Assembly: GCF_035084215.1 (NCBI RefSeq)
Contig: NC_090361.1
Coordinates: forward strand, 11,036,001 to 11,100,000
DNA length: 64,000 bases
Reading direction: 5' to 3'
Origin: Heptranchias perlo
Taxonomy: Eukaryota
The notes beneath the pieces are model-generated. The model did not search any database. It was given only the letters and a program-made list of their open reading frames with translations, and was not told where the DNA came from. This document shows positions 1 through 64,000 of the stretch, one piece after another; the first letter of the stretch is position 1; each line of letters opens with the position of its first letter. A program made the position numbers and the translations under genes.

Positions 1-343
1 TGCACTGCAGTGATTCACCAAGGCTTCTTCGACAGCGCCTCCCAAACCCGCGACTTCTACCACCTAGATGGACAAGGGCAGCAGATGCACGGGAACACCA
101 CCATTTGCATGTTCCCCTCCGAGTCACACACGATCCTGATTTGGAAATATATCACCGTTCCTTCATCGTGGCTGGGTCAAAATCCTGGAACTCCCTACCT
201 AACAGCACTGTGGGAGTACCTTCACCACGGACTACAGCGGTTCAAGAAGGTGGCTCACTATCACCTTCTCGAGGGCAATTAGGGATGGACAATAAATGCT
301 GGCCTTGCTAGCGATGCCCACATCCCATGAGTGAATTAAAAAA
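1..343 (+). mobile_element. 3' end of a non-LTR retrotransposon (LINE), truncated by the window edge
   Basis: Frames give SF..AGSKSWNSLPNSTVGVP and GLQRFKKVAHYHLLEGN*, typical LINE ORF2 C-terminus, followed by a short 3' UTR ending in an A-run; a degenerate reverse fragment occurs at ~6550-6610. Confidence 0.75.
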
Positions 344-1559
344 ATGCAGTTGGAGGTCATGGAGACAGAGAGATAAGGCTAAGGAGGGACATAAAGGAGA
401 GGACAAGAATCGTAACATCACCTGTCTGGGACACAAGCAACTAGTGGAGCTGGGCAAGGGAAAGGCAATAGGGATGCAAACCTTCGTGCAGGCGAGATGT
501 CTAGCTTCAAGGTGATGAAGGCATAGATTAGGATTCCAGTGGCAAAGACGGAGACATTGCATTTACTCTCAGCCATCAGGGAAAGTTACTTTTCCTATAG
601 TTTTAAATCATATATAAAGATGTACACAGATCTTAAATACTTTGTGTTCTTACCAAGTAAAATGATCATCTTCTATGTACCGGTAACAAATGCTGTTTCA
701 TATTTTTTTCCCCTCTATCCCTCCCCATCAGATTTCTTCTTGCCTTACCTCTACTGAAGGCAACAACATATGCTGGATACAGCTCAAGGAGAAGCCCCAA
801 CTGAATCTGAATATCAAGTACCAGTAGACCATTCAACAATGGTCCATGGAGAGCATGAAATCAATGCTCACTCTGTTGAGCCAGAATCCATATTCATATT
901 AAAAAAGGAATCCTAGCCAGTCTTCCCTATTCTAATCAGGAACACAAACCAACTGGAGCACAACTGTGGTCATGGACCCTCCTAGCCAAGATCTTCAAAG
1001 ACAGATCAGGGATTTGTCCTCGATGTTTTCTCAAACAGTATAATTTAACCCCCTGACCGAGAGGAGCTCGCCAATATAAAATAATACCCCTTTAAAAAAC
1101 AAAGGCAACACTTAAGCATCAAGCAGCCATCTTTGCCATATTTCTAAAGCCTGCAGCATTGAAACTCAATGTATCCTAATACCCTCGGTTGCTAAATCTT
1201 GTGGAAGAGCAAGACTGCATTGGGAGCCAAGGTAATGTAAAAAATAGCCCTACAAACGTGACAGCAGCCTACTACAACATCAAGATTTTATTTTTAGAAT
1301 ATATAATTCGTGCACATCTTTCCCGGAGCACCTGCAACCTTCAGTGCTACAGGCTATCTACCCAGTTTAGCAAAATGTTCTTACAATCTAAAAGAATACC
1401 TAGGTTAGATAAAATGCACATGTAAAGGCAAACGTGTTGAGGAGGGAGTACGATTAGAATAGTTGATCAGGAAAGACAAATGTCAACTGCCTATGTGAAT
1501 TTCCAGTGCATGTTTCAGAAAGTCACGCCACTAGATTTTTGTCCCAGTTTTATCCCCAA

Positions 1560-2620
1560 TATGCACGGCTTGGACGCGGGCGCGCGCATGAGTCACTTTT
1601 TGACCAGAGCGCGCCCGCGCACACGGCGCGGGGCGCGCGCGCTACTGGAACAATCCACGCTGATTAGGTGCCGCCATTTTGTAGCGTCTTGAGAAATTTT
1701 AAAATCCTCCAGCCTAGGCCTCGAAACATTCATCGAGCATCGGGAAACGAACTTTCTTTTCAAAAAAAAACAAGACACACATCGCCAAAATAAATTATAG
1801 GCGAATAAAAGAAATGATTTAGAATCGAAATACTTAAACCGCCCATGCGAACACTGATCGTGAACGATTTACTTCAAGATCGAATAACTGTTCCTACCTA
1901 TTAAAAAAAATGTAGGAGCTAAATATTTCGATACACGACCTTTTTAAAAAGAAAACGGAATAAAAGCCAAGTCGTTTTAAAAAAAAATACGACATAACCC
2001 CAAAAGCGTTGAAGCAACCTAACGTAGTAGTATTGATTGACACCCCATTCAACCAATCGTGCAGGAGCATTCACGACACGAGCGGGCCTCCAGCCAATCA
2101 GGGAATTCGTGGGTTGGACAACTAATACCAACACGTTAGGTTGGCTTCACATTAGCATGACGCGCCTGAGGCGGAAATTAAAATCATTTTTGTTTTCCTA
2201 CACGCACAAAAATAACTCTTTCCCCCTTAAAAGCGGAACTTATTAAAGACGTCTCTGTAAACAGAATGAGAACCGTTTTAAAAAGTTAGAGAAAACCGTT
2301 TTAACGCTTACCCGAGTACCAAGAATCCATTTTGATTTCGTTGAATTCAAAAAAGCCCTTGCCCCGCTCCTGCAGAATTTTCTAGCTCCGGAAGAACCGC
2401 CCACCGCCGCTGATTGGTGTGTTCTGTGAGCCGACTCAGGGCAGCAACCGATCTCTGATTGGTAGCACGAAACCGTCAATCAGATTACGTCTTGCTGTTA
2501 ATTTGCATAATAAGATGCGAGCTGAAAGTTGCTACGTTCGTTCGCTTAAAAGTGCAACTACCCTTCCACGAACGATGGGCACTGCGGGGACCGGAGTGCA
2601 TCCTCCATCGGGGGAATTAG
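1560..2620 (-). promoter_or_regulatory. CpG island / promoter and intron-1 regulatory region of a minus-strand gene (CCAAT, GC box, ETS, NF-Y+PBX/PREP composite, YY1)
   Basis: High CpG density; minus strand reads CCAATC-GGGCGG-TTCCGG upstream of the ATG at 2330; TGATTGACA-N8-AACCAATC at 2034-2058; YY1 GCCGCCATTTTG at 1670-1681. Confidence 0.8.
2312..2330 (-). CDS. Putative first coding exon (MDSWYS+G) of a third AKAP95-family paralog, divergent from gene A; remaining exons beyond the left edge
   Basis: Minus strand caaaATG GAT TCT TGG TAC TCG G|GTAAGC: same 19-nt length, phase-1 donor and MDxxYx pattern as exon 1 of genes A and B. Confidence 0.65.
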
Positions 2621-3230
2621 ATTATTTTTTGACCTCGTTTATTTGTTTTTTTCTTTGGGTCTGATTTGTGGGTTTTAAAAAATTATTTTTAAAAATTCAA
2701 GTTACTACTTAACCCCCCCCCCTTTCAAAAAAAGGGGACCTGAATTAAAAGAGTAGTCGACGTCAGGAATAATATTATGATTTAATTTGATAAGTTTTCT
2801 TTATCTTTTTGGGTGATTATTGTTTGTGGTCCTCTAAAACGGGTGCACTTTAGTTGATTTGGGTTATTATTATGGGTTGCACATAAAAGAGGAGAAATCG
2901 GTTTCCATAGCAACTTATGTTCAGGTATCTGGGGGGAAAAGTGCAGCTACTGTTGTTAGTTTGTTGTTCATGGAGCAGATCTGTATGGTCCATGGTTTAT
3001 TAGATGTATTTATTAATTGTAACTTTGCATATGTGCAATGGCTACAAAGATTTCCGTGATTGGTGGGCACCGCAAGGACTGGAGTGCATCCCCGATCAGG
3101 AGAATGAAATTATTATTTGACCTTGTTTTATTTATTTTGATTCTAAATGTGTTGTTTTTAAATATATGAAGTTACACCCTTACCGCCCCCCCCCCCACAC
3201 ACACTTATAAAAGGGGGGCCTGAACCAAAA
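2576..3230. repeat. Local imperfect direct duplication of ~170 bp (2576-2750 and 3064-3230)
   Basis: Both copies read tgggcac.gc..ggac.ggagtgcatcc..atc.gg.gaat..attatt.tttgacct.gttt followed by polyC and gggg.cctgaa. Confidence 0.75.
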
Positions 3231-3559
3231 AAAGTTACAACCTTTCCATTGGCTCCCAAGACGACACTGACTAACTGTGATCGGTTTAGTAGTCCTGAAC
3301 TCAAACACAGCAGGCAGGTCCCAAGTTCAATTCTTGGCTTTTGTTAAATCAACTGGGTGATTGGGAACTAGTGATAATTGGGCTTAGTATTTGCTGGGAC
3401 ACAAACATTATAAAAGAGATATGGCAACATGGTGGACACGTGGCATTGGGATGTCTGCTCACGTAGATAAACACCAACAGAGCCTGGTTGGGCCAAATGC
3501 CTCTTTTCATATTGTCATTTTTATGTAATTCTCTAAAGAATACCTCTTTGGACATAGAA

Positions 3560-3875
3560 AAAAAAGAAAGACTTGCATTTATATAGCATCGTTCACAAGC
3601 TCAGAGTGTCCCAAAGCGCTTTGCAGCCAAATAAATACTTTTGAAGTGTAGTCACTATTGTAATTTAGGAAATGCGGCAGCCAATTTGCACACAGCAAGC
3701 GCCCACAAACAGCAATGTGAAAATGACCACACAATCTGCTTTAGTGATGTTGGTTGAGGGATAAATATTGGCCAGGACACCGGGGAGAATCTCCTCTGCT
3801 CCTCTTCGAAATAATGCCATGGGATCTTTTATCTCCACCTGAAAGGGCAGATGGGGCCTTGATTTAATGTCTCAC
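3560..3875 (-). mobile_element. Deu-domain SINE with L2-like tail (SacSINE1-like), partial
   Basis: aaagacttgcatttatatagc tail and body matching the copies at 17185-17628 and 44340-44775. Confidence 0.75.
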
Positions 3876-3989
3876 TCTGAGACACAAAAAACGTCCATGG
3901 AAGCATATCCGACCATAAGTTACTGCCTTAAGAAGAGGAGGGGGAGGGAGAAATTGTCATGGGCGTTTATAAGATAGTATGCAACAGCA

Positions 3990-4180
3990 ACAACAAAACA
4001 GTTTGCAATGATATAATGCCTTTAACGCAGGAAAAGCATCACAGAATCAAAAAAATAGATGCCAAGACAACAAAGGAGATATTAGGAGAGTCCAAAAAAA
4101 AAAGGTTGGTTCTAAGGAGGGTCTTAAAGGAGGAGAGGGAGGTGGAGAGGCAGAGGGGTTTCAGAAGGTGCAGCTCAAAA
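3990..4180 (-). mobile_element. L2-clade LINE 3' fragment
   Basis: ggagatattagga..gtcttaaaggaggagagggaggtggagaggcagag resembles the L2 copies at 48362 and 59461. Confidence 0.55.
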
Positions 4181-5219
4181 GCTATATTTTTAGCTTAAAA
4201 TTAAAAAACATAGAAGCCCGTAAGCAGGCAAGCAAGTAACAGGTCATAGAGCGAGGAAGCGAGCAACCTGATGGTCAGTGAAATGGCATAGCAATATATC
4301 TTAATGCTCCCACTTTTTCCCTCCGTTGATCCAAGTCATATCATGCTGCAAAGATCACTCACTATTACGCAGCACCATGGAATTTGTACAATATGCATAT
4401 AACAATGTAAGATTGATGTATGGTATCCAAGGGACAAATGCAAATTTTAAATAAATGCATTTTATGCTATTTTAAAGGGGCACCATTTTGTTGAAAGGAG
4501 ACAATCAAGTGTCAATTTCATAACAATATTGTCATGTTTTCCACAAATTGTGTCAATATCTTCTCATTTATTGAGTGGACAATTTTTTGTTAAACACATT
4601 GCCCTTTTACTTTCTTAGCCAATCCATCAGCTTGGAAAACCGTTTCCCTTTAAATATGGTACTGCTATTCCATGAGTAGCAAATGTTGGACGGTTCGGTT
4701 AGGGTAAAATTAACGTAATGGGGATATTTAATTTTAATCAGGGAGACACTGGAGGAGTAGATCAAAGATTAGCATGAGGTTTCCCCAATGACAGTGCACA
4801 CAAACCAGAAGATCCCAGGTTCAGTCCTGTATACAGAGTTATCTGACCTCAAGTGAGGTGTGACAATTAGCCTCTAACCTGGATATTGTATATCATAATT
4901 TAATAGATACTTGCACACGTGGTGGTCCACATGGCTTCTTTTTTTCGGCTGCATTTACATGAATCGAGCTGGAAGCATACTTTGGATCTTGCTACTTTCT
5001 GGGGCTCAGTACCATTCACTCCCCCAGACGATAGGATACCTCATTTCTATTAGTATACAAATTGTCAATCAAGTGAAAAGCATTTAAGTTGATCCCCCCC
5101 CCCTTTCTCTGCTAATGTAAGTGTATAAAACAAAAAAAAGTGTTTCCCAGGCGATAACAGATTGTTAATAAATTTATTTCAATTAAAAAGGCAAGTGGTA
5201 CCACGTTCTGCACCTCATT

Positions 5220-6180
5220 GGAGAGGGAGAGGGAGAGGGAGGGGGCGGGAGCGCGTGTGTGTTGGCGCGGACACGTGACGAGTGCGCGCCCCACGTGACC
5301 CACGCAATCGCGCGGGCCCCACGTGACCCATCCGCCCAAGCATTTGTGACGTCACCAAGGCCCGAGCGTTTCTTTCTGAAGCCGGATCACAATGGACGGT
5401 CGCTACGGAGGTTAGTAGAATCGGGTCTTTCTCGGCGTTCTGTGCATTCATAAAGCTCGTGAATCTTATTTTACTATTTTTTTTGCTAATGGTTAAAAGA
5501 TCATTTCTTTTAATGGCGCTCTCGACGTTTGCTTTCTAATAATTTGGGGATTGGAGACTACCTTGCTGCTGTAGCACGTCCCTCCTCTGCTTGGTTGATT
5601 GGTTGAGCTGCTGTCGTTGCTCCATGGGATTGGTTAAGGGCGCTGTCAATCATCGCCAGTCAAGTTTGATTGCTCCGGCAGAGGGAGGTCCGACATTGCT
5701 TTTTATTCCAGTACCGTACTTGCATTCGTTTTAAAAAAAAATAAAAACGGGTGGGTGCAGCTGGGCCGGGTAAAAATAATCAAATCCCTAAAGTTCAAAA
5801 AAAATATGAATCCGGACAAATGCGCGCTATGTGGCGCGCGCCTCCCACGTGTGGTTTGCGATCTTAAATGGCGTTTTTTAAAAAAAATTAAACTGCGGCG
5901 TATTTCCCCCCCCCCCCCCCCTCGGGCAGTGGGATCGCGCCCCGGCCCTGGTTTGGTTTTTGTTTTCAATTTTATTAACGCTGCCTGTTTGTTTGTGGCG
6001 GGAGGATGGCGGCTGGTTTGAGTCTGTTTCTCTTTCTTTCCCCCCCCCCCCCCGGTCTGCTCGCTCTCAAACGCCACAAAATGGCGGCGGCCGCCTCCTC
6101 CTCCCCCCCCCCCCCCCCCACCAGAGCGCGCGCTCGCACTCTCTCTCGCGCGCGCACACAATCTTTGGATTCCTTAACTG
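5220..6180 (+). promoter_or_regulatory. CpG-island promoter and intron-1 regulatory region of gene A
   Basis: GC box; CACGTGAC E-boxes at 5272, 5292, 5320; CRE TGACGTCA 5347-5354; GATTGGTT-N8-TGTCAATCA 5628-5652; YY1 CAAAATGGCGGC 6077-6088. Confidence 0.85.
5392..5410 (+). CDS. akap8l: Gene A exon 1 (MDGRYG+G)
   Basis: acaATG GAC GGT CGC TAC GGA G|gttagt; resembles mammalian AKAP8 start MDQGYG. Confidence 0.85.
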
Positions 6181-9100
6181 GCATGTTGCGCGCCTTTTGA
6201 AGAAGCCCTGCAGCAATCTGGGCCCATTTCCTTAAAATCATAGAATGATACAGCACAGAGGGAGGCCATCGTGCCTGTGCCGGCTTTTGGAACGAGCTAA
6301 TCAATTGCTCCCTCCCCCCCCATTGCCCTGCAATTTTTTCCCCCCTTCAAGTATTCTCTTTTTAAAATATATTATTGAATCTGCTCCCACTACCCTTTCA
6401 GGCAGTATTAAGCCCTCGAACTCTACTTCATTTTCTCTTTTTTTTGTTTTTTTGCTTACTCCTTTTCTGGCCCAGCCTGCAGCAACTTCGGTGTCTCAAG
6501 TGGCCGTTTTTATTTTATTTTTAAAAAGCTTATGATGCGGGTAATGCTGATTGCCCATCCCTAATTCCTTGAGAAAATGCTGGTGGGCCTTTGCTGCAGT
6601 CCCTGTGATGGTGTTTACATTGGTGGCACTTGTTGTCTGTGTTCCCCCATTCTTAATTGTGAGTATAATGATTATTCCCTGGCTTTTGGGCTGTGGAAGG
6701 GTATTGCTGGTGTTCCTGATCCTGTCCCTTGCTATGCAAGTGTCAGGAGAGAGAACCCTGTATAATTTTTTTTCTGACTGAGAGTTATAGAAGCTAATTG
6801 AAATGTCTCCTACTATTTTTCTAAGATCAACCAATTTGACAGAGGGGTCAAACTGCCTTGGCTCAATATCTCATTTTGAATTTTGGGGAGATCCCATTGC
6901 CACTTCAATTTGTTTAGTGAATTCTTTGCCCCACTCCTTTTACCCTGCCACCACGCCAGGTTTCTGAGGCCAAAAAGCTGACTGGCTTCAAGATCAATGT
7001 TGACCTGTAATTGACTGCCAAGAGATGTGGGAATGGTCAGTGTTGCTTCACCCCTTCACTATGTCTTTTCTTCCCTGTAGGAAAAAACAGCAGCTTGCAT
7101 TTATAATGTAAAATATACCTTTCCTTTTCATGTCTTTTAGGTGTTTGAGATTAGGACAGTGTTGGGCAGAAATGTGGTTGCAGCAATACAACCCACCAGT
7201 TTTTGGTGATACACTTGATGCTAGGCTGTTTGTATAGTTTTGTTGAGTTTTTATTTGAATTTAATACAGTTTCAATGAGATTTGTGTCTTTATTTATTGG
7301 TTTAGCTGGTATGATCTTTGAGGCAAGCACTTGTTTTGTGGTGTAACCAACTTGTGTTTTATATCCTGAATTACAAGAAACTGACATTTTGACAGCAAAA
7401 TTGTCCACTGCCAAACTGGTGAATACTTGACATTTTAAAATGTGTTCAAAACATTGTTTATGATGCTAAGATGTTTATGTAGTGTACTTGGGAAATGCCA
7501 CTTGTGTAGTGACTGTTCCAATGACAATCCATATTCTGTATTACCATAATTTTGTTTTCTCCCCTCCTGTACTGCACCAGGTTGTGTATTTGTCAGTTAA
7601 ACCAGCAGGATAGCTTTTATCATGTTATGAATCATGTAGACTTCAAGAGGATATAGACAGGCTGGGGGCATCGGCAGACACATGGCAGATGAATTTTAAC
7701 ACAGAAAAATGTGAAGTGATACATTTCAGTAGGAAGAATGAGGAGAGGCAATATAAACTAGAGGGCACAACTCTAAAAGGGGTACAGGAACTGAGATCTG
7801 GGGGTATATGTACACAAATCGTTTAAGGTGGCAGGGCAGGTTGAGAAAGCAGTTAAAAAAGCTTACTGGAATCTGGGCTTTATAAATAGAGGCAAAGAGT
7901 GCAAAAGTATGAAAGTCATGATGAATCTTTATAAAACACTGATTTGGCCACAACTGGAGTATTGTGTCCTGTTCTGAGCACCACACTTTAGGAAAGATGT
8001 GAAGCCCTTAGAGAGGGTGCAGAAGAGATTTACTGGAATGATTCCAGGGATAAGGGACTTTAGGTGGATAGACTGGAAAAGCTGGGGTTGTTCTCCTTGG
8101 AACAGAGATGGTTGCGAGGAGATTTGATAGAGGTATTCAAAATCATGAAGGGTCTAGATAGAGAGAATAGAGAAACTGTTCCCATTGGCGGAAGGGTCAA
8201 GATCCAGAAGACATAGATTTGAGGTGATTGGCAAAAGAATCAAAGGTGATGTGAGGAAAAACTTTTTTACACAGAGTGGTTAGGATCTGAATGCACTGCC
8301 CAAGGTGGGTGGTGGGGGCAGATTCAATCATGGCCTTCAAAAGGGAAGTGGATAAGTACTTGAAAGGAAAAAAATTGCAGGGCTACGGGGGGTTAGGATG
8401 GGGGAGTGGGACTAGCTGAATTGCTCTTGCATAGAGCCGGTGCGGACTATGGGCCAAATGGCCTCCTTCTATGTTGTAACCTTTCTGATTCTATGTGTAA
8501 CCCTATCCATGTGAATTCCTGAAGATATGTTCTTCAAAGTTTTCTTTCTGGTACCTGTAAAAACAAAACTACAGCTCTGTCCACTTATGGTCCCAACAGC
8601 TTGAGACGTGTTATGGTCCACCCAGCATTCAGTCATCTCAATCTGCACTTGGAATATATAACTTTCATTCCCATTTTTTGTGTTATTGTAACAAGCCAGG
8701 GTGAAAAGGGAAAACTGTTTACTGCACAAGGGTCTGTGACAATGTTGAGACCTTGGTGATATTAAATTGTCCCCTCCAAAAAATGTTTAATTGGATGTTG
8801 TAGTTTCTGTCGCTGACGTCTGCATTTTAGGTTCCTACTGGCTATTGTCCTGATACTTAAAAACAGTTGTAAACCCATGCAAAAGACCATTATCACTTAC
8901 ATGTTTATTTTGAGCAGTTCATCTCATTGGAATGGTAGCTGTAGTATGAGAAATGGAGATTAAAGTTTAATAGCTTCCCTCACCTCTGTGTCTCCTTTCC
9001 CTGAGACATTGAGTGATGCTGATGTATGGTTGCCTTATGGCACGTTGGCCAGGTGGGCGTTCTTTGCATGCAAACTTAGACATTAAATGTTAATGGGGTA

Positions 9101-12100
9101 TTCAAGAATAGAGCATCGCAGCCAAGCCTGTTGTGTTTTGCTATCATTCAACCACATACATTTGCACTTTCCAGCAAGGTGAACGGATAGCTTATCAATA
9201 AAGGGATTCTGACTTTTTTCTTTTTCTAATGTTGAGCATTGAATCTCCATTACTGCACTGATTCAAGTGAGCTGATTCATCAAAACTAGACCAGACTCTG
9301 TAGCATCCCAGTTCTTTAAGCCTTGTGCTATTTCTTACTCCAGAATAAGTCACTGGAAAGCTATTGTGAGTACTTGGGTAGTTTATGGCAGGAAGATTGA
9401 ATGATCTATGGCATTGTTGAAGAATGAGCTCTTATTTTTTCTGCTTCCTCATAAAGCAAATTTGTACGGATTTGAATTCTGAGGTAAACAGAACTGCTTA
9501 GATCATGGAAATTTGCTTTTTCTGTAGTTCATTAGAATAGTAATTATGCTCTGTAACGATGCTGAGTAGAGTGATAAATTGGGAGAGGTAGAACAATCTT
9601 GGCAGTTTATCCCCAGAAGCACTTGCTGAGAGTGGGACAGTAACTAATCATTAGATTAACAGATGATGTATGGCTAGTAAGCAGTCCCTAATTTTTTTGG
9701 AGAATATTGTGCTCAAGATGAACGATGTTAGTGCAGGGGGAATTATTTTGAGCACCCAATATTGGCATTAAGCACTCCCAGGTGTTGCTCCATTATCCAA
9801 CTGCTTGTTCAACATCAAGACCTGGATGAGCCGAGATTTGCTTCAGTTTAATGTCTGCAAAACCAGTGCCATTTTGGTTCTATCCAGCACGTGTGTGCGC
9901 TTGACTCCCATCATACTCTGGCTGTCGCCTTGGCTGATTCAATAGGTATGCAACCTCAGTACTGCGGTTGGATTCGTTCCACACATCCACTCCATTACTA
10001 AGATTGTGTTCTTCCACCTCGGTTGCCTTGTCCACCTCCACCCTTAATTCACCCTACCTCATGGCCACTGAAACAACAGTCCATTACCTTGTGGCTTGAC
10101 TTTTCCAACCAGCTTCCCATCCTCAACCCCTTCCGAGTTACAACCCAGAATACTGCAATGCTTGCTAAGTCTTGTTCTCCCATTACCCCTGTCCTCAACA
10201 TGCTTGACTGGATTCTGTCTGCTCCAGTGAGTTGACTTCAAAATTATCATTCCCTTTCAAATTCTGTCCTGGCAAATATTTATCCCTCAACCAACATTAC
10301 TAAAATAGATTATCTGGTCATTATCACCTTGCTATATGCAAATTGGCTGTTGTGTTTCCTACATTACAATGATGACTACACTTTGAAAGTGCTTCATTGG
10401 CTGTAATATGCTTTGGGATGTCCTGAAAGTGCTATATAAGTGCAAGTTTTTAAAAAAATCCATCTATGTTCTCACCCCATTTTACCATTGTGTTACACAC
10501 ACCCTCTGCTCCACTGTCGATCGTTCAGGCATACACTGGAATTCCCTTCCAAGTTCTCTCTGCTTTGCCACCGAACTGCCTTCTTTCAAAAAAAAAATTT
10601 TCTTCCAGTCCTGTCCACCCCACTCTGGCACCTTAACCCCTGTCTGTTTTTCTATTTTCCCTTTCCTGCTTGGTGTCCACTGTTTCGCCCTCCACTTTGT
10701 TACATCTGCCTGCATCTGAAGTACAGAAATGCTGTTGCAAGGTTATCTGCAGAGTGAAGCTCCCTCTCGTCTGTCTCAACAACATATCTCAGCCCAACTT
10801 CAGAAGAACACTGCTTACTGTACTGAAATTTTCCCAGTTCCTAGCTCTCCTTTGGCCTTTGAATAAGATTACCAATTTAGAGTGGTGTAAGCAGCAGTTT
10901 TGTGTTGTATGCCCACTACAAATTGGTTAAGATGCTAAATGTATATGCAGAGATCTTGCAGTTAACCTATAGAGAATTTCATTCCATCAGCCTTGGATGT
11001 GGGTTGACATCTGACCCAAAAGTGAAAGACCAGAGTTTAACATACTGTACCATCCAGTCGCCGTAGGCCCACAATCTTAAAAGTAGTACTCTACTGGTTA
11101 CGAATGTAATGAGCCAGTGATTCTATACTGGCTTGGTTGCAATTTTGTGAATTGGAATAGGTGCTAATATTTTGTGATTTTAATCACGTGTGCCTATTCC
11201 AGGATGATAGTCCATTAGAATAGTATCTATAGTTTCCAACATTGCAGATTGCAAGGACAAAGATAGAACAGGAGTAAAAGTTCTAAATTGGGGAAAGGCC
11301 AATTTTACTAGCTGAGAAGTGATCTAGCAAAAGTGGACTGGAAAAAGCTACTTGAAGGTAAATCAGCATCAGAGCAGTGGGAGGCATTCAAGGGGTTCAG
11401 AGTAAACATGTTCCTGCAAAGAAAAAGGGTGGGATCGCCAAATCTAGAGCCCCCCTGGATGACAAGGAACATACAGGGTAAGATGAGGCAAAAAAGGAAA
11501 GCTTATGTCAGACACAGCGCTCTATACTAGAGAAAGCCGAGAGGAGTATAGAAAGTGCAGGGGTGAAATTAAAAAAGGAAATTAGGAAAGCAAAGAGAGG
11601 GCATGAAAAAATACTGGCAATTAAAATTAAGGAAAACTCATACATAAAGAGCAAGAGGATAACTAAGGAAGGAGTAGGGCCTATTAGAGACGAAAAAGGT
11701 AACCTATGTGTGGAGGTGGAAAATGTGGGTATAGTTCTTAACTAATACTTTGCATCTGTTTTCACAGAAGAGGGGGACGATGCAGAGATTGTGGCTGAGG
11801 AGGAGTGGAAATATTGGATGGGACAAACATGAGTGAGGAAGTATTAAGGGGTTTAGCATCTTTAGTTAAATCACCAGGCCTGGATGAAATGTATCCCAGG
11901 CTGCTAAGAGAAGCAAGGGAGGAAATAGTGGAGGCTCTGACCATTGTTTTCCAATCCTCCCTGGCTACAGGCATGGTGCCAGAGGATTGGAGGACTGCTA
12001 AGGTTGTACCGTTGTTTAAAAAGGAAGAAAGAGATAGATCGAGTAATTATAGGCCAGCCATTCCAACCTCGTTGGGCAAATTATTGGAATCGATTCTGAG

Positions 12101-15100
12101 GGGCAGCGTTAATCGTCATTTAGAAAGGCACGGGTTAATCAAGGACAGTCAGCATGGGTTTGTTAAGGGATCGTCGTGAGTGACTGACTAACTTGATTAC
12201 CTTCTCAAAAAATTCAATGAGGAGGGTCGATGAGGTTAACATGTTTGATGTAGTGTACATGGATTTGAGCAAGGCTTTTGACAAGGTCCCACATGGCAGA
12301 CTGGTCAAAAAAGTAAAAGCCCATGGGATCAAAGGGAAAGTGGCTCGTTGGATCCAAAATTGGCTCAGTGGCAGGGTAATGGTCGACGGGTGTTTTTGCG
12401 TCTGGAAGGCTGTTTCTAGTGGGGTCCTGCAAGGCTCAATAGTAGGTCCCTTGCTTTTTGTGGTATATATTAATGATTTGGACTTGAATGTGGGGGGCTT
12501 GATCAAGAAGTTTGCAGATGATACAAAAATTGGCCGTGTGGTTGATAGTGAGGAGGAAAGCTATAGGCTGTAGGAAAATATCAATGGATTGGTCAAGTGG
12601 GCAAAAAAGTGGCAAATGGAATTCAATCCGGAGAAGTGTGAGGTAATGCATTTGGGGAGGGCAAACAAGGCAAGGGAGTACGCAATAAATGGGAGGATAC
12701 TGAGAGGTGCAGAGGAAGTGAGGGACCTTGGAGTGCATGTCCACAGATCCCTGAAGGTAGCAGGACAGGTAGATAAGGTGGTTAAAAAGGCATACAGGAT
12801 ACTTTTCTTTAGCTGAGGCATAGAATATAAGAGCAGGGAGGTTATGCTCGAACTGTATAAAACATTGGTTAGGCCAGAGCTTGAGTACTGTGTATAGTTC
12901 TGGTCACCACGTTGCAGGAAAAATGTGATTGCACTAGAGAGGTTACAGAGGAGATTTACAAGGATGTTGCCAGAGCTGGAGAATTGTAGCTATGAGGAAA
13001 GATTGGATAGGCTGGGGTTGTTTTCTTTGGAACAGAGGAGGCTGAGGGGTGATTTAATTGAGGTATATAAAATCATGACTGGACTAGATGGAGTGGATAG
13101 GAAGGACCTATTTCCCTTAGCAGAGGTGTCGGTGACCAGGGGGCATAGATTTAAAGTAATTGGTAGAAGGATTAGAGGGGAACTAAGCAGAATTTTTTTC
13201 ACCCAGAGGGTGGTGGGGGTCTGGAACTCACTGTGAGAAAGGGTGGTAGAGGTAGAAACTCTCAACTCATTTAAAAAGTACTTGGATGAGCACTTGAAGT
13301 GCAGTAACCTACAGGGCTACGGACCAAGTGCTGGAAAGTGGGATTAAGTTGGATAGCTTTTTTTCATTCGGCACGGACACGATGGGCCAAATGCCTCCTT
13401 CTGTGCTGTACCTTTCTATGATTTCACAGTCTAGATAGGATGGTCAGTAGAATTCATGAGACTACTGAGAAAAACTCGTGTGTATTTGCTGTTGCTTTTT
13501 ATCCCCTCCCTGGTCTGGGTGTGGTTGTCAACAGTTGTTTTGTACCATTGGTAAAGCCCAATCTTGACCAACTTTTTAAAAAAATTGCCCTTCAAATCCA
13601 AGGAGGTCAAAGCCGATTATAGTGTCCCAATACTGACTAGACCTGGTTCTGTTTCTGATTAATCCTGTTTGTTTTATCCATTATATTTTCAGCATAATGG
13701 TCATCTGTTTTCCTACGATGTTGACATGTATAGAATGCTGTATTTTAGGAGTTTTAAGTTTGTATGTTGGCACCAGAATACTATAATTTCAGTGTGGTAT
13801 CTGACTGCTAAGGCTTGCCATCTATGAAGTCTTACTTTTCTCCTAACTGGTAAGACTGAGATCGATAGATTTTTGGTATGTAAGGGTATCAAGGGATATG
13901 AATCAAAAGCAGGTAGATGGAGTTGAGGTACAGGTCAGCCATGATCTGGTTGAATGGCAGAACAGGCTCGGGGCTGAATGGCCTACTTCTGTTCCTATGT
14001 AAGCCCCTACGGTCTCATTTTTATACATTGTATGTTTTGTCTGCATGTAACAACAGTGGTTGCTTTTTGTTGTATGGAACTACATAGAAGTCTTCAAAAT
14101 TATGATGGGATTTAATAAGGTACATTTAGAGAAAATGTTATCCACTTGAAGGAGGCCAAAACTAGGGGTCATAAATATAAGATAGTCACTAGTAAATCAA
14201 ATAAGGAATTCAGGAGAAACGTCTTTACCCAGAGAGTGGCTAGAATCTGGAACTTGCTACCACATGGATTGGTTGAGGCGATTAGCATAGATGCAATAAA
14301 GAGGAAGCTAGATAAGTACATGAGTGTAAGGAATAGAAGGACGTGCACATAGGGTTAGATGAAGTAGGGTGGGAGGAGGCCCATGTGGAGCATAAACACT
14401 GGCATGGACAAGTTGGGCCGAACAGCCTATTTCTGTGCTGTACGTTCAATAACAAAGATAAACTAATACAACAGTCTCCATAATGTAGTTGCTTCAGTGA
14501 TTAGAGAATTGGGTGAGTGCTTTTCTAGGTTAGGATTATTTTAAGATGTGCATTGGGATTGATTTTAAAAATAACTTCTAGAAATGATGTCTTAATGCCC
14601 ATTGCCACAGAATATGTTTGCTGTCATGAGGTCCTGGGTTCCCTCTAGGAGTAGGAAATAAGGACTGGATTGGTGCTGTCCATGTACCACTTCTGTCTAA
14701 AAGGTGAGGAGATTTTGGTGCAGCAACTTCATGTGCCAAGTGGAACAACGTGCTTATAATTTGTGGGGTAATATTTATGTAATGGGTGCATCCCACTGTG
14801 ATGTGAAGCTTCATATCAACCACTCTGCACTTCTGTATCTAGTGATGTCTGGGTGGTTACCGTGTACAAGACCTAGAAGGCACAGCATATTTAGAACAAC
14901 TTGTCAAGTTACTTTTGTGGGTCATTTTCTCATTCAGACTGGTTACTTTGAGGTGATAGACACTTGATGTTAAGTACTGCAAATAAGTGCTATCCCACAA
15001 GTTCACACAAGAATTTTTGCAGAAATATTCAGCCACTGTGAAATTAAGATGCAGCAGGTTGTCAAAGTTGTTCAAATTGTACTTTGATGTACTTGTATTG

Positions 15101-18100
15101 CAAAGAAATATCTATACTCCATGTGTATTTTTTCCGGTATATTCTAAAGCCTTGCCATAGCCTTGTACTCAACTGTTCTAGCTATATATCCCAACATAGG
15201 AATAGCTTTATTAATTATTTTCACAATGTGAGAGAATTTATTAGAATCCCTTTCAAAATCTCGCTTATTTCGATTCCATTTAAGTCACTTTTTTACCCAA
15301 TGTGAAATGTTTCATTTGTTGGTATTAAATTTAATTTGGCCAATGACAACTGATACAAATGCCGCTGCAAAGTAACTGCATCCTTATTTCTTCCTATTTT
15401 GGGACAGCTTGCCTGTATTACCTGGATCATGAAGCCAATTGTGGACTTGTCACATTAATAAATTACCTATGGTGCGCACATCCTGTACTCACAGGAATGT
15501 GGTGTTGTGCTATTTTTATAACATCTGAATATTGGATTGAAGCTGATGAGGTTTAAATTTCCCATGTAGTCAAATGTTTACCTACCTTTCAGTCTACCTA
15601 GCTCCTGAGATATGTCCAGATGGTGTAACACTGCTTCTTTTTGCATTGCTTTGTTTTCCTCTCCCTTATACAAGCCTATGGTTCTGGCTTGATTCCTGCT
15701 CCAACCAATCCCCCACATACATCAGTGGAAAATATGATCTGTAGCCTGAATCTACTGCCCACTGTAGACCGAACGGCAGTTGCCTTCCGCCAGCATGTAG
15801 CCCTATCCAGATGCCACTCTGACATCCTACTCTTCCTAGCAGAAAATGTGGCCCTGTTCTGACATCTCTGCTGCCATCCATCACTTATGACCCCTTGGGG
15901 CATCCTGGGCTGGATCTAGCCCCTAACTACTACCCAATACCTGTCACTGAAAAAAGAAAGAGGGTGGGGGAGGGGAGAGTGAGAAAGGGCTGGAGGTGGG
16001 TGAGTGTGTTTAAATCTCAGGTCTCCTGTGATATTACTCATGGCTATTTTGTCATCCCAGTGATTACTTAAATGTTTCCCCTGTGTTGGATTTCATTACC
16101 TTTCACATTGCTGCAGCTCGTGTATGTATTCATAAAAACTAAATTTTGTCATACTAAGTTTTAAAAAAAAAAGTGAGTGCTTAGTTTGTTACGGTACTTA
16201 TATAACAAATATATAGCAGATATTAACCCATAATCAGTTCAAGTGCTTGTAAAGAATTCTGCTTGATCAAGGCTTCACTGCTTGCATGAAGATCGGGAAC
16301 TGAGGGAAGTTCTGATGGGAATGGAGGGAGGTGTGTGTGAATGTGGATATAGTTTTAAAAAATATCTTTACTGCTCTGCATTGCAATAAACAGAAACTTG
16401 CCTTTAAATAGCTCCTTTTAACATAGAAAAATGTCCCAAGGTACTTCACAGAAGTCGGGGGGGTGGGGGGAGAGAATGGTATGTTACATGAAGAATACAT
16501 TTAGTCAAATAGGTTACTCACGGAGCAGTACAACCAACTGTTCTATTTACCAATCTATATTATAATAGTTTATGAATGGATTCAATTTGACTTTTGAGAA
16601 TATTAACTTTCTGGTAGGATTTGCAAAATGGGATGGGGAGTCTGACTTCATCATGGCTAGGCCTGCATAAAACCACATCCATTACATGTTCTCCCCACCT
16701 GCTGAAGCCCACCTTGGCTTACAGATGAGTTTCTGGCTTGTGCCAGCAGAGTGAGTGAAATTTCCCTTAACCACAGAGCCTTCAACTGTCTCTGCTCCAT
16801 GCTCTGGAATGCTCTCCCAAACCTTTCTATCGTGCTACCTTTTGTCCTTCCTTCAAAAACTACTTTGATCCCTGGGTTGATTGCCACCTACTGCTTATCT
16901 CGAGTGTTCTAGATTTTTAAAAAAATCTAAATTGTTTCATGTGATATTTGTAGGCCCCAGTGGCACTTGGCAGATGGGCTGCTCTTTTTCTGGGGAGTAA
17001 TGCCCAGATCCATGTCAAGCTTCTGCCTCTGTTTAAACAAGGCTAAAAGCCCTCAATTGGTGGGCAAGAATGTGAAGAGTGAAGGTGGAGTCCTTCCAAA
17101 ATCTGCCTGGGAGTGGGGTGCAAACATGGTTGCTGCGAGTGTGATTCTGGAATTTGGTCTGTGAACCAAATGACTAGGCTACAATCAGCTGTGGCTCGGT
17201 TGGTAGCACTCTTGCCTCTGAATCAGAAGATTCAAGCCCCATTCTAGAGATTTGAGCACAAAATCCAGACTGACACTCCAGTGCAGGACTGAGGGAGCAC
17301 TGTATTGTTGGAGGTACAGTTTTTCAGGTGAGACGTTAAACCGAGGCCCCATCTGCCCCCTCAAGTGGAAGTAAAAGATCCCACGGCACAATTTCTAAGA
17401 GCTGGGGAGTTATCCCGGTGTCCTAGACAATATTTATCCCTCAACTAACATCACTAAAGCAGATTATCTGGTCATTATCACATTGCTGTTAGTGGGAGCT
17501 TGTACGCAAATTGGTTGCTGCATTTCCTACATTACAACAGTGACTACACTTTAAAAATACTTCATTAGCTGTAAAGTGCTATGGGGCGTCCTGAGGTTTC
17601 AAAGGCACTATATAAATGCAAGTCTTTCATTTGATGGTTTGCATCAGCTGACTAAAATGCAACATTCATGACTATCTGTGTATTTTCTCTTCAAATATAC
17701 CATTGCTTTTATACTTCTAACTTCCTGTCTAATTACAAGCTAGTTATAATATGAAAAATGTTATAGCAAAGGATGTTGAGCACAATGTATATCTCTAGGG
17801 CCCTTCTTATATCTCTTCCATATATTTTTCTTTCTTGCCTCATACCCTTGTTTTTCTTGGGTATATTCTTGCATGCTTAATATGTTTCTAAAAGGATTTC
17901 CATGTTACCTCATCCAGGGTATTTAGGGTTCCGAGCTTTTTGTCTTCATAAACCGCATAGGTATGTACCATGGAACATCCGATGGTGGAGGGGGCAGGAT
18001 GATGAAATACAGACATATAAAGTTTAAATACATGTTCCCATAATTTGCATACATCTCCAGTTGCTGATACTAACAGATCTTGGTGTTCTAATTTAGGATT

Positions 18101-21100
18101 TATCCACCAATGAGACAACAGCGCTAAGAACAGCCCTTCCCAAATCTCCAGGATTCAAACGGGAAAAACCAGTGAGCACGAAATATAAGTGCAAATAAGA
18201 CTGAGTTGCCTGGGCTTCGAGGGTTAGATTTACGGGTAACTTGGACACATTATAAATAATCCCAATTAATTTCTTAGAGTTCATCCTTCATTCTGATGAA
18301 GGATGAAATCCTGTGTGTTTCTCCTGGTATTAATTGTCATTCTACTTTAAACCTAATCATATTGTCACTAGTCCTCAAATTTTTGCCTGCTGACTTGTAT
18401 AATCCAGATTTCCTGGTAGTCCATGAAGTAATCCTGTACTATATTTTGATTCTTTGACGGGCATACATCTAGGCATTCCTGATTTATATTGGATGAAGTC
18501 ACCTGTTATTGCTACAAAGTTTGCATGGACAAGAATGATCATGTAACTTGCTATCATTTGTCTGCAAGTCTATAGCAAAACCCTATTGTTAACCCAGTCC
18601 TCTGTTTTGTGTATATTTAGGAGATTGTCCCTACATCCATATTGCTCTTATGTGAAGGTATTAAATAATAGTCATTCATCCTTTACCTCTAATAGAAGTT
18701 AGACTAGAAACATTGAAACGTCTGGGTAATACGCTTTATCTCTCCCCTTCCTATCTCCTGTAACCTCCAGCCCTACAACCCTCTGAGATCACTATGCTCT
18801 AATTCTGGCCTTTTGCGCATCCCTGATTTTAATTGCTCCACTGTTGGCGGCTGTGCCTTCAGCTGCCAAGGCCCTAAGCTGTGGAATTACCTCCTTAAAC
18901 CTCTCCACCCCTTTCTCCCCCTTAAAACCTATCTCTTTGATCAAGCTTTTGGCCACCTGTCCTAATATCCCTTTATGTGGCTTAGATTTTGTTTGGTAAC
19001 ACTTCTGTGAAGTGCCTTGTAACCTTTTACTACACTAAAGGTGTTGTATAAATGCAACTTGTTGTTAAATCAAGTCAATGTGATCTAGGTACCGATTATA
19101 ACATAAATCACAAAGCAGGAACTCCTCAGTAGATCAAAAGTGTGTCTGTCTTGACTGCTTACGCTAGCCACAGCAAGTTAATATCAGAAGGTCCCCAAGG
19201 AGTTCCAGTGTTTATCTTTTTATGTGTCTAATTATGTCCTCCTAATGTAGTGCCATTATGTAAACGTGTTCTAACTATGTCTGGTTATTCTCCCTTCAAC
19301 GAGTGCAGTAAGATCTGTTTACTCACTAGTGAGAAACTGTTATGTCCTTCCTCCCAGTACATTCATAACACAGGCCTACTTGTATCAGATTACCTCCCTA
19401 CAGTCATTTGACTAATTTACTATATGCCTACTATATTTCTTAATCTCTTATGGATTGTTAATGAGGTAATGTCGCCACTGCTCCAGGCCTGATCCTGTAT
19501 AGCCATTATATAGAATAAATGGATATGTATTTTAAAAGTTTATTATGGCTATTCTACCTGGCATACCCATACTTACACTCTGCCTGCTTGTTAGCTCAAG
19601 CCAAATTTTTGTTTTCTACCACCTTTCTTCCCGAAATAGAAATTCAGCTTCCTTAATTTGCACACTTTTTCCTGAACTTTTAAAGCTCCCCACCTGTGAT
19701 CTCTTTCCTAAACACCTTAAGCACTTTCATGCTGAATTGACTCCTATCTTCTGAGGTGAGTCATGTTTCTGTAATCTGTATATTAAAATTTCCTGCTGTT
19801 ACAGTATGCCTCCAACGCCTTATTCTGACTGGTTCTAACAATCAAGTATAGATACTTAATTGTTTTTTTAACTCTGATCTCTTCCCCCCTGACCAACCTT
19901 GAAACTCTGTTTGCCTATGTGGTTAAAATCTTAACCCCCTTCTTTCTCTCTGTGCACTTTCCACCGCAACCCACTCGGTACCAAGATTTAAAATGTGTCA
20001 GGGACTGATGGTTGATCTGATCCTGGAGCATCCTGATGGTTGACCTGATCCTGGAGCATCCTGATGGTTTAGTGGATGAGTGTACCACTGATGTGGTGCA
20101 AAGCTGTACAGATCAAGAAGGCCAACGGTTAGATTCTTTGCCTATACCAAGTTAGCTGATCACTGCCAGGTGGCTGTAGATGCTCTAAAGTTGGCACCAG
20201 AATGTCTGATTGAGGGAAGGGGGGAAGGTCAAGTAGGGTTTCTGTTATCATGTGGTGTATGTACATCGGTAAGATGAAGATTAGATTGAACTTGCCTGTG
20301 TTATCCACCCCTTCAGCTTCAAATAGCCTGCCAACATTCACTGGTTAGGCTTACATGAACAATGGTCACTCGAGCAAGTTACCAATAGGGGTCAGTCCCT
20401 TCAGGAGAGGTGGTGGGGAGAAAATTGGCAGGAATAAGTCCTGGGTCACGTGCAAGAAGCGATGTTCTTGTTGAGAAGCACTTAGGCACAACATGATGAC
20501 TTAAGAATTATGTTGAAGTCCATCATCACGTCACTGTTGGATTATAACAAAAATGATGCTGGACTCTTCTGTTTTTTTTTTCTCTTTCCCCCCCCCCCCC
20601 CCACAAAAAACAAAAGTTTGTAAAATCTGTTGGTGTAACTGAAATGCCAGGTATGCTGATCATTGATGTCTGATTCTGTTTCTCTTAGAGTACGGAGAGG
20701 ATGATTCTTGGAACACAGGAGGAGACGATGGTCAAGGTGATTTCCTTTTGATTTTATCACTAAAAATACAAGATGTTCAGATGGAAAACCTCCTGTGGGT
20801 TTAATGGGGTCAGGAATTGCTGTTTTAAAAATATTTAGGCATGTTTTTATTGCTTACAATAGATATTAATGCCACTTTATTCAGACAGTTAGTGTTGTAA
20901 GTAAAAGATATGGTTTAGGAATAAAAGGTTTTACACAAAATTCTTCAACTAGTTGGTTTGGAATCAGATAATCTTGGTGCTCAAATTTGTAATGTTGAGC
21001 ATAATTAGGATAGCTGCTTATAATGAGAGGTATTAATGAACAAACCAGTTTGAATTTATATAAAAGAATGTGGTGATTTTCCAAGTAGTTTCTTTGGAAT

Positions 21101-24100
21101 GCAGCACTACTTCAGGGGAGTCCTGAACTTCCCTTGAAAAGTAACTAATAAAACATGATCTCGGGAAGAATATATTTACCTTGGAAGGGATATTATGCCG
21201 ATTTACCAGAATGATATTGGGATTTAAAGGGTTAAATTGAGAACTTACATAAAATTGGCTTCTGTTCCTTTGAGGGGTGATCTAATTGAGGTATTTAAAA
21301 TGATAGTGACTTGATAGAGAGAGACTATTTCTTCTGATGGTGGGGGGGGGGGGGGGGAGAAATAGAACAAGGGGGTGCAATCTTAAAATTAGAGCTAGGC
21401 CATTTTGGAGTGAAATTAGGATACACTTTTTCAAACAAAGGTTAGTGGAAATCTGGAAAACTCTTACCCTCACCCCCAAAAAAGCTGTTGAGGCTAGGTC
21501 AGTTGGAAATTTCTAAACTATTGATAGGTTTTTGTTAAGCAAGGGTATTAAGGGATGTAGAACCAAGGTGGGTAAATGGAGTTAAGATACAGATCAGCCA
21601 TGATCTGATTGAATGAATCTTGGAACAGGCTTGATGGGCTGAATGGCCTCCTCCTGTTCCTATGACTTTATTTTTTCTATGTGAATATCTGATCTTGTGT
21701 ATTTTGTTCCTGTTAGGGTATGATGGCTATGATTACAATTACAACCAAGATAATTCAGGAAATTATTCAGGAAATTATGGCTATAACTCTGGCAATAAAG
21801 CTTGGGATGCTCCTAAAAACCCTAACACAGATTCCATCATCGCTAAGATCAACCAACGCCTGGACATGCTCTCCCAGCTAGAGTGTGATAAGACACCAGG
21901 CCCCTCTTCTCGCTCTTCAGGCCAATACAACAGGTATCTTCTGGAAAGTCACTAGATGGTAAAATACTGTACACATAAAGTGAAGAAATTGGCATTTGGG
22001 ACTGATGTGGCACTTCAAATTTAAATAGGCTGGCACACATTTCTTCTTCCTCTCCTCCTCCTTCCCCCCCCCCCCCCCCCCCCCCCCAAAAAAAAGAAAA
22101 TCTCATGCTTACCTGCACTGTGGTGAGAAAACCTTGGTTTATTAATTATTTTATACCCTTTTTATATTGCCATATTTAACTTTGATTTAACCCAAATTAT
22201 TAAGCATGGATTTAAAATAAAGCTTTAACCAACAGTGATTCATTGTTTAAACCAAAGTTAATCTGGATGATGTATCTCACTCTATTCGGTGCCATACATT
22301 CGATCGTCAAGGTGCAAAACGTAGTCTTAGTTTGAGACCACCAGGATTGAAGTCCTAACTGACCCTAGGTTTGGTTAATTGTATTAGCAATGTGACTGAG
22401 TCTTCAACGAGGATCATCATCTGCAGTGAAACGTATGCTTGGTAACGTGGAGAGTATAGAAGGTAGTAATTTATTTTTACATCTCCATTCTTTACAGCAA
22501 TTAGGTTAAATTTTTGAGGATGGCATCCAGCAAATGAACAATGGGGGGCAGAACATTGGACAGTTGACACGAGCCATTTGTTGGACATTTGTCTTTAAAG
22601 TTTGCTGTTGGCCAAATGTTTTTTTTCCATTCCTATGAAGGAAAGTTGGATATTGAGCAATTGCAGGCTGATCTCCCCATTACTTACACGTGTATGTCTT
22701 TTTGGTTGCAGTAAACCACCTTTTGCTGCTGTATTCAGTAATTTAGACATTGTTTACAGATGACAAAATAAAACCTGAGAGACCATGATTACCTGAAATA
22801 TCCTGTTTAGTTTTTAGTCTGCTGTCACTGATTGGCAGGCTTGTGCCATCGTCCTTTCCAGCTACTGATTGGATTCCTTGCTTGCTCTGCAACTCTTTCA
22901 GGTTTACACCTTATGAGTCCTATGACTCCAGGTCTTCAATGAATGACCATGATCCGTACAGATCTGGCTACGGCTATGGTTACGGTGATTCTGGACCTAA
23001 TTATAACGATTCTTATGGAGGTCACTATGACCACTACGACAACTCCTACGGGACCCGCAGAGATCAGTACCACAACAGAGCATATGGTAGCCAACGGGGT
23101 CAGAATTGGTCTAGAGACTGGGCTCCAAATAAGAGAGCAAACTGGAATGACCCCTACATGCAGCCTGCAGGTTCCAGGCGGATGTCTGCACACTGGAATG
23201 AGCTGTCAATGGGAAGCAGAGGCTTCAATGCTGCCTCCTCCACCAGAAACCTCCCTTCGCTCTTCTCCCCAAACATTATCCCCATGGACCTGTTCCGAGT
23301 TCAGGGTGCGGGAAGAGCGTTTGGTGGCAGACAGCGAAGGAGAGACAAGAATCGAAACAGAGGCGTAAGTACCTTTTTTTTAAAATGCATTTTTATTTTT
23401 ATCAGTAGCCAATGGGTATGATCAACAAAAGATCAAAAAAGCCAAGTTGCAGAATATTTTTTGCAGTGGAATGCCCATCACCCTTTTTTAATATCCAAAA
23501 ATCAGGTGTTCATTCTGCTAACTTGCTGGAGTGTAAATGTAATTTTCAAATCTTTAACCAGGTGTGGAAGAAGAATTTGTAGCCCTATTGGTTGAGGTTC
23601 CAGGTAAACGTTTAGGTTTTCTGACACTTTACAGTGGTTTTTAAGGTATTGCAGTGCTGTAGGATTGGTTTCAAAGTAAGTTTGAAAGTCTTTTCACTTT
23701 TTTTAAACCACGACCCCCCCCCCACAAACTAGTGCCTGTTGTCGATGAGTGAGTCAAGACTGAGTGTTGGCAAGGCACAGCCATCACTGGGTATTGATTG
23801 AGGGCTTTCCATGCAGGGATTGCACTTAGTTAAGGGATGCTGAGGCTGGTTAATAGTATTTCGACTGCCATCTGAGCTGGAAGCCATTCTCACATACTGG
23901 GATACTTGGGGGCTTTCTTGGTCTGGATGGTTCAACGGTGTGTATTATATACTAAGCCATAGAAAGGGCCTTTTCAAGAGAGGGGAATGCAATGTACACA
24001 ATGAAAGGTTTTACCTTCGGGCAGTCCTTGGGTACACTCCACCATTTACCCGAATCTGCTTTAGAGTTACAGGTCAATGTGCTTCAAATCACGTGCTGTG

Positions 24101-27100
24101 ATACATGATATATGCAAGCATTTAAAACCAAGCTTTCGTCCTCTGGCTGTAATTACCTGGTACTCGAGGCTAAAATTTTGTATCTGCGAAGACTGCCTTT
24201 TATTTGTCAAACAAATGTTGGTGGAGTTTTTGAAACTTGAATCAAATGTCAGCTGTTTCTGCTTTGTATCAGAGGAAGAAGGGTATAGGTGGTCAAGGCA
24301 GGAAGAGGAAGCAGTCAACAAGTAGCACTGAAGACCCTGAAAACAAGCAAGCAAAAACAGACGATGGTGAAGATTCTGATGCTGGTACTGTACAGTGAAT
24401 TATTACTTAGTAAGACCTTGTGTCCTAAGTTTCCAACTGAGTTGAGTTTAATTTTGTACGGTGAAGAATTGAGAATTAATCCATGATGAACTGGAAATTA
24501 TTGGAACATAATGCTGTCAAATTTCATTGAGAAATTCAAGTTACTCAGCTTACGATGCCTTCATAGAGTAACATATGTATTCTCTGCATGGAATATATTA
24601 ATTGCTGAGGAATGGGTATTTCATTGAAGTTCAGCACAGTTCTCTCCGTCTTGATGGGCATGTGTGCGATCTAGTGAGCTGCTTGTGTGTCATTCTGCTG
24701 TGTATTGCATGGAAAATTGCCTTAGATTGCAGTTGCGAGGAAATGTGCAGATGTAGTCTACTCTGAAAGACCAGGTTTGAAATAAAGGCAGTGGTCCCTC
24801 ATATGAGGGTAAATGCAATATTTAGAATGGTATTGCGATATACAGATGATAAAGGTTTTGGGTTCAATCTGAGTAGGCTGAACTCAGCTGCCATGCCATT
24901 AGGAGTGCAACAGTTGGTTTTGGCATTCCTATGCCAGTGGGGGGAGAATTTCAGGAGGGTTTCCTCCTCCCTGATGATCCATTTACTCCTGCTGGAAAAT
25001 ATGGGGAATGGATGATGGCAAAGGGCAGAATTGGTGTCCACTGTGATGCAGTCTAATAGTTCATTGATGTTCATTGGTTAGGCTCATGCATGAAGTGCCA
25101 CTTGGGACTTGGCAAACCTTATTTTACCCAACATATGGAACTGTAGCATGGGGATGTATCCGAGAGTGGGGGAAGGACCGATGCGCTACACTGGTGGTGT
25201 AATATTGTTTCGAGTTTAGGACAGGCATGAGATGAGCATAGGCAAGTTTGAGTCCTGGTCTGGAGTGCTGAACAAATGTGGCTCACAAGGGATGCGATCA
25301 GACGACCTCTTTATACTGGTGCTGGCTAAAGGGGATCATTGGCCTAGGTCATGCTGTGCACTTGGGGGTCTTGTACATTGCAACTATGTGGAGAAATATA
25401 ATTTGCAGGAAAAGAGGTCCAAATGAAAATCGGGGGGAAGCGGAGGAGAAATGAATGATTCTGCTTCCAGTCCATCAATTGGAGTGACTGAAGAATTGTG
25501 AACTGTCTGTCCTGTGGGGAGTTTGTGAAATAAAGATAGCTGGGAAAAAATACAAATAAAGAATGCTAAGCTCACACCCAGTGAAAGCAAGATTGTGGTA
25601 AAATCACCATTGATTTAACAGGATACAATTGCCAATTATACAGCCATTACTATTATTGAAACCCTTCTATGTTGGTCAGACACGATGACCTCTATAACTA
25701 TACTCAGAAGCAATTGTTTTTGTTTCTTTTTTGTAGAAGACAAGGATGACGATGGGGTTGATTCAGTAAGTACTATTTTTTGTTGAAGACTATCTCCAAA
25801 AGTACCTGAATAGAGCCAGGACATATGTTGGAATATACAGTCAATGCCATTAATGGGAAAGTGTCATTTTCTAGTATGCTCTGCTTGAGCACAAAATTTA
25901 CCTAGTTTTTAAAAAAAAATTGAATATTTTCTTTTATAAAGCGTAGTAGGGGCCTGGAATTTTAGATTTAATGTGGCTTGCATCCTTTTCAGGGTGGTGA
26001 GGACAAGGATTCAAGTGAGAAGGGAGAGAAGAAACCAAAGCGTTGTAAGTTACTTCAGGGATTTCTCTGTAAACATAATACATAACTCCAGGTAATGCAA
26101 GAGAACTCAGACCTGTGGGTTTTTTGTGTGTAAATATTGATATGTTATACACTCTATTCATTCCTCTTCCGTAAGAGGACAGCCTGGACTAAAATAATCT
26201 GGGCTTTCCTTGTGGCTGAGTAAATTTAACGTGAGGGTCCCAAGTTTGATTCCTGGACTAGTTTGTTCTCGGTAGAGGCATCCCTAGATTAAGGAAGAGA
26301 AAACTGGCTGGGGTTCTTGCATAGAAGCAGATTTCAGCTAAGGACTGGGGAGAGGGGGCAGTGCTCAGCTGTGATGCTGAGGGGCTCTCTTGTAATTGCT
26401 TTTGTTACCATCCCCACATCATTACCTCAAGTTCCCCATGGATCTATCTTTGGCCCCTTCCAATTTCTCATCTACGTGCTGCCCCTTGGCGAATTAATCC
26501 AAAAACATGTCAGGTTCCACATGTATGCTGACGATGCCCAACTCGACCTCACCACCACCTATTTTCAACCCTCCATTGCTTCTTGTCCGACTGCTTGCCG
26601 CACTTCCAGTCCTGGATAAGCTGAAATTTCTTTCAGTTAAACATTGCGAAGACCGAAGTCATTGTCTTTGGCTCCTGCCACAAACTGTTCCCTAGCCAAC
26701 CGATTCGATCCCCCTCACTGGCTAAACAAGATTGTTTGCAACCTTAGTGTCCTACAGTACACTGGCTTGTGCCAATTTAACAACGTCTAAACATGTAATA
26801 CTTCACACTGAACATATTTAAATTTTGGTTTTGTATGTTTCAAAACCCTAACACCAGTAATGCAGTATGAAGAAAATATAATGCTTAAATTATGTTGCAT
26901 TTCTGGATCTGCAGTATGTACTAAAACAGTCTAATCACTACATTCCTCTTCCTACCTATAATGACTGTTAGCTAATCCTTACTTTTTTTGCTTTCTATTA
27001 GTTCCTACTATGCAAGAGAAGAAGAAGTCTGGCAAACCCAAGAAGAATAGGGACCGCCTCGCAGAGAGGTACTGATCAGTGATACTATTGATATTTTGAC

Positions 27101-30100
27101 CAGGATTCAGAATGTCTTGCAGAAAGAACCATTAACCATTTACCCACCTGTTGCAAAAATATGCAATGCTATAAGCTGGGTTTCTGCACAGTGTGCTTAA
27201 AGAAAGGTGGGAGCTGACAATAATTGGTGTAGGGCCCCCTTCATCCCTCTTGTTTCAGATGCTGTCTGTCCATGCAGTCAGAGAGAGGAATTGGGTGAAT
27301 ACTGTTGTGCCATCCTATCGTATGAGTTAACCATTCTGTAAACTACTGGTTATAGAGCTGCTTCACTTATGCTGGGGAGGTAATTCCATCTAATGGCATT
27401 CATTTCTCTGCTGGAAGAGGGACTGGCATTGCCTTTGGCATGTAAAACTTGGGCACTGGCCCACAGTATTGTTCAGCCTTGACCCTTCTACATCTACTTC
27501 AAAGTAACCTCGCCATAAAATAAGTTCTGCGCAATTGTCCTTTTGACTCTTGCATTTTGTTCTTGCTTTCGTGCCCCAAAATTGCCAATGTAATTTCATT
27601 TGAGTTTTTAAGTACCACTTAAAAGGCTGTCTAATATCTCGGGAAGAGTAAATAAATGTTTTATAATTGCCTGACTCTGGCCCCAGGGCTGGATGGTTTC
27701 CAGTGTTAATCCTGGTTTGTTTGTTTGCAGAATAACCTATGCCTGCTCGGTCTGTAAGTTCCGTACATTTGAGGATGAGGAGATTGCTGCTCACATGAAG
27801 AGCAAGTTTCACAAGGAAACTTTAAAATTCATCGGGACCAAACTCAAAGCTCAGACTGCTGACTTCTTGGATGTATGTATATTGCTGCTTTTTAAAATCT
27901 TCATTCTAATACAGGATATTGAAACTGCAGGCCTGGGTTTAGAATCTGTCCTTGAAAGTTCAGGCAGCTCGGCCCTGTGTGCTTATATTATTCATGGTTT
28001 TCCCCGTTTGAAACTTAGGCTGGAGGTTTGGTGCTGTTGCTTCACTGGTAAATAAATTCTAAAGCAGAACACCAAGGCCTGTTAATATCAGAAGCTTGAA
28101 CTATGAATTAATAGAAACATAGATTTAAACTTTAAGCATGGACCTCTGTGGCATATGGACAAAAAAACTTGACACCCATGCTCTAATACTGCAACCAACG
28201 GTGTCTGGTTTAGCAACAGATTGCTTTGTATTTTCCTCATTCAAGTTTTCTCTTCCCCTTAAAGGCATTGGCTTGTTCTGGATTTAATTTCCACTTTGCC
28301 TAGAGCATTCAGGGATACTGCAGCTGAACCTGGACCACTATCCACACGTGCACAGTCAGCTTGGGTTACTGGATAGTAATCAGAAGCAGAAACCCTGGTC
28401 ATTGTTTCATTCTAATGCAGAGGCCAGTTGAGTATTCCCATTGCCACTCTGGCTGATGACGACTAACTGCACTGACCAGGGATCAAACGTGGGATCTCCT
28501 TGTCTTTTTGAAGCTCTACTGGTGATTTGTTGGCTTAAGCATTTGAGTTGTTGGAGGAGCTTTTAATGTAGGGCAAATTTGGTTAATCGTCTGTCAGCTG
28601 AGCAACTTCACATACTTAATAAGTTAATCTGATTACTGCGAGTGAAAATGGAGAATAATAGACTTCTGGGAGAGTGTTAATGTGATGGAGTCTAATTGAG
28701 ATCAGAAGTCCAAAGCCATCACATTTCAAACCAGTATTTCCTAACCATCATCTGATCCCATGAAATCATACAGCTTTCATTAATTTTAAACAAACTGGTG
28801 TTTTTGTTGGCTTGAACATCAAAAAAATAGGAGCATGAGTAAGCCACATGGTCCCTCGAGCCTGCTCTGCCATTCAGTCAGATCATGGCTGATCTTCGAC
28901 CTCAACTCCGCAGACCTGCCCGATCTCCGTATCCTTTGATTCCCCTGAAAAAAATCTATCTATCTCAGCCTTGAATATATTTGCAGTTGGTGTGCTTGTT
29001 GTGCAGTGTTATGTCCATGATGAAGGATTAATAATTGTGAAATACTTATGCAATCCATATAGACTTTTTAAGTCTCTTTTCCTGAAGGCACTGAAACTAA
29101 GGTTCCATAGATAGTTGGCAGTCCATTGGTACCTGACCGAAGCAGCCATTCTTCGGATGTGAGCCTGAGTGGTGCAATTTTGATGGGCTATGCAACTGCA
29201 AGGCATCACGCTTGAGCCTGATTCTATTCACGCATGTACACTTCCAGCAGGGATCACTAGTTAGTCACAGAAGTGTGACTTTTGATTCTTCTCTCGGGCC
29301 AGCTTTAATCTTGACTGAGATGGACTCAGACCAGAGATCATACCTGTGACCTACCTGGTCCATATGCATCACCAATGATTCAATTAGCTACTGAGCAAAT
29401 TGAGAGCCGACTGTCTTTAATTCATATGCATGCTAATGGTCTCTGAATTTTGTTTCAGGAGTACATCTCGAACAAGAACAAGAAAACGCAGAAACGTCGG
29501 GAGCAGATTGGAGATGAAACCATTCTGAAAAAGCAGCTGATGCAGCAACATGATGTGCTCCAGGGTATGTCGGAAACTAACACTGCAAGCATTTAACATC
29601 AATGATTAATATTCATTTGCATTCTATTATAGATATCTTTTCTGTAAATGACCCACATGCAACCTTGTGTATAAAATGAAATTGTTGATCATACTTTTTA
29701 TTTCTGTTGTGTTTTTGTCTGGTTTCTTACTGTGGTGTAACTAAGGCAGGCAGTCTGAGAATGTGGGAAATGAATATTATAGACACTTCGGGTGCTTTTC
29801 AGATGTTTGGTGGGGGGACAGCATTACCATCTCGAGCCCATGCATTACCTGTTCTGGGAGTGTTTAATGGTGACATGTTGCAAAAGAAGGGTAAAGGGCC
29901 ATTCTACAGTACTGATGTCTCATCTTGATCATAAAATTCACCTCAAAATTATTATTGGCTGTGAAATTTCCAGTGCAGGCATGAAGCTTGGTGAAATAAT
30001 ATGTAGCAGGTTATATTAAAACTCTACAAATAACATCTGTTTGAATTCTGGTATTGTGTGGTACACCACTTGCGGTGCTATTTTTAACTAAAGTATTGGA

Positions 30101-33100
30101 GTGGGCAGAATCTGTGCATGTGTCGGGCAGGATTCTTTTCTTTCACTATATTGAAATGGCAAAACTGGATTTGTCTTGATCTTCGGTGCTTTGGGTGTCT
30201 CTGAAGGATAGGGTTGTTGGGGGAAGAAACTGGAATGCCTATCGATGATTCGTGGATAATGGTCTCCTGGAGCTTGTTGGTTTGTCTTGGGAGGTTCAGA
30301 AAGAATTTCCCAGAGCCACTGAATTTCCCCTACACCCACCTTCCCCATTTTAGTTTTTTTGACCTACAGCAGTTAACATTACTAGTGTTGGAGAGTGTGT
30401 GATGTCTAATGGATCAGGTGAGTATTGATGGGCCTTATGTTGTCGTCTTGCCTTTTCTTCTAATGTGGGAAGCTTACGCATTATAGTTGCTAGATAACCT
30501 TATCTTCTCCATTAATGCGAAGGTTTGTTTTTATACTTGTGCTGTGGAATATAATTGTCACTTTAACGTAGTCCTGTTTCTTTCCCAGAATGCCTTGCTT
30601 GTAGGAGAGGCATTGACTGTTCAGCCACTGCTGTGAAAGTATGCTTGGTTTCTGTATGTTGTGGTTTGCAGGGTACCCATAGAAGCTGGCCCAGCTGACA
30701 GTTAATGGGCGTCAGTTAGTTTTTGTATAGTGGCCACAGTAAGGCTGCCATTGACTGGAGGGTCTCTTCTCACTAGTTTAACTTTTAAATTTATGCATGT
30801 AGCAAATATAATCTTTTTTTGTTTTTTCTAACATTGACCCTTTATTCTGCTACAGGAATTGGTATGGAGCAGTGCATGAAAAAGGTGGAGGCAGCTCATT
30901 GTATGGCATGTGATCTGTTCATTCCTATGCAGACTGGCTTCATCGGACAGCACTTAAGGTCAGCTGAGCACACCAGGAACCGCAAAGTAAGTGGTGGAAC
31001 AGTTTCAGCACAGTGTGTGTGTGTATGGTAACTCATGCTGGGTAAAGTTCTACAAGTGGCAGTGGTCTTTTATCTCCAAAAAGTGGTCATTTTAAGTGCC
31101 CATGAGTTAGTCTAACATTTGGAGTCATCACAAGCCCAATTCAGTCTTCACTTGGGTAATTACGTGTGTACGTCCAGCAGTTGTCAGTGGATCATGAAGT
31201 GGGTGCTTTTTTTTCCTATTGCTCTTTTTAGTCCATGGACACTGGAGCCAGTTTAGTTTAGCATCCCCACTGCTGCCTGGCTGTGATGAGAACTCTGGAT
31301 CAACCCTCTTCTGACTCGGCCCACTTAACCATGCTATTAGGGGCTAGAGTTTTGTGTTTTTTGAAGTGGGTTTCTTTGATAAGTCGCCCCATAAGGAGGG
31401 TTGATATTTATAATTTGGGATTTATTTCAGCCAGTGGGATCCATTGACAGTGTAGCAAGTACCATCACCAATCTCCAAGCAGCTATTGACTTTGCCCAAG
31501 CAAAAGCAGTGTGAGGTGTGTTTCCAGTTGATTTACAATGAAGTTTTCTTCGTATCGCAGAAATCATTTTTTAAGTGGTGACAAAATAGGGCTGCAATGG
31601 AACTTCCATTATGTGCCTTTTTAATAGAACTTGGCAGATAATTGACTCCGCAAAGTTTGCTCTTGTACATGTCATATTCTAGGCATGGAAATGAAAAGTA
31701 ACTGAAGAAATGTTATTTGGCGAGAAGAGATTGAATTGAAATAAAAGGAACATTGTTGTTTCAAAATCTCAATTCTGGGGCAACTCTGGTGAGTAATAGG
31801 GAAAGTGAAAAGTGGAGGATACATTGTGCTACTCATTGTACACATTTTAGATATGATTTTAAAAGAAATACTTCTGTATAAATATGGGTTTAGTTCTGTG
31901 CCATCGGTATTGTGCTGAAAAGCTGTATAATCCATGAAATTCCACCTTTATGCAGTGTTAACTTGCTAATGTTGCTTCCCCTTACCAGGCAGCGATTGAG
32001 AGAGCCAAAAAGGGTAGTCTGGTTATTGCTAAGAGCATCCTGAATAACAGCAACATTGCAACAATGTTGGAGAAATATGTCAAGGTAAGGATGTAGTACA
32101 TCATTTTCCTTAAAAGCTATTTGTTTTTTGTGCTCAGTCAAGGATGTTGGTGCCGAGAAGGAACACTTTTCACTTAGTCTTATGTTGAATTCCCAAGTCT
32201 GATTTGGCATAAGATTGATATGAAGCAACACTCCCTTAACAGTTCAAAAATGTGCTACAGCTCACAACTCAGACCAATATTTCCTAACATTTTATTTCCT
32301 GTGACAGGTCATTTTTTTGTTCCCATTAAACTGGACTGCTTAATCTGTGCTCAATTTGTATCCAGTTTCCTGTTCAGGAATCACACCCACTATGAACTGG
32401 ATTGTGCAAACAAATTTCACGTAAAATTGTAAAGCTTAGAGGAGTTTTTGACCCTGATGTGGATGAGACCAGTTCTGAAGTGAGACGGAAACATTTTGTT
32501 CTGTCACCTAAGGTCTCGGGTGATGTTAAAATATAGAAATTGCATCTGGAATTCCACACTCTGTTCCTTGATAGCAGGGCTAAAGTCAGACATCCCATAT
32601 AAAAGGACAAAATAGCCTTGCCCTAACTTCTGAGTCACATCCCATCATGGTCAAAACTCAACTATATCTAATGCTGCTTGTTATAATTCTTTCCTTCACA
32701 GGGTGAAAAACCATTCACTGATGATCCAGATGACAAGGATGAAGAAGAGGGTGGCATGCATGAGGGTGAAGGTGAGGGTGAGGGTGAAGGTGATGGTGAG
32801 GGAGAAGGGCTCAATGATAGCACCAATGATGGAGGGAAGAAAGAGGGAGATGGTGGTGAAGGTGAAGGTGAGGGCGAGGGTGATGGTGAAGGAAACATCA
32901 CTGCAGAAGAAGCAGCAGATAAATCTGAGGAACCAGTTAATGCTGCGGATGAAGAAATGGAGGCAGAGGCAGAGGCAGAGCCTGAAGCTGAAGTGGAAGA
33001 CTTGGGAGAAGGAGAGGATGATGCAAATGTAAGCAAGGACCCTGAAGAGCCACTTGGAGCTGATGAAGATAAGATTCTGGAAGGAGAGGATGATGCATTA

Positions 33101-33124
33101 CCATTTGATACAGATTTAGAGTAA
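5392..33124 (+). CDS. akap8l: Gene A: AKAP95-family zinc-finger protein (AKAP8-like), 13 coding exons, ~634 aa
   Basis: Exons 5392-5410, 20689-20736, 21717-21933, 22902-23364, 24273-24384, 25737-25765, 25993-26044, 27002-27068, 27731-27872, 29459-29564, 30856-30986, 31989-32084, 32702-33124 sum to 1905 nt in frame with GT-AG; motifs [60 protein letters not shown]. The symbol rests on tandem position and NIIP/LExD residues; AKAP8 vs AKAP8L orthology is ambiguous. Confidence 0.9.
6237..6410 (-). mobile_element. CR1 LINE 3' end fragment
   Basis: aatcatagaatgatacagcacagaggaggccat.. reverse-strand CR1 tail. Confidence 0.7.
7637..8495 (+). mobile_element. 5'-truncated CR1 LINE
   Basis: [25 protein letters not shown]-terminus; ends ggccaaatggcctccttctatgttgtaacctttctgattctat. 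Confidence 0.9.
9800..10260 (+). mobile_element. Degenerate L2 LINE fragment
   Basis: Similar to L2 RT C-terminal region (ccacatccactccattactaag..cccattacccctgtcctc). Confidence 0.55.
10265..10450 (+). mobile_element. Deu-domain SINE 3' half
   Basis: aatatttatccctcaaccaacattactaaa..gctatataagtgcaag matches 17430-17628. Confidence 0.7.
11255..13425 (+). mobile_element. CR1 LINE, ~2.2 kb, decayed ORF2 reverse transcriptase
   Basis: ORF fragments [61 protein letters not shown], broken by stops and frameshifts; CR1 tail. Confidence 0.95.
13855..14445 (+). mobile_element. Two CR1 3' fragments (13855-14000, 14085-14445)
   Basis: [22 protein letters not shown] plus CR1-type tails. Confidence 0.75.
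17185..17628 (+). mobile_element. Full-length tRNA-derived Deu-domain SINE (SacSINE1-like)
   Basis: tRNA-like head gtggctcggttggtagcac; core gagacgttaaaccgaggcccc; L2-like tail ctatataaatgcaagtc. Confidence 0.85.
18745..19068 (+). mobile_element. L2 LINE 3' end
   Basis: cctccagccctacaaccctctgagatc..gccttcagctgccaaggccctaagctgtggaat..tataaatgcaacttgttg. Confidence 0.8.
20005..20069. repeat. 28-bp tandem repeat, ~2.3 copies
   Basis: ctgatggttga(t/c)ctgatcctggagcatc x2 then ctgatggtt. Confidence 0.85.
20689..20736 (+). CDS. akap8l: Gene A exon 2 ([17 protein letters not shown])
   Basis: tctcttag|AG..CAA G|gtgatt, phase 1/1, YG..WN like gene B exon 2. Confidence 0.7.
21150..21665 (+). mobile_element. 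CR1 LINE 3' fragment
   Basis: ttggaaggg..tgatctaattgaggtatttaaaa..gaatggcctcctcctgttcctatg. Confidence 0.8.
21717..21933 (+). CDS. akap8l: Gene A exon 3 (YG/N-rich, [13 protein letters not shown])
   Basis: tgttag|GG..AAC AG|gtatct. Confidence 0.92.
22902..23364 (+). CDS. akap8l: Gene A exon 4 ([22 protein letters not shown]..)
   Basis: tttcag|G..GGC|gtaagt. Confidence 0.93.
24273..24384 (+). CDS. akap8l: Gene A exon 5 (NLS GRKRKQ)
   Basis: gtatcag|AGG..GCT G|gtactg. Confidence 0.9.
25737..25765 (+). CDS. akap8l: Gene A exon 6 ([10 protein letters not shown])
   Basis: ttgtag|AA..TCA|gtaagt. Confidence 0.82.
25993..26044 (+). CDS. akap8l: Gene A exon 7 ([17 protein letters not shown])
   Basis: ttttcag|GGT..CGT T|gtaagt. 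Confidence 0.85.
26410..26755 (+). mobile_element. L2 LINE RT fragment
   Basis: [21 protein letters not shown] motifs. Confidence 0.8.
27002..27068 (+). CDS. akap8l: Gene A exon 8 ([23 protein letters not shown])
   Basis: ctattag|TT..GAG AG|gtactg. Confidence 0.87.
27731..27872 (+). CDS. akap8l: Gene A exon 9 (zinc finger 1)
   Basis: [38 protein letters not shown]; ttgcag|..|gtatgt. Confidence 0.95.
28820..28980 (-). mobile_element. CR1 3' tail fragment
   Basis: aataggagcatgagtaagccac..cctcgagcctgctctgccattc..gatcatggctgatc. Confidence 0.7.
29459..29564 (+). CDS. akap8l: Gene A exon 10 ([16 protein letters not shown]..)
   Basis: tttcag|GAG..CAG G|gtatgt. Confidence 0.93.
30856..30986 (+). 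CDS. akap8l: Gene A exon 11 (zinc finger 2)
   Basis: [36 protein letters not shown]; ctacag|..|gtaagt. Confidence 0.95.
31989..32084 (+). CDS. akap8l: Gene A exon 12 (AKSILNN..MLEKYVK)
   Basis: taccag|GCA..AAG|gtaagg. Confidence 0.93.
32702..33124 (+). CDS. akap8l: Gene A exon 13 (GEKPF, acidic (GE)n tail, stop)
   Basis: ttcacag|GGT GAA AAA CCA TTC..TTA GAG TAA. Confidence 0.92.
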   Translation, partial: GEKPFTDDPDDKDEEEGGMHEGEGEGEGEGDGEGEGLNDSTNDGGKKEGDGGEGEGEGEGDGEGNITAEEAADKSEEPVNAADEEMEAEAEAEPEAEVEDLGEGEDDANVSKDPEEPLGADEDKILEGEDDALPFDTDLE

Positions 33125-33377
33125 CTTAGTATGACTTGCTGAAAAGATGTGGACAAATGATTATGTTCCCCAGTCATTCTCTGAAGCTTATACTAGTTTT
33201 AACGTTTCTCATTGTTTGACTTGCCAGTAGATTTGTGTTATTGCTGTACTTGAGTTCCAGCTGATTGTTTCATTAGTTTCATGAGTCTAGTAAATGCTCC
33301 CTATGTACTGTGCTGAATGGCTTTTCACAATGATGTAGACCGTAATCTCTCCTGAACCTTTGTGTGGAACATTTTAC

Positions 33378-33383
33378 AATAAA
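33378..33383 (+). terminator. Polyadenylation signal of gene A
   Basis: First AATAAA ~250 nt after the stop, with GT-rich sequence downstream. Confidence 0.65.
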
Positions 33384-33534
33384 CATTCTTTCTATAATCG
33401 GACTAAAGTGGTAATCTGTTGGTCATGTTCAAACAACTTTCTTCAGAACTATTTACTGTGAAAGTTCTATGTATTTGCAGTTGCAAGTTGTGGAGCTTTC
33501 TGATTTTGTAAACCAAGACGCTCCAGTTTATTAG

Positions 33535-33870
33535 AACAGAAAATGCTGGAAAAACAGCGGGTCAGGTGTCATCTGTGGAGAGAGGAAGGTAGGGTTGATG
33601 TTTCAGATCAACCTTCCATTAGATTTACAGATCGCCAGCTTATAAAAGAGGAATGGAGCTGTGGAAATTGGGATGGGGAGAAAATAAAGAATGGTCTGTG
33701 ATTAGGTGAAGGAATGGAGATGATTCGATGACCGTGTTAATGGTGTGACAAAAGGAGGCATTACAGAATTAAAAGTTGTATTGAAATCCAGAGGATGTGT
33801 AAATAGTTACAGCAGAATAGCAATTAAGTTGGGCAATTCTTAGCGATCCGATGAAAGCACTGCTTGGCCA
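33535..33870. mobile_element. Degenerate Penelope-like element fragment
   Basis: aacagaaaatgctggaaaa..ggtcaggtgtcatctgtggagagagg..gttgatgtttcag resembles the common chondrichthyan PLE-type terminus. Confidence 0.45.
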
Positions 33871-33873
33871 TGC

Positions 33874-34158
33874 GACATCATGAGATAAATTTAAAACCGA
33901 AATAGACCGTTTTCTAGAAGTAAAGGGAATTAGGGGTTACGGGGAGCGGGCAGGAAATTGGACATGAAGCTGAGTTCGGATCGGTCAATGCCCTGTGGGT
34001 GGTGGAGAGGGCCCAGGGGCTGAGTGGCCGGGTCCTGCTCCTACTTGTGTTCTTTAGATTTGTGGTTGGGATCAGATCAGCCATGATCTTATTGAATGGC
34101 GGAGCAGGCTCGAGGGGCCGATTGGCCTACTCCTGCTCCTATTTCTTATGTTCTTATG
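33874..34158 (+). mobile_element. Young CR1 subfamily 3' end
   Basis: Near-identical to the reverse-strand copies at 34826-35105 and 51703-51990. Confidence 0.9.
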
Positions 34159-34332
34159 CCCCATACACGTGCAGAGTAACGTCAGTGTGAAGAATCTGAC
34201 TCAGATGGTTGCCTTACACCCATTCAAACACAAAATGCATATCTCTCACTTACAAATGCAAGGGTATAGATTTGAATTACTTTGCCTCACTTGGCTTCCC
34301 CCTCAAGAAAGTGAATTGTCCATGGCTATAAC

Positions 34333-34384
34333 ACCCAGTTGGGGTGGTATTGGCAAATACCCAGTTGGGGTGGTATTGGCAAAT
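34333..34384. repeat. 26-bp perfect tandem duplication
   Basis: acccagttggggtggtattggcaaat x2. Confidence 0.9.
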
Positions 34385-34825
34385 ACTCTGTCCTTGCTTA
34401 GTGCTGTTGCTGTCCCATGCAGAAAAGTGGGGTGGGTGTTTGCCCTTTTAACTTGAGCCTTGTTAGAGACTTCAACAAACTTGTCAATTAATACCTCAGT
34501 TTCTGGTTCTTTTTTGGTTTTTGTTTTGTCACCTTGCCCACATCAGATTTTAAAAATATAGCAGGCAACTCTTGACCTTTGCAGGGACACAAATGTAGCT
34601 GCATAATCAGATTATTGAATTTCAGCTGAATATGGGAAACACTTTATCTCCTGGGTTTGGGATATAGAGGATTTTTTCATTCAATTAACTTCCTTGCTGC
34701 TTGGAACTCTTTGTGGAAAAACAATCTCCAACTGAAGATGACAAGCATTTAATCCCCTCTTAGGCCTTCAGCAATGCCACTTCTTTTGCTGCAATTTTCA
34801 CCGCTCTCTTGAAGAAAGTATCTTA

Positions 34826-35527
34826 AACATAAGAAATAGGAGCAGGAGTAGGCCAATCGGCCTCTTGAGCCTGCTCCGCCATTCAATAAGATCATGGCTG
34901 ATCTGATCCTAACCTCAAATCTAAAGAACACAAGTAGGAGCAGGACCCGGCCACTCAGCCCCTGGGCCTGCTCCGCCACCCACAGGGCCTTGACCGATCC
35001 GAACTCAGCTTCATGTCCAATTTCCTGCCCACTCCCCGTAACCCCTAATTCCCTTTACTTCTAGGAAACTGTATTTCTGTTTTAAATTTATTTAATGATG
35101 TAGCTTCCACAGCTTCCTGGGGCAGCAAATTCCACAGACCTACTACCCTCTGAGTGAAGAAGTTTCTCCTCATCTCAGTTTTGAAAGAGCAGCCCCTTAT
35201 TCTAAGATTATGCCCCCTAGTTCTAGTTTCACCCATCCTTGGGAACATCCTTACCGCATCCACCCGATCAAGCCCCTTCACAATCTTATATGTTTCAATA
35301 AGATCGCCTCTCATTCTTCTGAACTCCAATGAGTAGAGTCCCAATCTACTCAACCTCTCCTCCATATGTCCACCCCCTCGTCCCCGGGATTAACCGAGTG
35401 AACCTTCTTTGTACTGCCTCGAGAGCAAGTATGTCTTTTCTTAAGTGTGGACACCAAAACTGTATGCAGTATTCCAGGTGCGGTCTCACCAATACCTTTA
35501 TATAACTGCAGCAATACCTCCCTGTTT
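34826..35527 (-). mobile_element. Young CR1 LINE, 5'-truncated
   Basis: [40 protein letters not shown]. Confidence 0.93.
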
Positions 35528-37294
35528 AGGGTGAGGTACAGATGCTGGCACCTTCCCCAAGTAGCTGCTTTTCATGTATGAGGCCAGGACTGGGCTAGGA
35601 GGGGCGAACGGTACAGGACGTTTGAACAGCAAACCAGTAAATAAAATTAAAGCAAGTAAACTTGAGACTGTACGCATGATCCTTAGTTCCCTCTGACTAG
35701 TTATTATCTAGGGCGGCTAAACCAAAATGCATTGGGATTTGGTCCTGAGCAATATAGACCAGGAAAATCCCAGATTTGATCCTTGTCTTGTGCTGAACAG
35801 AACAGTGAGAAAAGACACCAGGCGAGCCCCATTGATGACAACAGTGTAACCGCACACATTATTAAACCACCCCCTAACTACGCAATCTTCTGCAAGAAGC
35901 AACAAATAAAACCTGCAGCCAATTCAGGAGAAAAACCGTGGGGGAATTCCTCTCTGACTCCCTAACGGCAAACAAGCAAGACTCTGGGAGATGATGGTAG
36001 CTCACAATTTCAGCTGACCAGCAGACGTTCCAGAACTCAATGTCCTCATCACCCAGCAACCTATCAGTTGTGCTATTGTGTTCAGGTAGTCTGTTTTATT
36101 TTCTAGTGCCTTTTTATCATTTTGAATATTAGCTTCAGTTATGCTCTGCTGTGCTTGTTTTATATACTTGCCCCTATACTCCTGACAATTGTACGTTATA
36201 CATTAAAAAAAATACTTTCAATAATTTCCCTGCAAACCTCCCTATTTAGCAATTTGGGCTTTGCTTTACCTTGAACCTTTTTATCCTAGGGCTATACAAG
36301 CTATCCTTGTCCATCTGAACTGCTCTACCCCTTTACTGGGGTCAAGGCTGGGAACGGTGGTGACTTTGCCATACTACTACTCTGAATGAGCTGTTGGAAC
36401 GTGTGTAGTACAGTAGTTGCCTGGCGGTGCCTCTACGTTTTTGTTCTTCTGTTTCTGGAGAGGTGGTAAGTTCTTGCTGGTATTAGGAAGTTGGTGGTGC
36501 TGGGGTTGTGCTCAAACTTTATTCCTGCTGCTGCCCCCCCCCCCCCCCCCCAACCAGCTAGTGGTGATGGATTCTGATACTCCAAAATGCTGTGCTGCTT
36601 CAATATTTATCATTGGCAAGTGTAGGATGTAAGGAGACCAGCGAAGTTGCTGCTCGCTTAGCCCACGGGGCTACTTTGGAGGGACCAGAGGTGGTATTTT
36701 CAAGTGTCTAGGAACCTTGTTGCAGAAAGAAGTGACTAAAAGGAGAATTAGATGACCTGATTGAATGGGGGAGGGGTCTAATCTTGCCTTCTGTAATAAT
36801 CTTGTCTTCTGTAAATATTTTCCATCGAAAGCTTTCTCCTCACAGTGAAGTACATCACTTGGGACGTTGGGCTGGGAGAAAACTTTTCCCCATCCCATTG
36901 CTTTTTTTCCCCCAGCCGTTCTCTGTTGCCCCTTTTCTCCAGCAGGTGGCGTTGTGCTGCACTGTGGCCCCACAACTGATTCTGTGGTAATTTTCCTACC
37001 CATCAGTCCATAACTGAGCTTTAAGCCAAAAGTAGCTTCCCAGCTACCCTAATCTGAAAGTAACTGCTGGAATTATTTGCAGACCTGCCCTGCTGTGAAC
37101 AAGTCACCAGTATTTTGGATCTCTTGATGTCCTGAGAAGAAATTGAGATAGGGTTGAGCTGTCCCTGGTGATGGCATAATGGGTCGGTGCACAGTGTCCA
37201 GTATACCAGAAGATCCCAAATTTGATCTGTCATGCGTGCTGTGTTAACTGATCACAGCTGAGATTGCAAGTGGAGAACTATAATTTGCCTCAGT

Positions 37295-37895
37295 GAATCA
37301 TAGAAAGGTTACAGCACGGAAGGAGGCCGTTCGGCCCATCGAGTCCGTGCCAGCTCTATGCAAGAGCAATCCAGCTAGTCCCATTCCCCCGCCCTTTCCC
37401 TGCAGCCCTGCAATTTTTTTTTCCTTTCAAGTACTTATCCAGTTCCCCTTTGAAGGCCATGATTGAATCTGCCTCCACCACCCCCTCAGGCAGTGCATTC
37501 CAGATTCTAACCACTCACTGCGTAAAAAAGGTTTTCCTCATGTCACCTTTGGTACTTTTGCCAATCACCTTAAATCTATGTCCTCTGGTCCTTGATCCTT
37601 CCGCCAATGGGAATAGTTTCTCACTATCGACTCTGTCTAGACCCTTCATGATTTTGAATACCTCTATGAAATCGCCCCAAAACCGTCTCTGTTCCAAGGA
37701 GAACAACCCCAGCTTCTCCAGTCTATGTAACTCAAGTCCTTCATCCCTGAAATCATTCCAGTAAATCTCTTCTGCACCCTCTCTAAGACCTTCACATCCT
37801 TCCTGAACTGAGGTGCCCAGAACTGGACACAATACTCCGGTTGTGGAGGAACCAGTGTTTTATAAAGGTTCATCATGACTTTCATACTTTTCTAT
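37295..37895 (-). mobile_element. CR1 LINE 3' part
   Basis: [26 protein letters not shown]; tail gaatcatagaaaggttacagcacgg. Confidence 0.9.
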
Positions 37896-39545
37896 ATGTG
37901 CTCCTGGGAGAAGTTCCTATTCTGACCAATAATGATTAGGAAGCACACTTATGTGGATGTTAGGTGAGATTGGGGCTGAACTCTGCTGTGATGCCCTCCA
38001 CAGTTGAATAGATTGCAGACACTTACTGTGAATTGGATGTCTGAGGGCTACCAACAGAACTGTACTGTCAAGAATTGGTGTCTTTTTGGTGGAATCTGAG
38101 GGAAGTGGAAGAGCAAATAGGTTTTGAGTGCCCCAATGTACAGTAAACAAATGCATTTGGTGTTGGGGCAGTGAACCTGTCCGACCAGTAAGATTCAGGC
38201 AGATTCCTATTGTGTGTAATACCTGGTCTGTGGGGTTTTGTAGCACACCACATAAATTTGGTCTTTGTTCTCAGACCAGATAGAGCAATAATGGTTTCTG
38301 CTCCCATTCCTGATTGTTACCCAGTGAGACCTGCTGGAAATGTGAGATTAAGTGGAGAGCAGCTTTGGGCTCAGCTGTGATTGAATAGTCAGCAAATACA
38401 GCTTGTACATTAACAGCCCTGGCCAAGATTGAGGGAGATGGAGAAAGAGAGGGTGCTGCTGCTGGGTAAATCACCACTTTTCAGAAGAGCTAAATAGCAA
38501 GAGGTTTCCTGAAAGGAAGGTTAGTAGTGCCTTCTCATACTTAGATTGCTACTGCCACAGTAGACCATAGTGCAGTACTGACTGGATCTTTTGCACACCC
38601 TTCTCTAAAGCAGTCTATTAATTTGCTCCCGGACATTGCAAAAATTGAGAGGTTTCCATCGTGCCATTTGAAAGGTAGAATGAAAGAATAGCACAACTTG
38701 ATAAATGTCAAGTCGGGTCCCAAGTTTGATGCGTGGTCCTGGCAGTGATGGGAGCACTGCAACTGGCCCCCTGGGTAGAGGGTGGGGGAGGGAATTTCCA
38801 ACTATCCAGTGACCCTTGCTGGAAGGTGCAAACATTTGATGAGTGCAGGATTGCTGTGATGCTCCATGGTTGAATAGTCTATCAATGCTCATTAATGCTC
38901 ACAGGAATAATAGGCATTTGGGTGAGGTAGCAGAGGTTGCATGTGGAAGTGTATGTCAGTCAACAAATCAATACCTGCAGAGGATGAAGGGAGGGGATAA
39001 AATTGATGAGGAAAGAAAAATACATTGCTCCCTGCTCCCCAGCTTCTGTGCTGAGCTGGCCGATCTCAGCATGGTTGGAGCATTATATAGAAATTGAGGG
39101 GAAAGTCCAGGGTTCCTTATGATTGCTACTGCAAGGTACTTGTGAACAATGGTGAAAATTAGAATCAAGTTCAGCTGTGATTTGAATAGCCGCCTGACAC
39201 TGGGCTCACTTGTAAAAGGGCGCTTTGGCATGATACCGGAGACGGACCAGTCAGTGCCTGTCGAATCCCAGTAATGCCACCTCCGTATTCCTTTTTGTTT
39301 CCAGAAGAGGGAAGAAAACTGGGAGAAACAATGTCATGCCAATTTTATATAGTTGGAAGTAAACAAGTTATGTAAAGTGTACATAAAAAGATGGCATTTC
39401 AAATGTACATATTTCCAGCTTAATCTGTGTGTTGCATCATCAGTAATACCCTACAGATGCAAATTCAATTGAGCCCGATCATTAGATTGAACGAGGACAA
39501 GGACGTGTTTTGGGAGAAGCAAGAAACATTGGTCATGCACTCTAT

Positions 39546-39710
39546 GGGGTGAGTTTTCACTTTTATTGTCAGGTGGAAAACTGGTGATAACTGATCGACT
39601 CCCCCCTCCTGTTTTATGCACCCATTGACTTCAATGGAAATGACAATCAGGAGGGCTGTGTAACGGATGGCCAGTCCACTACCGCCTGACGGTAAATGAA
39701 AATTAACCCC
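39546..39710. mobile_element. Palindromic MITE-like element
   Basis: Ends ggggtgagttttca..gtcaggtgg / ccgcctgac..tgaaaattaacccc; inner ccctcctg/caggaggg; central ccattgacttcaatgg. Confidence 0.65.
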
Positions 39711-42215
39711 TGTGGTCTCGTGCCTAACCCATTTATGGGATCCCTAATATTTGTGGCAAACTGCTGGGTTAGGGAATGGATTGAGGTGGAAAAATCTTGT
39801 GAAATCTGCTGACGTTTGTTATAAGCATCACGTGTCTACCCTGGAACTCCACCACAGGCTCTTTAGAACCATGCACAGATATAAGGGAGCCAGTTAAGTC
39901 ACCGTGTGTCTCATGCTTGTAGCATTACAAAGCCTGATTTCCTTCCCCTGCAACCCCCCATGCCCCGGGCAGAAGCCAAGCAGTGAATTGACCTGGCTGA
40001 GGGTTTTTTTCTCCCACAGATAGTGAAATTTATTTTGACTGGTTGTGTGATCGATCAATGCACAGAGGTGGCACAGCGGATGCGAGGATTTCAGATATCA
40101 AACACAAGGTAGATACAGAACTTGCATTTATATAGCACTTTATCACCTCAGGCAGACTCTGTTTAACTTCTCATCAAAACAATGAGATGCATCTAGCAAT
40201 GCAGCACTTTCTCAATCCTGCACTTTAATGTCTGAGGCAAGAGTGACACAAAGAAAATATACCAACTATATCTATTATGTCTGCCTAGTTTCTTTTTCAA
40301 TCACATCTGTGAATACTGAAAAAAAAACTCTATTTGGTGACTGACATGTTTCACTGAGAAACTGCAAAAGGCTAAAGCTCCCTATGTACTTTGGTGAAGA
40401 ACTGAATTATTTCACTGATGTATCTTACAATTTTAAAATATCTTCAAAATGCCCTATTATTAGAGATGTAAAGCACTTGCATTCTAGGCTTTTGCATTCC
40501 AGGATTTTTTTTCTAATTGCTCTGAGGGCATTAAGAGTCAACCATACAGTGCAGGACTAGACCAGACCAGGCCAAGTAGAGGTTCCAGATCCTTTCCTTG
40601 GGGTGGGGGGGTGGGGTCGTGAACTAATTGGGTTTTTACATTAATCTGGCAGCTTTTATGGTCATTGTCTGGGGCCAGCCCACAAATGACCAGATTTCAT
40701 GTTTCCAGGACCCTGGGAAGTTTTTCCACCACTGGCCAGAGGCAATGATCCCAATTGTAATGCCTCTACATCTGTCTGCTCAGCTCCAACTAAACTGGTT
40801 CCATAATACAATGAGGTTGCTGTTCCAAATTTAGTCTTGCTTACATTACTGGGTTCGGTAAAAGCACAGGCACTAACAATGCAACAACTCTGTAAGAGCA
40901 ATAGTGTGCTTGTGGTGATACTCAAAAGTTGCACTTGTTTCTGACTGGGGACCTTTCCTGCTGTTGTGGAAACCATATTGCTGACTTGCACTGGTGTCTG
41001 AATGCCATCAAGTACTGCTGATCACACCTGTTTGTTTGCTTCAGGTGAGCTTTATCTCCTTCAAAGCCTGTCTCATGAGGTGGGTCCTCAGTGGATGCAG
41101 CGCTGCAATATAAATGCCACATTTCACTGGTCCTTTTTATTTGCCCCATTTTTCTCCTCTTCTGGTTATGAATCAGGCTGGGTTACTGTTCTTGTCACTG
41201 GATTGTGAATGCTGGGTGCTTTTCTGCTCCTTAATCTGGGGACATTTGTTTCTAGTCTCTGTTGTCCAATACCATAAGGAGAATTGGGTGGGTGGGGGCA
41301 GCAGGTATAATTCATCCTATACCCCTCTCAGTGCATTGGTGTGCCAACCTATTGCACCAACATAGTAGGGTGCATAGGTTTTTCCACTAATCCTCATTTC
41401 TGAACAATCACCCACATTATTAAAGTATAATACAAAGCATCTGGGGACTTAAAGCAGCCCATGAATCCCTAGCAAATTTAGCTGTACTATATGGCATAAA
41501 TATTCACCCTCATAAAATTTCCCTAAGGTTGGAAGTTCTGGGTTTCAATCTACTGATGCTAGCACCCCCACTGATCCCTCACTCAAGCAACCATGAGTTA
41601 AGATAGGCTAATTGACTGCTGAGAGCACCATAGCTGACCCTGTCATGACATCCACAAACTTTTCCTTGACTCAAGACAAATTGTGTGCCGCCACCCTGAC
41701 CAAAAATCATATTGGCTGAGCTAACTCTGCATAGACCGGGAATTGAACCTGGGACCTTTCATACTCTGCAATGGCTTAGTTACTCACTGGATGAACTCCC
41801 TGAACCATGGGGAGAGGAGAAACGCACACCTTCGTAAAATCTAAATATGAGGAAACACAAGTGAAGGAAACCTCTTTTATTCTTGATTTGAAAATTAGCA
41901 TTTAGGGTTGAATGTTAGAGTGTATTAGTTAGTCTGCAATTCTGCAGCATAACCATTGCATTCCCACTCATCAAGCTATGAAAAAGCCTGTCTGCTGCCC
42001 ACCGCTTCTGGTCGGGCAACTTACAGGCACTCATGGTTACTGTCGTCAAGAAGAATATGATTGACTTCGATTACCGCTAATCAGAAATGGCGTTGCCCCC
42101 TTAAACCCGCCCACTTGCCTCAGCCTAGACCAATCGGCGGTGGAGGGTGGTACATCCGGGTGAGTAGAAGCTCACTGGAAGGCGAGTGAGGACTTCTTTC
42201 TGAAGCCGAAGCAAA

Positions 42216-42234
42216 ATGGATGGTCGTTATTCAG
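42216..42234 (+). CDS. akap8: Gene B exon 1 (MDGRYS+G)
   Basis: caaaATG GAT GGT CGT TAT TCA G|gtcagt. Confidence 0.85.
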
Positions 42235-45200
42235 GTCAGTCAAGCAAGTCTTGATAGGCGCATCATAAGGTCTGGTCTCCTTCGTGTTGCACCCATTTTT
42301 GCTGCCGTATGGTTGACACGGAGATCGGCGTTTCTCTGTCGGTTGTCCGTTGGTTTTGTTTTGAAATTTTGTTTCGCGTCACACGGCAGAAAACCAACTC
42401 AACTTGCTGCCGCCGGCAATCCCGCCTCCCCTCGGGCTGATTGGCTGTGGAACGCTTCAGTTAGGAACGTTCTGTCATGCGATTGGTTAGCGGTGATGTC
42501 AATCACCAGAACTGTCGGGTTGAGTTGCAGGAGCACTGCAGGTCGTGCGCTGCGGCGGCGGCTGTTTTATTTCCAATCTGGGGGTACTTCCCCTTGCTCC
42601 CACATTCCTAATCTATCACGTTTTCTCTTGGGGAGCCACGCGGATTGTTGTTTCTGAAGTACACCACAGAGAAGCTGTCCTAATTCCGCCAATGTTTTTA
42701 ATAAAACTTGTTCGTTTAACGGCTGCTGTGCGCTTGCCTGGATGGTTCTTGAAGTCTCTCAACGGTTTTCGATGGTTCTCGACGTTTTGCCTCTCTGTGG
42801 CCCCCCCGCCCCCGCCACAAAATGGCGTCACTCAATGAGCGCGGCCCGTTCCCGACACACGCGCGCGCTGAGCCCCCCTCCACCCGCACGCGCTGAGCCC
42901 CCCTCCACCCGCACGCGCGCGCGCTGAGAGCCCCTCCACCCACGCGCGCGCGCTCAGATAACCCCACCCCCCTCCACCCGCACGCGCGCTCAGAGAGCCC
43001 CTCCACCCACGCGCGCGCGACGAGAGCCCGCACGCGCGCTCAGAGAACCCCCCGCGCGCGCGCGCGCGACGAGAGCCCCCGCCCCTCCACCCGCGCGAGC
43101 GCGCTGGGAGAGCCCGCCCCCTCCACGCGCTGGGAGAGCCCGCCCCCTCCACCCGCGAGCGCGCGCTCAGAATTTGCAAGGGGAAAACTGGACGGTGTGA
43201 CCCATTCAGGAGCCCGCCATTTTGAAGGCGTTCTGCCTCCCTTTGAGGGGACAAAGCAGTGGTGGTGGGAGGAGCTGCTGCTGTTGATGCTGGGAAATTT
43301 GCATATCTTGCAAGGTGGTAGAGAGGGGGCGGGGAGAAAATGGAATTGCTGTCTACCCTGATGTGCATTTGGATAAAATGCAGCACAATAAAAGCTGAAC
43401 CTATAGAACTTACATATCACCACGTGAAGTTGAAGGGGACGAGGTCCAGCCATATAGGGATAAGTTCTGATTTCTCTTTGTGTCAGCTCTGGTGAGAGCT
43501 GCCAACAAGGAGCAAGTCCCAAGCGTAGCTGCTTATCTGGTGCCTTTGCATCCTTTTGGATGGGGAAGATATAGCTTGTCACCTAGGCTGCAGTATATGG
43601 GCTGTCCATGCTTTTAATCCAAGCATGATGTCCTCTTTTCACTGGCTGTTGCCAGCTGATTTCTTTTTCCTCTTTTTTTAATGAAAAATTATGTCCCCAG
43701 ATGATGAGAAGAAATTCATTAGCAGGAGAGGCCAGTGCATTGCTTTCCCAACTTTGTAGCAATGTAGCAAGTAGAGATAAAATGGCTCATGACATTGTGT
43801 TGAAAATTACCAAAGCATCATCCTTTAATAGTGCAGTAGAAAATGGCATTTGCTCCTTTTTCTCAATGCTTTGGTAGGGTTTTGTCTGTCTATATCTAAA
43901 CACTTAAAACACATTATCGATTTAAATGTTAAAAACTGCTGGACCCCATACAAATAATGATTTACTCCTGTGTACCCCTGTCTGAAAGATAGTGTCATCT
44001 ATCATTTAAAAAAGGATACAATTGCACAATTAAAAAAATTGTACACAGCAGCAGAAATAATATGTTAGTGAGTGAACGCATTGAAATAGAGAAATCTAAT
44101 GAAATAAACCCAGTAACCTAGTGGACCGTCTTGGATCCTGTTGTTAACCCCCGAATGTCCAGGGACGTAGTTTGCAAATGTATCAGTGCCAAAGAATTCG
44201 ACTAATGTTCTGTGCTTGGAATGGCTACACAGAGACAAAAGCTTTTTGTTTTCATTAGCTTTCAGCAATGAAATTGATGACTTCTATTCACAAGAATAAC
44301 CTGGGGTTTTCAGAGCAAGGGTGCTGTTGTGCTCCACTTAAAAGAAAGAAATTGCATTTTTATAGCGCCTTTCACGGCCTCAGAACATCCCAAAGCACTT
44401 TACAGCGAATTCGGCATTTTTGAAGTGTGGTCACTGTTACAATGTAGGAAACGCAGCAGCCAATTTGTACACAAGGTCCGACAAACAGCAATGAGATAAT
44501 GACCAGATAATTTTTTTTAGTGATGTTGGCTGAGGGAAAAATATGGGCCAGGACATCGTGGAGAACTCCCCTGCTCTTCTTTGAATAGTGCCGTGAGATC
44601 TTCTACATCTGAGAGAACAGACAGGGCCTCGGTTTAACGTCTCGTCCGAAAGACGGCACCTCTGACAGTTTAGCACTCCCTCGGTACTGCACTGAAGTGT
44701 CAGCCTAGATTACGTGCTCAAGTCTCTGGAGTGACACTTGAACCCACAACCTTCTGACTCGGGCGAGCCACGGCTAAACTTTAGTGGATTATTGCAACAT
44801 CCTGCTTAATATTCTGTTTCACAATCTAGTTTGTAAAATTAGTCTTTTATTGAAAGATTTTTCCAAATTAAAATAGGACATTGTAATAACAGTCTTGTAT
44901 TTTACAGGCTCGTATGGAAATTGGAATGCAGAATCCTCTGGCGAAGGTAAGTTCTATCAGAAGTGAATGAGGTGGGAGGGGTAATTTGGCTAACGTCCCT
45001 GCCCAAGTCACATTTTCCTGGAACATGATTTAATTTGCAGCAAACATGGGAGTCATTTTAAACCTGATGGCAACATTTGAAAGGCCCAGCAGGTTCTGGA
45101 ATAGAAAACCTCCCACTAATTGACATCCTCTGCAGTTGCTCTGTCCTTGTTCTCCATCCCTTTGTTCATTGTGAAACCTGCCAGTTATTCTTTGATGCAT

Positions 45201-48200
45201 TACACTGGTGTGCTGATGTGCTGCACGAGGAATGGTCGTGTGCACGCTTCTCAGACTGTTGGTGTATGGGAAGCCATCAAATGGAGAAGAGGTCAGAACC
45301 TCAGCTTGAGCAGATCCTGGTGGCTGGTTTATGACCAGTGCTTGTTGGGACCACTGGTCTTTTTGATACATATTAATGACCTGGACTTGGGTACATAGGG
45401 CATAATTTTAAAGTTTGCAGATGACACGAAACTCGGAAATGTAGTAAACAGTGAGGAGGATAGTAACAGACTTCAGGAGGACATAGGCAAACTGGTGAAA
45501 TGGGCAGACACATGGCAGATGAAATTTAATGCAGAGAAATGTGAAATAATTCATTTTGGTAGGAAAAATGAGGAAAGGCAATATAAACTAAATGGTACAA
45601 TTTTAAGGGGGTGCAGGAACAGAGAGACCTGGGAGTGTATGTGCAGAAGTCTTTGAAGGTGGCAGGACAAGTTGAAAAGGCTGTTAAAAAGGCATAAGGG
45701 ATCCTTGGCTTTATAAATAGAGGCGTAGGGTACAAAAGCTTAGAAGTATCCTGAACCTTTATAGAACACTGGTTAGGCCCCAGCTGGGGTATTGTGACCA
45801 ATTCTGGGCACCACATTTTAGGAAGGAAATCAAGGCCTTATGAGATGGTGCAGAGGTGATTTACTAGAATGGTACCAGGGATGAAAAACTTTAGTTACGT
45901 GGAGAGACTAGAGAAACTGGGGTTCTCCTTGGAGCAGAGAAGGTTAAGGGGAGATTTGATAGATGTGATCAAAATAATGAAGGGTTTTGATTGAGTAAAT
46001 ATGTAGAAACTGTTTCCAGTAACAGAAGGGTTGGTAACCAGAGGATAGAGATTTAAGGTAATTGGCAAAAGAACCAGAGGCGACATGAGGTTCCCCAAAA
46101 ATTTACACAACGAGTTGTTGTGATCTGGAATGCACTGCCTGAAAGGTTGGTGGAAGCAGATTCAATAGCAACTGTCAAAAGGGAATAGGATAAATACTTG
46201 GAGGGAAAATTTGCAGTGCTATGGGAAAGAGCAAGGGAGTGAGACTAATTGGATAGCTCTTTCAAAGAGCCGGCACAATGAGCCGAATGGCCTCCTTCTA
46301 TGCTATATCATTCTATGATGAGTGGCGGGTGCAGGGATGAGAACTTTCATTTGCAAGTTCTAGTCCATTTGATGGACTCAGAATATTCCTGAAGTGTTCT
46401 GCTACAGTCATTTTTAGTGTCCATTTTGTTTCCGGAAAGAAGCACTGTTGCATGATTTTACTTAAGACAAAATAAGGATAGAAATGCAAACTATTGAGCG
46501 GCTTATGTCAATTATTTGCGTTTCTTTTAAAAAGCTTAGCTATTGATTTATATGGAAATATGGGAGAAAACTACAGTTCCTAGGTCACATACAACATAAT
46601 GCTCTTAGCTTTTCACTCCCATTATATGGAGATGATTTGTACACTTTCCATACCTATGTCTATATTGAATGTCTAGCCCCGAGATCTGTTTAGCTGGTTT
46701 TGGACAGGTGATGATTTTTTTTGAATTAATGGATCAACACCGAGATAACTCCATACCTCCAACTTGCTCTTTTTCTCTATAGTGACAACCATTCTTAATA
46801 GTGACAGTCTTAAAACCATTTAAAAACTTGCATACTTGGTTGATTTCAAGAAGAACTTTGACAATATTATTTTACAATTCATGTTTTTTTCCCCTCAGGC
46901 TATGATGGCTATGGTTATGGACAGGGTTCTGGATCAAATTATGGCTACGGTGGCAAATCATGGGACTCGCAGAAAGGCAATGCCAACCAATCTTCTGATT
47001 CCATTGTTGCTAAAATTAACCAGCGGTTAGACGTGCTTTCTCGCAACGAGGGTGATGAACAGGAAAGGTATCTATCAGGACTTCAAAAACAGAAGAGCTG
47101 CTGTGTGCCAATCGGGAGACTAATCTAGTTGGAGCTTTGTGCTTTATTTTACTTCTGGTATTTTGAATTTCCAAGATTAGACTCCTAATTAGTATTAAAC
47201 ATTGTATATTCAGTGAGTCAGTGCGCTGTGTCTTTTATATTTGCAGTGTTGTACAGTGTGCTTATCCTTAATGATTTATATGCAGAATAACTCCTCAAAT
47301 GGAAAAATTGCAGTGGTTGGCTTCCTGTTGCAGACACCATGCTTATCCTCAACTACTTACTGATTATTTACTTATTTCAGTGCAGTGATATGGAGGAGCT
47401 GAGGTGGCAATAGAACGTCCTTGTTTCTGTCTTGGCCTAACTCTGTGAAGGTGGTAGCTTTGATTGGGAGGCCAGTAATTTGTGTTTTTAAACTGGTTAT
47501 GGAGAAGTATTTTTTAGATCGCTCTACGATAAGGTTGCTGTATTTGATATGCCAAATGGAAAGAGCACTATCATCAGTGTTCAAATGGGTTAAACGAGCT
47601 TTGTGTTGAATTGATACATAAATAATTTTAGGTTTATTACAAAGTAATACTGCTGTTCCATTTTTGGGGAAAAGGCGAAATAACAATAGGGTTCTAATAC
47701 TAAATTGCACTTTTGTGACTACTGGAAGTGAAGGTTTACTAGGAGGTCCTCAGTGACTTTGTTGATAAGTGCACTGTAGTATGAGCTGAGCCATACTGAC
47801 GAGGAGAGTGTCCCTGATCTGAATTGCTTATCTCAGTTGGAGCAGGGACTGTAGCAGCCCCTCCCTACAGTTCACCATTGACTCCCTGGTGTTGGGAAGG
47901 TGTGATGGAGCTTGATATGCATTCCTGCTAGAAGTACATGCCTATAGATATATATGTAGATGTCAGTGAGGACAAAATCCAGATTTCTATGATGGCCTTT
48001 TGATTGAAGAGTTTTCTAAAGCTTACTTGCAGTGTTAATCACCATGGCTGAAGTACTGGAGGTTACTGGTCCCTGTGGAATTCTGCTTTCATAAGAGATG
48101 CAGCATGGAGGGGAGAAGGTGGTGCATCAAGCAGGTTGGCACCCCTCCAATTAACACTTGTGCTGCAACTGCTTTGTCTTTATGCATGTTACTTGCAAAG

Positions 48201-51200
48201 CTTATTGTACTGGAGAAAAACTGTCTTGAAATGGTAGGTGGTAAGAACACCCATCTCATATCGGGCTTCAGATCATGAAAATTAGTTGGTAGGTTTTGCC
48301 AGCTAACATTGGGAATTGCATATGGCAGACTGGTAAGTATGAACTTGTTAATAGATACGTTGTGACAACAACAACAACTTGCATTTATATAGTGCCTTTT
48401 AACATAGTAAAATGTCCCAAGGCGCTTCACAGGAGCAATTATCAAACAAAATTTGACACCAAGCCACATAAGGAGATATTGGGACAAGTGACCAAAAGCT
48501 TGATCAAAGAGGTAGGTTTTAAGGAGCGTCTTAAAGGAGGGGAGAGAGACGGAGACGTTTAGGGAGGGAGTTCCAGAGCTTAGGGCCGAGGCAGCTGAAG
48601 GCACGGCTGCCAGAGGTGGAGCGATTAACGTCAGGGATGCGCAAGAGGTCACAATTAGAGGAGGGCAGAGATCTTGGAGAGTTGTAGGGCTGGAGGAGGT
48701 TACAGAGATAGGGAGGGGCGAGGCCATGGAGGGATGAAAACAAGGATCAGAATTTTAAAATTGATTGGGCCAGGAGCCACTGTAGGTCAGCGAGCACAGG
48801 GGTGATGGGTGAATGGGACTTGTTGCGAGTTAGGATATGGGCAGTAGAGTTTTGGATGAGCCCAAGTTTATGGAAGGTGGAAGATGGGAGGCTGGTTATG
48901 AGAGCATTGGAATAGTCAAGTCTAGAGATAACAAAGGCATGGATGAGGTTTTCAGCAGCAGATGAGCTGAGGCGGGCTGGAGATGGGCGATGTTACGGAG
49001 GTGGAAGTAGGCGGTCTTGGTGATGGAGTGGATATGTGGTCAAGGTCAAATAGGACGCCGAAGTTGCTAACAGTCTGGTTCAGCCTCAGACAGTGGCCAG
49101 GGAGAGGGATGGAGTTGGTGGCTAGAGAACGGAGTTTGTGGCAGGGACTGAAGACAATGTCTTCGGTCTTCCCTATTTTAGTTGGAGGACATTTTTGCTC
49201 ATTCAGTACCTCAAGTATACATTTTAGACAGATAACTGGAAGTGTTTTACTACAGGGATTCTCTGTTTTGGTTATTGACTATACTGTACATATTTTGCAT
49301 ATGATTTAGTGCTTAAAACTGCTGTGTACTGCATTTTTTGTCAGAGGCTGAATTAGAGTCTGTAGTGTATTTAGTACAAAGCGTGTTCTCAGGTATGTTT
49401 CAAACATTCAGGCTGGAAAATTATCCCTCTTCTAAATCCATGAAATCTGTATATTTGCTATTGCAAATATATGTAAGTAACACTGGTTCAAATGCAAGCA
49501 TTTTAAATGGCAAATGTAATGGCATTTGATAGCAAATAAGCATATGGGAATTTTTTAATGAATATACAATGCTGTCATATAATTCACGCTGGCAGGTTTA
49601 CTGATTGGATGGGATTGGTTTTCATAGCTCTCCAAGGATTGTTAAAATTTGGATTATTTTGGTGCATTGTTTATATGGGTTGCTTTGTCTCCGTGTTAGA
49701 ATCTGATCTTTGAGAGGTTTGATGATTTGAATAATTCAATTTGAGAGTTGAATTGCTATCTATTTATCAGCAACTCTTCCAGAAGAGATTCTCAGCATTC
49801 ACTGTGCTGTAATATGCATACATTTAAAAAAAGAACTACCAGTACTGAATTTCTTATTGAAATACCTTGCTGGCTTAAGGTTAGGGAGTAGTGTTGAGGA
49901 ACTTAAGTTTGAAAGGCGTTCCAAAATATGGACTGTCTATCCCTGATCATGCGTGCTTGCTACCGTATAAGTGGGTTTCATAAACCGTAGTTGAGTATAA
50001 TAGCACTCTCGGCTTGGCAATTAACTTAGCACTATGGACTAACGTGAAAAAATATGCAATCTGTTTTCCATCCACGTATTGACCATCATTGGTTTTCACA
50101 TTGCTCAAGCACTGTGAATAGTCTACAAGTTTAGAGTGCATTTGCATATAGGTTACAAACTATTAACAGATGCTAACTTTGGGAAAAGTCTAGGTTTTAG
50201 AATCCATAATGAGGCTCTTAAATTGGTAACAGCTTAGTTATTAATACTGGTAAATATTTCATTACCAGAGCCTGTTGCTGATTTACAAAACACTGTAGAA
50301 AATGTTAGTTGCTAAAAACAACACCTAGCTTGGTTGAAACTCTGCTGTTTAAATTTCAGTCTGTTCTGACTGTTCAGCAGACTGTTTCTTGGTACTCTCC
50401 AGCTACTGACCAGATTCCTTGCTTGCTGTGCGACTCTTTCAGGTTTGCACCTTTCGAGTCCTACGACTCCAGGTCTTCACTGGATGACCGTGATCTGTTC
50501 AGATCCGGCTTCGATTACAGTGAATCTGGACCTAATCGTAATGATTCCTACGGAGGTCGCTTTGACCGCTTCGACAGCTCCGCCAGGAACCGCAGGGATC
50601 AGTTCCGCAACAGAGCACGTGACGGCTCCGGCAAGCAGCGGGGTCAGAACTGGTCTAGAGACAGGCCTCAAAATAACAGACCTTTCCGGAACGACCCCTT
50701 CTCGTCATCTTCAAGTTCCGAGCGACTGTCTGCACGCTGGAATGAGCTGTCGATGGGATTGGGAGGCAGGGGCTTTGCTGCCGCCTCCAGGAACCTCCCA
50801 TCGCTCTTCTCCCAGGCCTTAACCTCCGGTTTTGGGTTGTTCGGCATGCAGGGAATGGGAAAACAGTTTGGAGGTGGCAGACAGCGAAGGAGAGAGCGGA
50901 ATCGGAACAGAAGTGTAAGTAGAAAACTTTTCCCATTTTATAAGGTCGTAGACTTAAGTATTCAGCTGTGTGACTTTCAGTAACCAGCTCAACAAACTCA
51001 TATTCCAAGAATCTTGTAGTCATTAATATCTCCCTTTCTGGTCCTGAAAAGGAAGTCGAATATAAAGATAAGATGAAAGACAGTACAGGAATGGTCAAAT
51101 ATATGGAATGGATCAGAACATGCAAAAAGAGCCGCTGTGGATTGCTGGAGTGCTGTAGGTGTAATATGCAGTTTAGGGAGAAACTCTTAAAATGTACCTA

Positions 51201-54200
51201 TGCCTTTCATCAGATTAAAGGGCATGGATACAGAATGCAAAATCAGTTGAAGTGTCAACTTGAAGTAGCATCTTCACACATGCGTCTTTATACATAGGGC
51301 AAACAGCAGTACATACTTAGCATACTAGTAGTTGGTACTCTGAAATTTGCTATTTTTGCATTGCATCTGTTTCACTGGAAACATATCAGTGCGCACACTT
51401 GGAATTTGGGAGATTTAACTTTCGCTGTTACAACTCCGGTGGCTGTGTTAACGGTTCCTATAGGCTTTGTACGCTTCAGTGAATTTTTATATAAGTGTAA
51501 TGGTGTGCACTTGTTCAGCAGTTCACACAAAGCTCTGGGCAGCAGGAATACTATCCTGGCTTTGAAGACAAAAGCTTCAGTTTGATTAAATGTGCATAAA
51601 ACATTAGAATTGAAACAGTGGTCTGTACCGAAGTGGCAGATTGAGATTCGTCCATGTGTTTGAGCACCTGCTAGAACTGGATGTGAGTCCAGCCAAAAGT
51701 TGAAGAACATAAGAACTAGGAGCAGGAGTAGGCCAATCGGTCCCTCGAGCCTGCTCCGCCATTCAATAAGATCATGGCTGATCTGATCCTAACCTCAAAT
51801 CTAAAGAACACAAGAAGTAGGAGCAGGACCCGGCCACTCAGCCCCTGGGCCCGCTCTGCCACCCACAGGGCCTTGACCGATCCAAACTCAGCTTCATGTC
51901 CAATTTCCTGTCCGCTCCCTGTAACCCCTAATTCCCTTTACTTCTAGGAAACTGTCTATTTCTGTTTTAAATTTATTTAATGATGTAGCTTCCACAGCTT
52001 CCTGGGGCAGCAAATTCCACAGACCTACTACCCTCTGAGTGAAGAAGTTTCTCCTCATCTCAGTTTTAAAAGAGCAGCCCCTTATTCTAAGATTATGCCC
52101 CCTAGTTCTAGTTTCACCCGTCTTTGGGAACATCCTTACCGCATCCACCCGATCAAGCCCCTTCACAATCTTATATGTTTCAATAAGATCGCCTCTCATT
52201 CTTCTGAACTCCAATGAGTAGAGTCCCAATCTACTCAACCTCTCCTCATATGTCCACCCCCTCATCCCCGGGATTAACCGAGTGAACCTTCTTTGTACTG
52301 CCTCGAGAGCAAGTATGTCTTTTCTTAAGTGTGGACACCAAAACTGTATGCAGTATTCCAGGTGCGGTCTCACCAATACCTTATATAACTGCAGCAATAC
52401 CTCCCTGTTTTTATATTCTATCCCCCTAGCAATAAAAGCCAACATTCTGTTGGCCTTCTTGATCACCTGCATACTAACTTTTTGATTTTCTTGCACTAGG
52501 ACCCCCAGATCCCTTTGTACTGCAGTACTTTCCAGTTTCTCGCCATTAAGATAATAACTTGCTCTCTGATTTTTCCCGCCAAAGTGCATAACCTCACATT
52601 TTCCAATATTGTATTGCATCTGCCAAATCTCTGCTCACTCACCCAGCCTGTCTATATCCCCTTGTAGGTTTTTTATGTCCTCCTCACTCTCTACTTTCCC
52701 TCCCATCTTTGTATCATCTGCAAACTTTGATATGTTGCACTCGGTCCCCTCCTCCAAATCGTTAATATTGATTGTAAAGAGTTGGGGACCCAGCACCGAC
52801 CCCTGCGGAACACCACTGGCTACTGGTTGCCAGTCCGAGAATGAACCATTTATCCCAACTCTGCTTCCTGTTAGATAACCAATCCTCCACCCATGCCAGA
52901 ATATTACCCCCAGTCCAGTGATTCTTTATCTTGAGCAATAATCTTTTATGTGGCACCTTGTCGAATGCCTTCTGGAAGTCTAAATACACTACGTCCACCG
53001 ATTCCCCTTTATCCACCTTGTACGTTATGTCCTCAAAGAACTCAAGCAAATTTGTCAGACATGACTTCCCCTTCGTAAAGCCATGCTGACTTTGTCCTAT
53101 TAAATTATGTTTATCTAAATGTTCCGTTACTGTCTCCTTAATAATAGACTCCAAAATTTTACCCACCACAGATGTTAGATTCCTGAAAAGTGATTTGAGC
53201 AATTTGTGGAGTTCTGCCACACATTAGAACCTGAGAAACATGATCTCTTGGTTAACAATATCCAGGTGAAGTTAAGCTGTTGACCAATGCTATGGTATCT
53301 TTGTGACAGAGGAGAGGTAGAGGCAGAGATACAGGAGGTGGAAGGAAGAGGAAGCAGTCAACTGCAAGCAACGATGAACCAGACAGCAAAATGGCAAGAA
53401 CAGACCAGTCGGATATATCAGACAGTGAAGCAGGTAAACATTTTAAAATTTGATATTGCACCTTCTTGACTCATCTGATGTTCTTCAGGTGTGAGCCTAG
53501 ACAAGTTTAGATAATCTGTTCAACCATGCGGGCATCCTTGCAAATCCTGATCCTGCCCGTGTCCAACATTCACATTGCGCTTTCCATCAGGAGTTACCAG
53601 ATAGTGAATAGGAACAATCGTCTCTTTCTCCCTTTCTAGCATAGGGAACTGTATTCCAACTAGTACCCTAGGTGATGATCAGCTAATTTAGAATAGGTCA
53701 GACATGGAAACTGGGACCTTCCTGCATTGAATGGATCAGTGTATTTACCCACTAAACCTGATAGAGAGTCTGTTTTTAAAAAAAAGTAGTAACCTGTTTA
53801 GCTGAGGCCATTGTGTCTTTCTGATCAACTGTCTATAGTGGTTGGATATGTTTTTGAGGTTAATAATTCATGTGTGTTTTTCACTGTAGTGAAGCACTGA
53901 GCAAATTTTATGTTAGTGTGCCTTTTCTTCCTTGTCTGAGAGGCTAGGCAGATTTCCGAACCTCTATCAACATTTGTTTTGAGAGGATTGCTCAGGGTGG
54001 CATGTGAGCACCCTCTAACGTCTTCTAAAGTTTGCAATCTATGTATGCGTGTATTCTAAGTATGCAAACAACACTGATCTTTTTCTCGTTTCATGAAAAT
54101 TTTGCAAACCTTCAGTGTTTTAGGTAACATGTTAATCAGTACACTAATGACCTTTCTGTTCATTTTTAGAAGAGAAGGAGCCAGGTGATGATGATGCTGA

Positions 54201-57200
54201 AGATGTTGCAGGCGGTGATGCCAGTGCTGTGAGTATTTGTGGAAATCTTAAATTGCATCATGTGGTAAAATTTAACTCGTGGTTTCAGCATACCTAAAGA
54301 AAAAAGTCTCCCCATAACTTGGCCTATAGGTTGGTTTTCTAGCTGCAGTCAGATCTGGAGCCATCTCTGGCCAGTTTGAAATCCACTGTTGTGTGCATTA
54401 GATCCCCCTATTGGATGCTCCCCATAATTGATGTCACTTGAGTGTATACCACAGAGGGCCGACCTGGATCTCCTTGTTGGCAACAAAATTGACCTCTTTA
54501 AAATAATTTTTTGTTGAATTAATTTTCTTCAACGAAAGCGGTGGAATACCATGAAAACTTCCTTCCACTTGTAACCTGCTCACAGATTTTCAGGTTTTTC
54601 GGCAGATTAAACACCATTGACGGAGGTGCTCTTTTCCTTCCTCTTCATTTCCACCCTCCCCCCCACCCAGTCTGATTAATTTGTTTTTGGTTCCAGATGC
54701 TAGCTGAGGCATCTGGTTCTGAGAAAATACTGAAAGTGCTTTTCTATTATCCTGAAGGTCCCAATTCATGCTGCGGTGCACATTTAGCAAGTCTTATAGA
54801 AAAATGGTGGTTTAAAAATGCAATCTCCAGATAACCTTACTTCATGTCTGAGCCAATATATATTTGTAAAAACTGATGGGATTGTTGGTCAGCCCATCAT
54901 TGAAACTATTTTTTATATTTAGAATATCGAGGATAAAGATTCAACTGACAGCCCTGAAAAGGAGAAAAAAGAGACTGATGCAGATGGTAACGATACTGAG
55001 TCCAAGAAATGTAAGAGGGCTGGTATTTATTTATTTTTTGTATGTCTGATATATAATACCTGTGATGCCATATCTTGTTTTTGTTAGCTGGTGACGTACA
55101 AGAGGAAATTAATGACATTAAAAAGAAACTGTACAACAAGAAGGAGAGACCAAGGAAGAGACAGCGGGATCGTATTACAGAAAGGTAAAGGAGAGTTGCT
55201 TATTGTAACCAGTCTGTTTGTAGTTATTCACACTTAAAGGGAAAGGTTTTCATTATTGTAATTGGGATGGGTTGCATAATTCTAAAGCTGGTTTGCTGAA
55301 CTGGACAGTAGGAACCAGTATTTGTCACTTACTGGATTGTGGGGTGGGAGTTTAGATGCTTCAGTCATGTGAGTAAAAGTCATGCTTTTTGTACTGCATG
55401 ATTTATGATGAAGTATTGTTACATGGATAACGACAGCCTGCTGGTATCACGACCAAGTGGTCATGCTTCCTAGACAATTGAGTATTGGAGGCTAATAGAC
55501 CATGTAAGTCATCAGAGCCAAGCCCAGTCCTGGTCCTGTGTGGTGTTCAGCCGGGGTGGTTGAATACAGAATGAGAAGTTTTTGTTGCAGCCTGATTGCC
55601 AGCCTAACTGAGATCAACTAAGTAAGCATTGATCAGGGTTGCAATTAGAATCTTTCTGGACTTTTATTTCCTATTCACTGGGCCCTTTAGAGTGAAGCTA
55701 ACCTCATGAACCTCAAGCAGGATAAAAAATTGTTCGAATTCAACTTGAATCTATCCATTCCAATTATGTTAAACTATCGGGTGTATTGCCCAACTTTGTC
55801 TAGTAGTAAGATTACTTTGCATTGGTCAGTTTCAGTATTGAATATAGTGGCACCCTATTGATGCAAGCTGTATTTTCCACAACTAACAAAGCTTTGTTAC
55901 TACAGGATAATGTATGTCTGCTCAGTTTGCAAGTTTCGCACATTTGATGATGAAGAAATTTTCCCCCACTTGGAAAGTAAATTCCATAAGGATAACTTCA
56001 AATTCATCGGGACCAAGCTTCCCAAACAAACAGCTGAGTTTTTGCATGTATGTTAGCTTTGCATTTAAATACACTTTTCTTAAAGCTTATGTTAGTATTT
56101 GGTGCAAGTTGAATGCATATTATGTGTTTTAATAACAAAAAATCCTTTCCCTGGCCCCTTACCCCAACTCAAAGGTAGCAACTCATGCTTGGGAATGATT
56201 ATATGAAGTGATTGTATGAGCCTGGACAGTAAGTGTTGGGCTTTTCAGTGACGTCTGGTACTGAACTAACTTGGCATCTACAAACTTTAGCAGAGGCTGC
56301 TGGACAGTGATTTGTAGTAACCCTGCACCCCCTCAAAGCTGAGGGATATTCTGATGCCGCTGCTGGTCCAGCTGTGATCCAGTTTACCACAGACCCATTA
56401 ATCTCACTGGTATATGCTGTACCGAGTACACTCCACTTCCACTAATGGATCTGTTGCTGACCATATCGCCTGGCAGTGAACAGTATTGTGGACTGTTAGC
56501 TTTTTAGTTTGAGCCATTTCAGTCAGGCATCCAATCAGAAGGACAGACTTAGTTCTTGCTGGAAGTTATCAAATATAGAGGCCGGAATTTTCTGTTTCTG
56601 TGCTTGCCAGCCTACGATTTGCCTGTCCATTAAAATCGCGGCCTGATCAGTGCACGAGTGGAAAACTCCAGCCAGAATGCTTAACTTCAGAAGTTACTCT
56701 CTAGTAGCAGGACTATGTTGGGCTTGTTTTAAGATTTTAATAGTCACTGATAACTGATCTTTCCTTCCAGGAGTATGTTTTGAACAAGAATAAGAAGACA
56801 CTGAAATTCCGTGACTCAATGGAAGATAAAAATGCAATTAAAAAGAGGATCCAAGAACAAAACCTCCTGCATGGTGAGTAAAATCAGAAACTATTGCTAA
56901 GAGGGGAGCAAGAATTTGAATGAGAGTTACACATTTAATCGTAGAATCTCAAACTTTGCTGCACAAGGTGACCATTTAGCCCATTGTGTCTGTATTGAAC
57001 TCCTACTCCTGTTTCCTTCCTTTCATTCTAAAATATCGGTGCATTTGAAGTAAAGCATTCCATATCCTAATCACATTTTGTGGGGAAAATTTGCTTCTGA
57101 TCTCCCCTTTTATGCTTTGTGCCAATCCTCAGTTTGTCCCCTTGATACTGATGCATCAAATGGTGAAAATCTCTTGTGATTTACCCTCAAACCTGTTTCA

Positions 57201-60200
57201 TAATTTTGATTATTTCTTAGATTTCCCACCCCCTTGTTTTTCAAGTCTCATCATAATATCCGAACTATACTTATCATCCAATAAGAAAATAAGAACTTGC
57301 ATTTATATCGCTCCTTCCGTGACCTCTGGATGTCCCAAAGAACTTTACAGCCAATTAAGTTTTTTGTTTTGAAGTTATATAGGGAAACAGCCAATTTGTG
57401 CACAGCAGGATTGGTTGGCCAGGGCACCAATAATTCTTCGAACAGTGGCATGGGATTTTTTTGTGCTCACCTGAGGGTAGCTGCTGCCTCAGTTTAACAT
57501 TTCATCCAAAAGAAAGCACTCATTCAGTACTGCAAACTGCATGCAATACTCCCAACTGTGACCTAACCAGTATCTTGTGCAGATTCTTCACACACTCAGT
57601 AATTTCTTTGAATTCAAGCAAAGCACAATCTGCTTACAAATTGATTTTGAATACTCCTGATTAACATATTAATTTTTAGATGCTCACTATTCTCCAATTA
57701 TGGTCACCAGGAGTTCTTTTCTGACGTGAGACCAACTAGTCTATAGTTACTTTGTTTTCTCTTATACTCGTGTTCAAAGAATAAAAAACATTCACCTTGC
57801 TTATAAAGAATTTCGGTGAATTATGAAACTTTAGTCAATAAGTTAGTAGGCCTGCTTGGTCTGCACTGAGAATGTTGTGGTGAAATGACATGGGTACTGG
57901 TTCCTTTTCTAATATTTATATATCCATTGTATCGCACCCCTTTCTGATGCTCCTGCAGTCTTCACCTTCCTTGTAGATGTGAAATAGTTGAGTATCTTTG
58001 CCAGTCTGCTATTTACTACAATTGTTGTTTTCATGTTGCATATATTGGCCTCTATGTTGCTAGCTCACTCTGAACGTTTTGGCACGTTTTTCCAGGTGCC
58101 TAGCTTATGGGTTTGTGAACATGCCTCAAAGCAAGAATTTACATTTTCAGGTGACTTTCACCAACTTCTTTGTATTGCAGGTATTAGTATTGACAATTTC
58201 ATGAAGAAGGTGGAAGCGGTTCACTGTACAGCTTGTGAAATGTTCATTCCAATGCAGAACAATGCCATCCAGCGGCACATGAAGACACCTGACCACAACA
58301 GGAACAGAAAAGTAAATCTGTTTACACTCTCTCAACTCCATATGGGCAACTGAGCTTTTTTTCTCTCTTCTCTCCACCACCCACCCCCAAAACATACAAT
58401 ATACTGCAATCTTTTGGCTGGGAGGAATGCATAGTCTGTTCTGCAGATGTAACAATGCCTCAGACAAGATACTGTCTTGGATGCGGAATGGTGCACAGTA
58501 CTATGGTTATGCTTTATTTTTTAAAAAAGCAACAGAAACAAATGCAAGTGTGGTTATCCATTGCAGCATTCTATCTGACAATGGTAACTGAGTGGTGAAA
58601 TTTTAAAAATGGAGCTGAGATTTGGACAAGCATTTGTTTGGAATTTAAATTACTTGCATTTATATAGTACCTTTAACATAATCTCAAGGTGCTCTAGACG
58701 TTAAAAAGAGGGAATGCCAAGGGTTTGTGGGAAGTTTAGGAGAGGACATCACTTGTCTCCGCCCCGCCTCAGTTCATCTGCTACTGAAACCCTCATCCAC
58801 GCCTTTGTTACCTCTATTCCAATGCTCTCCTGGCCGGCTTCCCACCTTGCACTCGCCGTAAACTTGAACTCATCCAAAACTCTGCTGCCCGTATCCTAAC
58901 TTGCACCAAATCCCATTCACCCATCACCCTTGTGCTCCCGGTGCAGCAAAGCCTTGATTTTAAATTCCCATCCGTGTTTTCAAATCCCTCCATGGCCTCT
59001 CTGTAACCTCCTCCAGCCCTACAACCCTCTGAGATCTCTATGCTCCTCCAATTCTGGCCTCTTGCGCATTCCCGATTTTAATTGCTCCACCACTGGCAAC
59101 TGTGCCTTCAGCTGCCTAGGCCCTAAGCTCTGGAATTCTCTCCCTAAACCTCTCTGCCTCTCTACCACGCTCTCCTCCTTTAAGATGCTCCTTAAAACCT
59201 ACCTCTGACCAAGCTTTTGGTCACATGTCCTAATATTTCCTTAAGTGGCTCGGTAAATTTTGTTTGATCGTTCCTGTGAGGTGCCTTGGGATGTTTCACT
59301 ACGCTAAAGGTGCTATATAAATGCAAGTTGTCGACTGAAAGCTTGGTTGAAGGCATTTTTTTAAAAAAGAAAGGCTTTTAAATGCTTAGGAGTGAGGCGT
59401 TGGGGTCATAGGAGAGAAGGGATGCCGGCTAAAGCCTCTATTACCAAATGTGGACAAGGAAACAACGACTTGCGTTTATACAGCATCTTTAACGTAGTAA
59501 AATGTCCAAGGCACTTCACAGGAGCATTATCAGACAAAATTGGACACCGACCCACATAAGGAGATACTGGGATAGATGAACAAAAGCTTGGTCAGAGGTA
59601 GATTTTAAGGAGCGTCTTAAAGGAGGAGGGAGAGGTTTAGGGAGGGAATTCCAGAACTTAAAGCCTAGACAGCTGACAGCACAGCTGCCAATGGTGGGGC
59701 AAAGGAAATCTGGGATGCACAAGAGGCCAAAATTGGAGGATCACAGAGTGCTCAGAGGGTTGTAGGGCTGGAGGAAGTTAGAGATAGGGAGGGGTGAGGC
59801 TACAGCAGGATTTGAATACAAGCACAAGAATTTTAAATTTGAGGCATTGCTGGACCAGAAGTCAATGTAAGTCAGTGAGCACAGGAATGTTGGGTGAACG
59901 GGACTTAAAGACCAGAGTCAGGAACACTCCTGCTAAAGCTGTTAGTCTAACATTTGGTGGGTGGCTTTAATCTGTACTGATGTAAGATGGTGCTTATATT
60001 TCTGTGGAGGGACATTCAAAAAGGGTCACCTGAGACCAAATATGAAAGCCAGAAACTTCCTGAGATTTGTGTAGCTGGTTTATTGTAAAATTATTATTTG
60101 CTTTTGTTTCCAGATGATGCTTGAGCAGTCGAAGAAGACTGGCCTTCAAGTAGCTAAAAGTATACTCAATAATCGAAATATTGTGAGCATGTTGGAAAAA

Positions 60201-62282
60201 TATCTCAAGGTAATCTTCAAATGCATGCTATTGCATCTGACCAAATAATTGAAGGGATTGCAGTTATTAAAAGGGTGTGTATTTCTAATCGCAAACCCAA
60301 TTTGTTCTGTTAAGGAGATACTTTATTCTAGTAGATAAGTGTCAATGGCAAAAATACTACTAAATTTAGTATTTTCTTTCTTAAATCAGTTCTTGAGCAC
60401 AGTACATGTAAACCTGTTGCCATGTTTTAACATTTCCACCTCTTAGTAATTGTGTGATAATGCTTACAGACTCCCTCTTAGGAAGGGATGGTAATTATGC
60501 AAGAGATCTTCATTATTAGTTGAGGTTGCTTAGTATCATGGCCAAGTGACTATGCATATATTAAGTAGAAATTTGATGGCAGTCAGTTTGTCCAGTATCT
60601 AAGGTATACAGATCACAAAGATCCCGGGGTTGATCTGTAGTATGAATTAACCGATGTTGAGGTGACAATTGTGGTTCTATATTTTGCCTCAGTGCCCCAA
60701 ATGTTGTGTGTTTCTGGAGAAGAGGTGAGATTAGGCATTGTTCCCAATCGAGTTTAGAAAAATGAGAGGGGATCTCATTGGAACATATAAAATTTTGACA
60801 GGGCTGGACAGACTGGATGCAGGATGTTTCCCCTGGCTGGGGGGTCCAGAACGAGGGGTCACAGTCTCAGGATACGGGGTAGGACATTTAGGACTGCGAT
60901 GAGGAGAAATTTCTTCACTCAGAGGGTGGTAAACCCGTGGAATTCTCTACCACAGAAGGCTGTGGAGGCCAAGTCACTGAATATATTTAAGAAGGAGCTA
61001 GATCGATTTCTCGACACAAAAGGCATCAAGGGGTATGGGGAGAGAGCGGGAATATGGTATTGAGGTAGAGGATCAGCCATGATCATATTGAATGGTGGAG
61101 CAGGCTCGAAGGGCTGAATGGCCTACTCCTATTTTCTATGTTTCTCTGTTAGCTATTCAGTGGCCCCTAGAAGTGCTTGCGTGGACATTGTGAGAGGACA
61201 GAATTGGGCTTGGTTGTGATGTCCCCTGCAGTCTCACAGAATCATACCGCACAGGAGGTGGCCATTCGGCCCATTATGCTTGTGCCGGCTCTTTGAAAGA
61301 GCTATCCAATTAGTCCCACTCCTGCTCTTTCCTCACAGTCCTGCAAATTTTTACTTTTCAAGTTTTTATCCAATTCCATTTTTGAAAGTTGCTATTCAAT
61401 CTGCTTCCACCATCCTTTCAGGCAGTGCATTCCAGATCATAACTCGCTGCATTAAAAAAATTCTCATGTCCCCTCTGGTTCTTTTGCCAACTACCGTAAA
61501 TCTGTGTCCTCTGGTTACCGACCCTCCTGCAAAGTGGAAACAGTTTCTCCCTATGTACTCTATCAAAACCCCTCAAAATTTTGAACACCTCTATTAAATC
61601 TCCCCGAATCTTCTCTGCTCTAAAGAGAACAATATACATAGCCTGTTTAAATTCTGTCATGTGTGTGGCCAATTGAGTGAGGTCCAGAACTGTATTCCAG
61701 CGAAGAGTCACAGACCTTCAGGGGAGAAAGTTGGCAAGATTAAAAGAAAAAGTGTGTCGATATAAAATGCAATTTCACCTTTGAGATATATCTGATGCTG
61801 GAATCTTAAGTGTCTGAAGTTTTTCAGAGCTCTAATTTCTTTATACTTCACAGGGTGAGAATCCATTTACTGAAGAAGATGCTAAAGATGATGCTGAAGA
61901 TGGTGTTGATGACACTATGGAGGGTGATGCACTCAATGAGAGTATTACAGGTGAAAATGATGGAGAGAAGAAAGATGAAACTGCAGACGGGGAGGGGGTG
62001 GAAGCAGAGACGGAGCCAGGGGAAGAAGAAGGTGACGGGGAAGGTGAAATACACGCTGAGACAGCTGTATATCAGTCTGACAAGGAAGCTGATGCCACTG
62101 ATGAGGAAGCTGAAGCAAACTCCACAGCAGACCAGGATGGTGAAGAATCTCTTCCCGCAGAGAAAGATGCTGAAGAACCCCTCACAGCTGAAGATGAAAA
62201 CAAGATCTTGGAAGTGGGTGAAGGAGAAAATCCTGATGAAAGTGCTCCAGATGGTGGTGGCAATGCAGAAGAGTTAGAGTAA
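42216..62282 (+). CDS. akap8: Gene B: AKAP95-family zinc-finger protein (AKAP8/AKAP8-like), 13 coding exons, ~655 aa
   Basis: Exons 42216-42234, 44908-44946, 46899-47067, 50443-50914, 53310-53433, 54170-54228, 54923-55010, 55088-55184, 55906-56047, 56771-56873, 58181-58311, 60114-60209, 61854-62282 sum to 1968 nt in frame; intron phases identical to gene A; motifs [29 protein letters not shown], two fingers, LEKYLKGENPF. The symbol is tentative because several stretches are more AKAP8L-like. Confidence 0.9.
42855..43170. repeat. GC-rich degenerate minisatellite (~25-30 bp unit gagccccctccacccgcacgcgcgct)
   Basis: Repeated ccctccaccc / cgcgcgct / gagagccc modules. Confidence 0.85.
44340..44775 (-). 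mobile_element. Full-length Deu-domain SINE (SacSINE1-like)
   Basis: Reverse complement of the 17185-17628 element, incl. ggcctcggtttaacgtctc and tRNA-like head. Confidence 0.85.
44908..44946 (+). CDS. akap8: Gene B exon 2 ([14 protein letters not shown])
   Basis: tttacag|GC..GAA G|gtaagt. Confidence 0.87.
45330..46320 (+). mobile_element. 5'-truncated CR1 LINE
   Basis: [25 protein letters not shown]; tail gaatggcctccttctatgctatatcattctatg. Confidence 0.92.
46899..47067 (+). CDS. akap8: Gene B exon 3 (YG-rich, [13 protein letters not shown])
   Basis: cctcag|GC..GAA AG|gtatct. Confidence 0.92.
48362..49200 (-). mobile_element. L2 LINE 3' part
   Basis: [30 protein letters not shown]; [11 protein letters not shown]. 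Confidence 0.9.
50443..50914 (+). CDS. akap8: Gene B exon 4 ([18 protein letters not shown]..)
   Basis: tttcag|G..AGT|gtaagt. Confidence 0.93.
51703..53179 (-). mobile_element. Young CR1 LINE, ~1.5 kb
   Basis: [27 protein letters not shown] and a 241-aa uninterrupted C-terminal ORF. Confidence 0.95.
53310..53433 (+). CDS. akap8: Gene B exon 5 (NLS GRKRKQ; [11 protein letters not shown])
   Basis: tgacag|AGG..GCA G|gtaaac. Confidence 0.9.
54170..54228 (+). CDS. akap8: Gene B exon 6 ([20 protein letters not shown])
   Basis: ttttag|AA..GCT|gtgagt. Confidence 0.85.
54923..55010 (+). CDS. akap8: Gene B exon 7 ([16 protein letters not shown]..); alternative end at 54986
   Basis: atttag|AAT..AAA T|gtaaga; in-frame proximal donor G|gtaacg. 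Confidence 0.8.
55088..55184 (+). CDS. akap8: Gene B exon 8 ([21 protein letters not shown])
   Basis: tgttag|CT..GAA AG|gtaaag. Confidence 0.9.
55906..56047 (+). CDS. akap8: Gene B exon 9 (zinc finger 1)
   Basis: [47 protein letters not shown]; 142 nt as in gene A. Confidence 0.95.
56580..56673. mobile_element. Short palindromic MITE-like element
   Basis: ggccggaattttc .. gaaaactccagcc imperfect terminal inverted repeats. Confidence 0.45.
56771..56873 (+). CDS. akap8: Gene B exon 10 ([12 protein letters not shown]..)
   Basis: ttccag|GAG..CAT G|gtgagt. Confidence 0.93.
57290..57545 (-). mobile_element. Internally deleted Deu-domain SINE
   Basis: aagaacttgcatttatat..cagccaatttgtgcacagca..cctcagtttaacat. 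Confidence 0.6.
58181..58311 (+). CDS. akap8: Gene B exon 11 (zinc finger 2)
   Basis: [36 protein letters not shown]; 131 nt as in gene A. Confidence 0.95.
58750..59330 (+). mobile_element. L2 LINE 3' part
   Basis: [10 protein letters not shown]; [14 protein letters not shown]; [10 protein letters not shown]; tail ggtgctatataaatgcaagttg. Confidence 0.9.
59461..59905 (-). mobile_element. L2 LINE 3' part, inverted relative to 58750-59330
   Basis: aacaacgacttgcgtttata..gggagggaattccagaac..ttgtagggctggagg. Confidence 0.88.
60114..60209 (+). CDS. akap8: Gene B exon 12 ([27 protein letters not shown])
   Basis: ttccag|ATG..AAG|gtaatc. Confidence 0.93.
60750..61148 (+). mobile_element. CR1 LINE 3' end
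   Basis: [26 protein letters not shown] plus tail. Confidence 0.9.
61237..61635 (-). mobile_element. CR1 LINE 3' end
   Basis: [17 protein letters not shown]; tail acagaatcataccgcacaggaggtggccattcggccc. Confidence 0.87.
61854..62282 (+). CDS. akap8: Gene B exon 13 (GENPF, acidic tail, stop)
   Basis: ttcacag|GGT GAG AAT CCA TTT..TTA GAG TAA. Confidence 0.92.
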   Translation, partial: GENPFTEEDAKDDAEDGVDDTMEGDALNESITGENDGEKKDETADGEGVEAETEPGEEEGDGEGEIHAETAVYQSDKEADATDEEAEANSTADQDGEESLPAEKDAEEPLTAEDENKILEVGEGENPDESAPDGGGNAEELE

Positions 62283-63159
62283 TTTGCTGTACAGATGTAT
62301 GCTAGTCTATGTCTCCTTCTGTTTCTTCAGCATAAAATTCTCCAAAAGTACAGTGTGTCTGAATTAAAGCAATGTTATTTTAGTAGCCACGAGATTCTTG
62401 TATGATCCCAAAACATCTTGCGTTTGGGACAATTCCATGTCATGACTGTCCCAAATCTGGTGTGGCTCTCTGCTTCCCAGCTTTGTCTAACTAGTTTTAT
62501 GTGAACTGCTGATTTCTGTGAAAGTGGTTTGTGAGTGCATTTGCCCTGTTGACTTTTTTTAAACTTCCAGAGTAGGTGACATTGACCTCTGCCAGATTCA
62601 GGATGTGCATAGAACATTCTGTGGGAAACGGTTTGACCTGTTTAACACTTTATTTTTAAAAAAGGAAGTTTACACGTGAGATTGTATAGACACTTACATG
62701 AACATCAGGGAATTTACCATACACTGCATAAAATCTATAGTTCCCTGTGTTTCATAACATGGTGAGACTCTTCAAAACTGTCTGCTTGTGTCTCGCTCTT
62801 TGGATTGAAGATGTTGAAGGGGGTTTCACAAAAATAGTTGGCTTCAGGAAAGAAAATTGTTGCATGCTAATGCTTTAGTGTTTTCAAACTGCCTTTAATG
62901 GTGAGCAGAAGTCAAGTTGTATTGTGTAATCAAACTTTCTACATTTGCTTGTCCAAAAGTTTAAATGGAACACCTTATTGCAGATGTGACAGAACATATG
63001 TTTTCAGTTGGTATTTTTGACTAAAAGTTGAGTACAATTTCCATTTTTGTGAGTTTTGCTTTGGATTTTAGTGATACCATCTGGGTACTGACTGTATTTT
63101 TTTTTGTTTTACTACTGGAAAGAGGAGTAATTGCTTAACTTCTGGAAATAATTGTATAC

Positions 63160-63176
63160 AATAAAACTACATTAAA
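63160..63176 (+). terminator. Polyadenylation signals of gene B (AATAAA 63160, ATTAAA 63171)
   Basis: Follow a ~880-nt U-rich 3' UTR, with TGTA upstream and GT-rich sequence downstream. Confidence 0.7.
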
Positions 63177-63722
63177 CCCTTTTTATAAATGTTAGTGTTT
63201 TGATGGAATCATTTTATAGATGTTTTTCTCCCTTTTTAATAGCAATGTGGTTTTCTTCAATCTGATGGTGAATAGGAGGGATTAAAGGCTTTTGGAGACT
63301 AGGTGAAAATTGGGGTAACCATCCTGTCTTTTTAGAATTGCTTGCTTTTGATTAGTCCCAGGCTTTAGCCGTTTAGTGTCCAACTGGTGAAAGTGAAAAT
63401 TACCACCACCCCCACTCCACCCCAGTTTAATTCATGGGGAAGGTGGAGTTTCCCAGTGGTGTTGGCAGGCTATTCTATCAAAGTGACCATCACACCTGAG
63501 GCTGAGGCTGATCCTGTTCTCACCCAGCATCCACAGTAGCGTAATTCTGGCAGGGAGTTGCTGCATCAGGAGTGGGAACCCTGGAATTCCTTTATAAATC
63601 TCCATGTTATAAGCTTTTCTCATATATAAAACATAGTGTATTCATTTCCACTCAGCATTCTCCTCGCCCCCAAATTATAACCCTTTTCCTCTCCATTCCA
63701 GGAGTGAGAGGTAAAGGCATGC

Positions 63723-63958
63723 TAATTTGGAATGTAAGGAATCTTACAACACCAGGTTATAGTCCAACAAATTTATTTTAAAATCACAAGCTTTCGGAGA
63801 TTATCTCCTTCGTCAGATGGAGATCTGACGAAGGAGATAATCTCCGAAAGCTTGTGATTTTAAAATAAATTTGTTGGACTATAACCTGGTGTTGTAAGAT
63901 TCCTTACATTTGTCCACCCCAGTCCATCACCGGCATCTCCACATCATAATTTGGAATG
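63723..63958 (+). mobile_element. Young Penelope-like element end with inverted pseudo-LTR palindrome and 12-bp target-site duplication
   Basis: Perfect 88-bp arms 63731-63818 / 63823-63910, 36-nt 3' extension to 63946, TAATTTGGAATG at 63723-63734 and 63947-63958. Confidence 0.85.
63825..63857 (+). ncRNA. Minimal hammerhead-ribozyme core (mirror copy on the minus strand), stem I apparently truncated
   Basis: CUGACGA-A-GGAGA(UAA)UCUCC-GAAA-GCUU-GUGA. Confidence 0.6.
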
Positions 63959-64000
63959 GACAGTTTTGGTTAAATTGCTATGGTTTCTGGAGGCATTTTT

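Follow-up and report, generated by a model that had tools for sequence, protein, structure and literature searches.

The left end of a 64,000-nt stretch of the Heptranchias perlo genome (the window) carries a minus-strand exon that resembles the first coding exons of two AKAP95-family genes, A and B, on the plus strand to its right. This raises the question of whether the exon opens a third gene of the family, lying head-to-head with gene A. We find that it does: gene C is an intact, spliced gene and a third copy in the AKAP8/AKAP8L family. Its first exon is ATGGATTCTTGGTACTCGG followed by gtaagc (minus strand, 2330-2312) and encodes MDSWYS. The sequence-only reading that first proposed the paralog had described 19-nt phase-1 first exons in all three genes, and these were confirmed at 2330-2312, 5392-5410 and 42216-42234.

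2312..2330, minus strand: coding exon 1 of gene C, 19 nt, MDSWYS+G, donor at 2311
5392-5410, plus strand: exon 1 of gene A, 19 nt, phase 1
42216-42234, plus strand: exon 1 of gene B, 19 nt, phase 1

The ATGs of C and A are 3062 bp apart in divergent orientation. A loose scan of the window for ATGGAY-N13-GT returned six matches, three of which are the first exons of C, A and B; for this reason the exon pattern by itself is weak evidence for gene C, and its sequence context is strong evidence. When the exons of A and B were used as queries in tblastn and blastn searches, their gene C counterparts were found in order on the minus strand to the left of the window, among them a KINKRLD exon, where KINQRLD had been predicted, and the predicted CSVCKFR exon. 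Gene C has 13 coding exons (19, 45, 205, 481, 112, 32, 43, 67, 142, 106, 131, 96 and 441 nt) forming a 1920-nt open frame of 639 aa, and it extends ~28.6 kb left of the window. GT-AG ends are present throughout and the intron phases are the same as in A and B. Positions left of the window, which covers 11,036,001-11,100,000 of contig C40, are given as the C40 position minus 11,036,000.

1..2311, minus strand: intron 1 of gene C, window part (whole intron 4208 nt)
-1897..-1941, minus strand: exon 2, joints exon 1-exon 2 and exon 2-exon 3 in contigs
-7038..-7242, minus strand: exon 3, joint exon 2-exon 3 in contigs
-9805..-10285, minus strand: exon 4, from the gene model
-15162..-15273, minus strand: exon 5, from the gene model
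-16759..-16790, minus strand: exon 6, from the gene model
-17997..-18039, minus strand: exon 7, from the gene model
-19435..-19501, minus strand: exon 8, from the gene model
-19604..-19745, minus strand: exon 9, from the gene model
-19992..-20097, minus strand: exon 10, from the gene model
-24840..-24970, minus strand: exon 11, from the gene model
-26494..-26589, minus strand: exon 12, from the gene model
-28131..-28571, minus strand: exon 13 with the stop, from the gene model
-28771, minus strand: AATAAA

The two zinc fingers are encoded by exons 9-12. The model is identical to the RefSeq protein XP_067829236.1 (639 aa, 'A-kinase anchor protein 8-like'; exon-4 peptide match 100%), so the paralog is not hidden, as had been claimed, but already predicted in RefSeq. 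In the 3' UTR, A (33182-33265, plus strand) and C (-28632 to -28717, minus strand) share an 88-nt block at 78% identity.

The two genes on the plus strand have the same number of coding exons:

5392..33124, plus strand: gene A, 13 coding exons, 634-aa model, sister paralog of C
42216..62282, plus strand: gene B, 13 coding exons, 659-aa model, 99% to RefSeq XP_067829239.1

The C protein is identical to A at 396 of 613 positions (65%) and to B at 322 of 589, with a rough dN/dS of 0.25 between C and A. Of 19 candidates in a genome search with PF04988, four matched. Two of these lie in the window on its plus strand and a third ~25 kb to its left on the minus strand; the last, on contig C9, is ZNF326. 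No fourth copy of the AKAP8/AKAP8L type was found by the PF04988 search (4/19), by an exon-4 search (3/17) or by tblastn over 364 kb, which gave no extra exons; these copy numbers are lower bounds. The earlier claim of at least three copies including an inverted duplicate therefore stands, while its restriction to one lineage does not, since rays and a chimaera have C too. The inverted orientation of C was observed in this one genome. The gene order is WIZ(+), C(-), A(+), B(+), an LRRC8 gene(-) and BRD4(+), and ZNF326 on C9 has another BET-domain gene on its contig, an arrangement that we take to fit a block paralogous to this cluster.

Several other features of the region were noted. The LRRC8-family gene (Pfam PF12534) lies on the minus strand at window ~73,400-75,800, between gene B and BRD4, and a degenerate histone-like fragment (Pfam Histone), probably a pseudogene, lies on the minus strand at ~-103,000 within the WIZ region. 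A perfect 88-nt inverted repeat with a 4-nt spacer (63731-63910), with related copies near -23,700 and -40,100, is probably a MITE-like element. Copies of ~570 nt of a LINE-like fragment, 93-99% identical and 16.9 kb apart (34932-35498 and 51815-52382), are probably a recent insertion pair. At the start of gene A exon 3 (21717-21723, plus strand), 7 of 18 A-type proteins read DDGQG-F(T/A)PY and omit the KINQRLD segment, a junction absent from C-type (0/12) and B-type (0/16) proteins. The frame of this skip needs one extra base, which a donor 1 nt into exon 3 (G followed by GTATG) would supply; among A, B and C, a GT one nucleotide into exon 3 is present in A only. Splicing of a 1-nt exon or recursive splicing is a possible explanation of these sequences.

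C-type proteins were present in 11 of 20 chondrichthyan species (42 named chondrichthyan proteins retrieved), the chimaera included. The A, B and C types occur together in Heterodontus, Mustelus, Pristiophorus, Narcine, Mobula hypostoma and Callorhinchus; the protein database holds one representative per 90% cluster, and a type missing from a species is uninformative. Trees were built from 24 fetched or modelled proteins, 44 in one tree and 128 in a zinc-finger FastTree; the B model from Callorhinchus, which is partial, had both of its ends trimmed, and one gappy AKAP8 row was left out of the exon-4 partition. A and C form a sister clade with support 100/100, and all six topologies that separate A from C were rejected in AU tests under JTT and LG (p-AU at most 0.0003). 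Because the A, B and C clades each contain a Callorhinchus sequence and A+C is supported, both duplications are older than the divergence between chimaeras and the lineage of sharks and rays. Before that divergence, a local duplication of the gene A ancestor probably gave rise to gene C in inverted orientation. Outside the cartilaginous fishes, at least two divergent proteins of the AKAP95 family were found in lamprey, on contigs of equal length, which suggests a local duplication in the lamprey itself. The 17 representatives of a long-branched cluster are divergent AKAP8-related proteins, one of them named and belonging to the spadefoot toad Spea; they point to an expansion that evolves fast and may belong to frogs.

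The relation of these genes to AKAP8 and AKAP8L depends on deep nodes supported at 55/42 and 38/39. A+C, B, AKAP8 and AKAP8L can be placed in 15 rooted arrangements; 12 (JTT) or 13 (LG) of them were not rejected, and the rejected ones all pair A+C directly with AKAP8 (3/3 under JTT, 2/3 under LG). Exon 4 likewise rejects the quartet that pairs A+C with AKAP8, and the remainder of the alignment prefers it without significance. A clade of A+C and AKAP8L has support 77.6/60 on exon 4 only and is absent from the full alignment, where it is also not rejected. WIZ, A, B and BRD4 lie on one strand in positions that match WIZ-AKAP8L-AKAP8-BRD4, which we take to be the human order, and a fused camel model has AKAP8L upstream of AKAP8 on one strand. 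Based on these positions, the simplest reading is that A is in the AKAP8L position, B in the AKAP8 position and C an inverted duplicate of A, with A and C as co-orthologs of AKAP8L and B as AKAP8. The trees allow this reading without proving it, and it is the one towards which we lean.

A second history, in which a single ancestral gene expanded into A, B and C within the cartilaginous fishes and bony-vertebrate AKAP8 and AKAP8L come from an independent tandem duplication, would leave sharks with neither AKAP8 nor AKAP8L proper. On the full alignment without an outgroup, its quartet (A+C with B against AKAP8 with AKAP8L, p-AU 0.56/0.50) ties with the positional one (A+C with AKAP8L against B with AKAP8, 0.52/0.61). 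The zinc-finger trees differ, as FastTree places A, B and C together with support 87 and IQ-TREE gives the same group only 12/36. No named chondrichthyan appears in the best 120 of 235 matches to the zinc-finger region of coelacanth AKAP8, yet B shares exon-4 motifs with AKAP8 and is closer there to coelacanth AKAP8 (68%) than to AKAP8L (56%). Bichir and coelacanth each have both AKAP8 and AKAP8L, and the presence of both in bichir, on contigs of equal length, would squeeze the two duplications into short intervals, while the gene order fits simple positional orthology. We regard the independent expansion as possible but rather unlikely, and histories other than these two take up the rest of the probability.

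The sequence upstream of gene C exon 1 parallels that of gene B, as the sequence-only reading had stated: when the 150 nt upstream of the ATG were compared, 0 of 1000 shuffles reached the C-B score and 1 of 1000 the A-B score, whereas C and A do not match (614/1000).

2331..2482, minus strand: 5' leader and proximal promoter of gene C, resembling that of gene B
2417-2413 and 2462-2458, minus strand: CCAAT boxes of the gene C promoter
2482-2475, minus strand: TGATTGAC in the gene C promoter
5272-5354, plus strand: gene A promoter, three CACGTG boxes (5272, 5292, 5320) and TGACGTCA (5347)

B and C have CCAAT-type promoters, as against the CACGTG/TGACGTCA promoter of A, and this difference in motifs between A and C suggests divided regulation. 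The duplication would have carried promoter and exon 1 along, as their sequences indicate; the B-like CCAAT promoter may then have persisted in C, with A acquiring its three CACGTG boxes and TGACGTCA by rewiring, a divergence that would give the two copies different regulation. The divergent layout, with the ATGs 3062 bp apart, could instead mean that one bidirectional promoter drives C and A and that the two are co-expressed. We consider this improbable: besides the differing motifs, the CpG islands at 1251-2750 (o/e 1.1-1.7) and 5001-6250 (o/e 1.0-1.2) are separated by ~2 kb at o/e 0.3-0.5 with a dispersed repeat near 3560-3780. Because the islands are separate, C and A probably share no promoter. 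A ~200-bp diverged direct repeat also lies between the two promoters (2552-2750 and 3033-3230, plus strand).

The first introns are also related, and over their first 750 nt all three pairs align better than 300 of 300 shuffles. The composite element that had been described ~250 nt into intron 1 was found at +254 (C), +218 (A) and +247 (B). Its pattern, GATTGGYT-N8-TGTCAATCA, occurs three times in the 64 kb, once per intron 1, and 0 of 100 shuffles reach three, a post hoc control with a pattern derived from the same sequences. The YY1 block reported ~620 nt into intron 1 was likewise recovered, as CAAAATGGCG, which we take to be a YY1-type motif, at +631 (C), +667 (A) and +584 (B). This motif occurs four times in the window (chance mean 0.12), the fourth in B intron 1 on the other strand.

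2034..2058, minus strand: DECA-CCAAT type element in C intron 1 (TGATTGAC, 11 bp, CCAAT, read on the plus strand)
5628-5652: DECA-CCAAT type element in A intron 1
42481-42505: DECA-CCAAT type element in B intron 1
1672..1681, minus strand: YY1-type motif CAAAATGGCG in C intron 1
6077 and 42818: YY1-type motif CAAAATGGCG in A and B intron 1

In all three introns, TGATTGAC followed by 11 nt and CCAAT has the geometry GAnnGAC-11 bp-CCAAT, which 10.64898/2026.02.16.706105 gives as that of PBX:PREP/NF-Y/Sp2 sites. With this canonical geometry, the intron-1 composite is a candidate DECA-CCAAT (PBX:PREP/NF-Y/Sp2) element.

Splicing of gene C was examined on a 10-kb stretch spanning exons 1-3. The exon 1-2 joint was found in two of four runs and the exon 2-3 joint in three of four (one sample, one study), in contigs with a depth of 623-864 and CT..AC ends on the plus strand; the donor at 2311 is thus used, as the proposed check of RNA junctions had anticipated. 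Depth was zero over the unique intron-1 bins (8017-9686 of the mapped stretch) in all four runs, and the unique intron bins of the exon 1-3 stretch had no or almost no coverage. The run type, RNA, is the tool's guess, and the spliced joints with empty introns indicate that the runs are indeed RNA. One loose contig end matches the start of exon 4, the length of one contig implies an RNA reaching ~2386, and the last exon is complete in four runs of one sample; a further 20 runs, with a share of 0.08-0.16, carry no weight as evidence.

These joints bear on the alternative that the sequence-only reading had itself raised, namely that a duplicated exon 1 and promoter was captured by an unrelated transcript or is a decaying relic. 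That the C promoter resembles B and not its sister A is what such a history could produce, but the exons 2 and 3 joined to exon 1 are of the AKAP95 type, the 639-aa frame is intact across 13 exons, and C-type proteins from other sharks and rays match the exon-4 peptide at 92-98% identity. Capture or decay is contradicted by this evidence and is extremely improbable. That gene C is an assembly artefact (a haplotype or false duplication of gene A) is less credible still and is refuted by the 65% identity of the C and A proteins (396/613), the background identity of all intron 3' ends except that of intron 3, and the separate A, B and C proteins of six other species.

The exception at intron 3 is a conserved element, of which the genome has three copies (3/3 candidates). 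Over the final 110 nt of intron 3 the three paralogs share 76-81% identity, compared with 45-55% for the other 11 intron 3' ends; in ZNF326 the element is near background (53-57%). The element may have been retained for more than 400 million years.

22792..22901, plus strand: intron-3 element, gene A copy, AG at -40 and then an in-frame stop
50333..50442, plus strand: intron-3 element, gene B copy
about -9695..-9804, minus strand: intron-3 element, gene C copy, left of the window

In each of the three copies a pyrimidine tract is accompanied by CCAG exactly 40 nt before the normal acceptor, and CTACTGA comes next. The first base after this AG would be -9765 in C, 22862 in A and 50403 in B. If used, the -40 acceptor would read Ser-Tyr-stop. 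The letters CTACTGA presumably also fit the branch-point consensus for the normal acceptor, so the -40 AG need not be used, and the single contig reaching exon 4 uses the normal acceptor. The similarity continues into exon 4, where identical amino acids have identical codons in 94/114, 88/100 and 69/87 cases (0.79-0.88), compared with 133/216, 96/168 and 92/168 when exons 1-12 other than exon 4 are counted (Fisher p about 1e-4 or lower). Codon bias was rejected as the cause, with a shuffle null of 0.42-0.46 against the observed 0.79-0.88. Recent gene conversion was also not supported, since in shark, ray and chimaera alike the exon-4 proteins of A and B group by paralog; C was not recovered as one clade in the exon-4 tree. 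Ancient gene conversion is possible, and selection on the RNA appears the likeliest cause of the conservation. A conserved RNA fold at the element had no support, with a covariation term of -0.21 on three sequences. Reading the candidate -40 acceptor as part of an RNA element, we tentatively suggest, as an idea that is more doubtful than not, that AKAP95-family proteins may switch splicing to it, sending their own and each other's mRNAs to NMD and so buffering the dose of the three genes.

The gene C protein matches the full PF04988 profile at 162.4 bits (cut-off 26.8), and no solved structure matches it. Both fingers are complete (C-x2-C-x12-H-x5-H and C-x2-C-x13-H-x5-H), the first 259 aa contain 8.5% Y, 10.8% G, 10.8% S and 9.7% R, and the basic nuclear-localisation-type segment RKRKQS is kept and aligned across members. 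The PKA-RII-helix insertion that follows GENPF and the finger domain in mammalian AKAP8 is absent from the C, A and B types, in agreement with PMC12203939, in which PKA anchoring is limited to mammalian AKAP8. For human AKAP95, PMC5105168 reports that the zinc fingers bind proximal intronic pre-mRNA, that the N-terminus recruits hnRNPs and that the protein mostly promotes exon inclusion, with HA95 and ZNF326 likewise enhancing reporter splicing. By analogy with these mammalian members, the C fingers would bind intronic pre-mRNA, its Y/G-rich N-terminal half would recruit hnRNP-type factors, and the protein is likely a nuclear zinc-finger RNA-binding splicing scaffold like AKAP8L. The whole reading, of an intact, spliced gene that arose before the chimaeras as an inverted duplicate of the gene A ancestor and would encode a nuclear splicing scaffold without PKA anchoring, is one that we hold with high confidence.

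Among known family members, AKAP8L (HA95) has, like C, a Y/G-rich N-terminal half, a basic segment, two AKAP95-type C2H2 fingers, an acidic tail and no PKA helix. The zinc-finger region of C is 62% identical to that of coelacanth AKAP8L, and WIZ, presumably the neighbour of AKAP8L in mammals, is a neighbour here. AKAP8L is present as one copy in the bony vertebrates sampled, whereas Heptranchias probably has two (A and C), with C inverted. AKAP8 (AKAP95) has the domain order, Pfam family and N-terminal MD start of C but differs in its mammal-only PKA-anchoring helix; its finger region is 57% identical to that of C, and trees pairing A+C directly with it are mostly rejected. ZNF326, the DBIRD subunit found in this genome on C9, is the third family member and a distant outgroup, with 36% identity to C in the finger region. 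In RefSeq, XP_067829236.1 and the chondrichthyan models of the A, B and C types all carry the one name 'A-kinase anchor protein 8-like'. A literature search covering few of the subscription journals gave no paper on the intron-3 element and none describing a third AKAP8-like gene from cartilaginous fishes, and gene C has apparently not been discussed in the literature searched.

The vertebrate family is described as one of three, AKAP8, AKAP8L and ZNF326, in PMC12203939. Cartilaginous fishes have four members, not three, and automatic annotation conceals this by giving the paralogs a single name. In the shark copies, which evolve slowly, elements of the promoter, intron 1 and intron 3 have been preserved that offer clues to regulation of the family. 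Gene C in itself adds modestly to comparative genomics: it is an old tandem duplicate of the ordinary kind, and nothing about it signals a new biochemistry. Dosage at AKAP8/AKAP8L is linked to human head size in PMC4468215. If the poison-acceptor loop is true, it would be an undescribed cross-regulation in a dosage-linked family, and the conserved intron-3/exon-4 element is the part of the locus that could open a testable question.
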